UHGV virus genome: UHGV-1355336
From: a virus
Length of the DNA stretch: 35,822 bases
Reading direction: 5' to 3' (one strand)
Shown here: positions 1-35,822 of the stretch, in pieces
How positions within the stretch are numbered: position 1 is the first letter of the stretch
Layout: each line of letters begins with the position of its first letter
Notes under the pieces: generated by a model
Database searches by the model: none
The model's input: the letters and a program-made list of their open reading frames with translations, nothing else
What the model was told of the DNA's origin: nothing
Translations under genes and position numbers: made by a program

Positions 1-2
1 GG

Positions 3-386
3 CGTAAGGTTTACGCCCGTTTTCTGGATGCGGTGAACTTCGTCAACGGAAACAGTGACGCCGATCCGGAGCAGGAGGTGATCAGCCGCTGGCGCATTGA
101 GCAGTGCAGCGAACTGAGCGCGGTGAGTGCCTCTTTTGTACTGTCCACGCCGACGGAAACGGACGGCGCTGTTTTTCCGGGACGTATCATGCTGGCCAAC
201 ACCTGCACCTGGACCTATCGCGGCGATGAGTGCGGTTATCACGGTCCGGCGGTCGCGGATGAATATGACCAGCCAACGTCCGATATCACGAAGGATAAAT
301 GCAGCAAATGCCTGAGTGGCTGTAAGTTTCGCAATAACGTCGGCAACTTTGGCGGCTTCCTTTCCATTAACAAACTTTCGCAGTAA
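3..386 (+). CDS. L: Minor tail protein L, C-terminal part (gene starts upstream of window)
   Basis: Translation ...KVYARFLDAVNFVNGNSDADPEQEVISRWRIEQ...CSKCLSGCKFRNNVGNFGGFLSINKLSQ matches the recalled lambda gpL C-terminus; reading frame is open to the window edge. Confidence 0.85.
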   Translation, partial: RKVYARFLDAVNFVNGNSDADPEQEVISRWRIEQCSELSAVSASFVLSTPTETDGAVFPGRIMLANTCTWTYRGDECGYHGPAVADEYDQPTSDITKDKCSKCLSGCKFRNNVGNFGGFLSINKLSQ

Positions 387-391
387 ATCCC

Positions 392-1135
392 ATGACACAG
401 ACAGAATCAGCGATTCTGGCGCACGCCCGGCGATGTGCGCCAGCGGAGTCGTGCGGCTTCGTGGTAAGCACGCCGGAGGGGGAAAGATATTTCCCCTGCG
501 TGAATATCTCCGGTGAGCCGGAGGCGTATTTCCGTATGTCGCCGGAGGACTGGCTGCAGGCAGAAATGCAGGGTGAGATTGTGGCACTGGTCCACAGCCA
601 CCCCGGTGGTCTGCCCTGGCTGAGTGAGGCCGACCGGCGGCTGCAGGTGCAGAGTGATTTGCCGTGGTGGCTGGTCTGCCGGGGGACGATTCATAAGTTC
701 CGCTGTGTGCCGCATCTCACCGGGCGGCGCTTTGAGCACGGGGTGACGGACTGTTACACGCTGTTCCGGGATGCTTATCATCTGGCGGGGATTGAGATAC
801 CGGATTTTCATCGCGAGGATGACTGGTGGCGTCACGGTCAGAATCTCTATCTGGATAATCTGGAGGCCACAGGGCTGTATCAGGTGCCGTTGTCATCAGC
901 ACAATCGGGCGATGTGCTGCTGTGTTGTTTTGGTTCATCGGTGCCGAATCATGCTGCCATTTACTGTGGTGACGGCGAGCTGCTGCACCATATTCCTGAA
1001 CAACTGAGTAAACGAGAGAGGTATACCGACAAATGGCAGCGACGCACACACTCCCTCTGGCGTCACCGGGCATGGCGCGCATCTGCCTTTACGGGGATTT
1101 GCAACGATTTGGCCGCCGCATCGACCTTCGTGTGA
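392..1135 (+). CDS. K: Tail tip assembly protein K (JAB/MPN plus NlpC/P60-like)
   Basis: ATG at 392; MTQTESAILAHARRCAPAESCGFVVST... with HSHPGG (JAMM-like) motif; matches recalled lambda gpK; overlaps I as in lambda. Confidence 0.85.
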   Translation: MTQTESAILAHARRCAPAESCGFVVSTPEGERYFPCVNISGEPEAYFRMSPEDWLQAEMQGEIVALVHSHPGGLPWLSEADRRLQVQSDLPWWLVCRGTIHKFRCVPHLTGRRFEHGVTDCYTLFRDAYHLAGIEIPDFHREDDWWRHGQNLYLDNLEATGLYQVPLSSAQSGDVLLCCFGSSVPNHAAIYCGDGELLHHIPEQLSKRERYTDKWQRRTHSLWRHRAWRASAFTGICNDLAAASTFV

Positions 1136-1704
1136 AAACGGGGGCTGAAGCTATCCGCGCACTGGCCACACAGCTCCCGGTGTTTCGTCAGAAACTGAGC
1201 GACGGCTGGTATCAGGTACGGATTGCCGGGCGGGACGTCAGCACGTCCGGGTTAACGGCGCAGTTACATGAGACTCTGCCTGATGGCGCTGTGATTCATA
1301 TTGTTCCCAGAGTCGCCGGGGCCAAGTCAGGTGGCGTATTCCAGATTGTTCTGGGGGCTGCCGCCATTGCCGGATCATTCTTTACTGCCGGAGCCACCCT
1401 TGCAGCATGGGGGGCAGCCATTGGGGCCGGTGGTATGACCGGTATCCTGTTTTCTCTCGGTGCCAGTATGGTACTTGGTGGTGTGGCGCAGATGCTGGCA
1501 CCGAAAGCCAGAACTCCCCGTACACAGACAACGGATAACGGTAAGCAGAACACCTATTTCTCCTCACTGGATAACATGGTTGCCCAGGGCAATGTTCTGC
1601 CTGTTCTGTACGGTGAAATGCGCGTGGGGTCACGGGTGGTTTCTCAGGAGATCAGCACGGCAGACGAAGGGGATGGTGGTCAGGTTGTGGTGATTGGTCG
1701 CTGA
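1033..1704 (+). CDS. I: Tail assembly protein I
   Basis: 223 aa, MAATHTLPLASPGMARICLYGDLQRFGRRIDLRVKTG..., Gly/Ala-rich hydrophobic C-terminal half; same length and sequence character as lambda gpI. Confidence 0.85.
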   Translation: MAATHTLPLASPGMARICLYGDLQRFGRRIDLRVKTGAEAIRALATQLPVFRQKLSDGWYQVRIAGRDVSTSGLTAQLHETLPDGAVIHIVPRVAGAKSGGVFQIVLGAAAIAGSFFTAGATLAAWGAAIGAGGMTGILFSLGASMVLGGVAQMLAPKARTPRTQTTDNGKQNTYFSSLDNMVAQGNVLPVLYGEMRVGSRVVSQEISTADEGDGGQVVVIGR

Positions 1705-1722
1705 TGCAAAACATTTTATGTG

Positions 1723-1750
1723 AAACCGCCTGCGGGCGGTTTTGTCGTTT
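1723..1750 (+). terminator. Stem-loop between I and J (AAACCGCC-loop-GGCGGTTT then U-rich); possible attenuator or RNA structure
   Basis: Inverted repeat read directly in the 60-nt I-J spacer; U-tract is interrupted (TTGTCGTTT). Confidence 0.3.
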
Positions 1751-1764
1751 ATGGAGCGTGACGA

Positions 1765-4700
1765 ATGGGTAAAGGCAGCAGTAAGGGGCATACCCCGCGC
1801 GAAGCGAAGGACAACCTGAAATCCACGCAGTTGCTGAGTGTGATTGATGCCATCAGTGAAGGGCCGATTGAAGGTCCGGTGGATGGATTAAAAAGCGTGC
1901 TGCTGAACAGTACGCCGGTGCTGGACAGTGAGGGGAATACCAACATCGCCGGTGTCACGGTGGTGTTCCGGGCTGGTGAGCAGGAGCAGACTCCGCCGGA
2001 GGGATTTGAATCCTCCGGCTCCGAGACGGTGCTGGGTACGGAAGTGAAATACGACACGCCGATCACCCGCACCATCACGTCGGCAAACATCGACCGACTG
2101 CGCTTTACCTTCGGTGTGCAGGCACTGGTGGAAACCACCTCAAAGGGGGACCGGAATCCGTCGGAAGTTCGCCTGCTGGTTCAGATACAGCGTAATGGTG
2201 GCTGGGTGACGGAAAAAGACATCACCATTAAGGGCAAAACCACCTCGCAGTATCTGGCCTCGGTGGTGGTGGATAACCTGCCGCCGCGCCCGTTTAATAT
2301 CCGGATGCGCAGGATGACGCCGGACAGCACCACAGACCAGCTGCAGAACAAAACGCTCTGGTCGTCATACACCGAAATCATCGATGTGAAACAGTGCTAC
2401 CCGAACACGGCACTGGTCGGCGTGCAGGTGGACTCGGAGCAGTTCGGCAGCCAGCAGGTGAGCCGTAATTATCATCTTCGCGGGCGCATTCTGCAGGTGC
2501 CGTCGAACTATAACCCGCAGACGCGGCAATACAGTGGTATCTGGGACGGAACGTTAAAACCGGCATACAGCAACAACATGGCCTGGTGTCTGTGGGATAT
2601 GCTGACCCATCCGCGCTACGGCATGGGGAAACGTCTTGGTGCGGCGGATGTGGACAAATGGGCGCTGTATGTCATCGGCCAGCATTGCGATCAGTCGGTG
2701 CCGGACGGTTTTGGCGGCACGGAGCCGCGCATCACCTGTAATGCGTACCTGACCACACAGCGCAAGGCGTGGGATGTGCTCAGTGATTTCTGCTCGGCGA
2801 TGCGCTGTATGCCGGTATGGAACGGGCAGACGCTGACGTTCGTGCAGGACCGACCGTCGGATAAGGTGTGGACCTATAACCGCAGTAATGTGGTGATGCC
2901 GGATGATGGTGCGCCGTTCCGCTACAGCTTCAGCGCCCTGAAGGACCGCCATAATGCCGTTGAGGTGAACTGGATTGACCCGAATAACGGCTGGGAGACG
3001 GCGACAGAGCTTGTGGAGGACACGCAGGCCATTGCCCGTTACGGTCGTAACGTCACGAAGATGGATGCTTTTGGCTGTACCAGCCGGGGGCAGGCACACC
3101 GCGCCGGGCTGTGGCTGATTAAAACAGAACTGCTGGAAACGCAGACCGTGGACTTCAGCGTGGGTGCCGAAGGGCTTCGCCATGTACCGGGCGATGTCAT
3201 TGAAATCTGCGATGATGACTATGCCGGTATCCGCACCGGCGGGCGCGTGCTGGCGGTAAACAGCCAGACCCGGACGCTGACGCTCGACCGTGAAATCACG
3301 CTGCCATCTTCCGGCACCACGCTGATAAGCCTGGTTGACGGGCAGGGGAGTCCGGTCAGCGTGGAGGTTCAGTCCGTCACCGACGGCGTGAAGGTGAAAG
3401 TGAGCCGTGTTCCTGACGGCGTTGCTGAATACAGCGTATGGGGGCTGAAGCTGCCGACGTTGCGCCAGCGCCTGTTCCGCTGCGTGAGTATCCGTGAGAA
3501 CGACGACGGCACGTATGCCATCACCGCCGTGCAGCATGTACCGGAAAAAGAGGCCATCGTGGATAACGGGGCGCACTTTGACGGCGACCAGAGCGGCACG
3601 GTAAATGGTGTCACGCCGCCAGCGGTGCAGCACCTGACCGCAGAAGTCACCGCAGACAGCGGGGAATACCAGGTGCTGGCCCGCTGGGACACGCCGAAGG
3701 TGGTGAAGGGCGTGAGCTTCCTGCTTCGCCTGACCGTGGCAGCGGATGACGGCCGTGAGCGGCTGGTCAGCACGGCCCGGACGACGGAAACCACTTACCG
3801 CTTCACACAACTGGCGCTGGGGAACTACAGGCTGACAGTCCGGGCAGTAAATGCGTGGGGGCAGCAGGGCGATCCGGCGTCGGTATCGTTCCGGATTGCC
3901 GCACCGGCAGCGCCGTCGCGGATTGAGCTGACGCCGGGCTATTTTCAGATAACCGCCACGCCGCATCTTGCGGTTTATGACCCGACGGTACAGTTTGAGT
4001 TCTGGTTCTCGGAAAAACGGATTGCGGATATCAGGCAGGTTGAAACCACAGCCCGCTATCTTGGCACGGCGCTGTACTGGATAGCCGCCAGTATCAATAT
4101 CAAACCGGGCCATGATTATTATTTTTACGTTCGCAGTGTGAACACCGTTGGCAAATCGGCATTCGTGGAGGCTGTCGGTCAGCCGAGTGATGATGCATCA
4201 GGCTATCTGGATTTTTTCAAAGGCGAGATAGGGAAAACCCATCTGGCTCAGGAGCTGTGGACGCAGATTGATAACGGTCAGCTTGCGCCTGACCTGGCTG
4301 AAATCAGGACGTCCATTACGGATGTCAGCAATGAAATCACGCAGACCGTCAATAAGAAACTGGAAGACCAGAGTGCTGCAATTCAGCAGATACAGAAGGT
4401 TCAGGTTGATACAAATAATAACCTGAACAGCATGTGGGCTGTGAAGCTGCAGCAGATGCAGGACGGACGCCTTTATATCGCGGGTATTGGTGCCGGTATT
4501 GAGAACACCCCTGACGGCATGCAGAGTCAGGTGCTGCTGGCGGCGGACAGGATTGCGATGGTTAATCCTGCGAATGGCAACACAAAACCGATGTTTGTTG
4601 GTCAGGGCGATCAGATATTCATGAACGACGTGTTCCTGAAACGCCTGACGGCTCCCACCATTACCAGCGGTGGAAATCCGCCGGCATTTTCCCTGACACC

Positions 4701-5247
4701 AGACGGAAAGCTGACCGCTAAAAATGCGGATATCAGCGGTAATGTGAATGCAAATTCAGGGACGCTCAACAATGTCACGATTAATGAAAACTGTCAGATT
4801 AAGGGGAAACTGTCAGCCAATCAGATTGAAGGCGATATTGTCAAAACGGTCAGCAAGTCTTTCCCCCGCACGAACAGTTATGCCAGTGGCACCATCACGG
4901 TAAGAATCAGTGATGATCAGAAATTTGACCGGCAGGTCATGATACCGCCAGTGTTATTCCGCGGTGGTAAGCATGAGAATTTCAACAGTAATAACCAACA
5001 GTCATACTGGTATTCAACCTGCCGGTTAAGAGTGACCCGCAATGGTCAGGAGATTTTTAATCAGTCCACGACGGATGCTCAGGGCGTATTTTCCTCAGTT
5101 ATAGATATGCCTGCCGGACAGGGGACGCTGACACTGACATTCACCGTATCTTCATCAGGAGCGAATAACTGGACACCAACAACCAGTATCAGCGATCTGC
5201 TGGTTGTGGTGATGAAAAAATCCACAGCAGGTATCAGTATCAGCTGA
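1765..5247 (+). CDS. J: Tail tip host-specificity protein J (central tail fibre)
   Basis: 1160 aa; N-terminus [54 protein letters not shown] is lambda-J-like; fibronectin-like central repeats; C-terminal ~250 aa diverge from recalled lambda J. Confidence 0.9.
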
Positions 5248-5264
5248 ATTTTATAACCCAGAAC

Positions 5265-5290
5265 GGGCGTCAGAAATGACGCCTTTTTTA
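5265..5290 (+). terminator. Rho-independent terminator after J
   Basis: GGCGTCA-GAAA-TGACGCC hairpin followed by TTTTTT, 18 nt after the J stop. Confidence 0.6.
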
Positions 5291-5313
5291 TTGCAGAAAA
5301 GCGAGAGGTAATT

Positions 5314-5913
5314 ATGCGTAAACTTTATGCCGCCATTTTGTCCGCAGCCATTTGTCTGGCCGTATCCGGTGCGCCTGCATGGGCGTCTGAACATCAGTCC
5401 ACGCTGAGCGCGGGGTATCTTCATGCCCGGACGAACGTTCCCGGCAGTGATGATCTGAACGGGATTAACGTGAAATACCGTTATGAGTTTACGGACACAC
5501 TGGGGATGGTGACGTCGTTCAGCTATGCAGGAGACAAGAATCGCCAGATTACCCGTTACAGCGATACCCGCTGGCATGAAGATTCCGTTCGTAACCGCTG
5601 GTTCAGCGTAATGGCGGGGCCGTCTGTGCGCGTGAATGAATGGTTCAGCGCGTATGCGATGGCGGGTGTGGCTTACAGCCGTGTGTCGACTTTCTCCGGG
5701 GATTATCTCCGCGTAACTGACAACAAGGGGAAAAAGCACGATGTGCTGACCGGAAGTGATGACGGTCGCCACAGCAACACGTCTCTGGCGTGGGGAGCTG
5801 GCGTGCAGTTTAACCCGACCGAATCCGTGGCCATTGATGTCGCTTATGAAGGCTCCGGCAGTGGTGACTGGCGCACTGACGGGTTCATCGTGGGTGTTGG
5901 TTATAAATTCTGA
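5314..5913 (+). CDS. lom: Lom outer-membrane protein (Ail/Lom/OmpX family)
   Basis: 199 aa, signal peptide [24 protein letters not shown], beta-barrel pattern ending ...FIVGVGYKF; canonical position after J. Confidence 0.9.
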
Positions 5914-5939
5914 TTAGCCAGGTAACACAGTGTTATGAC

Positions 5940-5967
5940 AGCCCGCCGGTTCAGGCGGGCTTTTTTG
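5940..5967 (+). terminator. Rho-independent terminator after lom
   Basis: GCCCGCC-GGTTCA-GGCGGGC hairpin followed by TTTTTT. Confidence 0.65.
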
Positions 5968-5977
5968 TGGGGTGAAT

Positions 5978-8900
5978 ATGGCAGTAAAAATTTCAGGTGT
6001 ACTGAAAGACGGCACAGGAAAACCGGTACAGAACTGCACAATCCAGCTGAAAGCAAAACGTAACAGTACCACGGTGGTGGTGAACACGCTGGCATCTGAA
6101 AATCCGGATGAAGCCGGGCGTTACAGTATGGACGTTGAGTACGGTCAGTACAGCGTTATTCTGTTGGTGGAAGGATTCCCGCCGTCACATGCCGGGACCA
6201 TCACCGTGTATGAAGACTCACAACCGGGTACGCTGAATGATTTTCTCGGTGCCATGACGGAGGATGATGCCCGTCCGGAGGCACTGCGCCGTTTTGAGCT
6301 GATGGTGGAAGAGGTGGCGCGTAACGCGTCCGTGGTGGCACAGAACACGGCAGCCGCGAAGAAGTCAGCCAGCGATGCCGGCACATCAGCCCGTGAGGCG
6401 GCAACCCATGCGACTGATGCTGCAGGCTCAGCAAGCGCAGCCAGCACGTCAGCCGGACAGGCCGCGTCGTCGGCTCAGTCAGCATCTTCCAGCGCAGGAA
6501 CGGCATCAACAAAGGCCAGTGAAGCATCGAAAAGTGCTGCTGCTGCAGAGTCCTCAAAAAGCGCGGCAGCTACCAGTGCCGCTGCGGCGAAAACGTCAGA
6601 AACGAATGCGGCAGCGTCACAACAATCAGCAGCCACTTCTGCATCCGCCGCGACCACGAAGGCGTCAGAAGCAGCCACCTCAGCCCGGGATGCGGCGGCC
6701 TCAAAAGAGGCAGCGAAATCATCAGAAACGAACGCATCCTCGAGCGCCAGTAGTGCCGCTTCCTCGGCAACGGCGGCAGGCAATTCCGCGAAGGCGGCAA
6801 AGACGTCTGAGACAAACGCCAGGTCTTCTGAAACGGCAGCGGAACAGAGTGCCTCAGCTGCGGCAGGCTCAAAAACAGCGGCTGCGTCGTCTGCCAGTGC
6901 AGCGTCAACAAGTGCCGGGCAGGCCTCAGCCAGTGCTAGCGCCGCCGGAAAATCGGCAGAAAGCGCCGCATCGTCCGCTTCAACAGCCACAACGAAGGCT
7001 GGCGAAGCCACTGAACAGGCCAGCGCAGCAGCGAGGTCTGCTTCCGCAGCGAAGACATCCGAGACGAACGCGAAAGCGTCGGAAACCAGCGCAGAATCCT
7101 CAAAAACGGCTGCCGCATCGTCCGCCAGTTCGGCGGCGTCATCGGCATCATCTGCGTCTGCTTCAAAAGATGAGGCGACCAGACAGGCATCAGCAGCGAA
7201 AGGCAGCGCCACGACGGCATCCACGAAGGCGACAGAGGCAGCTGGTAGTGCGACGGCGGCAGCTCAGAGCAAAAGTACGGCGGAATCCGCGGCAACGCGC
7301 GCCGAGACAGCAGCAAAACGGGCAGAGGATATTGCATCCGCCGTGGCGCTTGAGGATGCAAGTACGACGAAAAAGGGGATAGTACAGCTCAGCAGTGCGA
7401 CCAACAGTACGTCTGAAACGCTGGCGGCAACGCCAAAGGCAGTAAAATCAGCCTATGACAATGCAGAGAAACGTCTGCAGAAAGACCAGAACGGCGCTGA
7501 TATACCCGATAAGGGACGCTTCCTGAACAACATTAACGCGGTCAGTAAAACAGACTTTGCTGATAAGCGTGGTATGCGTTATGTGCGGGTTAACGCTCCT
7601 GCAGGTGCAACATCTGGAAAATATTACCCTGTTGTTGTTATGCGTTCTGCTGGCTCAGTAAGCGAACTGGCATCAAGGGTCATTATCACCACGGCAACGC
7701 GAACCGCAGGCGATCCGATGAATAACTGCGAGTTTAACGGATTTGTTATGCCTGGTGGCTGGACTGACAGGGGGCGTTATGCTTATGGCATGTTCTGGCA
7801 ATATCAAAACAATGAACGAGCCATCCACTCAATAATGATGAGTAATAAGGGCGATGATTTGCGCTCTGTGTTCTATGTTGATGGCGCTGCTTTCCCTGTT
7901 TTTGCGTTTATCGAAGATGGCCTGTCAATATCCGCACCTGGTGCTGATCTCGTTGTTAATGATACGACCTATAAGTTTGGGGCAACAAATCCGGCGACTG
8001 AATGTATCGCGGCGGACGTTATCCTTGATTTTAAGAGTGGGCGTGGTTTTTATGAGTCTCATTCGTTAATCGTTAACGATAACTTGTCGTGCAAAAAACT
8101 TTTTGCCACAGACGAAATTGTAGCGCGTGGTGGTAATCAGATTCGAATGATAGGTGGGGAGTATGGGGCATTATGGCGTAATGATGGCGCTAAAACTTAC
8201 CTGCTGCTTACCAATCAAGGTGATGTTTATGGTGGATGGAATACATTAAGACCGTTTGCTATTGATAACGCAACCGGCGAACTGGTTATTGGAACCAAGC
8301 TGTCTGCAAGTCTGAACGGTAACGCATTGACAGCAACAAAGCTGCAAACGCCAAGACGGGTTTCTGGTGTTGAGTTTGATGGTTCCAGAGATATTACTTT
8401 AACCGCCGCGCATGTGGCTGCTTTTGCCAGAAGGGCAACGGATACGTATGCCGATGCGGATGGGGGCGTTCCATGGAATGCCGAATCAGGCGCTTACAAT
8501 GTCACCCGCTCTGGCGACAGCTATATTCTGGTTAACTTCTATACCGGAGTCGGAAGTTGCCGGACCTTGCAGATGAAGGCACATTACAGAAATGGAGGTC
8601 TGTTCTACCGTTCCTCAAGAGATGGCTATGGTTTTGAGGAAGACTGGGCAGAAGTTTATACCTCGAAAAATCTTCCACCAGAAAGCTACCCAGTCGGCGC
8701 ACCAATCCCGTGGCCATCAGATACCGTTCCGTCTGGTTATGCCCTGATGCAGGGGCAGACTTTTGACAAATCTGCTTACCCGAAACTTGCAGTTGCTTAT
8801 CCGTCAGGCGTGATCCCTGATATGCGTGGCTGGACGATTAAGGGCAAGCCCGCCAGTGGTCGTGCCGTATTGTCTCAGGAACAGGACGGCATTAAATCGC

Positions 8901-9328
8901 ACACCCACAGCGCCAGCGCATCCAGTACGGATTTGGGGACGAAAACCACATCGTCGTTTGATTACGGCACTAAATCCACGAATAACACTGGTGCGCATAC
9001 CCATAGTGTTAGCGGTACGGCTGCTTCAGCCGGTGCACATACCCATTCGATGACATTTGTTTCAGGTGGTTCCAGTGGTGCTCCGGGAAGTGGATCACCT
9101 GATTATTCTAAATACAGTGTTAACACTTCTTCTGCAGGCGCTCATACGCACTCTGTATCGGGTACTGCTGCAAGCGCAGGTGCACACGCACATACTGTCG
9201 GTATTGGTGCTCATACGCACTCCGTTGCGATTGGTTCACATGGACATACCATCACCGTTAACGCTGCTGGTAACGCGGAAAACACCGTCAAAAACATCGC
9301 ATTTAACTATATTGTGAGGCTTGCATAA
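5978..9328 (+). CDS. stf: Side tail fibre protein (Stf/StfR-like) with Ala/Ser-rich repeat rod and His-rich C-terminal domain
   Basis: ATG at 5978 gives [27 protein letters not shown]... (lambda Stf-like N-terminus); ~330 aa of low-complexity A/S/T repeats with recurring KTSETNA units; C-terminus has repeated GAHTHS / HxH motifs. Confidence 0.85.
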
Positions 9329-9912
9329 TGGCATTCAGAATGAGTGAACAACCACGGACCATAAAAATTTATAATCTGCTGGCCGGAACTAATGAATTTA
9401 TTGGTGAAGGTGACGCATATATTCCGCCTCATACAGGTCTGCCAGCAAACAGTACCGATATTGCACCGCCAGATATTCCGGCAGGCTTCGTGGCTGTTTT
9501 CAACAGTGATGAGGCATCGTGGCATCTCGTTGAAGATCATCGGGGTAAAACGGTTTATGACGTGGCTTCCGGCGACGCGTTATTTATTTCTGAACTCGGT
9601 CCGTTACCGGAAAATGCCACTTGGTTATCCCCGGAAGGGGAGTTTCAGAAGTGGAACGGCACAGCCTGGGTGAAAGATGCAGAAGCAGAAAAACTATTCC
9701 GGATCCGGGAGGCGGAAGAAACAAAAAACAGCCTGATGCAGGCAGCGAATGAGCATATTGCGCCACTTCAGGATGCTGTAGATCTGGAAATCGCAACGGA
9801 GGAAGAAACCTTGTTGCTGGAAGCCTGGAAAAAGTATCGGGTGTTGCTGAACCGTGTTGATACATCAACTGCACCTGATATTGAGTGGCCTACGAACCCT
9901 GTCAGGGAGTAA
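9328..9912 (+). CDS. tfa: Tail fibre assembly chaperone Tfa
   Basis: 194 aa, start overlaps stf stop (TAATG); [54 protein letters not shown]... is typical Tfa. Confidence 0.85.
9751..9867 (+). repeat. Direct repeat copy 1 (3' part of tfa); copy 2 lies in the downstream tfa fragment
   Basis: [30 protein letters not shown] coding stretch recurs near-identically at ~10800-10913. Confidence 0.6.
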
Positions 9913-9966
9913 TCATTGGGATTATGCCGCAGCACGTCTTAAGCAAGAACGTGCTGCGGTTGGATG

Positions 9967-10635
9967 CTATTTTTTCCCTGAAGCGGAAAACATTACTACA
10001 GTACCTTGAACCTTGGTTTTAACATTCTCGAAATGCTCTGAGAGTATATGTGTTAAGCCTTCTTCGGAATCTTTTGTGTTTGAAAAGATACCTTTCTGAT
10101 TGTAAATGCGCATCAGTTTTTGACCGAAGCTATTGTGCACAACTCCATCGCCAAGAATTGTGGCTCCGTATAGAGTTCCATCGTCAGTTAAGGCCTGCGC
10201 CGCATTGCGTATTACACAGCTTTTTGTAGATATATTTCCAGGCAGGCAGTGAAGAAGGTAAAACATGGAAATGGAATCAAATTGACCATGTAACGCCGCG
10301 GGATAAGGTTCAAAAACATCATGGCTAATTTTATGTTTAATTTTTGATTCCCCAGCCCTTGTAGATGCCGCGTTCAGGCTAGCTTCGTTCAAATCCATTA
10401 AAGATATCAGACTACTCTCAGGTACGTGAGTAAGGTAAAAACCAGTTCCAACACCAATATCCAGATGGTTGTTACCTAAATGTTCCAGAAAGTGTGGAAG
10501 AAGGTGTTCCTTTGTAGGACATCCCCATGCAAGCCGATTTGATACTCCCAAAACCCACCAGTCATAAAGCTTTAGGGTAAGTGGTGTGTAAATTTTAGCC
10601 CCATCATCTGTGTTTTTTTTCATTAATTTCACCAT
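9967..10635 (-). CDS. Class I SAM-dependent methyltransferase (small-molecule/protein type); resembles K-12 DLP12 ybcY but apparently intact
   Basis: 222 aa with motif I LDIGVGTGFYL; sits between tfa and a tfa fragment, the recalled ybcY position. Confidence 0.6.
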   Translation of the reverse strand: MVKLMKKNTDDGAKIYTPLTLKLYDWWVLGVSNRLAWGCPTKEHLLPHFLEHLGNNHLDIGVGTGFYLTHVPESSLISLMDLNEASLNAASTRAGESKIKHKISHDVFEPYPAALHGQFDSISMFYLLHCLPGNISTKSCVIRNAAQALTDDGTLYGATILGDGVVHNSFGQKLMRIYNQKGIFSNTKDSEEGLTHILSEHFENVKTKVQGTVVMFSASGKK

Positions 10636-10691
10636 GTTATAGTTTTATTTGTGAATTAAATCAATTATGGCGATGAATTACAAGGGGTTAA

Positions 10692-10997
10692 ATGCTGCCG
10701 CAGCATAGCGATATTGAAATAGCCTGGTATGCTTCGATACAGCAGGAGCCGAATGGCTGGAAGACCGTCACCACACAGTTCTACATCCAGGAATTCAGTG
10801 AGTATATTGCGCCACTGCAGGATGCTGTAGATCTGGAAATCGCAACGGAGGAAGAAAGATCGTTGCTGGAGGCATGGAATAAATATCGGGTGTTGTTGAA
10901 TCGAGTTGATACATCAGTAGCTCTGGGTATGAAGCTGTTTGTAACTCATGTTACAGTAACAGCCATTACTATCTCGAGGGTGCAAAATGTATATTGA
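10692..10997 (+). pseudogene. Tail fibre assembly gene fragment (tfaX-like remnant)
   Basis: Only the C-terminal Tfa-homologous block ([39 protein letters not shown]) is present; N-terminal part unrelated; track start is a non-ATG codon. Confidence 0.6.
10800..10913 (+). repeat. Direct repeat copy 2 (tfa 3' homology)
   Basis: Near-identical to 9751-9867 at nucleotide level (tattgcgccacttcaggatgctgtagatctggaaatcgcaacggaggaagaaa). Confidence 0.6.
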
Positions 10998-11124
10998 TTT
11001 GATATTTTATAAATTTACTTCGAATCTGGCACGTCAACTTTTGATTAAAGTAATATCAGTTTTCGGCGAAAAAAGGACCGTGTACATGAGACGATTTCAT
11101 ACAAGAATAACAAAAATATGAATA

Positions 11125-11160
11125 TGCTCCCAATGCAATATATGTTTTGCATTGGGAGCA
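11125..11160. terminator. 14-bp perfect-stem hairpin 20 nt downstream of the hydrolase gene
   Basis: TGCTCCCAATGCAA-tatatgtt-TTGCATTGGGAGCA; AT-rich flanks on both sides. Confidence 0.45.
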
Positions 11161-11180
11161 AATAGCGGAATATTTTGAAA

Positions 11181-12665
11181 TTATTGTATTTCTGCTTCAG
11201 AATTTCCTGGGCAGTATATATTTTCTGGTTTTTGTGGAGTGATCAGGTGATGTACAACTGCTTTATCTACACATAAATTAACTCCGGTGAGAGCTAATGT
11301 ATGCCCATCACCATTTATTGTTAGTAACGGGCTGGAAAATTTCTCTGCCATCTTACGGGCATTAATCCAGGGCGTTGTTGGGTCGTATTTGTGTGCTACA
11401 AACAGTAAACCAGAGGGCAGAACAGTATTTTTCAGGCGAGTTTTGTTCAGGTCGCTATGTATTGGCCATAATTCACAAAAATCAGGTGAATCGGAACGTC
11501 CATTGTCAAAGTTAATAGCCGGGAAGGCATTCGCAAGAGCGTCTTTTCGGGATTTTCGCTCTTCTGGTGTTAATTGCTCATCCCCCTGATCTACACAGAG
11601 GATTACCCCCGAAGCATCGCTTGACTCTTCTGAGGCTATCGGAGCACTGAGCGCAGTTTCAATTTCATTACTGACAATCCCCTGAGAGAACTGGCGTATG
11701 GCAGTTGCAAGGGTTGGCCATGATGAACGCCATAGCAGAAGGTCTGTTGTTAATGATATGAGTTCATCTGAAGATATATTTTCTCCCTTACTGTCTAATA
11801 AAGGTTTGTGATGTAATTTTGATAATAGCTCATGGAACTGAGTTATTGCCTTATCTCTGTCTGAAGAAAGCGGGCAACTTTTTGTACGCGCACACCAGGA
11901 TGCAAAGCGATCAAACGTTTCCTGATAACTCTGTGCCTGTTTGAGTTGCCATGTGAAGTTGTCCTCCAGGTCATCGATATCGACGACTCCATCAAGAACG
12001 ATAGATCTTACGTTGTAGGGAAAACGTTCTGCATATAAGGCTGCAATTTGAGTTCCATACGAATACGCCACGGCTGTCAGTTGTTTATCCCCCAAGGCTT
12101 GCCTAATACGATCAATATCGTATACAGCCTCGTTAGAGCCGATATGGCGAATGACTTCGGCCCCGGTATTATGGATACAGGCATTAATTTTATTTAATAC
12201 TTGTTGCTTTTCGGTTATGTTTTCCTGAGTCTCTGTATCTGATTGCCGGCAGTTTATTGTCGGAGTGGACTGTCCGACGCCTCGAGGATCAAATCCAATA
12301 ATATCCCATGACTCACGAAGATTTGTGACTGGCCAGTCAAAGTTAATATAAGGATTTATGCCTGGTAACCCGGGACCACCACTTATTATCAGGATACTTC
12401 CTTTATGCTTGCTTTTTGCCGGCAATTTTGTCAACGCTAGTTTGACTTGTGATTTTTTTTCATAAGAAGCATCTCCGCCTGTGTCTGTATATTTTAATGG
12501 AACAGACAAATAACCACATAGTAAGTCAGGAGACGGTTTTTCCTCACCAAACCAGTGGTTGAATTGACTGGCCATACAGGATTGCCACTGTATCTGCTGG
12601 GCAGATACGGTTACTGGTAGAAGTAACGTTAAAACAACTTTGAAATGAGTAATTATTTTTCGCAT
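11181..12665 (-). CDS. Secreted alpha/beta-fold hydrolase (peptidase/esterase-like), function unknown
   Basis: 494 aa; N-terminal signal peptide MRKIITHFKVVLTLLLPVTVSAQ; nucleophile-elbow-like VAYSYGT; AT-rich cargo context. Confidence 0.6.
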   Translation of the reverse strand: MRKIITHFKVVLTLLLPVTVSAQQIQWQSCMASQFNHWFGEEKPSPDLLCGYLSVPLKYTDTGGDASYEKKSQVKLALTKLPAKSKHKGSILIISGGPGLPGINPYINFDWPVTNLRESWDIIGFDPRGVGQSTPTINCRQSDTETQENITEKQQVLNKINACIHNTGAEVIRHIGSNEAVYDIDRIRQALGDKQLTAVAYSYGTQIAALYAERFPYNVRSIVLDGVVDIDDLEDNFTWQLKQAQSYQETFDRFASWCARTKSCPLSSDRDKAITQFHELLSKLHHKPLLDSKGENISSDELISLTTDLLLWRSSWPTLATAIRQFSQGIVSNEIETALSAPIASEESSDASGVILCVDQGDEQLTPEERKSRKDALANAFPAINFDNGRSDSPDFCELWPIHSDLNKTRLKNTVLPSGLLFVAHKYDPTTPWINARKMAEKFSSPLLTINGDGHTLALTGVNLCVDKAVVHHLITPQKPENIYCPGNSEAEIQ

Positions 12666-12851
12666 TGTGTCTCTGAATATCGGAATAAAGATAAGATTTG
12701 AATATATTGAGGTCTTGTGTTGCGGTAAGAGATTACACGTTATGACATAGGTTAAATGCTTACAAAATTAGTGGATATTGCCTACTTGTAACTGTAAACA
12801 AATTCCCCGGGGTTATACAATACCACCGGGGAGAAAATCTGGTTAACTTCG

Positions 12852-13805
12852 TTAAAAGGTGTACTTAAGACCAGCAGTAGTGATGAAGTTATAGTTTTCT
12901 ATGCCTGCACCATTTTTGCTGTAGTCTGAAGTGTTATCATTGTGATCATAAAGTGAAGTATTACCTTTTTTATTCGTAACCCGATTCCATGCGCCTTCAA
13001 CATAAACCTTTGCGTTAGGTGTTACGTAATAACCTGCATTGACTGCAACAGAATAGTAATTTTGGTCTTTGACTTTACTGCGATAAGTGATTCTTTTTCC
13101 TGGGTCATAGTGCTCATCGTTATCAGATGCTTCCACCCAGCCGCTGTATTTAAATGTGCCACCTAGCTCAAAATCTTCATAACGATAACTTCCAGTCAAG
13201 CCAATGTAGGGCATTTTAAAACGTTGTTTGTAGCCGATTGCTCTTTCTCCATTCGGGAAGGAGCCGATATCATCTCTGAATCCCTCCTCAGAACTGTAGA
13301 TATAGGAACCACCTCTGGCTGTAAAGCTATAACGGCTTTCCTGATATCCGGCCATGAGTCCCAGGCGGTAATTGGGTTCGTTGAGGAGCCAGCCTTTGAT
13401 ATTCAGATCAAATTCGTTGGCATAATTGAGTTGTGTATCAGGGTGCCTACTTTCATCTGTCCAGGTTCCGGGGTTACTGGAATCCATCCAGTCCTGATCG
13501 ACCATATTGCCACCTCGGCTGTCGAGAGTAGTCCAGCCCGCAGCCCCAATAGATATCTGGGGCATCAAATCCCAATTAATTGCACCTTTAATAATTGCAG
13601 CGTTATTGAATTTCCAGTCGAGTTGACTGACTTTTCGGCCTCCTTCTTCAGCTAGATAAACGCGCTCTTTTGTTTTTCCGCTCAGAGTTCCAAGACTAAT
13701 GTCCGCATTTATGTTGTCAGGAGTAAACGATATAGTCTCGGTAGAAGCAAAAGAGCTGATCGCAATAGGGGTTGTCAGAACTATTCCCAGAAGTTTCGCC
13801 CGCAT
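12852..13805 (-). CDS. ompT: Outer membrane protease OmpT (omptin)
   Basis: 317 aa; matches recalled E. coli OmpT over its whole length apart from a few substitutions (signal peptide MRKLLGIVLTTPIAISSFA..., ends ...ITTAGLKYTF). Confidence 0.9.
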   Translation of the reverse strand: MRAKLLGIVLTTPIAISSFASTETISFTPDNINADISLGTLSGKTKERVYLAEEGGRKVSQLDWKFNNAAIIKGAINWDLMPQISIGAAGWTTLDSRGGNMVDQDWMDSSNPGTWTDESRHPDTQLNYANEFDLNIKGWLLNEPNYRLGLMAGYQESRYSFTARGGSYIYSSEEGFRDDIGSFPNGERAIGYKQRFKMPYIGLTGSYRYEDFELGGTFKYSGWVEASDNDEHYDPGKRITYRSKVKDQNYYSVAVNAGYYVTPNAKVYVEGAWNRVTNKKGNTSLYDHNDNTSDYSKNGAGIENYNFITTAGLKYTF

Positions 13806-14227
13806 AAAAGTTCTCCATTCAATCGTTTTAATGATTGAATATGTATTTTTTATATCTAACTTAATGAGTCAATCACATATTGCTCCACTGTTTATATTTT
13901 GTTTAGTATTGAATGATTATCACAATGCGCTATCTGTTTTTGGTTTAATTATCTGTTATTATTTTATGTTGCGGTTTTACTGTGTGGTTTTTTATGCTTT
14001 TGTGGTGTTTTTATCTATTTAAGCGCCATGCCTTTAAAGGCATATAAGCGAAAATAGCATGAGGTTTATCCTCAATTGCTATGTTTTTTAGTACAAAAAA
14101 GAGGGACAAAACTGAGACACATAAGGCCTCACAATGGCTTGCAAGGCTTTACATGTTTTGAGGTAGTGGGACGTGTGAGCGCAGAGATGGCGCGGTAATT
14201 TGTTGACTTAAAATGTCGTTCTAGGAA

Positions 14228-14272
14228 CTTCTAAGTCGTGGGCCGCAGGTTCGAATCCTGCAGGGCGCGCCA
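14228..14272 (+). other. Phage attachment core: 3' terminal 45 nt of tRNA-Arg(UCU) (argU type); not a complete tRNA gene
   Basis: CTTCTAAGTCGTGGGCCGCAGGTTCGAATCCTGCAGGGCGCGCCA matches the recalled argU anticodon loop to CCA end; 5' half of the tRNA absent; integrase stop lies 16 nt downstream. Confidence 0.75.
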
Positions 14273-14287
14273 TTACAATTCAATCAG

Positions 14288-15451
14288 TTACGCCTTCTTT
14301 ATATCCTCCATAATTCCACAGTGGGACATATTTGGGACATTATCACCAAAAATGTCGTCTATTTTCCTTGCATGCTCTGTCAAATGATTAGGCGCAAGGT
14401 GAGCATACCTACGAACCATTTCTATGGACTCCCATCCGCCCATTTCCTGAAGCACAGATAATGGGACGCCTGACTGGATCAGCCAGCTTGCCCAGGTGTG
14501 TCTGAGGTCATGGAAACGGAAATCTTCAATTCCTGCACGACGACAAGCTGATAGCCATGATGTCTTGCTGTCGATGCGCATCTTCCTGACCGCAGGCGTT
14601 GATGTTCCATCTGCTCGCTTAGCCGCCTTGGTATGTACAAACACCCATTTGTGATGCTTGCCTATTTGATCACGCAACACTTTACAGGCGGTATCGTTCA
14701 GCGCCACACCAATGGCGCGGTTTGATTTGCTCTCTTCTGGATTCACCCAGGCAACTCGTCGCTGCATGTCGATTTGTTGCCATTCCAGATTTATGATGTT
14801 CGACTTTCTCAGACCAGTTGCCAGCGCAAACTTGACGACAGATTTCAGTGGTTCGGGGCACTCATCAATAAGGCGTTTTGCTTCCTCCTTTTCCAGCCAT
14901 CTGACTCGCTTGTTTCTGACCGCTGGTATCTTGATGACAGGCGCTTTTTCCAGCCACTTCCAGTCGCGTTCTGCAGCACGGAGAATGGCCTTTATCATGG
15001 CAAGATGCTTTGCCTTTGTCTGAGTTGATACTGGCTTTGGTTCATAAACAGGCGGTTCTTTACCTTTCCTGATGGCGGCCTGAACTTTCTGTTTCCATAT
15101 TTCTTTCGTCTTTCTGTTATGCATTCTGCTTACAGCAGAGTAAATCTTTGCCTCCGAGATATCTTTAAGCCTTATACCCTCAAAATGTTCAAGCCAGAAC
15201 TCAATCCGGCTTTTATCTGAATCGAGAGATTTTTTATCAGCTTTTTCCTCAAGCCATCTTAGGCAGGCCTCTTCAAAAGTGACATCAGGTAAATCCCCTA
15301 GCTTTTCTACTCGCCAGAGTTCTGCTTTTCGCTTGTCGTGCAACTCCTGAGCTTGCCGCTTGTCCTTTGTGCCAAGAGATTCCTTAATTCGTTTCCCGCC
15401 CGGGAGCGAATACGAGGCATACCATATTTCATTTCTGCGGAAGAGTGACAT
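14288..15451 (-). CDS. int: Tyrosine integrase (IntD/DLP12-like, P4-integrase family)
   Basis: 387 aa; [35 protein letters not shown]...; C-terminal catalytic R..HDLRHT..Y region; adjacent to tRNA-derived att core. Confidence 0.9.
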
Positions 15452-15678
15452 TTTCTTTCCTCTGTTATGCCATCACCCGCGCTCACCTGGACAGTATGCA
15501 GCGGAGACTGAAGCGCCGCAATGCAGGCTTGCCGTGTTGTGAGGTAAGGAGATTTTGGCTTGGTTGGATCTTTACGTGTTGCCTGTAGGCGGCCTGTTCG
15601 TATCCAGTTGGTGGCGGTTGGTCTGGATATCTTAAGAAACTGACAGGCCTCATCGAGTGTGAGGCTGTATGGCTCCAT
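15307..15678 (-). CDS. xis: Excisionase-like DNA-binding protein (Xis/AlpA-type HTH); 3' end uncertain, overlaps int start
   Basis: ATG-initiated [33 protein letters not shown] (HTH) immediately upstream of int; frame stays open into the int N-terminus. Confidence 0.45.
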
Positions 15679-15983
15679 TATTTCACCTCTTGCTGTGTCA
15701 TTGTTGAAAAATGGATACCAGCTCGTTGCTGCCAGACGATCCAACCGAGAGTCATATCCCATGCCATGTATTCGTTATCGCCGTTTTTTACTCTCCGACG
15801 ATCTATTAAGTCACCGAAACGCTTTTCCATGAATAATTCATAGGCTTCGCGTTCATCTGGCTCTACTTCCAGAGATACGAGTGCGATTTCATAAGCACGG
15901 CGCTCAATATCGTCTCGAACCTCTAGGCTGCTGATTCGTTCTTTGATTTCTTTAATCAGTTCTTTATTGGTAAATGTGGTCAT
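15678..15983 (-). CDS. Hypothetical early protein (YfdT-like by position and size)
   Basis: 101 aa, ATG start, charged helical protein, stop-start overlap with the upstream gene. Confidence 0.45.
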   Translation of the reverse strand: MTTFTNKELIKEIKERISSLEVRDDIERRAYEIALVSLEVEPDEREAYELFMEKRFGDLIDRRRVKNGDNEYMAWDMTLGWIVWQQRAGIHFSTMTQQEVK

Positions 15984-16345
15984 TATGCTCCAGCCTCCGG
16001 TGCTTTTGGCATTACTGCCCAGTGAGTGATATTGACGTTTTCAAGGTCCCCGACCTGAAATGTCCACTGCCATTCTCCGGTTTCTTTTTGTCCCCAGGTG
16101 TACCAGAGAGAACGCCAGCCAATCAGCCAGCCTTCTCCATTAGCATCAAATAACAGAACACTTTCATTTGCTGGTGGCAGTTCAGCTGACACTGGTATTA
16201 TTTTGTTTTCCAGTGCCGCACATTTAGCTTCAAGCGCGTCGAATTTACGTAACAGGTACTCAGCATTTGTTTCGTTCACTTTCAGATCTCGCGGTACACA
16301 TTTCCCGCGAAGAAACCCTTCCATTTCGAAAACATTCATGCGCAT
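15983..16345 (-). CDS. Hypothetical early protein (YfdS-like by position and size)
   Basis: 120 aa, Trp-rich C-terminus; operon-packed with neighbours. Confidence 0.45.
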   Translation of the reverse strand: MRMNVFEMEGFLRGKCVPRDLKVNETNAEYLLRKFDALEAKCAALENKIIPVSAELPPANESVLLFDANGEGWLIGWRSLWYTWGQKETGEWQWTFQVGDLENVNITHWAVMPKAPEAGA

Positions 16346-16872
16346 TTGCGTAACTCCGATAAATCGTTAAAACGTTCCATAAACATCCCGTAGGCATGAC
16401 CCGGTGCCAGTGGAATCACGTTGAACATCTCTGTTGCCGGGATGCCTTCCAGTACAGGCCAGAAAGAGCCATCATCAAGCCCGAGATCGCGGCGTTCGGT
16501 TGCCAGCATGATGAGATCGGCATATTTCACGGGTGTACTCATAACTGGGGGTAACCCGTATTTCTCACGGATTACGGCGTCTATTTTTTCTTCCATCCGT
16601 TTATAGTCAGGAAGAAGGCGTTTCAGTGGTGCGGGAATGTCCTGGCAATACGATTCTGTTGCATCATGCATTAACGCTTCAAAAGCAAATTCCTGCGGCA
16701 CCAGCTGGCTGCAAAGAACCGCATGTTGGGCGACGCTGTAGAAGTGCGAAAGATGACCGGCAAAGCGACAGATATTTGAAAGGGAAACCGCGATATCGTT
16801 AATATCGATGTCGTCTTTATTTATCTTGTCATAATAAAAATGCTTCCCGGAAAAAGTTTTAATAAATGACAT
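16336..16872 (-). CDS. HD-domain phosphohydrolase (YfdR-like)
   Basis: Start at MSFIKTF gives ~178 aa; H...HD motif (VAQHAVL...LMHDATESY). Confidence 0.55.
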   Translation of the reverse strand: MSFIKTFSGKHFYYDKINKDDIDINDIAVSLSNICRFAGHLSHFYSVAQHAVLCSQLVPQEFAFEALMHDATESYCQDIPAPLKRLLPDYKRMEEKIDAVIREKYGLPPVMSTPVKYADLIMLATERRDLGLDDGSFWPVLEGIPATEMFNVIPLAPGHAYGMFMERFNDLSELRKCA

Positions 16873-16999
16873 TTTGTTCTCCACGTATATGCACTGCACC
16901 GCGCTGAATTCTGGTAAAAGGAAGCCCTCACCATCCGGTGATTATTGAGTTAATTACGTTTCCATAAATGCCCCCGCAGGGGCATTTGCAGTAATGAAA

Positions 17000-17824
17000 T
17001 CAGGCGGTGAAAGTACCAATAAAGGTTTCTACTTTGCTGTCTTTGAATTTCTCAACAAGCAGATCACGAAATTCGTTAGCCATTTCTTCCTGCACCGCTT
17101 CCAGCTGAATAATGCGCAGAACCAGTACAGGACGATCGCCAGTGATAATGCTGAGGCGTAATTTAAACGGACGTTCTTTCAGACCTTCAAACGGAACGCA
17201 TTTAAATTCAAATGCCACTGGCATAATGTCTTTGGTCTTCGCTTCGACAGACTCCATCAGGGAGCGTTTGCCGCTGAAGTCATTATCTTCAAAATCAGCG
17301 GTCTGGTTTGCTTCAATCGTGATTTTACGGACTGCCGCAGCCGCTTTTGTTGCTTGAATGGCGTCACCATTAGCATCAAAGCCCACAAGGTAGTCGGCCC
17401 AGTCTTCGATCCATTCTGCCAGTGACTTCTGGGAGTTACGCTCGCCGTTAACAGACAACAGAGCAGAGAACGGTGCTGTCTTTTTCAGTTTGAGAGTGGC
17501 AGTGTTATCTGCGTGACCTGGCTCATCAATAGTACCCAGGTTAAGCACACTGACGGCACGCATATTATCGGCATCGATAAAGCAGCGGGTGCCTTCATCT
17601 GCAAGATCTTTAGAATAACGGGTAAAATCATCGATGCTGGCAGTGGAAAGTGCACCACGGAAACGGAAGCGATTTAAATTAAATTTTTCCAGATCATGAA
17701 TGCGGAAATTCTCAGGCAATGCCACAGCATCGGCACCAATCTTACTGATAATTTCATTAACACCCTGAGCAGAAATAAGGGCATGGATTTGATTAATTGC
17801 GGTTGCGTCTAAGTTCTGAGACAT
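17000..17824 (-). CDS. DUF2303/YfdQ-like phage early protein
   Basis: 274 aa, [30 protein letters not shown]...; same length as recalled K-12 YfdQ. Confidence 0.6.
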
Positions 17825-17889
17825 AATAAGTCCTCACTATATAAAGATATTCAGTGATGAGATAAATAATCAGTTAATTAAGAACGATA

Positions 17890-18252
17890 TTAATGACCTG
17901 CTGCGCGGAGTTTTCCGTCAGGTTCACCGGCAAGAGTCAGTAATTGTCCCTGGTCTTCCTGCAGAATAGTCAGGCGACCACCGCGATTGACATACATCGG
18001 CGTTTCGGTGGTGTCTTCTTCGGAAATTTTCCCGCGGTTAGTCGGGCGAACATATGAGAGTTTGTGTTTGATTTTCACACGGTTCTCATCAAATGGTTCG
18101 ATTTCCAGGTTGAGTGAGACCTTACCTTTGGTTTTCGTGTTCATCACACCGGAAGCGACTTCACTGAGAACTGCGCCGATTTTGGTTTCAAATACGCCGC
18201 CGTCCAGCTCCCCGATAAATGCCTGCACATCAGTACTGCGTTCGCTAGCCAT
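17890..18252 (-). CDS. Hypothetical early protein (YfdP-like); first gene of the leftward operon
   Basis: ATG at 18252 with upstream GAGGAG; MASERSTDVQAFIGELDGGVFETKIGAVLSEVASGV... 120 aa. Confidence 0.5.
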   Translation of the reverse strand: MASERSTDVQAFIGELDGGVFETKIGAVLSEVASGVMNTKTKGKVSLNLEIEPFDENRVKIKHKLSYVRPTNRGKISEEDTTETPMYVNRGGRLTILQEDQGQLLTLAGEPDGKLRAAGH

Positions 18253-18298
18253 TTTGCTGCTCCTCATCATATCGACCCTGTAAGGTCGGTTAGTTTCT

Positions 18299-18400
18299 CC
18301 ACAAAACAGAGAAGAACACCTGCGGTGGCAGCCGCCCGGATGGATTGGGTTATGAGCCCGTCGTCCGGTGATGCTCTTCTCTGTTTTGTAAAAAGAGCGG
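18299..18400 (-). promoter_or_regulatory. Leader RNA element: boxA-like motif (CGCUCUUUUUAC in transcript sense) followed by a long hairpin with 15-bp perfect arms
   Basis: Arms ACAAAACAGAGAAGA (18301-18315) and TCTTCTCTGTTTTGT (18375-18389); boxA-like sequence at ~18389-18400; lies 50-150 nt upstream of the first early-left gene. Confidence 0.35.
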
Positions 18401-18871
18401 TACCAGCCGGAAGCAAGGGTACAAACTGGTACCGCCAAAGCAGTGGCTGTTGTGGTGACCGGTGCTGATCTCCGGCTTGCGGTTATTTCAGACTCTCACG
18501 GGCGTTTAATTGCCCCGCCGAACAGCTCTTTTCCGCAATAGCTGCAATGTCTTTCGCGCATCAGCCTGCGCATTCACCACAACGCTGAGAGCACTTAGCC
18601 AGTTACGGCACCACACTTTGTCGCGGTTCCATAAATGCCCTCATCGTTGCACCCTGGTCTCTTCCCAGGCGTCAAACCGAATCGCCACGCTGGTTAGGCG
18701 TCTTATCAGCATCCTCATTGACTTGCACATTCCGGCTACCTGGTTTGTTTGCCCGAGCAAGGAGTGGATTGTCCCCTTTAACGTCCCCAGACCGCTAACG
18801 ACGCATGTGCCATACGCCGTGTTACAACCAACCTTTCGTTAACAACAGTCTGTTGTTTGTTCAGATAATGA

Positions 18872-18888
18872 TGCTACTAAAAGTAGCA
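18872..18888. promoter_or_regulatory. Candidate left operator (OL-type) 17-bp palindrome TGCTACTAAAAGTAGCA
   Basis: Perfect 7-bp arms; near-identical to a 17-mer in the cI-cro intergenic region; flanked by AT-rich promoter-like DNA. Confidence 0.4.
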
Positions 18889-19121
18889 AAAATCAACAAC
18901 AAAAAGTAGAAGCGTGTATTTAATTTTTAGTTTTCTATATAACGTTATGAATTAAAAGGTTTTTCACAGATGGGGTGATGTGGCGTAGTTACGTATAGAA
19001 AATATCGAGTGTCTTTTGTTTTGGTTTAATTATTAGGTTAATTAGATAGTAATAATTTGGGGGAAAATAGTGGGAACTATGGATACAACGGGTCAGGAAC
19101 AGTGTTATTAAGCAGGCTACG

Positions 19122-19148
19122 AGTATAAAACCCGACCGGTTGGTCGGG
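19122..19148 (-). terminator. Rho-independent terminator ending the cI-ATPase (immunity) transcript
   Basis: On the - strand: GCCCGACC-AACC-GGTCGGG followed by TTTTAT, 37 nt past the ATPase stop. Confidence 0.5.
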
Positions 19149-19781
19149 CGAGAATTATGTTCGTTCTAAATCATGGTTATTGTATTACAGACACTTGACT
19201 ACTGTTGAAACATCAGATTCTAGTGCTTCAATTTGTGCTCTATTAGCTTGGGTCGCCATACCATAGATAGTGTAACTCTTATGCTGCAGCCTACTTAAAG
19301 GGCATCCCTCATGGTTTATTATTGCTGCAAGAGTATTACCATCTTTGACATTTTGAACTCTCTCGAAAGTAGCCACATTTGTGAACAGATGAGGATGTGT
19401 ATTTAACAGGTCATCCGTGATTCTTTTGATCTCTTCTGCATGTGATTTGAATGCTTTTGCTGCATCACTTTCATTAGTTCTTGAGCGGTTTTGTACGAAA
19501 AGGTGTAGTTCAGGTAGTTCGATAAGGTTTTGCTTTGCTTCTTTGTTGAAATCTAAGAACATTTCATCTTGTTCTGACTTGTCAATAGACACTCCATAAA
19601 TAAGTTTAACAAGGTTTTTTATTCCGCGAATTGATGCAGCATCGGCAGTGCAAGGGATAATTATTCTATTTGCCGCGACTACTCCCAATTCTGTGTAGCT
19701 GGCAAAACTTGGATTACAATCAATAAAAAATGTTTTTGCTCTGTCAGAAATGTTTTTATCGGCTTCAAAAGATGCTATTAG

Positions 19782-20976
<1,195 letters not shown>

Positions 20977-21703
20977 TTAGATCTACCAGCAAAGATCGGC
21001 TTTTCTTCCATGCTTCTTTTACTGGGGATGAGCCAATGTGAGATATTAAGCGTGAACAGATATCAAGATCGACATCACCAGGAAGAATATATAAGTTCTC
21101 TGGCATTTTTGTATTAACATCATGGGCTCGTACAAAGTAAGAAGATTCATTTCCTAAACGAGACAAAGGAGATTTGCTAAAACGCTCCTTGATATAACCT
21201 GCGATTGTAACATTTCTGTCTCGCAATTTATTTAGATTTTCTTCCCCGGTACCATTGCCACCAAGAATAATTTCTGAAACGTTTGATTGAGGGCATGAGT
21301 CAATAACCACAACATCTTGATCCGGATGAGATATAGCAAACTCAACGGCAAGATTATATGTAAGAAAAGTTTTTCCTACACCACCTTTGTTGTTCCATAC
21401 TAAATATTTTGTATTGGTGGAAATCATATCTGCTACCCCATCTGTCGCTTCAGTACGTTCATTAATCATTATCGTATCCTGTTGTATAGAATTGTCTATT
21501 ATTTATGTTTTATTTTGGTTTTTTTTGTGTTAGTAACGCACCCAAAGATAACATATGGTCTTTATCTTTTCTTACTTAGGGTAACAGCTCAGTGTTAATC
21601 CATTTTTATGGACCAATGTGCCAAATAAAATTTGTATAAAGATTTTCTATCCTTATCTTTTATCATCTGTGCTCGTTTGCTTTAACGATTGCTAGATGCC
21701 TAA

Positions 21704-22444
21704 TTAAAGTCGATTATATTTAATCGACTCATGAATCAGTGCCTTACCCATAACATAAAGCTGATCTTGCGACTTCTCATCAATGTACCATTTCTCATAG
21801 GCGGGGTTATCCGAAAGAACAGCTAGTTTGTTGCCTTGCATTTGTAGACGTTTAACATGGAAAGTCTTACCGTAAACGAAAGAGTAAACTCCATCAGTCT
21901 GGAAGTGGCGAACGGAAATGTCGACAAACAATCGATCCCCGGAAACAAGAGTTGGGGACATACTATCTCCATTTACCGTCATAACTTTTATATCATTCTG
22001 AGAACGGTTTCCGAAAAGAGAACGGGCATGTTCAGTTGTGAACTCAATGGCGTAGAGCACATCAACATAGTCTGAAAGCATATAGGTCCCAGGTCCTGCG
22101 CTAACGCTAAGATCCAAAACTTCTATCCTGTATACATCGGGCTTTGTTGGATTGGGGATGCTTGCCATTTCCTTACATTCCTCTCTATCTCCAACACCAT
22201 ATTCTAGATATGAAGCTGATACTCCAAGAGCCAACGCAAGTTTACTCATGACAGAGACACGTGGCTTCGCTGCGCCGATTGTGTATCGACGAGCCATTTC
22301 ATATGTAACGCCCACAAGACTTTTGAGTTGAGTGACAGAGATTCCTTTGATTGTCATCAATTCGTTTAGTCTCTTGGCGAAATCTGGATACTTCTGTTCT
22401 TCTACCATAGGTAGAAGATTACTCACATCACACGCGCTAGTCAT
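21704..22444 (-). CDS. CI-like prophage repressor (HTH plus S24 LexA-type autopeptidase domain); start codon uncertain (22444 or 22408)
   Basis: C-terminal VNGDSMSPTL...K motif pattern of S24 peptidases; N-terminal HTH; divergent to a cro-like gene; no SD before candidate ATGs. Confidence 0.75.
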   Translation of the reverse strand: MTSACDVSNLLPMVEEQKYPDFAKRLNELMTIKGISVTQLKSLVGVTYEMARRYTIGAAKPRVSVMSKLALALGVSASYLEYGVGDREECKEMASIPNPTKPDVYRIEVLDLSVSAGPGTYMLSDYVDVLYAIEFTTEHARSLFGNRSQNDIKVMTVNGDSMSPTLVSGDRLFVDISVRHFQTDGVYSFVYGKTFHVKRLQMQGNKLAVLSDNPAYEKWYIDEKSQDQLYVMGKALIHESIKYNRL

Positions 22445-22446
22445 TT

Positions 22447-22484
22447 CTATTTTAAGTAGTTGCAATTTGCTATTTTAAGTAGCA
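22447..22484. promoter_or_regulatory. Right operator region: two copies of CTATTTTAAGTAG spaced 23 bp; second sits in 17-mer TGCTATTTTAAGTAGCA
   Basis: Direct reading of the cI-cro intergenic region; 17-mer matches the OL candidate at 14 of 17 positions. Confidence 0.5.
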
Positions 22485-22514
22485 TCATCCCTCTGAATTT
22501 CAGAGGAGAAAGGT

Positions 22515-22778
22515 ATGTCATCTCAAAACTACACAGAGAAAGCAGTAAAGGCTGCGGGAAAGTCTTTATCTGAAGTAGCCCGTCGCTTTGGTTTTAAGTC
22601 CACTCAATCCGTCGCCAATTGGGTAATTAACAATCAAGTCCCGTCAGAACGGGTTTTACAACTTTGTGAGTTGGGAAACTGGTCCGTGACCCCTCATGAA
22701 CTGCGTCCTGATATTTACCCCAATCCAAATGATGGATTACCTGAGTGCTATTCAAAAGTTAGCGGTTCAACTGCGTAA
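22515..22778 (+). CDS. Cro-like / YdaS-family HTH regulator
   Basis: 87 aa, SD GAGGAG upstream; HTH (LSEVARRFGFKSTQSVANWV) and C-terminal ...HELRPDIYPNPN typical of YdaS-type proteins. Confidence 0.65.
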   Translation: MSSQNYTEKAVKAAGKSLSEVARRFGFKSTQSVANWVINNQVPSERVLQLCELGNWSVTPHELRPDIYPNPNDGLPECYSKVSGSTA

Positions 22779-22806
22779 ACGTAACCACAGAAACGAGGAA
22801 TGAACC

Positions 22807-23391
22807 GTGGGTAAAGAACCTGAATGGAAAGTTGATAAGCAACCAGCATGGCTGGTGGCAGCAATACGAAGAACGATTGCTGATTTACCTCATGGCTATG
22901 AGGAAGCAGCGGAAATTCTTGGTTTGTATAAATCTGATGATATCACCCCAGCGAAAGATCAATTGCATAACAGACTGCGTAGCGGTGGGGATCAAATTTT
23001 TCCACTTGAGTGGGCCATGGTTTTACAGGATGCCAGTGGTACCAGGCATGTAACGGATGCGATAGCGCGTCGTAGTAATGGGGTGTTTGTGCCGCTGGTG
23101 AACATTGATGACATTGACAATGGTGACATTAATCAGCGGCTGATGGAGTCAATAGAATGGATTGGCAAGCATTCCCAGTACTTACGCAAGGCAACTGCTG
23201 ATGGAGTTATTGACCAGGCTGAGCGTGAGCAAATCGAAGAGAACAGCTACCAAGTAATGGCGAAGTGGCAGGAGCATTTAACACTGTTATTTCGTGTTTT
23301 TTGTGCGCCGGAAAAGAGTAACGCCCGCGAGTGTGCAGCTCCGGGCGTCGTGGCGTCGATTGCTTCTGGTTGTGGAGAAACTAACGCATGA
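22807..23391 (+). CDS. Early regulatory protein (YdaT/CII-like), function uncertain
   Basis: 194 aa, GTG start with AGGA upstream; position directly after the cro-like gene. Confidence 0.45.
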
Positions 23392-23726
23392 ACAGTTTAA
23401 CAACACACTACCGTCGCTCGCAACTGATTGCGCTTCCTGTACCGGGTGGAAAAGCGAAGGTGGAGTATTGCTATGCGGTGAATGTACCAGGTGACAGGGA
23501 AATTGTAACCCACAGCTTTGCAGAGTGGGCTGTGGGTGATTTCAACCGGCAGAAGGAGACAGTCCTTTGCAACAAGTTAACCGCTGGTTCAAAGATCACT
23601 ACGGAGTGCCCGTCAGAGTCATTCGTTGGGAACCGGAAACACAACGGGTTATCTACCTCCGCGAAGGCTATGAGCATGAATGCTTCAGCCCGCTCGAACA
23701 GTTTCGTCGTAAATTCAGGGAAATAG
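23388..23726 (+). CDS. Hypothetical protein; 3' half may be out of frame (see findings)
   Basis: N-terminal 60 aa protein-like; C-terminal part low-complexity, while an overlapping frame encodes a better-looking 59-aa sequence ending at ~23749. Confidence 0.3.
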
Positions 23727-23735
23727 AGGTCGGTC

Positions 23736-24683
23736 ATGAGCACTAAATTAACCGGCTATGTATGGGATGGTTGCGCTGCGTCAGGCATGAAGTTATCCAG
23801 CGTGGCAATTATGGCCCGCCTGGCTGATTTCAGTAATGACGAAGGTGTGTGCTGGCCATCAATTGAAACCATTGCCCGCCAGATTGGCGCGGGGATGAGC
23901 ACCGTCAGAACGGCTATCGCACGGCTGGAAGCAGAAGGCTGGTTAACGCGTAAGGCGCGTCGCCAGGGTAACCGCAATGCGTCGAATGTTTATCAGCTTA
24001 ACGTTGCGAAGCTTCAGGCAGCGGCATTTTCTCAACTGTCAGATTCTGACCCGTCAAAATCTGACGCATCAAAATCTGACCAGTCAAAATTTGATGCGTC
24101 GAAATCTGGCAAAAAAGCGGGTTTTCACCCGTCAGAATCTGGCGGGGATCCGTCAGTAAAATCAAAACATGATCCGTCAGATAAAAAAACTTCTCGTCCG
24201 GACGCTTCGCAACCGGACACGCAGACGGCTGAACAGGAGTTTTTAACTCGCCATCCTGATGCGGTTGTATTCAGCCCTAAAAAGCGCCAGTGGGGAACGC
24301 AGGATGATTTGACCTGCGCACAGTGGCTCTGGAAAAAAATCATCGCCCTGTACGAGCAGGCCGCCGAATGTGACGGCGAGGTGGTTCGTCCCAAAGAACC
24401 GAACTGGACAGCATGGGCAAACGAAATTCGCCTGATGTGTGTGCAGGATGGTCGTACTCACAAACAAATCTGCGAGATGTACAGCCGCGTCAGCCGCGAT
24501 CCGTTCTGGTGCCGTAACGTGCTCAGCCCGTCGAAGCTGCGGGAAAAATGGGATGAGCTTTCCCTGCGCTTATCGCCGTCCGTCAGCACGTACACCGAAA
24601 AACGCGAAGACCCGTACTTCAAAGCCAGTTACGACAACGTGGACTACAGCCAGATCCCGGCAGGATTCAGGGGGGGATCATGA
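23736..24683 (+). CDS. Replication initiator (lambda O-like) with internal origin iterons
   Basis: 315 aa; N-terminal winged-helix-like region; central DPSKSDASKSDQSKFDASKSG encoded by tandem 15-bp repeats; position after cro/cII-type genes. Confidence 0.65.
   Translation: MSTKLTGYVWDGCAASGMKLSSVAIMARLADFSNDEGVCWPSIETIARQIGAGMSTVRTAIARLEAEGWLTRKARRQGNRNASNVYQLNVAKLQAAAFSQLSDSDPSKSDASKSDQSKFDASKSGKKAGFHPSESGGDPSVKSKHDPSDKKTSRPDASQPDTQTAEQEFLTRHPDAVVFSPKKRQWGTQDDLTCAQWLWKKIIALYEQAAECDGEVVRPKEPNWTAWANEIRLMCVQDGRTHKQICEMYSRVSRDPFWCRNVLSPSKLREKWDELSLRLSPSVSTYTEKREDPYFKASYDNVDYSQIPAGFRGGS
24039..24188. repeat. Iteron array (candidate ori): ~5 tandem 15-bp units of consensus CCGTCAAAATCTGAC plus 3 spaced copies and an A-rich tract
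   Basis: Repeats read directly: ccgtcaaaatctgac / gcatcaaaatctgac / cagtcaaaatttgat / gcgtcgaaatctggc / ccgtcagaatctggc ... followed by gataaaaaaac. Confidence 0.65.
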
Positions 24684-25168
24684 GTCTTTTGAATGACGTT
24701 CAGAAATTCATTGAAGCCCATCCGGGGTGTACTTCCGGAGACATTGCGGATGCTTTTGCAGGTTACTCACGACAGCGCGTTCTGCAGTCAGCAAGCAAGT
24801 TACGTCAGAGTGGGCGTGTGGCTCACCGTTGTGAAGGGGATACACGCAGACATTTCCCGCGGCTGACTGAGATACCGCAGGAGCCGGAACCGCAACCAGT
24901 TCGTGAATCCAGACCTGTGCGCAATTTCTATGTCGGCACTAACGATCCCCGGGTGATTTTGTGCCTGACCCGCCAAGCGGAAGAACTGGAGTCCAGGGGC
25001 TTATACCGTCGTGCTGCAACGGTGTGGATGGCGGCATTCCGTGAAAGCCACTCCCAGCAAGAGCGAAACAATTTTCTTGCGCGTCGTGAGCGGTGTTTAC
25101 GGAAAAGCAGCAAGCGCGCTGTATCGGGTGAAGAGTGGTATCTGTCAGGGAATTACGTGGGGGCTTAA
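24680..25168 (+). CDS. Hypothetical nin-region protein
   Basis: 162 aa, start overlaps the O-like stop (ATGA). Confidence 0.45.
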   Translation: MSLLNDVQKFIEAHPGCTSGDIADAFAGYSRQRVLQSASKLRQSGRVAHRCEGDTRRHFPRLTEIPQEPEPQPVRESRPVRNFYVGTNDPRVILCLTRQAEELESRGLYRRAATVWMAAFRESHSQQERNNFLARRERCLRKSSKRAVSGEEWYLSGNYVGA

Positions 25169-25494
25169 TGACGACGTTAACTCAATGCCAGCAGCAGGTG
25201 CTGGATATGCTGATTTCTTACCAGAAAGAACGTGGCTTCCCGCCAACCAATCAGGAGGTGGCTACCATGCTGGGATACCGTTCAGTGAATGCAGCGGTGG
25301 AGCATCTTCGCGCACTGGAGAAAAAAGGCGTCATCACGATAAAGCGTGGCGTGGCCCGGGGCATCACGCTTCATACCGCGGTGAAGGACGACGACAGCGA
25401 GGTGGCCGGGATTATCCGCGCACTGCTTGCTGGTGAGGAAAACGCCAGGCTGCGTGCAGCCCACTGGTTACATGAGAGGGGGCTGAAAGTATGA
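25168..25494 (+). CDS. LexA N-terminal DNA-binding-domain homologue lacking the peptidase domain
   Basis: MTTLTQCQQQVLDMLISYQKERGFPPTNQEVATMLGYRSVNAAVEHLRALEKKGVI parallels LexA [56 protein letters not shown]; only ~109 aa. Confidence 0.6.
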   Translation: MTTLTQCQQQVLDMLISYQKERGFPPTNQEVATMLGYRSVNAAVEHLRALEKKGVITIKRGVARGITLHTAVKDDDSEVAGIIRALLAGEENARLRAAHWLHERGLKV

Positions 25495-25880
25495 AGCTGA
25501 TTCTGCCTTTTCCACCCAGCGTGAACACCTACTGGCGACACCCCAACAAAGGGGCATTTGCTGGTAAGAGCCTGATAAGCGCGGCGGGGCGAAAATTCCA
25601 GAGTGCGGCGTGCACAGCAATAGTTGAGCAGTTACGTCGTCTGCCGAAACCAACGTCGGCACCTGCTTCAGTGGAGATCGTGTTGTTTCCTCCGGATAAC
25701 CGGATCCGCGATCTGGACAACTATAACAAGGCGCTGTTTGACGCCCTGACCCACGCGGGTGTGTGGGAAGACGACAGCCAGGTGAAAAGAATGCTGGTGG
25801 AGTGGGGACCGGTTATCCCGGAAGGGAAGGTCGAGATCACTATCAGTAAGTACGAGAAAACGGCGGGTGCAGCCGCCTGA
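25491..25880 (+). CDS. rusA: RusA-family Holliday junction resolvase
   Basis: MKLILPFPPSVNTYWRHPNKG...DLDNYNKALFDALTHAGVWEDDSQV is the RusA signature. Confidence 0.85.
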   Translation: MKLILPFPPSVNTYWRHPNKGAFAGKSLISAAGRKFQSAACTAIVEQLRRLPKPTSAPASVEIVLFPPDNRIRDLDNYNKALFDALTHAGVWEDDSQVKRMLVEWGPVIPEGKVEITISKYEKTAGAAA

Positions 25881-25899
25881 TCAAGAGGAGAAACGAAGT

Positions 25900-26897
25900 A
25901 TGAATAATCTGATGGTCATTGATGGTATTGAAGTTCGTCGTGATGCTTATGGGCGTTACAGCCTGAACGATCTGCATCGNNNNNNNNNNNNNNNNNNNNN
26001 NNNNNNNNNNNNNNNNNNNNNNNNNNNNNNNNNNNNNNNNNNNNNNNNNNNNNNNNNNNNNNNNNNNNNNNNNNNNNNNGTATTGAAGTTCGTCGTGATG
26101 CTTATGGGCGTTACAGCCTGAACGATCTGCATCGGGCTGCTGTTGTATTTGGTGCAAATGCCAGAACTAAGGAGCCGGGAAAGTTTCTTTCCAGCCAACA
26201 GATTACTGAGCTGGTTCAGGAATTGATCGATACCCAAAATTTGGGTGTCGGTTCATTCAATGAAACTACCCAAAATTTGGGTAGTAAACCAGTAAGTAAA
26301 ATAGAAGGGCGGAATGGAGGAACGTATGTCTGCAAGGAACTGGTGTATGCCTATGCAATGTGGATCAGCCCGTCATTCCATCTGAAGGTGATCCGTACTT
26401 TCGATATGGTAACCAGCACACCGGAAAAATTATCCGGGCAGGCTGCTGACAAGATGCAGGCTGGCGTGATCCTGCTGGACTTTATGCGCCGGGAATTAAA
26501 CCTGTCTAAGTCATCAGTGCTTGGAGCCTGTCAGAAGCTTCAGGAGGCTGTTGGCTTACCGAATCTGGCACCGCGCTATGCCATTGATGCTCCTGCTGAC
26601 GCGCCTGATGGCTCAAGTCGCCCCACGCTGTCGCTGAGTGCACTGCTGAAACAGTATGGTATCCGCCTGACGGCTAATCAGGCATATCACCAGATGGTGA
26701 AGCTGGGGATCGTTGAACAACGCGAACGATACAGCCGTACCGCGATTAACAACATCAAAAAATTCTGGTCGCTGACGGCGAAAGGCTGCATGTTCGGCAA
26801 GAACATCACCAGTCCTGCAAATCCGCGCGAGACGCAGCCGCATTTCTTCGAATCCCGATTCCCTGAGCTGTTAAAGCTGCTCGATACCGTTCATTGA
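25900..26897 (+). CDS. KilA-N domain protein (antirepressor/Roi-like), interrupted by an assembly gap
   Basis: MNNLMVIDGIEVRRDAYGRYSLNDLHRAA... (KilA-N-like); frame continues past the N-run to 26897; flanks of the gap duplicate the same ~55 nt. Confidence 0.55.
25980..26079. other. Assembly gap (100 N) flanked by duplicated sequence
   Basis: Run of N; GTATTGAAGTTCGTCGTGATGCTTATGGGCGTTACAGCCTGAACGATCTGCATCG occurs both just before and just after the gap. Confidence 0.95.
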
Positions 26898-26898
26898 G

Positions 26899-27894
26899 GT
26901 GACCGTGAGAGCACTACTGACCCCTGAAATTGCCCCGCGTATGGGGATCGTATTGTTCAGGCCAGGTTCAGAGCTGATGCCCCTGTTTATGCAGGGGCGT
27001 GTCCTGCTGGAGCCTGAGCCGGAACGTTATTCATCTTTCGCCAGTGGTGCCGTTCCGGCGGCATCACAACCGCTGGCGGATGATCCTGCCGTTCGGGCCG
27101 TGTTCCGCAATGAGGCAGTGATCCGTCGTGCTGGTGGCGTGGAATGTCTTGAAAGCTGGTTACTTCGTGAAAAGGGCTGTCAGTGGCCTCATTCCGACTG
27201 GCACAGCGAGAACATGACCACAATGCGACACGCGCCGGGCGCAATTCGTCTGTGTTGGCACTGCGATAACCAGTTGCGTGATCAGTTCACGGAACGGCTG
27301 GAATCAATGGCAACGGATAACTGTGCCCACTGGGTGTTATCTGTCGTGCGTCGGGATCTCGGTTTTGATGACAGTCACGTAGTGACAATGCCGGAACTGT
27401 GCTGGTGGCTGGTTCGTAATGACCTGGCGGATGCCTTACCGGAAAGTGCAGCCCGTAAGGCACTGAGATTACCGAAGCCGGTTGTGCCGTCTGTCACCCG
27501 GGAGAGTGACCTTGTTCCTTCGGTTCCTGCCACCAGCATTATCCAGGATAAAGCGAAAAAGGTGCTGGCGCTGAAAGTGGAGCCAGAGTCGCCGGAGTCT
27601 TTTATGTTACGCCCAAAACGTCGCCGCTGGGTTAATGAAAAGTACACGCGCTGGGTTAAGACACAGCCGTGTGCATGTTGTGGAAAGCCTGCTGATGATC
27701 CCCACCACCTGATAGGCCATGGTCAGGGTGGAATGGGTACAAAAGCGCATGACCTCTTTGTGTTGCCTTTGTGCAGAAAGCATCACGACGAGCTGCATGC
27801 GGATACCGTGGCATTTGAAGAGATGTATGGCTCCCAGCTGGAGCTGATATTTCGTTTTATCGATCATGCGCTGGCAATAGGCGTACTGGCGTAA
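26899..27894 (+). CDS. DUF968-type protein with HNH-like zinc-binding C-terminus (YdfU-like)
   Basis: 331 aa; C-terminal CACCGKPADDPHHLIGHGQGGMGTKAHDLFVLPLCRKHHDELH; directly upstream of Q. Confidence 0.55.
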   Translation: MTVRALLTPEIAPRMGIVLFRPGSELMPLFMQGRVLLEPEPERYSSFASGAVPAASQPLADDPAVRAVFRNEAVIRRAGGVECLESWLLREKGCQWPHSDWHSENMTTMRHAPGAIRLCWHCDNQLRDQFTERLESMATDNCAHWVLSVVRRDLGFDDSHVVTMPELCWWLVRNDLADALPESAARKALRLPKPVVPSVTRESDLVPSVPATSIIQDKAKKVLALKVEPESPESFMLRPKRRRWVNEKYTRWVKTQPCACCGKPADDPHHLIGHGQGGMGTKAHDLFVLPLCRKHHDELHADTVAFEEMYGSQLELIFRFIDHALAIGVLA

Positions 27895-27907
27895 GTGGAG
27901 AACGAGC

Positions 27908-28660
27908 ATGAACCTTGAAGCCTTACCAAAATATTACTCCCCAAAATCTCCAAAATTGAGCGATGACGCACCGGCGACAGGCTCAGGTGGTTTAACGATT
28001 ACGGATGTGATGGCTGCGCAGGGGATGGTGCAGTCGAAAGCACCGCTTGGGTTTGCCTTATTCCTGGCAAAAGTTGGTGTTCAGGATCCTCAGTTTGCGA
28101 TTGAAGGTCTGCTCAATTACGCGATGGCAATGGATAACCCGACATTGAACAAATTGAGTGAAGAAACCCGGTTACAGATCATCCCTTACCTTGTGAGTTT
28201 TGCCTTTGCTGATTATTCCAGGTCTGCGGCAAGTAAGGCTCGCTGTGAGCATTGTGCTGGTACTGGATTTCATAGTGTATTGCGCGAAGTGGTGAAACAC
28301 TCCAGAAGCGGGGAATCTGTTATCAAGGAAGAGTGGGTGAAGGAATTATGTCAGCATTGCCATGGTAAGGGAGAAGTCAGCACGGCTTGCAGAGGGTGTA
28401 AGGGTAAAGGCATTGTCCTGGATGAAAAAAGAACCCGGCTTCATGGCGCGCCTGTTTATAAGATTTGTGGGCGTTGCAATGGAAACCGGTTTAGTCGTTT
28501 ACCGACCACACTGGCACGACGTCATGTCCAGAAGCTGGTACCAGACCTGACTGATTATCAGTGGTACAAAGGATATGCAGACGTCATTGATAAACTGGTA
28601 ACAAAGTGCTGGCAGGAAGAAGCATTCGCTGAAGCACAATTGAGAAAGGTGACGAGATAA
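27908..28660 (+). CDS. Q: Late-gene antiterminator Q (QuuQ-type, 250 aa)
   Basis: Cys-rich zinc-binding region (CEHCAGTG...CQHCHGKG...CRGCKGKG...CGRCNG); followed by promoter-like sequence and an intrinsic terminator. Confidence 0.75.
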   Translation: MNLEALPKYYSPKSPKLSDDAPATGSGGLTITDVMAAQGMVQSKAPLGFALFLAKVGVQDPQFAIEGLLNYAMAMDNPTLNKLSEETRLQIIPYLVSFAFADYSRSAASKARCEHCAGTGFHSVLREVVKHSRSGESVIKEEWVKELCQHCHGKGEVSTACRGCKGKGIVLDEKRTRLHGAPVYKICGRCNGNRFSRLPTTLARRHVQKLVPDLTDYQWYKGYADVIDKLVTKCWQEEAFAEAQLRKVTR

Positions 28661-28691
28661 GTGATTTTCACCGAAGATGGCGACATGATGC

Positions 28692-28720
28692 TTGCATTTC
28701 TCAAAAAATATGGATAAGAT
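28692..28720 (+). promoter_or_regulatory. Candidate late promoter pR' (TTGCAT-17-TAAGAT)
   Basis: Sigma-70-like hexamers with 17-nt spacer ~30 nt after the Q stop and ~45 nt before a terminator. Confidence 0.4.
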
Positions 28721-28765
28721 TTTCCCAACGATGGGCTTTGTATGTCTACCGTTGATGAGTCCAAG

Positions 28766-28797
28766 AACCCGCCGCCGAGCGGGTTAAATTATTTTTT
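28766..28797 (+). terminator. Candidate tR' intrinsic terminator
   Basis: AACCCGC-CGCCGA-GCGGGTT hairpin followed by AAATTATTTTTTCTT. Confidence 0.6.
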
Positions 28798-28814
28798 CTT
28801 ACACGGGGATATGG

Positions 28815-29345
28815 ATGTTATACCGAGATCTTTTGCCTATTTTCTCAGAAAGACCCATATTTAAAGCTCCTGAGGCTGAAAGAATACTTCGTGAGCAATA
28901 TTCTATCGCCGCCCCCACTCCTGTAATTCAGGAGATTTATTATGGATTGGCAGGTTATGACAGATTTCAGGAGCTTTATGGGGATCTTAATATTGACCAA
29001 ATCGAATGGAAATTGATTGAACTTCCCACTAAAAATTTTTTAACTATCGGGGATAATGCTACTTACCCTGATTTTTTGCATGAGGTCGTTGAAGATTTCA
29101 CAACCCGTAAAGGCGATGTATTTATGGATGATGAAATAAAAGCGCATTGGTGTAATTTTGGCACATGGTGTGAACCTCCATTTTTTATAGATCGAGCTTT
29201 GCTGAAAAGTAATACAACAGGGCTTCATTTAATGGAAGGGCATACAAGAGTTGGAACCCTGTTAGGGGCAGTTAAGTATAACTTCGTTAAGCTTGCTAAT
29301 ACTCATAAAATTTATTATGCGCAAGCAAAAGAATGTATTAAATAA
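28815..29345 (+). CDS. Unknown-function protein (176 aa) in the Q-S cargo position
   Basis: ATG preceded by GGGGAT; AT-rich compared with flanking phage genes; followed by its own terminator; contains LMEGHTRVGTLLGA, weakly reminiscent of ParB/Srx DGHHR motifs. Confidence 0.5.
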   Translation: MLYRDLLPIFSERPIFKAPEAERILREQYSIAAPTPVIQEIYYGLAGYDRFQELYGDLNIDQIEWKLIELPTKNFLTIGDNATYPDFLHEVVEDFTTRKGDVFMDDEIKAHWCNFGTWCEPPFFIDRALLKSNTTGLHLMEGHTRVGTLLGAVKYNFVKLANTHKIYYAQAKECIK

Positions 29346-29381
29346 GTTGAGTGAAATTACTGTTTTTTTTTAACAATACTT

Positions 29382-29404
29382 ACCGCGTTCTCGCGGTTTT
29401 TTTA
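29382..29404 (+). terminator. Rho-independent terminator after the 176-aa ORF
   Basis: ACCGCG-TTCT-CGCGGT followed by TTTTTTT. Confidence 0.6.
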
Positions 29405-29526
29405 TAAATTAAACATTGGTGCAGTACGGTAAACACGCTGGTGGTCGTGAATACTGACTTTTTATCTTGCTGGCTTTTTAGACAAGAGTTATTGGTATGT
29501 CATGTTAACCATGAAGGTAAAAAGAC

Positions 29527-29721
29527 ATGCTAAAACAGCAAGATATGACAGAAACGGCGAAAGTTGTTTTTAATGAATTAAACGGCAAACCGGCAACAGT
29601 CGGGGAGATAGCACAAAACACATACCTTTCACGCGAACGCTGTCAGTTAATACTGACCCAGCTGGTTATGGCGGGGCTGGCAGATTACCAGTTCGGCTGT
29701 TACAGACGCCTTCAGCAATGA
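29527..29721 (+). CDS. Small hypothetical protein (64 aa), possible winged-helix DNA binder
   Basis: MLKQQDMTETAKVVFNELNGKPATVGEIAQNTYLSRERCQLILTQLVMAGLADYQF; weak RBS; call is tentative. Confidence 0.35.
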   Translation: MLKQQDMTETAKVVFNELNGKPATVGEIAQNTYLSRERCQLILTQLVMAGLADYQFGCYRRLQQ

Positions 29722-29870
29722 AGGGCTTTTAATTTGTGAAAATGGGCGGCTGGTGGGTGTTGGTAGCACCTGCCAGCCATTCGCTCATGCTTACTGGTCA
29801 CAAGCGAACCATGGCCCACTGCTTTAGCGCAAAAGCAGAGTGAGCCTACCAGAGTTACGCTTACTGATCC

Positions 29871-30932
29871 ATGAAAAACACTGTAAAAATAAACAGTATT
29901 GATTTAATCAACGCTGATTGCCTGCATTTTATTCAGTCCCTGCCTGATGATTCCATTGACCTGATTGTTACCGATCCGCCTTACTTCAAGGTGAAACCCA
30001 ACGGTTGGGACAATCAGTGGAAAGGGGACGAAGATTACCTTAAGTGGCTGGACCACTGTCTGGCCCAGTTCTGGCAGGTGTTGAAACCTGCCGGAAGCCT
30101 TTACCTGTTCTGTGGGCATCGCCTGGCATCTGATATTGAGATCATGATGCGTGAACGTTTCAACGTGCTTAACCATATCATCTGGGCGAAGCCGTCCGGA
30201 CGTTGGAATGGGTGTAATAAAGAAAGTCTGCGCGCATATTTTCCTGCCACAGAGCGCGTTCTGTTTGCTGAACATTACCGGGGGCCATATCGCGGCAAAA
30301 GTGACGGCTATGTGGCAAAAGAAAGGGAACTCAAACAGCACATAATGGCACCGCTGATATCGTATTTCAGGGATGCTCGTGCCGAACTGGGTATAACGGC
30401 AAAACAAATTGCCGAAGCCACAGGTAAGAAAAATATGGTTTCCCACTGGTTTGGTGCCAGTCAGTGGCAGTTGCCGAATGAGGCTGACTACCGGAAGTTA
30501 CAGGCACTGTTTTCCCGTATAGCGGCAGAGAAGTTTCAGGAACAACAACTGGAACAACCACACCACCAGTTGGTGGCATCTTATGATTCACTGAATCGCA
30601 AATATTCTGAATTGCTGGATGAGTTTAAATCTCTCCGGCGCTATTTCTCCGTATCAGTCTCCGTGCCTTATACCGATGTCTGGATGCATAAACCCGTTCA
30701 GTTCTACCCGGGTAAACATCCGTGTGAGAAACCGGCGGATATGCTCAGGCAAATAATCAATGCCAGTAGTCGACCCGGCGATCTGGTTGCTGATTTCTTT
30801 ATGGGATCCGGTTCCACAATAAAAGCAGCAATGGCGCTGGGGCGTCGGGCGTTAGGTGTTGAGCTTGAGACAGAGCGGTTTAATCAGACCATCCAGGAAA
30901 TCAGTATGTTATCAGCAAATACAATTTTGTGA
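29871..30932 (+). CDS. DNA methyltransferase, beta-class (motif IV DPPY before motif I FxGxG); likely N6-adenine, orphan
   Basis: VTDPPYF near the N-terminus and DFFMGSGST near the C-terminus; no adjacent restriction endonuclease candidate. Confidence 0.8.
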   Translation: MKNTVKINSIDLINADCLHFIQSLPDDSIDLIVTDPPYFKVKPNGWDNQWKGDEDYLKWLDHCLAQFWQVLKPAGSLYLFCGHRLASDIEIMMRERFNVLNHIIWAKPSGRWNGCNKESLRAYFPATERVLFAEHYRGPYRGKSDGYVAKERELKQHIMAPLISYFRDARAELGITAKQIAEATGKKNMVSHWFGASQWQLPNEADYRKLQALFSRIAAEKFQEQQLEQPHHQLVASYDSLNRKYSELLDEFKSLRRYFSVSVSVPYTDVWMHKPVQFYPGKHPCEKPADMLRQIINASSRPGDLVADFFMGSGSTIKAAMALGRRALGVELETERFNQTIQEISMLSANTIL

Positions 30933-30942
30933 ATTAATTCAA

Positions 30943-30971
30943 TTATTGGTGGGATGTCTGTGCCGTATAAT
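30943..30971 (+). promoter_or_regulatory. Candidate sigma-70 promoter (TTATTG-17-TATAAT) just after the methyltransferase gene
   Basis: Perfect -10 hexamer TATAAT at ~30966-30971; no ORF of 60 aa or more for ~1 kb downstream. Confidence 0.35.
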
Positions 30972-31173
30972 GATTACAGATACAGTGTATCCTGCAATGC
31001 AGCAGGGCTGATGTGGTGGGTTGTACATAGCCTGCAAAGGATTGGCTTCATTAATTCATCGTTGATACAAGCGAGTCACGGTTGACCACGCCAACGGCTC
31101 ATCGGTAAAAATCCGACACCGTGTCTTCTTAACTCACTTATTGTTTCCACCCATGTTTTTGGATACCTGCTGT

Positions 31174-31214
31174 AGCTGTCAGATTAGCGCGATAATCTGA
31201 CAGCTTTTTTTTTA
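31174..31214 (+). terminator. Strong intrinsic terminator (13-bp stem AGCTGTCAGATTA..TAATCTGACAGCT then T9)
   Basis: Read directly; about 235 nt downstream of the candidate promoter. Confidence 0.6.
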
Positions 31215-31503
31215 CAACGAATCCTTCTGATCTGCTTTTGCGGGGCTTTTTTGTATCCGCTCCATGCCCGGCGTATAAGCGGAGGTTGGTCAGTTTTCTA
31301 AAAATTGAAATACCTCACAATTCAGCCAGTTAATGGTTGTTTGTCTGGCGAAGAGTTTGTAAATAAAAAAACGCATGGTGAATCCCCCTAAGCGGCGGGG
31401 CGAATCAGCAGTCAGTTCTGGGATAATCGCGGGTTCGTATGCTGATGCCGGACTCACCGGGAGGCACCCGGCACCATGCATCATGGTCATCCCCTTGTAT
31501 GAT

Positions 31504-31529
31504 ACCCCTCTCCGGAGGGGTATTTTTTG
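31504..31529 (+). terminator. Intrinsic terminator (ACCCCTC-TCCG-GAGGGGT then ATTTTTT)
   Basis: Read directly in ORF-poor DNA upstream of the holin. Confidence 0.6.
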
Positions 31530-31960
31530 GATAAAAAAGCCCGCGCTGGGAGGCACGGGCGGCAAGGAATAAAACGTGAAGAAATTTTCACAGGCGCATA
31601 ATAATCCGATGTTGCCAGATTTTGCAACTGCATCATCTGGTTATTATGTGAGCTGGAAAATCAGATTCTGTATGGACTGAAGCCATGCTGTTATTTAGGG
31701 CCAAAGAGCTGGCTTTTTCCCGCCTTCTCTCCAGTAACGATTAATGAGAAAAGAATGAAATGCTTTTCCTGGGGAGGAGGGCAGTAGAAAAAAGAACCCG
31801 CCAGCAAAAATATGGGGGATGAACAGCTTTTGCTACTCAGGTTGCTGGCGGGTATGGTTCTTCATGAAATAAGAATGTTACGCGGTATTTTTAATGAAAA
31901 TGATAATTATTGTCAATTGGTTGTGCGTATTTTTTCATACATGACTGGTAAAGGTGATTC

Positions 31961-31996
31961 AGGCCATCAGAGTTTTGCTGATGGCCTTTTTTCTTT
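31961..31996 (+). terminator. Intrinsic terminator (AGGCCATCAG-agttttg-CTGATGGCCT then TTTTTCTTT) 30 nt before the holin start
   Basis: 10-bp perfect stem; U-rich tail. Confidence 0.6.
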
Positions 31997-32025
31997 CCGG
32001 TAGCACAGGTCTGTTGGGGCGGGAT

Positions 32026-32241
32026 ATGTATCAGATGGAAAAAATATCAACAGGCATTGCCTACGGCACCTCCGCAGGCAGTGCTGGCTACTGGTTTTTA
32101 CAATGGCTTGATCAGGTTAGTCCGTCTCAGTGGGCTGCGATTGGTGTACTGGGAAGTCTGGTTCTGGGCTTTCTGACTTATCTGACGAATCTGTACTTCA
32201 AAATCAGAGAAGACAGAAGAAAGGCTGCGAGAGGAGAGTAA
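32026..32241 (+). CDS. S: Class II pinholin (phage 21 S-type) with dual-start motif
   Basis: [71 protein letters not shown] (71 aa), two TMDs, Met1/Met4 starts; matches recalled S21. Confidence 0.9.
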
Positions 32242-32245
32242 TATA

Positions 32246-32590
32246 ATGGTCCAAAACTATGAAATGATTGTGAAAGGGATCCGCAATTTTGAGAATAAAG
32301 TTACGGTAACTTTAGCATTACAGGACAAAGAACGCTTTGACGGTGAAATTTTTGACCTGGACATCTCGCTGGACCGTGTTGAAGGTGCCGCGCTGGAGTT
32401 TTATGAGGCAGCAGCCAGAAGGAGCATCAGACAGGTCTTCCTGGATGTTGCTACCGGGTTATGTGGAGGGGATGAGCAGTCGCCGGAAAAGCGCCCCATA
32501 ATTTTAGAGGCGCAGAGTGTGTGGATAACCTACAAAGGAAAACTGCCGGGAAGAATTACTGGTTCACTGAAGACTCCGCCGAAATGGTAA
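32246..32590 (+). CDS. Unknown protein inserted between holin and endolysin (possibly YdfR-like)
   Basis: 114 aa; SD AGGAGA 7 nt before ATG; co-directional with the lysis genes. Confidence 0.5.
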   Translation: MVQNYEMIVKGIRNFENKVTVTLALQDKERFDGEIFDLDISLDRVEGAALEFYEAAARRSIRQVFLDVATGLCGGDEQSPEKRPIILEAQSVWITYKGKLPGRITGSLKTPPKW

Positions 32591-32828
32591 TTTCACCAGC
32601 ATATTTTTCCTCCAGTAATACCGCCAGCCACTTGAAAGAATTTTGTTGTTGCTGGGACCATTTGGGATTGATTGATTCAAGCTGGAGCGATGCCAGTGTT
32701 GGTTGCATTTGTTCCTTGGGAATTGAGAATGCCAGATATGAAAATGCGACAGTAAGGGCATTTACATCATCCCGAAGCCTGGAAATGCAGTCGAGCAACT
32801 CCTGTAGAGAAATGGTGCTATTGTCCAT
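32556..32828 (-). CDS. Unknown small protein, convergent with the previous ORF
   Basis: ATG at 32828 with SD-like AGAGAGGA 6 nt upstream; 90 aa; 3' ends of the two ORFs overlap by ~35 nt. Confidence 0.35.
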   Translation of the reverse strand: MDNSTISLQELLDCISRLRDDVNALTVAFSYLAFSIPKEQMQPTLASLQLESINPKWSQQQQNSFKWLAVLLEEKYAGEITISAESSVNQ

Positions 32829-32933
32829 AAACAATCCTCTCTATTGTATTTAACTATTCCTTGCCTGATTCAACAGGCCGGGACAGATAAACATATCCAG
32901 GGTTCAGAAACCGATAAATCCTGATAAATATCC

Positions 32934-33467
32934 ATGAACGCAAAAATCAGATACGGCCTGTCGGCTGCCGTTCTGGCACTGATTGCCGTCGGTGCGCCTG
33001 CGCCTGATATTCTCGACCAGTTTCTGGATGAAAAAGAAGGTAACCACACAACGGCATACCGCGATGGTTCCGGCATCTGGACCATCTGTCGGGGTGCCAC
33101 GGTGGTGGATGGAAAACCCGTTGTTCCCGGTATGAAACTGTCGAAGGAAAAATGCGACCAGGTTAACGCCATTGAACGGGATAAGGCGCTGGCATGGGTG
33201 GAGCGCAATATTAAAGTGCCACTGACCGAACCACAGAAAGCGGGTATCGCGTCATTTTGTCCCTATAACATTGGCCCCGGTAAGTGTTTCCCGTCGACGT
33301 TTTATAAGCGGCTGAATGCCGGTGATCGTAAAGGTGCATGCGAGGCGATTCGCTGGTGGATAAAAGATGGTGGGCGCGATTGCCGCATACGTTCAAATAA
33401 CTGCTATGGACAGGTTATTCGTCGTGACCAGGAAAGCGCATTAGCCTGTTGGGGGATAGATCAGTGA
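32934..33467 (+). CDS. R: SAR endolysin (phage 21 R-type lysozyme)
   Basis: N-terminal SAR segment [16 protein letters not shown]; catalytic region [20 protein letters not shown] of T4-lysozyme-like enzymes. Confidence 0.9.
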
Positions 33468-33925
33468 GCAGAGTCGCCGCGATTATTTATGCTCTGGTTA
33501 TCTGCATCATCGTCTGCCTGTCATGGGCTGTTAATCATTACCGTGATAACGCAATCGCCTACAAAGCCCTGCGCGACAAAAATGCCAGAGAACTGAAGCT
33601 GGCGAACGCGGCAATTACTGACATGCAGATGCGTCAGCGTGATGTTGCTGCGCTCGATGCAAAATACACGAAGGAGTTAGCTGATGCGAAAGCTGAAAAT
33701 GATGCTCTGCGTGATGATGTTGCCGCTGGTCGTCGTCGGTTGCACATCAAAGCAGTCTGTCAGTCAGTGCGTGAAGCCACCACCGCCTCCGGCGTGGATA
33801 ATGCAGCCTCCCCCCGACTGGCAGACACCGCTGAACGGGATTATTTCACCCTCAGAGAGAGGCTGATCACTATGCAAAAACAACTGGAAGGAACCCAGAA
33901 GTATATTAATGAGCAGTGCAGATAG
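33464..33925 (+). CDS. Rz: Spanin inner-membrane subunit Rz
   Basis: GTG start overlapping the endolysin stop (GTGA); N-terminal [22 protein letters not shown]; coiled-coil periplasmic part; contains an embedded Rz1. Confidence 0.85.
33684..33866 (+). CDS. Rz1: Spanin outer-membrane lipoprotein Rz1 (embedded in Rz, +1 frame)
   Basis: Lipobox LVVVGC, proline-rich mature part ([18 protein letters not shown]); fully inside Rz. Confidence 0.8.
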
Positions 33926-33956
33926 AGTTGCTCATATCGATGGGCAACTCATGCAA

Positions 33957-34250
33957 TTATTTTGAGCAATACACCCGCGCTTCCAGCGGAGTATAAATGC
34001 CAAAAGTGATGAAACCGAGCAATCCATTTACGAATGTTTGCTGGGTTTCTGTTTTAACCACATTTTCTGCACCACCACAAATTTTTGCTGCATCGACAGT
34101 TTTCTTCTGCCCAATTCCCGAAACGAAGAAATGATGGGTGATGGTTTCCTTTGGTGTTACTGCTGTCGGTTTGTTTCCAACAGTAAACGTCTGTTGAGCA
34201 CATCCTGTAATAAGCATTGCCAGAGCGGCAGAAAACAACATTTTTTTCAT
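33957..34250 (-). CDS. bor: Bor lipoprotein (serum-resistance-associated)
   Basis: MKKMLFSAALAMLITGCAQQTFTVGNKPTAVTPKETITHHFFVSGIGQKKTVDAAKICGGAENVVKTETQQTFVNGLLGFITFGIYTPLEARVYCSK matches recalled lambda Bor (97 aa). Confidence 0.85.
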   Translation of the reverse strand: MKKMLFSAALAMLITGCAQQTFTVGNKPTAVTPKETITHHFFVSGIGQKKTVDAAKICGGAENVVKTETQQTFVNGLLGFITFGIYTPLEARVYCSK

Positions 34251-34730
34251 CTTATTATCCTGCATTGTTAAAAACGGCAGAATCCTATGTGACAACAATT
34301 AAACGATAGTTAAATGGATTGATGAAAATTAAAACTACACAGGTGAGCTCAGACGATTGGAGGGAGTTGGGGACACTCAGAATCCTGTAGAATGAAATAA
34401 ACCGGTCTATCCGTCCATTACCCTTTTAGCTGCGCTGTATCGTCGCCGTATTCCCGCATTAACCATGACCGTAGCCCGACGGGGAATTCCTTCTGCGTGA
34501 GTGTGCGGGAATAATTAAAAACGATGCACACCGGGTTTTTACCGCGTTAATGATTCGCGGATTTATCCCGGTGCGATGGTGGAAGAAACCGGAAGCTGTA
34601 TTACAGAAAGTGCTACTACTGTATCCCGATGCGATGTATGTAATGTGAGTCAGATAATGGCACAGGATGTGGTGATGTGGCAGTCTGGAACACAGGATAT
34701 ATTGTCAGAATAAGACCCGTAGGAATAAAA

Positions 34731-35057
34731 ATGAAAAGACGCCTTTTACTACTTTTTCTGTTATCTGTCCTAGCAGTGGGATGCTCGCAGCAAAAAGCTG
34801 ATGAGCCCCGGCAATTAGTGACGGTGTATCCACGATATCCGGAATATGCTGCAGCAAATTATATCAAGGGGCTGGTTGAGGTTAAGTTCGATATTGGTGC
34901 TGATGGGACTGTGACACGGATCGTTTTTCTCCGCTCAGAGCCTCATAATTTGTTTCGTGATGAAGTGGTGAAGGCCATGGCGAAATGGCGATTTGAAAAG
35001 AATCGTCCCTGTCAGGGAGTGAAGAGACAATTTATCTTTACGCCGTCACGTCCCTGA
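34731..35057 (+). CDS. Lipoprotein with TonB C-terminal-like domain
   Basis: Signal peptide plus lipobox MKRRLLLLFLLSVLAVGC; YPRYPEYAAANYIKGLVEVKFDIGADGTVTRIVFLRSEPHNLFRDEVVKAMAKWRF fits the TonB_C pattern; SD AGGAA upstream. Confidence 0.55.
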   Translation: MKRRLLLLFLLSVLAVGCSQQKADEPRQLVTVYPRYPEYAAANYIKGLVEVKFDIGADGTVTRIVFLRSEPHNLFRDEVVKAMAKWRFEKNRPCQGVKRQFIFTPSRP

Positions 35058-35179
35058 TGCTTCCAGGTAGAGAGGGGCTGGAAGCAGGAGAAAAATGAAA
35101 GAGCCAGCGGTTATATTTTTGTCATGGCTGACGAGGAATGATGGAAGAAGGCGTTGTATGCCACACAACGCCTCACTGT

Positions 35180-35533
35180 TCATTTCTTCTTTTTCTCTAG
35201 TGGAACCCGATGAATAAGAGTTGCACTGGTTTCCGATGAGATGGCGATATACTCGGGCAAAGTATGCTGGCAGTTTTCCAACTGGTCAAAAATACCTGCT
35301 CTCGTCTGTTGCAATGCCTGCAGCATGCGGCGGCAATGCGCCTTGCTTTTGCTAACCATCTTTCCTTCCTCTATCAGTCGCTGCGTGAACTCATCATGGA
35401 ATACCAGGTAAATGCGGATGTTATCGGTTTTGGCTACGCAGCATAGTACAAAACGGACAGGTGCATCCCGGGACGGGGGAGGCGTCACATGTCCCTGTGA
35501 TGGTTGTTCCGGGTAATGCACTGTGTGGGGCAT
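35180..35533 (-). CDS. Hypothetical protein (start uncertain)
   Basis: Open frame only; overlaps the neighbouring - strand ORF; no recognisable motif. Confidence 0.25.
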   Translation of the reverse strand: MPHTVHYPEQPSQGHVTPPPSRDAPVRFVLCCVAKTDNIRIYLVFHDEFTQRLIEEGKMVSKSKAHCRRMLQALQQTRAGIFDQLENCQHTLPEYIAISSETSATLIHRVPLEKKKK

Positions 35534-35672
35534 AAAAATGTCCGATAATTTTACTTTCTACCGCAGTTAGTTGATTCGTTGGTCCTGGTAGCACATTGGG
35601 CGAGGATTTAAATGCCAGGCAACTGAAGGATGATGTTGCAAGGGAGATAGCGAGAATATTTCTGATTTTCAT
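35421..35672 (-). CDS. Small secreted hypothetical protein
   Basis: Start at MKIRNILAISLATSSFSCLA (signal-peptide-like); ~83 aa. Confidence 0.3.
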   Translation of the reverse strand: MKIRNILAISLATSSFSCLAFKSSPNVLPGPTNQLTAVESKIIGHFYAPHSALPGTTITGTCDASPVPGCTCPFCTMLRSQNR

Positions 35673-35822
35673 TTGATGATGCCTCTGTGTGAAATGACGG
35701 TAAACGACGCACTTGTGCCGGCACATAATAGCAAGCACCATAATAGATCAGATTCGATTCTTGCTGTAAGTGATAATTATTCTCGTTTTTCGGGTCCTTT
35801 CCGGCGATCCAACAGGCTACGG

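Follow-up and report, generated by a model that had tools for sequence, protein, structure and literature searches.

A probable island of small RNA genes on both strands upstream of the holin gene of a lambdoid Escherichia coli prophage

Composition of the interval upstream of the holin

The analyzed window, a stretch of 35,822 nucleotides (UHGV virus genome UHGV-1355336), originates from a lambdoid E. coli prophage occurring in ExPEC/APEC strains and carrying iss/bor. Its gene order comprises Q, a pR'/tR' candidate, morons, a methylase, the interval 30933-32025, the holin, YdfR, lysozyme, and Rz. The interval thus represents the part of the late operon reaching from the phage DNA methylase to the lysis genes. 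Being located downstream of Q and the pR'/tR' candidate and upstream of the holin, it contains terminators that late transcription must pass. The following features were defined:

27908-28660, plus strand: Q (Pfam PF03589, E=1.7e-53)
28692-28720, plus strand: candidate pR' (TTGCAT, 17 nt, TAAGAT), directly after Q, assigned by position
28766-28785, plus strand: candidate tR' with T tail (sequence, terminator scan; pR'/tR' span 28692-28795)
30943-30971, plus strand: putative promoter of unit 1, TTATTG (30943-30948), 17 nt, TATAAT (30966-30971) (sequence)
30978-31213, plus strand: unit 1, putative divergent STnc100-like sRNA gene, ~236 nt, 5' end predicted (sub-threshold Rfam match, RNAalifold)
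31231-31255, plus strand: relic terminator of the tRNA cassette of related prophages (terminator scan), homologous to the sequence just past tRNA-Arg in L003, L012, and L014
31344-31532, plus strand: STnc100-family sRNA gene (Rfam RF02076, cmscan), terminator at 31501-31524, 5' end predicted
31533-31627, minus strand: predicted convergent sRNA gene (promoter and terminator scan)
31584-31661, no strand assigned: imperfect palindrome with 32-nt arms, 72% complementary, centred on palindromic TTGCAA (repeat search, pair I1)
31628-31787, no strand assigned: spacer (alignment A1, direct repeat D1)
31788-31916, minus strand: predicted PasA/PasC-like sRNA gene (promoter scan, inverted repeat, fold)
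31961-31993, plus strand: holin-proximal terminator, 32 nt before the holin start (terminator scan, comparison)
32026-32241, plus strand: holin, class II (P21-type), first lysis gene (Pfam PF04971, E=1.2e-35; RefSeq: holin)

The original prediction had described a terminator-rich interval devoid of a convincing ORF and had proposed either one or more small RNAs or stacked terminators to be read through by Q-modified polymerase. The richness in terminators was borne out by a scan of positions 30000-33000, which contained 13 terminator-like sites compared with 2.7 +/- 2.2 in shuffled sequences. In the same scan, promoter-like sites were not enriched (4 vs 4.3), and a lone TATAAT lies within chance expectation. 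The two later strong plus-strand terminators expected near 31504 and 31961 were located at 31501-31524 and 31961-31987. A stack for Q-modified polymerase would fit the position of the interval, with Q and pR' upstream and the holin downstream. Complementary scans revealed no tRNA genes in the interval (ARAGORN), no PADLOC match indicating a defence function for the moron 28815-29345, and no probe matches for PasB in the window, its tail I-J gap measuring only 60 bp.

STnc100-type units on the plus strand

The segment 31344-31532 unambiguously belongs to the STnc100 family. The Rfam scan, which had been proposed as a check of the locus, returned 114.5 bits in comparison to a gathering score of 47 (E=1.5e-24), covering the full-length model (positions 1-206). 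This copy lies between Q and the holin, in a prophage late-region context like that of the E. coli and Salmonella members, and homologues occupy the equivalent position in L003 and L012-L016. Among the homologues are those of Stx2a phage L003 and of L013-L015, and another lies past stx2B in Sakai Sp5, at the EcOnc27 probe match. It represents the counterpart of EHEC EcOnc27/sRNA103, and homology with the ~235-nt EHEC form of EcOnc27 begins at 31315. Northern blots of EcOnc27 displayed bands of ~235/247 nt, the 247-nt band being destabilized in delta-hfq, and in Sakai Sp5 the STnc100-type EcOnc27 abuts the antisense AsxR downstream of stx2B. Like its Sakai Sp5 counterpart, the copy in the window is located in the late region of the prophage and faces an antisense sRNA tail to tail. 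However, it follows the methylase and unit 1 instead of stx2AB or tRNA genes, and its 3' tail and terminator are unlike those of EcOnc27.

Unit 1 (30978-31213) is framed by the two elements that had drawn attention to the interval. The TTATTG-17-TATAAT promoter is present as a sequence element at 30943-30971, and the very strong terminator placed ~235 nt past it corresponds to 31174-31205, with a stem of 13 bp and T9. Since the -35 hexamer is poor, with only 2/6 consensus matches, the element is absent from the list of a simple promoter scanner. The TATAAT is nevertheless significant because it is conserved, together with the A/T-rich block GTGAATTAAYTCAATTATTRG upstream of the promoter, in four divergent homologues (window, L039, L052, L011). 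Between these elements, unit 1 consists of a structured 5' domain followed by a pyrimidine-rich linker (31125-31170).

Compared with the Rfam STnc100 model, unit 1 reached 17.6 bits (E=0.44 in a search of all 4227 families) and its distant homologue L011 23.0 bits (E=0.0064), both below the gathering score of 47. As an independent prediction, RNAalifold recovered the STnc100-type closing helix and hairpins from the four variants. This long-range helix comprises 7/8 pairs in the window copy and 8/8 in L039, L052, and L011. Within the four variants, 97.8% of the cells are paired, the structure having been derived from those same sequences. Pairs changed on both sides amount to 8, compared with 2.9 +/- 1.3 in shuffles, and these compensatory pairs also fall outside the terminator. 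Conservation and covariation, likewise proposed as a check, are indicated for unit 1 by its conserved promoter and by compensatory pairs in four variants. The useful variants came from IMG/VR. In GTDB representative genomes, a 24-mer of unit 1 gave no matches and an 18-mer only chance matches in unrelated phyla. Among isolated phages, homologues of unit 1 and of 31640-32030 were either absent or restricted to the holin-proximal 50 bp. A joint covariance model of STnc100 and PasD was dropped, as MAFFT mis-aligned the PasD 3' side and the structure from RNAalifold was confounded.

Related prophages carry three tRNA genes (a tRNA Ile-Arg-Arg array) in the slot that unit 1 takes up here. PasD1/PasD2 (EcOnc13) have been reported as structural relatives of STnc100 (bioRxiv 10.64898/2026.05.13.724894). 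Similar to PasD, unit 1 keeps an STnc100-type 5' domain with its own linker (seed) and terminator, outside the Rfam threshold. It differs by forming a separate branch with another sequence, a consensus -10 promoter, a length of ~236 nt, and a position in the tRNA-cassette slot. Judged by sequence and predicted structure, unit 1 appears to be a previously unrecognised divergent STnc100-like RNA, missed by Rfam thresholds and genome annotation. A further-reaching proposal, for which we regard the case as evenly balanced, is that unit 1 is an expressed, undescribed third branch of STnc100/PasD, in which the conserved structured 5' scaffold, with a new pyrimidine-rich seed and a consensus -10 promoter, was swapped as a cassette into the rare-codon-tRNA slot, yielding a prophage with five sRNA genes in 1.1 kb. 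If true, the STnc100/PasD superfamily would represent a modular platform, with a fixed scaffold and an exchangeable seed, for rewiring host regulation.

Minus-strand units and the holin-proximal region

The predicted 3' end of the convergent sRNA abuts STnc100 at 31532 in a tail-to-tail manner. Its promoter consists of a -35 TTGCAA (31627->31622), 18 nt, and a -10 TATTAT (31603->31598). The predicted RNA (31591->31533, 59 nt; fold z = -5.98) contains a hairpin in its 5' part, the seed UUAUUCCUUGCC in single-stranded form, and a terminator. This strong minus-strand terminator (31560->31539, followed by U6), with its matching promoter, was not part of the original prediction. BLAST revealed 77-82% identity to L012, L013, and others. 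Homologues comprise E2348C_1409.E2348C_1408.IGR of EPEC as well as EHEC and Stx2a-phage copies, all of them keeping the -10, seed, and terminator. Within the alignment, the seed CCUUGCC and 7/8 terminator pairs are invariant, and promoter, seed, and terminator are kept across two sequence classes. The copy in the window is devoid of a linker segment of 7-10 nt present in homologues. Homology ends at the promoter with its conserved TATTAT, at about 31609-31627, the sequence further upstream being unrelated.

The EPEC homologue corresponds to EcOnc08/21/42 of EHEC (PMC8550237, Table S6). It is Hfq-associated, its RIL-seq partners include cfa, dppA, and tir, and its target motif is GGCA(A/G)GG. 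In comparison to EcOnc08/21/42, the RNA in the window shares a homologous -10, 5' hairpin, seed UUAUUCCUUGCC, and terminator, the same orientation, and the same partner. In contrast, the published species are longer (182 to ~271 nt vs the predicted 59 nt), their 5' parts are non-homologous to the window beyond the point where homology stops at the promoter, and the linker is shorter in the window. A longer precursor may exist in the window as well. The layout also resembles that of the AsxR/AgvB dyads: a short RNA (51-60 nt for the AsxR/AgvB type, ~59 nt predicted here) with its own promoter runs antisense to the late operon, in the moron site that separates pR' from the lysis genes, and converges on an STnc100-type RNA, the 3' ends abutting. 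The sequence, however, is not that of AsxR, AgvB, or EcOnc03; therefore, a sponge (anti-sRNA) function is not implied. An identity with AsxR/AgvB was rejected based on the differing published sequences, with no matches to Rfam RF02703/RF02702 at E<=10. The conserved ~42-nt 3' region of AsxR/AgvB (GUAUCUCAUGC..UUGCCCGAACCCAYUCGGGC) is absent from the convergent sRNA. Esr41 was likewise rejected, being located on SpLE1 and giving no Rfam match.

The second minus-strand gene (31788-31916) lies between the last moron and the holin and possesses a promoter with a -35 TTGACA (31916->31911), 17 nt, and a -10 TAAAAA (31893->31888). Its predicted RNA extends from 31881 to 31788 (~94 nt; fold z = -6.33). 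The long inverted repeat originally noticed at ~31795-31852 is present, with perfect 12-nt arms at 31796-31807 and 31842-31853 and UCUUUUUU following on the minus strand. It serves the minus-strand gene as a terminator. PasA, PasC (EcOnc51/52), and the EcOnc32-like unit of E2348/69 have in common the position by the holin, the minus-strand orientation, the ATTGACAA -35 context, and the GCCAGC 5' terminator arm, which is the PasA seed region. All of these are also found here, together with a predicted RNA within the range of 80-110 nt. The terminator loop is, however, much longer in the window, and a similarity search against PasA/PasC of E2348/69 (blastn, word size 7, E<=0.1) gave no matches, with a poor MAFFT alignment. 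The unit thus resembles PasA/PasC by position and architecture, whereas sequence searches do not demonstrate the relation. Across >2000 E. coli genomes the block shows ~84% conservation, and the class in the window is characteristic of ExPEC prophages, of prophage remnants, and of ColV plasmids.

The spacer between both minus-strand genes (31628-31787) is well conserved at 31631-31700 and variable with indels at 31700-31786. It gave no Rfam matches of note. Direct repeat D1 lies at 31741-31757 and 31861-31877, and the spacer may contain a decayed second PasA-like minus-strand unit. The palindrome at 31584-31661 may act as an operator or divergent promoter region. A plus-strand sRNA starting from the mirrored TATTAT (31642-47) was rejected, with a spacer to TTGCAA of only 14 nt and a hairpin that is broken in MS20657.

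At the end of the interval, the GCCATCAG...CTGRTGGC hairpin with its T-run is found at equal distance to the holin ATG in seven loci (L003, L004, L005, L008, L012, L014, L015), with a compensatory A-U to G-C change in L004. The comparison points to an insulator of the lysis cassette whose position is conserved. This terminator may also form the 3' end of a short plus-strand RNA (31936-31993), the -10 ahead of it being poor. Its match to the SgrS 3' end is weak (24.8 bits vs a gathering score of 37).

Regulatory reading of the interval and competing explanations

Taken together, the interval is most probably an island of sRNA genes on both strands in the moron insertion zone of a lambdoid late operon. 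The expectation of one or more small RNAs is supported by the STnc100 copy found by Rfam, the homologue of an Hfq-bound sRNA, the PasA/PasC-like unit, and the STnc100-like unit. The proposed layout thus holds with respect to the presence of small RNAs, whereas two of the genes prove to be on the minus strand, a point absent from the original prediction. Four or five short units, each with a sigma-70-type promoter and a Rho-independent terminator, would be arranged as unit 1 and the canonical STnc100 on the plus strand, followed by the final terminator just before the holin, and as the EcOnc08/21/42-type sRNA converging on STnc100 and the PasA/PasC-like sRNA by the holin on the minus strand. 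Within the lysogen, ordinary RNA polymerase would transcribe these units and halt at their own terminators. The products may be Hfq-binding RNAs with trans-acting effects on mRNAs or sRNAs of the host and its islands, with the minus-strand RNA pairing via its conserved CCUUGCC seed. The plus-strand terminators would meanwhile shield the lysis genes from transcription of the units. Upon induction, Q-modified polymerase starting at pR' (~28.7 kb) would ignore the terminators and reach holin, endolysin, and Rz. For the present prophage, we infer transcription, 5' ends, Hfq dependence, and targets.

Genome annotation offers a coding alternative, as RefSeq/PGAP lists two hypothetical proteins within the interval in many genomes, WP_000972071.1 (31290-31484, minus strand) and WP_000502162.1 (31812-32003, plus strand), both ATG-initiated and 63-64 aa in length. 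That the interval encodes these small proteins is highly improbable. In tblastn comparisons with homologous loci, no non-identical homologue examined keeps either ORF intact: frameshifts or in-frame stops interrupt them, or the start codon is lost. Neither is conserved, and the absence of a convincing ORF is corroborated. The conserved protein-coding gene that would have contradicted an sRNA locus was not found in the interval. The minus-strand ORF runs antisense to STnc100, and the residues it has in common with relatives are translated conserved RNA helices, while a Pfam scan, run for the plus-strand ORF only, gave no match. Both entries are probably artefacts of translating structured RNA. 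A further alternative concerns the TATAAT promoter and the terminator ~235 nt further on, whose geometry recalls lambda, where pR'-tR' makes a short terminated transcript ahead of the lysis genes. The pair could accordingly be pR'-tR' itself, giving a 6S/StxS-like leader RNA as the substrate of Q antitermination. We attach next to no probability to this assignment: such a leader must adjoin Q, which ends at 28660, 2.3 kb upstream, and is at once followed by a promoter-like site and a terminator (28692-28795). Methylase and other genes intervene, tRNA genes fill the unit 1 slot in relatives, and unit 1 is like STnc100 and not like a qut/pause region. The likeness to lambda 6S RNA and StxS, a short terminated late-operon transcript read through by Q-modified polymerase, therefore applies to an element at ~28.7 kb, outside 30933-32025.

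More weight, although it is still unlikely, has to be given to the explanation that, apart from the STnc100 copy, the interval is a mere stack of terminators with decayed moron and tRNA-cassette debris insulating the lysis genes, the promoter hexamers being fortuitous. Promoter-like sites do not exceed those in shuffles, and several hexamers are weak, as seen for the -35 of unit 1 and the -10 of the short RNA before the holin. The relic tRNA-cassette terminator and the variable segment 31700-31786 indicate that remnants accumulate, and in other prophages a protein-coding moron immediately precedes the holin-proximal terminator, with no sRNA promoter. Against this, the -10 elements of unit 1 and of the convergent sRNA are found at fixed spacing across divergent classes, whereas the flanks are not conserved. 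Minus-strand terminators cannot insulate plus-strand lysis genes, three units have homologues experimentally Hfq-bound in EHEC or EPEC, and the compensatory pairs of unit 1 extend beyond its terminator. The island of sRNA genes remains the preferred reading.

The moron-site sRNA dyad region was described by Tree et al. 2014 (PMC4104026), and loci of this type have been published from EHEC and EPEC prophages (PMC4104026, PMC7873438, PMC8550237). According to reviews, at least eight Sakai prophages carry such dyads in the stretch from pR' to the lysis genes. Because the general principle is already published, the gain is incremental: the dyad architecture of EHEC/EPEC Stx-type prophages would also be present in a prophage of extra-intestinal and avian pathogenic E. 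coli, expanded to four to five units, with the divergent STnc100-like gene (unit 1) as the new element. If expressed, the RNAs would be candidates for prophage control of host genes; the EPEC homologue of the convergent sRNA, for example, has cfa, dppA, and tir among its pairing partners. Degraded prophage remnants and ColV plasmids retain part of the block, which could be simple hitch-hiking; on ColV virulence plasmids, the block 31629-31996 adjoins iss.

Setting and class of the locus

The window is an E. coli prophage of the lambdoid type, an element that adjoins tRNA-Arg and fimZ in strain 14EC001. Its interval 30933-32025 was originally predicted to be ORF-free and rich in terminators, encoding small RNAs or terminators to be read through by Q-modified polymerase. 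All features listed in that prediction were found; the finding is real and the interpretation essentially right, with known and putative sRNA units lying within the late operon. The class of sRNA locus is already known: Tree et al. reported pairs of convergent, Hfq-binding sRNAs located between the pR' morons and the lysis genes (PMC4104026), an architecture matched by the interval, and a later review counts at least eight Sakai prophages with dyads of this type, calling their rationale unclear. What is new is that the locus occurs in ExPEC/APEC, has expanded to four or five units, and includes the divergent unit 1. The interval is 100% identical in ~120 complete genomes, among them IHE3034, APEC O78, and PMV-1, and parts of it are present in ~1600 of 5426 genomes. 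The surrounding features are:

Upstream of Q: DUF968/HNH gene
27908-28660: antiterminator Q (PF03589)
28692-28795: candidate pR' (TTGCAT-17 nt-TAAGAT) plus tR' hairpin (28766-28785), directly after Q, assigned by position
28815-29345: AT-rich moron (phrog_8867), after the candidate pR'/tR'
Between this moron and the methyltransferase: small HTH gene
29871-30932: N6/N4 DNA methyltransferase, directly before the interval
31290-31484, minus strand: RefSeq hypothetical protein WP_000972071.1
31812-32003, plus strand: RefSeq hypothetical protein WP_000502162.1
32026-32241: P21-type holin, directly after the interval
Downstream of the holin, in this order: YdfR, lysozyme, Rz
Beyond Rz, on the strand opposite to the lysis genes: iss/bor

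The moron, matched neither in Pfam nor by PADLOC, has its own bidirectional terminator at 29382-29397. The order of Q, likely pR', morons, methyltransferase, interval, and holin places the interval inside the Q-dependent late operon, 2.3 kb downstream of the likely late promoter. The TATAAT promoter within the interval was also considered as pR' and rejected, the likely pR'/tR' being located directly after Q.

Within 30000-33000, 13 terminator-like hairpins were counted compared with 2.7 +/- 2.2 in dinucleotide shuffles, an approximately five-fold excess; a promoter scan against shuffles showed no enrichment of promoter-like sites. The ORF-free reading holds as well. In every non-identical homologue, both RefSeq-annotated frames are broken by frameshifts, stops, or start-codon loss, and consequently they are probably artefacts of RNA-gene translation; the minus-strand frame merely translates the strand opposite a structured RNA. 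Based on homology and layout, each unit would be transcribed in the lysogen between a promoter and a terminator of its own, the RNAs acting on host transcripts by base pairing, while the plus-strand terminators may also shield the holin from sRNA-unit transcription. After induction, Q-modified polymerase would read through all terminators of the interval, such read-through being established lambdoid biology.

The STnc100 copy and its convergent partner

The Rfam scan proposed with the original prediction returned a full-length STnc100 match at 31344-31532 (plus strand; 114.5 bits, gathering score 47), a straightforward member of this family. Homology to the long EHEC form of the RNA, also named EcOnc27 or sRNA103, starts at 31315. 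In Sakai Sp5, the same RNA domain is located directly downstream of stx2B, where the published EcOnc27 Northern probe matches; the reported bands are ~235/247 nt, the 247-nt band being destabilised without Hfq. A tandem STnc100 pair (2323-2513 and 2791-3000 of the retrieved locus) was observed in one prophage late region of E. coli SF-088, paralleling unit 1 and STnc100 of the window.

Abutting the STnc100 3' end, a minus-strand gene with a -35 TTGCAA, an 18-nt spacer, and a -10 TATTAT is predicted to encode a 59-nt RNA (31591->31533; fold z = -5.98), folding into a 5' hairpin, single-stranded UUAUUCCUUGCC, and a GC-rich terminator with U6. Published homologues measure 182 to about 271 nt, leaving the 5' end in the window uncertain. 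Homologues of 77-82% identity occupy the same place in O157:H7 and other E. coli prophages, a Stx2a phage, and E2348/69 PP6; across two sequence classes, -10, seed, and terminator are kept and the region upstream of the -35 is unrelated. The EPEC homologue is the RIL-seq sRNA E2348C_1409.E2348C_1408.IGR, whose partners include the cfa 5'UTR, dppA, tir, and emrA, and which its authors equate with EHEC EcOnc08/21/42 (PMC8550237). These partners carry GGCA(A/G)GG, to which the seed is complementary. On its sequence, the minus-strand RNA can be assigned to the EcOnc08/21/42 family; AsxR, AgvB, and EcOnc03 were rejected, as their published sequences differ and no Rfam match was obtained. Its -35, the palindromic TTGCAA, is the centre of an imperfect palindrome at 31584-31661 (32-nt arms, 72% complementary), the mirrored plus-strand TATTAT being spaced only 14 nt from it. 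In the MS20657 homologue, ATCAGGTT/AACCTGAT occurs three times at this position, so that the palindrome may be an operator.

Unit 1, a divergent STnc100-like cassette

Unit 1 (30978-31213, plus strand) lies behind the predicted TATAAT (30966-30971) and comprises the equally predicted strong terminator (13 bp/T9, 31174-31205), both being present. Its STnc100 match is weak and below the Rfam threshold (17.6 bits; E=0.44 over 4227 families, ~1e-4 for STnc100 alone). The only distant E. coli homologue, within an IS-rich island of UTME-7 (72% identity), independently matches STnc100 with 23.0 bits (E=0.0064). Together with two further variants from IMG/VR, four variants were aligned, in which the -10 and an upstream A/T-rich block are invariant. 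RNAalifold recovered an STnc100-like closing helix, hairpins, and the terminator, with 97.8% of cells pairing in a consensus derived from the same four sequences. Eight pairs changed on both sides, compared with 2.9 +/- 1.3 in shuffles (0/500 reaching the observed value), for only four sequences and a structure derived from them.

Related prophages carry tRNA-Ile/Arg/Arg after the methylase; unit 1 fills exactly this slot, the old tRNA-cassette terminator being retained at 31231-31255. In the IMG/VR locus UViG_2778261277_000006 (5943-6246), unit 1 abuts the holin without STnc100, antisense, or PasA-like units, and a second variant locus (L039, 3845-4077) is near-identical to the window, differing by a mosaic patch that corresponds to 30938-31072 within unit 1. 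The two loci indicate that the units are exchanged like cassettes. Zhu et al. recently linked PasD to STnc100 (bioRxiv 10.64898/2026.05.13.724894), and unit 1 resembles a third branch alongside PasD.

The holin-proximal block

The long inverted repeat of the original prediction is present at 31796-31853 and is newly read as a minus-strand terminator (12-bp stem, then UCUUUUUU). With TTGACA-17 nt-TAAAAA upstream, it would end an RNA of ~94 nt (31881->31788; fold z = -6.33). This unit shares holin-adjacent position, orientation, size, the ATTGACAA -35 context, and the GCCAGC terminator arm with PasA (85 nt), PasC (79 nt), and the EcOnc32-like unit of E2348/69 PP4. By analogy, it would work like PasA/PasC, the sequence similarity being too low to prove family membership. 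IS009 is reported as a frequent PasB neighbour; PasB is absent from the window despite a full-length Rfam IS009 match (213.9 bits) at 9671-9869 (plus strand), within the tail-fibre-assembly ORF 9328-9912.

The plus-strand hairpin at 31961-31993 belongs to a class (GCCATCAG...CTGRTGGC plus T-run) that precedes P21-type holin genes at a constant distance, regardless of upstream content, with one A-U to G-C compensatory change in the homologous locus L004. We read it mainly as insulating the lysis cassette. That a short RNA of its own ends there is possible but poorly supported: the candidate -10 is weak, and the Rfam match of 31896-31992 (plus strand) to the SgrS 3' end is sub-threshold (24.8 bits, gathering score 37, E=2e-4). 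A CAUGACUG-GUAAAGGUG plus GCCAUCAG hairpin therein is similar to the seed and terminator of SgrS; judged by eye, its complementarity to the ptsG leader looked weak.

The PasA/PasC-like unit and this terminator are included in a block (31629-31996) kept at about 84% in >2200 genomes, with the stretch 31631-31700 well conserved. It adjoins iss on ColV-type virulence plasmids (p3PCN033, 2501-2862 of the retrieved locus) and is likewise carried by degraded prophage remnants on the chromosome whose holin is lost (Nissle 1917, 2501-2862 of the retrieved locus). A 17-nt direct repeat (31741-31757/31861-31877; 82% identity, spacing 120 nt) suggests that a second PasA-like unit, now decayed, follows the first in the minus-strand direction; this is reminiscent of the 236-nt read-through form of EPEC PasA. 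In E2348/69 PP4, the EPEC RIL-seq chimeras listed under the coding sequence E2348C_1013 fall within the terminator region of the minus-strand EcOnc32-like sRNA (2114-2150 of the retrieved locus, minus strand); this abundant Hfq partner is thus probably an sRNA, not an mRNA.

What the first reader, a model, noticed from the sequence alone, without database searches (positions are those of the whole stretch)
32246..32834. Convergent two-gene insertion between pinholin and SAR endolysin
Holin and endolysin are normally adjacent. Here a 114-aa + strand ORF and a 90-aa - strand ORF, each with a plausible RBS, overlap at their 3' ends within a ~700-bp insert. The - strand gene would need its own promoter and could be lysogen-expressed. 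Possible roles are lysis timing, antisense regulation or exclusion. A gene in this position (ydfR) is recalled in the Qin prophage, but its function is unknown.
Basis: partly seen in the sequence, partly recalled or inferred. Interest (0 to 1): 0.6.

Follow-up and report, generated by a model that had tools for sequence, protein, structure and literature searches.

The report
Convergent ydfR–ybl58 module in lysis cassette
Between the holin and endolysin genes of this E. coli prophage lie a common late gene (ydfR, whose K-12 relative binds RNase E) and a real opposite-strand gene for a small helical protein; related phages carry the same tail-to-tail pairing, but its function is still unknown.

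Summary
A 114-codon + ORF (32246-32590) and a 90-codon - ORF (32556-32828) fill the 692-bp gap between a P21-type pinholin and a SAR endolysin, and their 3' ends overlap by 35 nt. RefSeq annotates both.

- **The + gene is ydfR (DUF1327).** It is a routine resident of this position, matched at least in part in 4349 of 5426 complete E. coli genomes. Residues 1-73 are 81% identical to the part of K-12 YdfR reported to bind the RNase E catalytic half.
- **The - gene is real.** It belongs to the Ybl58/PHROG 2411 family. The ORF is intact in 30 of 33 alleles, pN/pS is 0.33, and homologues of 30-62% identity occur in other Enterobacterales. It encodes an acidic, soluble three-helix protein and is present in 1130 of 5426 genomes.

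The new point concerns phage-borne family members. In four of five phage-borne lineages they sit tail-to-tail with a late-strand gene ending in one shared peptide, and the fifth shows a weaker version. That peptide is [IY][KN]G-x5-6-[RKQ][IL][TF]G[SD][LI]xxP, conserved at the protein level but not the DNA level. Here it forms the YdfR C-terminus. Chromosomal homologues have no such partner.

So this looks like a mobile convergent two-gene module. Its function is unknown, no promoter was found, and nothing links it to lysis timing. Interest is moderate.

The parts
31344..31532 (+). Late-promoter-proximal RNA (Rfam STnc100) ending in a terminator-like hairpin at 31501-31524. It marks the start of the late operon that reads through S, ydfR, R and Rz.
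   Evidence: RF02076, 114.5 bits against a gathering score of 47; terminator-like site. The antiterminator gene at 27908-28660 is annotated.
32026..32241 (+). P21-type class II holin (pinholin), 71 codons, with a dual-start motif MYQMEK.
   Evidence: PF04971, E 2.6e-35. RefSeq 'class II holin family protein'. KD(19) 1.72 transmembrane segment.
32246..32590 (+). ydfR, 114 codons, DUF1327/YdfR family. It is an acidic soluble protein and a late gene.
   Evidence: PF07041, 143.8 bits; phrog_406, E 3.7e-65; dN/dS 0.25-0.82 across allele pairs, most 0.3-0.5; intact in 33 of 33 alleles; no transmembrane segment, pI 5.5.
32246..32464 (+). YdfR N-domain (residues 1-73), predicted as three beta strands plus one helix. 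It corresponds to the RNase E/G-binding part of K-12 YdfR.
   Evidence: 81% identity to K-12 YdfR residues 1-73. PMC13232886 places the interaction surface within residues 1-72. E5-14, E18-27, E34-43, H50-73, with 10-residue-block pLDDT means of 61-84 over residues 1-70.
32531..32590 (+). YdfR C-terminal tail YKGKLPGRITGSLKTPPKW*. The same peptide motif ends the late-strand partners of ybl58 homologues in other phages.
   Evidence: the motif in L110, L100, L016 and L120; 11-17 of 27 nt differ in the 9-codon core, with 1-5 codons per pair differing only synonymously; shuffle tests; pLDDT below 50 in the monomer model.
32556..32828 (-). ybl58-family gene (PHROG 2411), 90 codons from ATG 32828. 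It encodes an acidic soluble three-helix protein. Residues 82-90 are encoded antisense to the ydfR 3' end.
   Evidence: phrog_2411, E 3.5e-59. RefSeq CDS; no stops in the - frame and pN/pS 0.33; intact in 30 of 33 alleles; helices 8-34, 38-52 and 59-76, pLDDT 82.6, residues 81-90 below 50. UniRef name Ybl58.
32586..32875 (.). The roughly 290-bp segment present here but absent from otherwise collinear ydfR-R loci (606R7 type). GC is 42.1%, against 47.6% in ydfR (32246-32585) and 52.6% in R.
   Evidence: alignment A1 with L002; partial matches resume at about 32878-32890. GC values.
32829..32933 (-). Upstream region of ybl58. It holds an SD GAGG at 32839-32836, a small hairpin GCCTG-TTGAAT-CAGGC at 32878-32863, and a weak TTGAAT-19 nt-TACAAT promoter-like pair at 32873-32843. 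No consensus promoter is present.
   Evidence: sequence; no - strand promoter hit in this region; 32829-32875 is the most variable stretch (pi 0.094), while the SD and the stem are kept.
32934..33467 (+). SAR endolysin of the R21/T4-lysozyme type.
   Evidence: PF00959, E 7.6e-25. N-terminal KD 1.87; dN/dS 0.04-0.11.
33464..33925 (+). Rz i-spanin, with the embedded Rz1 o-spanin ORF at 33684-33866.
   Evidence: PF03245, E 1.6e-53; embedded 60-aa ORF with a lipobox-like VVGC and a proline-rich sequence.

Best explanation
The holin-endolysin spacer holds two real genes, and together they form a recurrent convergent module.

(1) ydfR is a normal late gene of P21-type lysis cassettes. It is transcribed with S, R and Rz from the Q-antiterminated late promoter. 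Its N-domain (residues 1-73) is the part of K-12 YdfR that binds the catalytic half of RNase E and co-purifies with RNA. It therefore most likely acts on RNA decay in the cytoplasm late in infection, not on the envelope.

(2) On the other strand lies a Ybl58/PHROG 2411 gene for an acidic, soluble three-helix protein.

(3) The pairing is not accidental. In phages, ybl58-family genes sit tail-to-tail with, and overlap, a late-strand gene ending in one conserved C-terminal peptide: [IY][KN]G-x5-6-[RKQ][IL][TF]G[SD][LI]xxP. In this window that peptide is the YdfR C-terminus.

Proposed working, all inferred. ybl58 is transcribed from its own promoter, which I could not identify, while late transcription is off, that is in the lysogen. 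Converging late transcription then silences it. Its product recognises the conserved tail of its late-expressed partner. It would thereby hold back, or tune, the partner's activity (here an RNase E/RNA-binding protein) until late expression outruns it.

Shown: gene reality, family membership, the variable presence of the roughly 290-bp segment, the recurrence of the pairing, protein-level conservation of the tail, and the absence of membrane segments.
Inferred: expression pattern, protein-protein contact and physiological role.
For: - **ydfR identity and position.** PF07041 at 143.8 bits. At least a partial match in 4349 of 5426 E. coli genomes. The S-ydfR-R order recurs in Qin, mEp460 and 606R7. 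The N-domain is 81% identical to the RNase E-binding part of K-12 YdfR, and that binding rests on two-hybrid and co-purification data in PMC13232886.
- **ybl58 is a gene.** RefSeq annotates a CDS, and phrog_2411 matches at E 3.5e-59. The - frame has no stops and pN/pS 0.33, whereas the + antisense frame has stops (3 of 6 variants; 7 of 33). The ORF is intact in 30 of 33 alleles. Homologues occur in Citrobacter, Serratia and Sodalis. The three-helix model is confident, pLDDT 82.6.
- **Module recurrence.**
  - Citrobacter prophage: a 63-aa gene ending KITGSLRAPIKL* overlaps a homologue of 62% identity, just upstream of the holin.
  - Tail cluster between the M and L genes: a 71-aa gene ending QIFGDLKKPPSY*.
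  - Terminase-proximal: an ORF ending RLTGDILIPLES*.
  - The overlap geometry is identical in the window and in Citrobacter.
- **Similarity statistics.** Citro63 vs L100_71 gives shuffle p = 0.0004.
- **Tail conservation is at the protein level.** 11-17 of 27 nt differ in the core while residues are kept, with 1-5 codons per pair differing only synonymously.
- **Chromosomal homologues have no partner**.
- **The regions that would meet are disordered alone.** The YdfR tail and the last 10 residues of Ybl58 have pLDDT below 50 in the monomer models.
Against: - There is no expression evidence. No consensus sigma-70 promoter lies upstream of ybl58 in the window or in four homologous loci.
- ydfR alleles that keep the tail but lack ybl58 are common: the 116-aa class ending KTPPESQP*. 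The tail therefore does not depend on a ybl58 in cis.
- ybl58 carries nonsense or frameshift changes in some alleles.
- The similarity between the YdfR tail and the Citrobacter partner is short: 11 residues, shuffle p = 0.016, which is not significant after multiple testing. BLASTP finds nothing.
- One phage-borne partner (L108) shows only a weak version of the motif, and the L104 partner shows none.
- The published RNase E data concern the K-12 protein, which lacks this tail. Its overexpression barely changed the transcriptome.
Confidence: 0.5

Rival explanations
1. Independent moron. ybl58 is a stand-alone lysogenic-conversion or fitness gene that happens to have landed next to ydfR, with no functional link to it. 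The shared tail reflects common descent of the flanking DNA only.
For: - The family has free-standing chromosomal members: Serratia between dinI and bssS, Sodalis, and an E. coli IS-rich island.
- ydfR occurs widely without ybl58.
- The insert has lower GC than its flanks.
- The same junction holds a second, unrelated antisense gene, phrog_2572, in 294-364 genomes. That suggests a permissive hotspot for antisense cargo.
Against: - The tail is kept at the protein level while its DNA has diverged at 41-63% of positions.
- The pairing recurs at four different phage genome positions with partners that have different N-terminal parts.
- There is no recognisable promoter or terminator pair of the kind that defines classic morons.
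Confidence: 0.27
2. Antisense or transcription-interference control of lysis. What matters is convergent transcription from the ybl58 promoter across ydfR and S, or collision with the late transcript before R. It would damp leaky holin or endolysin expression in lysogens, or set lysis timing. The protein itself would be secondary.
For: - The 3' ends overlap by 35 nt.
- A - strand terminator-like hairpin appears only at 32064-32050, inside S, so a ybl58 transcript could cover ydfR and part of S.
- Two unrelated antisense genes occupy the same ydfR-R junction.
Against: - The protein is under purifying selection and conserved across genera.
- Homologous modules sit in tail and terminase regions, where lysis genes are not the antisense target.
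- No promoter was found.
- K-12 Qin and many phages lyse-cassette-wise without it.
Confidence: 0.1
3. Defence, superinfection-exclusion or toxin-antitoxin pair. One product would be toxic or abortive and the other its antidote.
For: It is a small two-gene convergent cassette that is mobile between phage positions and variably present. Prophage accessory genes on the opposite strand often serve exclusion, which is general knowledge.
Against: - PADLOC gives no hits for either protein, and Pfam and NCBIfam give none for Ybl58.
- Both proteins are soluble and acidic, with no nuclease, kinase or membrane features.
- Tail-bearing YdfR exists without ybl58.
- Overexpression of K-12 ydfR is not reported to arrest growth, whereas yegJ overexpression is.
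Confidence: 0.08
4. The - strand ORF is not a gene. It would be an antisense ORF kept open by the codon usage of some + strand feature.
For: - The + strand also has a 110-codon ORF across the same stretch, 32521-32853.
- That frame shares third codon positions with the - frame, so its pN/pS is equally low, 0.26.
Against: - The + frame has stops in 3 of 6 and 7 of 33 alleles, whereas the - frame is open in 6 of 6 and 30 of 33.
- Homologues of 30-62% identity exist in other genera and other contexts.
- The predicted fold is confident.
Confidence: 0.02

Closest known systems
YdfR / DUF1327 (PF07041), e.g. E. coli K-12 Qin prophage YdfR (P76160)
   Same: - Same family (143.8 bits).
- Same position between a P21-type holin and an R21-type lysozyme.
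- Residues 1-73 are 81% identical. This is the region reported to bind RNase E residues 1-597 and RNase G.
   Different: - The C-terminal third differs. K-12 has a 30-residue helix and its stop overlaps the rrrQ start.
- The window protein instead has the 'EKRPIILEAQ..KGKLPGRITGSLKTPPKW' segment, followed by a 343-nt gap that holds an antisense gene.
Phage morons: accessory genes inserted in late operons, such as lambda bor/lom. The iss/bor gene of this same prophage lies at 33957-34250.
   Same: - Present in some but not all otherwise collinear phages.
- Opposite strand to the late operon.
- Lower GC than the flanks.
- Has chromosomal relatives.
   Different: - No recognisable own promoter or terminator.
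- It travels with a conserved peptide-coding 3' end of the gene on the other strand, which classic morons do not.
Phage proteins that target RNase E: phiKZ Dip, T7 gp0.7, T4 Srd
   Different: - There is no sequence relationship.
- Dip binds the C-terminal scaffold, whereas YdfR binds the catalytic half.
- No effect on RNA decay has been shown for YdfR.
Convergent, 3'-overlapping type I toxin-antitoxin loci, e.g. txpA/ratA and bsrG/SR4 (recalled from memory)
   Same: Two small convergent genes with overlapping 3' ends on a mobile element.
   Different: - Here both strands encode conserved soluble proteins.
- There is no hydrophobic toxin peptide.
- No antisense sRNA family was detected.

Membership tests
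YdfR / DUF1327 (PF07041) | Match to the Pfam model above its gathering score | tested here: met
   143.8 bits against a cut-off of 25, covering residues 1-112 of the protein and positions 1-92 of the 93-position model.
YdfR / DUF1327 (PF07041) | Location between a P21-type holin and its lysozyme in a lambdoid late operon | tested here: met
   with the same order in K-12 Qin, mEp460 and 606R7.
YdfR / DUF1327 (PF07041) | Binding of the RNase E catalytic half through residues 1-72, the property reported for the K-12 member | not testable with these tools
   Only sequence conservation could be checked: 81% identity over residues 1-73. The binding data come from PMC13232886.
Ybl58 / PHROG 2411 | Full-length match to the family profile | tested here: met
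   E 3.5e-59 over positions 1-90 of 90; the same 90%-identity cluster as proteins named Ybl58 in UniRef.
Phage moron | Present or absent between otherwise collinear phage genomes | tested here: met
   the roughly 290-bp segment is absent from L002; 1130 of 5426 genomes carry it, against 4349 with at least a partial ydfR match.
Phage moron | Own promoter and terminator flanking the gene | tested here: not met
   One search finds no - strand sigma-70 consensus between 32829 and 33000, and no terminator before 32064-32050. Only a TTGAAT-19 nt-TACAAT pair can be read by eye. The scan covers consensus sigma-70 promoters only.
Phage moron | Expression from the repressed prophage | not testable with these tools
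   No transcript data are available. Literature searches for ybl58 and for the protein accessions returned nothing.
Holin/antiholin or other membrane-acting lysis regulators | Transmembrane or SAR segment, or a secretion signal | tested here: not met
   maximum KD(19) is 0.58 for YdfR and 0.88 for Ybl58, against 1.72 for S21 and 1.87 for the SAR domain of R.
Known anti-phage defence or toxin-antitoxin systems | Match of either protein to a defence or TA profile | tested here: not met
   no PADLOC hit at E <= 1; no Pfam or NCBIfam hit for Ybl58.

The most novel reading that the evidence does not exclude
The tail-to-tail pair would be a new kind of mobile two-gene phage module.

- A 'keeper' protein, the three-helix Ybl58, is expressed in the lysogen. 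It binds a short conserved C-terminal tag.
- That tag is carried by late-expressed effectors with interchangeable N-terminal domains. Here the effector is an RNase E-binding domain. Elsewhere it is a short coiled coil.
- Convergent transcription makes expression of the two mutually exclusive.

The module would then act as a safety catch, or a timed switch, on effector activity such as control of host RNA decay at the lysogeny-to-lysis transition.
Probability: 0.2. Interest if true: 0.65.

Novelty: new variant of a known kind. Interest (0 to 1): 0.4.

Why it matters
- **ydfR.** It sits in the lysis cassette of most E. coli lambdoid prophages, Shiga-toxin phages included, yet it has no assigned role. 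The 2026 report that it binds RNase E gives the first handle on its function.
- **The paired gene.** In about a fifth of E. coli genomes ydfR is paired with a conserved opposite-strand gene, and the same pairing recurs in other phages and at other genome positions. This yields a concrete and cheap hypothesis: Ybl58 recognises the YdfR tail.
- **Testability.** The hypothesis can be tested in BL21(DE3), which carries the module.
- **If the pairing is functional,** it would add a new small regulatory module to phage late operons, and possibly a new way for prophages to touch host RNA decay.
- **If it is not,** the locus is an ordinary accessory-gene hotspot.

Tried and rejected
1. **Sequence libraries for Ybl58.** Pfam, NCBIfam, PADLOC and PDB gave no hits. 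YdfR also has no PDB relative.
2. **Fold searches.**
   - The afdb50 library was unavailable.
3. **ybl58 as an inverted copy of the C-terminal extension of 176/183-aa YdfR.** No similarity.
4. **The second antisense gene at this junction (phrog_2572) as a remote Ybl58 homologue.** BLASTP found nothing, and hhalign gave a probability of 0.25%.
5. **The + strand 110-codon ORF at 32521-32853.** It has stops in 7 of 33 alleles, so it was rejected.
6. **Pairwise similarity of all partner proteins.** Only Citro63 vs L100_71 is clearly significant. The L104 and L108 partners are not.
7. **Promoter scans upstream of five family members.** No consensus sigma-70 site was found.
8. **Literature searches.** 'ybl58' and the RefSeq accessions or PHROG id returned nothing. 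'DUF1327' returned one unrelated genomics paper.
9. **Collection scans.** Scans of genome contigs with family alignments failed because no segment was conserved enough. The viral-contig scan with P0188 found nothing.
Full report
**1. Observation**

The window carries a lambdoid prophage at the argU/DLP12 site of an avian pathogenic E. coli. It is 100% identical to strain 789. The late region reads as follows:

- Q antiterminator, 27908-28660.
- A late-promoter-proximal RNA (Rfam STnc100), 31344-31532.
- A P21-type pinholin, 32026-32241.
- A 692-bp spacer.
- A SAR endolysin, 32934-33467.
- Rz and Rz1, then iss/bor on the opposite strand.

There is a 114-codon + ORF at 32246-32590. There is also a - ORF at 32556-32828, which is 90 codons from the ATG, or 92 from a TTG at 32834. 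Their 3' ends overlap by 35 nt. RefSeq annotates both, as 'YdfR family protein' and 'hypothetical protein'.

**2. The + gene**

It is a clear member of DUF1327/YdfR (PF07041, 143.8 bits; phrog_406).

It is not an unusual insertion. A ydfR-like sequence is matched, at least in part, in 4349 of 5426 complete E. coli genomes. The S-ydfR-R order is also found in K-12 Qin (where the ydfR stop overlaps the rrrQ start), in phage mEp460, in vB_EcoM-606R7, and in H-19B, BP-4795 and many Stx phages.

It evolves faster than S or R. Its dN/dS is mostly about 0.3-0.5, against 0.04-0.14 for those genes. It is nonetheless intact in 33 of 33 distinct alleles.

A 2026 paper (PMC13232886) reports several things about K-12 YdfR:

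- It binds the N-terminal catalytic half of RNase E, and more weakly RNase G, in two-hybrid and co-purification assays.
- The interaction surface lies within residues 1-72.
- RNA co-purifies with it.
- Overexpression changes few transcripts.

The window protein is 81% identical to K-12 YdfR over residues 1-73 and unrelated after that.

The predicted structure has three beta strands and a helix over residues 1-73, with moderate confidence. The rest (residues 71-114) has pLDDT below 50. The protein has no hydrophobic segment.

**3. The - gene is real**

- Among six divergent alleles, the - frame has no stop and pN/pS 0.33. The other frames score about 1, except the + frame that shares its third codon positions. 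That frame has stops in 3 of 6 alleles.
- Among 33 distinct sequences from IMG/VR and RefSeq, the - ORF is intact in 30. The + antisense ORF is broken in 7.
- Variable sites fall 16/13/31 at codon positions 1/2/3.
- It matches PHROG 2411 over its full length, and UniRef calls it Ybl58.
- An exhaustive profile search of 1.84 billion representatives found only 20 clusters. A second profile search found 125 clusters. Nearly all named ones are Enterobacterales (Escherichia, Shigella, Citrobacter, Serratia, Sodalis, Chania, Gibbsiella and others), apart from two partial records labelled Pseudomonas. All named ones are 'hypothetical', and none has a Pfam domain.
- The AlphaFold model is a confident three-helix protein (helices 8-34, 38-52 and 59-76; pLDDT 82.6). 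Its last ten residues are disordered.
- It is acidic (pI 4.4) and has no membrane segment.

**4. What is variable**

Alignment with collinear loci that lack the - gene (606R7 type) shows that the sequences diverge 5 nt before the ydfR stop, at 32585/32586. They rejoin at about 32876, upstream of R. Roughly 290 bp is therefore present or absent.

- This segment has 42.1% GC, against 47.6% in ydfR (32246-32585) and 52.6% in R.
- It is found in 1130 of 5426 E. coli genomes, including BL21/Rosetta, where it lies in the Rac region. It occurs in only 3 of 50,697 deposited phage genomes.
- Residues 82-90 of Ybl58 are encoded antisense to the ydfR 3' end. They coincide with the disordered tail of the model.
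- A homologue in an IS-rich, non-phage island of E. coli CE0011b loses similarity near that point.
- The same ydfR-R junction holds a second, unrelated cassette in 294-364 genomes. It consists of a 176/183-aa YdfR with a C-terminal extension, plus a convergent 86-codon gene of PHROG 2572.

**5. The pairing recurs elsewhere**

This is the main new result. I looked up the genomic contexts of distant Ybl58 homologues.

Chromosomal copies stand alone:

- Serratia, between dinI and bssS.
- Sodalis.
- An unidentified genome.
- The E. coli IS-rich island.

Phage-borne copies lie on the strand opposite to the late genes. Each converges on, and overlaps by 7-35 nt, a small late-strand gene:

| Context | Late-strand partner | C-terminus |
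|---|---|---|
| Citrobacter prophage, just upstream of holin and lysozyme | 63 aa | KINGETRNEKITGSLRAPIKL* |
| Lambda-like tail cluster, between genes M and L | 71 aa | IKGNIFSDQIFGDLKKPPSY* |
| Next to the terminase genes | ORF of at least 66 codons | IKGGQLRYKRLTGDILIPLES* |
| Next to gene M | 60 aa | EGKLILRDGSLVSF* (weaker version) |
| This window | YdfR, 114 aa | YKGKLPGRITGSLKTPPKW* |

Further points about the pairing:

- The overlap geometry is the same in the window and in Citrobacter. In both, the partner's stop codon lies opposite the I-T codons of '..ITI..' in the Ybl58 homologue.
- The nine-codon core of the motif differs at 11-17 of 27 nucleotides between lineages, yet the residues are kept, with 1-5 codons per pair differing only synonymously. 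Conservation is therefore at the protein level. It is not a by-product of shared DNA or of overlapping coding, because in the other lineages the overlap covers only the last few codons.
- In shuffle tests the Citrobacter and tail-cluster partners are significantly similar over their whole length (p = 0.0004). The match between the YdfR tail and the Citrobacter tail is short (p = 0.016), and BLASTP does not report it.
- The upstream parts of the partners differ. Here it is a DUF1327 domain; elsewhere it is a short coiled coil.

I read this as a mobile convergent two-gene module. In this phage lineage its late-strand member is fused to the YdfR N-domain.

**6. How it may work**

*Established here.* Both proteins are cytoplasmic, so they cannot act like holins, antiholins or SAR-domain regulators. 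Neither matches any known defence or toxin-antitoxin family. ydfR lies in the late transcript. ybl58 cannot be part of it and must be transcribed against it.

*Not established.* I found no consensus sigma-70 promoter upstream of ybl58, either here or in four homologous loci. Reading by eye gives only a good SD, a small conserved hairpin, and a weak TTGAAT-19 nt-TACAAT pair whose start site would fall on the SD.

*Best reading (confidence about 0.5).* ybl58 is expressed when late transcription is off. Ybl58 recognises the conserved C-terminal tail of its late-expressed partner. It thereby restrains or tunes that partner, which here is an RNase E/RNA-binding protein.

*Arguments against this reading.* Tail-bearing ydfR alleles without ybl58 are common. 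Some ybl58 alleles are broken. No interaction test could be run.

*Rivals:*

- An unlinked moron in a permissive hotspot (0.27).
- Antisense or transcription-interference control of lysis genes (0.10).
- A defence or toxin-antitoxin pair (0.08).
- Not a gene (0.02).

**7. Comparison with what is known, and verdict**

ydfR is a known family, and its function has only just begun to be studied. Ybl58/PHROG 2411 is an annotated but entirely uncharacterised family. My literature searches found nothing on it.

The arrangement resembles a moron. However, it fails the promoter and terminator criterion, and it has a feature that morons lack: a conserved peptide on the facing gene.

The premise that the holin and endolysin should be adjacent is wrong for this cassette type. 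The proposed roles remain untested.

I rate this a new variant of a known kind, with moderate interest (0.4). It is common, already annotated and not surprising in outline. The recurrent gene-plus-tail pairing is, as far as I could find, undescribed, and it gives a directly testable hypothesis that connects to the RNase E finding.

Noticed in passing
L013 2501-3239, with identical DNA in L014 and L015. The equivalent site in the window is 32586-32875.: The same ydfR-R junction carries an alternative cassette in 294-364 E. coli genomes. It consists of a 176/183-aa YdfR with a C-terminal extension after '..KTPP', plus a convergent, overlapping 86-codon gene of PHROG 2572. That gene has no detectable similarity to Ybl58. 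Its ATG is mutated to ACG in two of three loci, although an upstream GTG remains.
   Followed up: partly
L016 3950-4003, L100 3950-4003, L108 405-458, L104 770-823: Distant ybl58 homologues share a motif, GATGGCTGATTAAC, about 25-35 nt upstream of the start codon. It lies within a hairpin whose outer stem differs between loci; 3 of 8 predicted pairs show compensatory changes in four sequences. The motif also reads as a mini-ORF, ATG GCT GAT TAA. The E. coli cassette has a different small hairpin at 32878-32863.
   Followed up: partly
window 32894-32851 (- strand): A short upstream ORF of 14 codons (MFICPGLLNQARNS*) precedes ybl58 on the - strand. It stays open, at 14-18 codons, in two other divergent alleles (L003, L010). 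This may be chance.
   Followed up: no
window 31344-31532 (+): A full-length match to Rfam STnc100 (114.5 bits), ending in a terminator-like hairpin at 31501-31524. This is presumably the short late-promoter leader transcript that Q antiterminates.
   Followed up: no
window 31961-31987 (+): A strong terminator-like hairpin (10-bp stem followed by a T-run) lies about 40 nt upstream of the pinholin start. It sits inside an annotated 63-codon 'hypothetical protein' (31812-32003). It also produces a sub-threshold SgrS hit.
   Followed up: no
window 33957-34250 (-): The bor homologue of this prophage is annotated as iss (increased serum survival lipoprotein), a virulence-associated moron. It is followed on the - strand by a weak terminator-like site at 33898-33884.
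   Followed up: no
L003 2281-4299 (phage phiSTEC1575-Stx2k): In this Stx2k phage, the pinholin-ydfR-ybl58 block is not followed by the SAR endolysin. Instead there is a second complete lysis set (two holin-family genes and an M15 peptidase). The P21-type holin is thus left with no annotated SAR endolysin downstream.
   Followed up: no
L106 1-4279 and L109 1-3282 (L109 from Serratia marcescens; L106 from an unnamed metagenome assembly with the same gene order): The chromosomal ybl58 homologue lies between dinI and bssS, only about 2 kb downstream of rne (RNase E). This is probably coincidental gene order, but it is noted because YdfR binds RNase E.
   Followed up: no
window 9671-9869 (+) and 10488-13096 (+): There is an Rfam IS009 match (213.9 bits) in the fimbrial operon, between the genes annotated fimA and fimC. 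The usher gene sfmD is annotated as frameshifted in the identical RefSeq genome.
   Followed up: no
window 29871-30932 (+) and 34731-35057 (+): Two further accessory genes flank the lysis region. One is a DNA methyltransferase upstream of the late promoter. The other is a TonB-family protein downstream of iss.
   Followed up: no

What the first reader, a model, noticed from the sequence alone, without database searches (positions are those of the whole stretch)
34731..35057. Prophage lipoprotein with TonB C-terminal-like domain next to bor
This is a predicted lipoprotein whose mature part fits the TonB C-terminal domain pattern. From a prophage moron slot, such a protein could compete with TonB at outer-membrane receptors and block TonB-dependent phage or colicin entry. 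This is a hypothesis only.
Basis: inference. Interest (0 to 1): 0.5.

Follow-up and report, generated by a model that had tools for sequence, protein, structure and literature searches.

The report
Prophage outer-membrane lipoprotein with TonB domain
A lambdoid prophage gene found in about 30% of complete E. coli genomes encodes a small lipoprotein that is a lipid-anchored copy of the receptor-binding end of TonB without its motor-coupled part; it probably traps TonB boxes and dampens TonB-dependent import, but its function has never been tested.

Summary
Window 34731-35057 (+) is a real 108-aa gene. It has a signal peptide with a lipobox (LAVG|C18, Ser at +2) and then a complete TonB C-terminal domain (Pfam TonB_C, E 7e-13). 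It aligns without gaps to E. coli TonB 151-230, and the AF2 model lies 0.9-1.2 Å from solved TonB domains.

It sits 480 bp from bor/iss, between the lysis cassette and cos. It is under strong purifying selection (dN/dS about 0.1) and occurs in 1617 of 5426 complete E. coli genomes and in phage 21. Records call it "TonB family protein", "TonB fragment" or, wrongly, "Rz-like spanin". I found no functional study.

New here:
- It is not a fragment of host tonB. It belongs to a family of roughly 105-130-aa lipoproteins in Enterobacterales.
- Most chromosomal members carry strong Fur boxes (14-17 of 19, against 12 of 19 at genuine tonB promoters).
- Phage-borne members in Escherichia, Klebsiella, Rahnella and Serratia all occupy the slot between lysis genes and terminase.
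- The window allele has lost the Fur-like palindrome.

The most likely mechanism is an outer-membrane-tethered, motor-less TonB domain that captures TonB boxes. This is inferred, not shown (confidence about 0.4).

The parts
34731..35057 (+). Gene for a 108-aa lipoprotein with a TonB C-terminal domain (identical to RefSeq WP_000830178.1 and phage 21 CPT_21_73).
   Evidence: ORF and sequence. Annotation. Pfam and NCBIfam TonB_C. dN/dS 0.10-0.18.
34731..34784 (+). Signal peptide with lipobox LAVG|C. The Cys18 codon is 34782-34784. Ser at +2 predicts Lol sorting to the outer membrane.
   Evidence: PROSITE-type lipobox rule met. Cys is invariant in 31 of 31 family members and +2 is never Asp. Outer-membrane sorting is inferred from the +2 rule.
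34806..35039 (+). TonB C-terminal domain (residues 26-103, equivalent to E. coli TonB 153-230). An 8-13-residue tether precedes it, and only 5 residues (TPSRP) follow the last strand.
   Evidence: Gapless alignment to 1u07 and 2grx. AF2 pLDDT above 95 over the domain, with strands 47-55, 61-70 and 94-103 and helices 38-42 and 76-83. Foldseek rmsd 0.9-1.2 Å to TonB C-terminal domains, including receptor-bound ones.
34721..34724 (+). Shine-Dalgarno AGGA, 6 nt before the ATG.
   Evidence: Read directly from the sequence. Phage 21 annotates a ribosome-binding site at the same place.
34703..34711 (+). Candidate extended -10 promoter element, TGTCAGAAT (TGTTAGAAT in the 70% alleles). It lies in a motif, ATTGT[CT]AGAATAAGAC, that is conserved among alleles. 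This is an inference only.
   Evidence: Alignment A1 and motif scan. The generic sigma-70 scan found no canonical promoter on the + strand.
34431..34600 (+). Upstream non-coding block that is better conserved between alleles than the coding sequence. It includes a 25-nt island (34568-34592) that is also identical in a related phage lacking the gene. Its function is unknown.
   Evidence: No Rfam match. Folding z-score -1.4, not significant.
35059..35085 (+). Inverted repeat GCTTCCAG-N11-CTGGAAGC immediately after the stop codon. No U-tract follows, so it is not a canonical intrinsic terminator.
   Evidence: Read from the sequence. The terminator scan did not list it.
33957..34250 (-). bor/iss lipoprotein gene, a divergent neighbour. 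It is context rather than an obligatory partner.
   Evidence: Pfam Lambda_Bor, E 1e-30. RefSeq calls it 'Iss'. bor is present in about 46 of the 80 viral loci that carry the TonB-domain gene.
32934..33925 (+). Lysis cassette directly upstream (lysozyme 32934-33467, Rz 33464-33925, embedded Rz1 33684-33866), on the same strand as the gene.
   Evidence: The gene follows a lysis cassette and precedes the terminase wherever the fetched flanks reach them in 80 IMG/VR loci. The same holds in Klebsiella, Rahnella and Serratia prophages.

Best explanation
The gene encodes a small lipoprotein. [quoted passage not shown] A short tether of roughly 8-13 residues would hold a complete TonB C-terminal domain against the periplasmic face of that membrane. 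The protein has no transmembrane anchor, no proline-rich spacer and no route to ExbB/ExbD, so it cannot transduce energy.

The most likely activity is the one the fold is built for. It would capture TonB-box strands by beta-augmentation along its last strand. The strands could belong to TonB-dependent transporters (FhuA, FepA, CirA, BtuB and others) or to incoming group B colicins. The protein would then act as a local, motor-less competitor of TonB.

The expected phenotype is reduced sensitivity to TonB-dependent phages, colicins and microcins, at some cost in siderophore or B12 uptake. The phage gene comes from a family of enterobacterial lipoproteins whose chromosomal members are predicted Fur-regulon genes. 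The allele in this window has lost the Fur-like operator. It is probably expressed from the late transcript, and possibly also from a weak extended -10 promoter.

Shown: gene, lipobox, fold, family, selection, distribution, position, Fur boxes in homologues.
Inferred: outer-membrane location, TonB-box binding, dominant-negative effect, time of expression.
For: - The domain is TonB_C and aligns without gaps to TonB 151-230.
- The AF2 model (pLDDT 87) superposes at 1.0 Å on TonB in the BtuB complex (2gsk_B) and at 0.9 Å on TonB in the FhuA complex (2grx_C).
- The aromatic and core residues of TonB are kept: Y163, F180, F202, W213 and F230 are identical and Y215 is replaced by Phe (alignment).
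- Only five residues, two of them prolines, follow the last strand. The model has no fourth strand after it that could cover that edge.
- The lipobox Cys is invariant and +2 is never Asp in 30 family members scored.
- dN/dS is 0.10-0.18, and the gene is in 1617 of 5426 E. coli genomes, so it is a maintained function.
- The link to the iron/TonB regulon: 14 of the 20 non-E. coli family loci scanned (17 chromosomal, 3 prophage-borne) have Fur-box matches of at least 14 of 19 within about 80 nt of the start. Background is 0.7% of 230-nt windows, and genuine tonB promoters score 12 of 19.
[quoted passage not shown] 2001, as summarised in PMC9841981). [quoted passage not shown]
- Functional analogues exist. 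T5 Llp is a lipoprotein in the inner leaflet of the outer membrane that binds FhuA (abstract).
Against: - No binding partner was tested or predicted, because complex prediction was not possible with these tools.
- TonB residues implicated in TonB-box and receptor contacts are not conserved. Q160 is Tyr here and Leu in the other allele. R166 is Tyr, nearly invariant in the family.
- Fur-induced expression of the chromosomal homologues fits a helper of iron uptake at least as well as an inhibitor.
- All six sequenced phages with this allele also carry the iron/manganese importer sitABCD. That could mean 'compensation for a decoy' or 'a pro-iron-uptake cargo set'.
- No canonical sigma-70 promoter was found upstream. 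The gene is co-oriented with the late operon at every phage locus examined, so it may not be made in lysogens.
- There is no PADLOC hit and no literature.
Confidence: 0.4

Rival explanations
1. It is a positive accessory of iron acquisition. The outer-membrane-anchored TonB domain would recruit periplasmic binding proteins or substrates to the transporter exit, or bind an iron-bearing substrate directly as the TonB homologue FusB binds ferredoxin. The prophage would carry it as part of a pro-iron cargo.
For: - Most chromosomal homologues have strong Fur boxes overlapping their promoters. This is typical of uptake functions.
- All six sequenced phages with this allele also carry sitABCD.
- FusB C-terminal domains (7zc8, 9hi3, the latter in complex with ferredoxin) are among the closest structural matches.
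Against: - The protein has no energy coupling.
- The only experimentally known effect of a free periplasmic TonB domain is inhibition.
- The sit co-occurrence is confounded by relatedness. About 15 sit-bearing relatives lack the gene, and phages with the 72% allele lack sit.
- The window allele has lost the Fur-like site.
Confidence: 0.2
2. It is an envelope or virulence lipoprotein unrelated to TonB boxes. Examples are binding to peptidoglycan or other outer-membrane proteins, or a contribution to serum resistance alongside Bor/Iss.
For: It lies next to bor/iss. Both are small lipoproteins in the same accessory region. TonB_C occurs in many non-TonB architectures, for example multi-repeat proteins among the hits and AgmX/PglI.
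Against: bor is absent from about a third of the loci carrying the gene and from the Klebsiella, Rahnella and Serratia prophages. The Fur boxes of homologues point to iron rather than serum. Similarity to bona fide TonB domains is high.
Confidence: 0.15
3. It is a lysis accessory or spanin-like protein, as the PHROG label 'Rz-like spanin' implies. It would act late at the outer membrane during host lysis.
For: PHROG 1267 matches at E 5e-43 and carries the label 'Rz-like spanin'. The gene always lies directly after the lysis cassette, on the late strand, in five phage lineages from four genera.
Against: - These phages already have a complete Rz/Rz1 pair.
- The protein is a globular TonB_C fold, not a short proline-rich o-spanin.
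- Most family members are chromosomal and stand alone, away from any lysis genes.
- The label is probably annotation transfer from position plus the lipobox.
Confidence: 0.07
4. It is a non-functional remnant of a captured tonB 3' end, as names such as 'partial tonB-like' and 'TonB fragment' imply.
For: These names appear in several records.
Against: - dN/dS is about 0.1 with saturated dS.
- The length is fixed at 108 aa and the signal peptide and lipobox are intact in alleles 67-98% identical.
- The protein scores higher against the lipoprotein family (80-99 bits) than against true TonB C-terminal domains (55-60 bits).
- It is present in 30% of genomes.
Confidence: 0.03

Closest known systems
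TonB (E. coli P02929), C-terminal domain residues about 150-239
   Same: Same Pfam domain. Gapless alignment at 38-42% identity. Predicted fold within about 1 Å of the free and receptor-bound domains. The conserved YP motif, the aromatic cluster and the beta-3 strand that pairs with TonB boxes are all kept.
   Different: - There is no N-terminal transmembrane anchor and no proline-rich spacer, so no ExbB/ExbD coupling.
- A cleavable lipoprotein signal replaces them.
- The protein ends 5 residues after beta-3.
- Q160 and R166 are replaced.
- NCBIfam TonB equivalog scores are 45-69 bits against cutoffs of 265-448.
Recombinant periplasmic TonB C-terminal fragments (Howard et al. 2001; from memory also Koedding et al. 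2004, TonB-86 to TonB-126)
   Same: A motor-less TonB C-terminal domain placed in the periplasm. Overexpression inhibits TonB-dependent iron import (PMC9841981). From memory, and not checked here, such fragments also protect against phi80. The mature phage protein spans the equivalent of TonB about 145-235, which covers the binding-competent fragments.
   Different: The phage protein is natural, lipid-anchored at the outer membrane, diverged (about 40% identity) and under selection. Its inhibitory activity is untested.
Cor (phi80, N15, HK022) and Llp (T5) superinfection-exclusion lipoproteins
   Same: Small phage-encoded lipoproteins. Llp sits in the inner leaflet of the outer membrane and binds FhuA (abstract of 10.64898/2026.03.26.714494). 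From memory, Llp binds the periplasmic side of FhuA. The expected phenotype, exclusion of FhuA-dependent phages, would be similar.
   Different: There is no sequence relationship: the TonB-domain protein has no Cor PHROG hit. The fold is different, and the proposed target is the generic TonB box, so it would be broad rather than FhuA-specific.
Uncharacterised enterobacterial 'TonB family protein' lipoproteins (e.g. P0037, P0040, P0089, P0176, P0182, P0193)
   Same: True family membership at 31-46% identity. Same length class (104-133 aa). Invariant lipobox Cys. Shared signature YP.YA..N, S.P.HLFD and KWRFE..KP.
   Different: Most are chromosomal stand-alone genes with strong Fur boxes. The window allele is phage-borne, lies in the late region and lacks the Fur box.
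Bor / Iss
   Same: A neighbouring small lipoprotein encoded in the same accessory region between Rz and cos.
   Different: It is an unrelated family on the opposite strand, and it is not always present together with the gene.

Membership tests
TonB_C domain (Pfam PF03544 / TIGR01352) | HMM score above the curated cutoff | tested here: met
   PF03544 scores 49.2 bits against a cutoff of 24.6. TIGR01352 scores 47.4 against 27.1.
TonB_C domain (Pfam PF03544 / TIGR01352) | [quoted passage not shown] | tested here: met
   The AF2 model has pLDDT 87. Foldseek top 12 PDB hits are all TonB or FusB C-terminal domains, with rmsd 0.9-1.7 Å for the first ten.
TonB energy transducer proper | N-terminal transmembrane anchor that couples to ExbB/ExbD, a proline-rich periplasmic spacer, and full-length equivalog score | tested here: not met
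   The N-terminus is a cleavable lipoprotein signal and the whole protein is 108 aa. NCBIfam TonB equivalogs score 45-69 bits against cutoffs of 265-448 and match only profile positions of about 150-240.
Bacterial lipoprotein (signal peptidase II substrate) | Lipobox with an invariant Cys after a positively charged n-region and a hydrophobic h-region | tested here: met
   The PROSITE-type rule is met by the window protein and by 29 of 31 family members. Cys is invariant. No experimental lipidation data exist.
Outer-membrane (Lol-sorted) lipoprotein | No Asp at +2 (Lol avoidance signal absent) | tested here: met
   +2 is Ser here. Across 30 members it is S 18, A 6, T 5 and V 1. Actual localisation cannot be tested with these tools.
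TonB-box binder / dominant-negative TonB fragment | Physical binding to TonB boxes of transporters or colicins, and inhibition of TonB-dependent import | not testable with these tools
   Only fold similarity to receptor-bound TonB and an experimental precedent for fragments.
Cor / Llp superinfection-exclusion lipoproteins | Sequence membership in the Cor or Llp families | tested here: not met
   PHROGs gives no Cor hit for this protein. Its hits are phrog_1267 and phrog_34172. There is no PADLOC hit.
Rz1-type o-spanin (the label of PHROG 1267) | A short, proline-rich outer-membrane lipoprotein, embedded in or paired with an Rz i-spanin, and the only o-spanin of the cassette | tested here: not met
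   A separate Rz/Rz1 pair is present at 33464-33925 and 33684-33866. The protein is a globular TonB_C domain. Family members occur far from lysis genes.
Fur regulon | A Fur box overlapping the promoter | tested here: not met
   The window allele has a best match of 11 of 19, which is background level. The 70% alleles score 13 of 19. Of the 20 other family loci scanned, 14 score 14-17 of 19, against 0.7% of background windows. Genuine tonB promoters score 12 of 19.
Moron (independent accessory transcription unit in a prophage) | Present or absent between otherwise collinear phages, with its own promoter and terminator | tested here: inconclusive
   Presence or absence is shown: Lambda_2E9 has about 0.4 kb where the window has about 1.2 kb (34540-35765). 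There is no canonical promoter or terminator. There is only a candidate extended -10 and a hairpin without a U-tract.

The most novel reading that the evidence does not exclude
Enterobacterales possess a previously unrecognised class of outer-membrane-tethered 'TonB-box traps'. These are small, Fur-induced lipoproteins made of a motor-less TonB C-terminal domain. They would intercept the TonB boxes of incoming group B colicins, microcin carriers and phage-exploited transporters when iron starvation makes the receptors abundant. Temperate phages of at least four genera have repeatedly captured this gene into the slot between lysis genes and terminase. The common E. coli allele has lost the Fur operator. 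Lysogens, or infected cells, would then gain broad tolerance to TonB-dependent killers.
Probability: 0.3. Interest if true: 0.75.

Novelty: new variant of a known kind. Interest (0 to 1): 0.55.

Why it matters
If the protein is a TonB-box trap, a gene present in about 30% of complete E. coli genomes, including ST131 and O157 lineages, would modulate several things at once. These are sensitivity to TonB-dependent phages and colicins, siderophore and B12 uptake, and possibly uptake of siderophore-conjugated antibiotics. That bears on phage therapy, bacteriocin ecology and the physiology of lysogens.

It would also be a natural, evolved version of the laboratory dominant-negative TonB fragments. 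Its mode of action (generic TonB-box capture) would differ from the receptor-specific Cor and Llp proteins.

Independently of the mechanism, two things can be tested directly. One is the predicted Fur regulation of the chromosomal homologues in Klebsiella, Raoultella, Serratia, Erwinia and Pantoea. The other is the mislabelling of the family as 'Rz-like spanin' or 'TonB fragment', which is worth correcting.

Tried and rejected
- Single-sequence AF2 gave an unusable model (pLDDT 51). It was replaced by a run with a 31-sequence alignment.
- The generic promoter and terminator scan found nothing convincing on the + strand.
- The conserved upstream block has no Rfam match and no significant folding (z -1.4). 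I did not pursue an RNA element.
- The search for related loci with the broad alignment failed because it had no conserved 7-10-mer. I reran it with a narrower alignment.
- I tried to infer the receptor of phages carrying the gene from the C-terminus of J. Phage 21 J is only 57% identical to lambda J and 56% to h434 J, so no receptor can be assigned.
- sitABCD co-carriage looked striking: 6 of 6 sequenced phages with this allele. It is confounded by relatedness and is not general.
- PADLOC gave no hit.
- Ten literature searches found no functional study of a phage or prophage TonB-domain lipoprotein.
- The key precedent paper (Howard et al. 2001, PMC99666) is not held. I cite it only through PMC9841981.
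- I rejected the 'pseudogene/fragment' and 'spanin' readings for the reasons given under the rival explanations.
I therefore could not check which strand residues 28-30 pair with, or the geometry of the lipid tether relative to a bound receptor.

Full report
**Observation**

Window 34731-35057 (+) is an intact ORF of 108 codons. It starts with ATG and ends with TGA, and AGGA lies 6 nt upstream. RefSeq annotates exactly this interval in identical E. coli chromosomes as WP_000830178.1 'TonB family protein'. The curated phage 21 genome calls it 'TonB C-terminal domain protein'.

The N-terminus is MKRR, a hydrophobic core, then LAVG|C18. It satisfies the PROSITE-type lipobox rule. Residues 26-103 are a TonB C-terminal domain by four measures:
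- Pfam PF03544, E 7.3e-13, twice the gathering score.
- TIGR01352, E 1.8e-12.
- A gapless phmmer alignment to E. coli TonB 151-230 in 1u07, 2gsk and 2grx.
- An AF2 model built on 31 family sequences, with pLDDT 87 overall and above 95 in the domain. Its best PDB matches are TonB C-terminal domains at 0.9-1.2 Å rmsd, including TonB bound to BtuB and to FhuA.

The neighbour at 33957-34250 (-) is bor/iss. Lysozyme, Rz and Rz1 lie just upstream. The window ends at the position of the phage 21 cos end.

**Is it a real, maintained gene?**

Yes. The gene alone is found in 1617 of 5426 complete E. coli genomes, with up to four copies per genome. It falls into two allele classes, at least 95% identity (1225 genomes) and 60-80% identity (392 genomes).

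All alleles keep the 108-aa length, the signal peptide and the lipobox. Between the classes the synonymous sites are saturated (dS 1.5-2.2), while dN/dS is 0.10-0.12. Within the divergent class dN/dS is 0.18. Names such as 'partial tonB-like' or 'TonB fragment' are therefore misleading.

**What family is it?**

An exhaustive HMMER search of 1.8 billion representatives found a set of 104-133-aa proteins that align over the whole length, signal peptide included. They are 31-46% identical and score 80-99 bits. Genuine enterobacterial TonB C-terminal domains score only 55-60 bits.

A profile search brought in further members from Pantoea, Erwinia, Rahnella and a genome labelled Salmonella. All are annotated only as 'TonB family protein'. 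In a 31-sequence alignment the lipobox Cys is invariant. The family signature (YP.YA..N, S.P.HLFD, KWRFE..KP) differs from TonB proper. The +2 residue is never Asp. By the established Lol-avoidance rule this predicts an outer-membrane location, but that is an inference.

So the phage protein is a member of an enterobacterial lipoprotein family. It is not a recently captured piece of host tonB.

**Genomic context**

In 80 IMG/VR loci examined, the gene lies on the late strand, after the lysis cassette and before the terminase wherever the fetched flanks reach them. bor is present in about 46 of them.

The divergent E. coli alleles sit in the same slot in a different packaging module (DUF3950, HNH, Terminase_2) without bor. 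The same slot is used by:
- a 41%-identical homologue in Klebsiella phage ST13-OXA48phi12.4;
- a 32%-identical one in a Rahnella prophage;
- one in a Serratia prophage.

Relative to a close relative that lacks the gene (Lambda_2E9), the window has about 1.2 kb (34540-35765) in place of about 0.4 kb. This is moron-like presence or absence.

Most other family members are chromosomal, stand-alone genes in unrelated neighbourhoods. Examples are lacZ and DUF1440 in Klebsiella and Raoultella, and minC and dsbB in Serratia. Pantoea members lie among metabolic genes.

**Regulation: the most informative new result**

I inspected the promoters of the homologues and then scored them against the 19-bp Fur consensus. 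Of the 20 non-E. coli family loci scanned (17 chromosomal, 3 prophage-borne), 14 have a match of 14-17 of 19 within about 80 nt of the start codon. Background is 0.7% of 230-nt windows at 14 or more and none at 16 or more. Some loci are orthologous, but at least nine distinct site sequences from five genera are involved. The matches often overlap an extended -10 element such as TGATAATAT.

As a calibration, the conserved site in genuine tonB promoters scores only 12 of 19. From my own knowledge, tonB is Fur-regulated in E. coli.

The family is therefore predicted to belong to the iron-starvation regulon. This ties it functionally to TonB-dependent transport rather than to lysis or serum resistance.

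The phage copies mostly have decayed sites:
- The 70% E. coli alleles keep a 13 of 19 palindrome (AATAAGACTTATTCTTATC) overlapping TGTTAGAAT.
- The Klebsiella and Rahnella phage copies score 12 and 11.
- The window allele has a 13-nt deletion that removes the right half of the palindrome, and scores 11 of 19.
- The Serratia prophage copy keeps a 16 of 19 site.

No canonical sigma-70 promoter or intrinsic terminator flanks the window gene. A conserved motif, ATTGT[CT]AGAATAAGAC, containing an extended -10-like TGTCAGAAT lies 20 nt upstream of the start. The gene will certainly be read by the Q-antiterminated late transcript. Expression in the lysogen is unproven.

**Mechanism**

What is shown is an outer-membrane-type lipoprotein carrying a complete TonB C-terminal domain. 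The domain follows a tether of roughly 8-13 residues and ends 5 residues (TPSRP) after the strand equivalent to TonB beta-3. The protein has no transmembrane anchor and no spacer, so it cannot couple to ExbB/ExbD.

Established structural work shows that TonB boxes bind by beta-augmentation to beta-3 of this domain (PMC11658791). Overexpressed periplasmic TonB domain inhibits TonB-dependent iron import in vivo (Howard et al. 2001, cited in PMC9841981). From memory, and not checked here, Koedding et al. 2004 reported that C-terminal fragments of 86 residues or more bind FhuA and protect against phi80.

The best-supported reading is therefore a motor-less competitor tethered at the outer membrane. 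It would capture TonB boxes of transporters, of incoming group B colicins, or both. I give it about 0.4.

Several points count against it or leave it open:
- The partner is untested.
- TonB Q160 and R166 are replaced.
- Fur induction of the chromosomal homologues would be odd for a pure inhibitor, unless its role is protection when receptors are abundant.
- Lysogenic expression is unknown.

A variant is that the protein traps TonB itself by heterodimerisation of the C-terminal domains.

**Rivals**

- A helper role in iron uptake (0.2). It is supported by the Fur boxes, by co-carriage of sitABCD in all six sequenced phages with this allele and by the FusB precedent. It is weakened by the lack of any energy coupling and by the phylogenetic confounding of the sit association.
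- A generic envelope or virulence role with Bor/Iss (0.15).
- A lysis accessory, as the PHROG 1267 label 'Rz-like spanin' suggests (0.07). The positional conservation supports it. It is contradicted by the complete Rz/Rz1 pair, the globular fold and the chromosomal homologues.
- A dead fragment (0.03), refuted by the selection analysis.

**Comparison with known systems and novelty**

The protein is a member of the TonB_C domain family and of an uncharacterised lipoprotein subfamily. It is not a TonB energy transducer, because the defining N-terminal features were tested and are absent. It is not a Cor or Llp homologue and not an o-spanin.

It would work like the laboratory dominant-negative TonB fragments. 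Its phenotype would resemble that of Cor and Llp, but through a generic target.

Ten full-text searches found no study of such a protein. The gene itself is already annotated. What is new is the family assignment, the Fur-box association, the recurrent capture into one prophage slot and the explicit mechanism.

I rate it a new variant of a known kind, with interest 0.55. It is common, cheap to test, and relevant to phage and colicin susceptibility and to iron uptake in lysogens.

Noticed in passing
L005-L012, L014, L017, L045, L047, L134, L137 (20-80 nt upstream of the family gene in each): Homologues of the lipoprotein in Klebsiella, Raoultella, Serratia, Erwinia and Pantoea, mostly chromosomal, carry Fur-box matches of 14-17 of 19. 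These often overlap an extended -10. Genuine tonB promoters in L018-L040 score only 12 of 19. This predicts an uncharacterised Fur-regulon lipoprotein family.
   Followed up: yes
L003:2450-2468 and L004:1503-1521, compared with window 34703-34725: The 70% E. coli prophage alleles keep a palindrome, AGAATAAG-A-CTTATTCT (13 of 19 to the Fur box), overlapping TGTTAGAAT. The window allele has a 13-nt deletion that removes its right half.
   Followed up: partly
window 34431-34600 (25-nt island at 34568-34592): The non-coding block upstream of the gene is more conserved between alleles than the synonymous sites of the coding sequence. CGGTGCGATGGTGGAAGAAACCGGA is also identical in a relative that lacks the gene (L051). 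There is no Rfam hit and no significant fold. A short minus-strand ORF (34418-34531) is annotated in some phages.
   Followed up: partly
L050:8968-12417 (phage 21, record 21967-25416): Phage 21 and all five other sequenced phages with the same allele carry the sitABCD iron/manganese importer as cargo. About 15 sit-bearing relatives lack the TonB-domain gene, and phages with the 72% allele lack sit. The link is suggestive but confounded by relatedness.
   Followed up: partly
window 35180-35533 (-) and 35264-35446 (+): Annotations conflict on opposite strands. PHROG 4843 (E 1e-44) matches the last 59 residues of the minus-strand ORF. RefSeq (WP_000881608.1) and phage 21 (CPT_21_75) annotate the overlapping plus-strand 60-aa ORF. 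In the divergent-allele phages a minus-strand DUF3950 gene sits at the corresponding place.
   Followed up: no
PHROG phrog_1267 (match to window 34731-35054): The PHROG family that contains this protein is labelled 'Rz-like spanin', category lysis. The members are TonB_C lipoproteins. The label looks like a transfer from position and lipobox.
   Followed up: yes
window 1-15451: The window spans two prophage segments around an omptin gene. First come the tail genes (J-like 1765-5247, side tail fibre 5972-9328). Then come a methyltransferase (9967-10635, -), an alpha/beta hydrolase (11181-12665, -) and omptin (12852-13805, -). Last is the integrase (14288-15451, -) of the prophage that carries the finding.
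   Followed up: partly
L007:6749-7312, L009:6738-7301 and L132:232-858: A DUF1440 (YagU-like) membrane protein gene lies next to the chromosomal homologue in Klebsiella and Raoultella. One also lies a few kb upstream of the homologue in Klebsiella phage ST13-OXA48phi12.4. This may be coincidence, or a trace of how the gene moved.
   Followed up: no
window 33957-34250 (-): RefSeq names the Bor homologue here 'increased serum survival lipoprotein Iss'. The TonB-domain gene therefore travels with a chromosomal prophage iss allele in many strains.
   Followed up: no
window 35012 (Cys94 codon): The window allele has a second Cys (RPCQG) in the loop before the last strand. Other alleles have Arg there (RPRKG), so it is not a conserved disulfide or functional residue.
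   Followed up: yes
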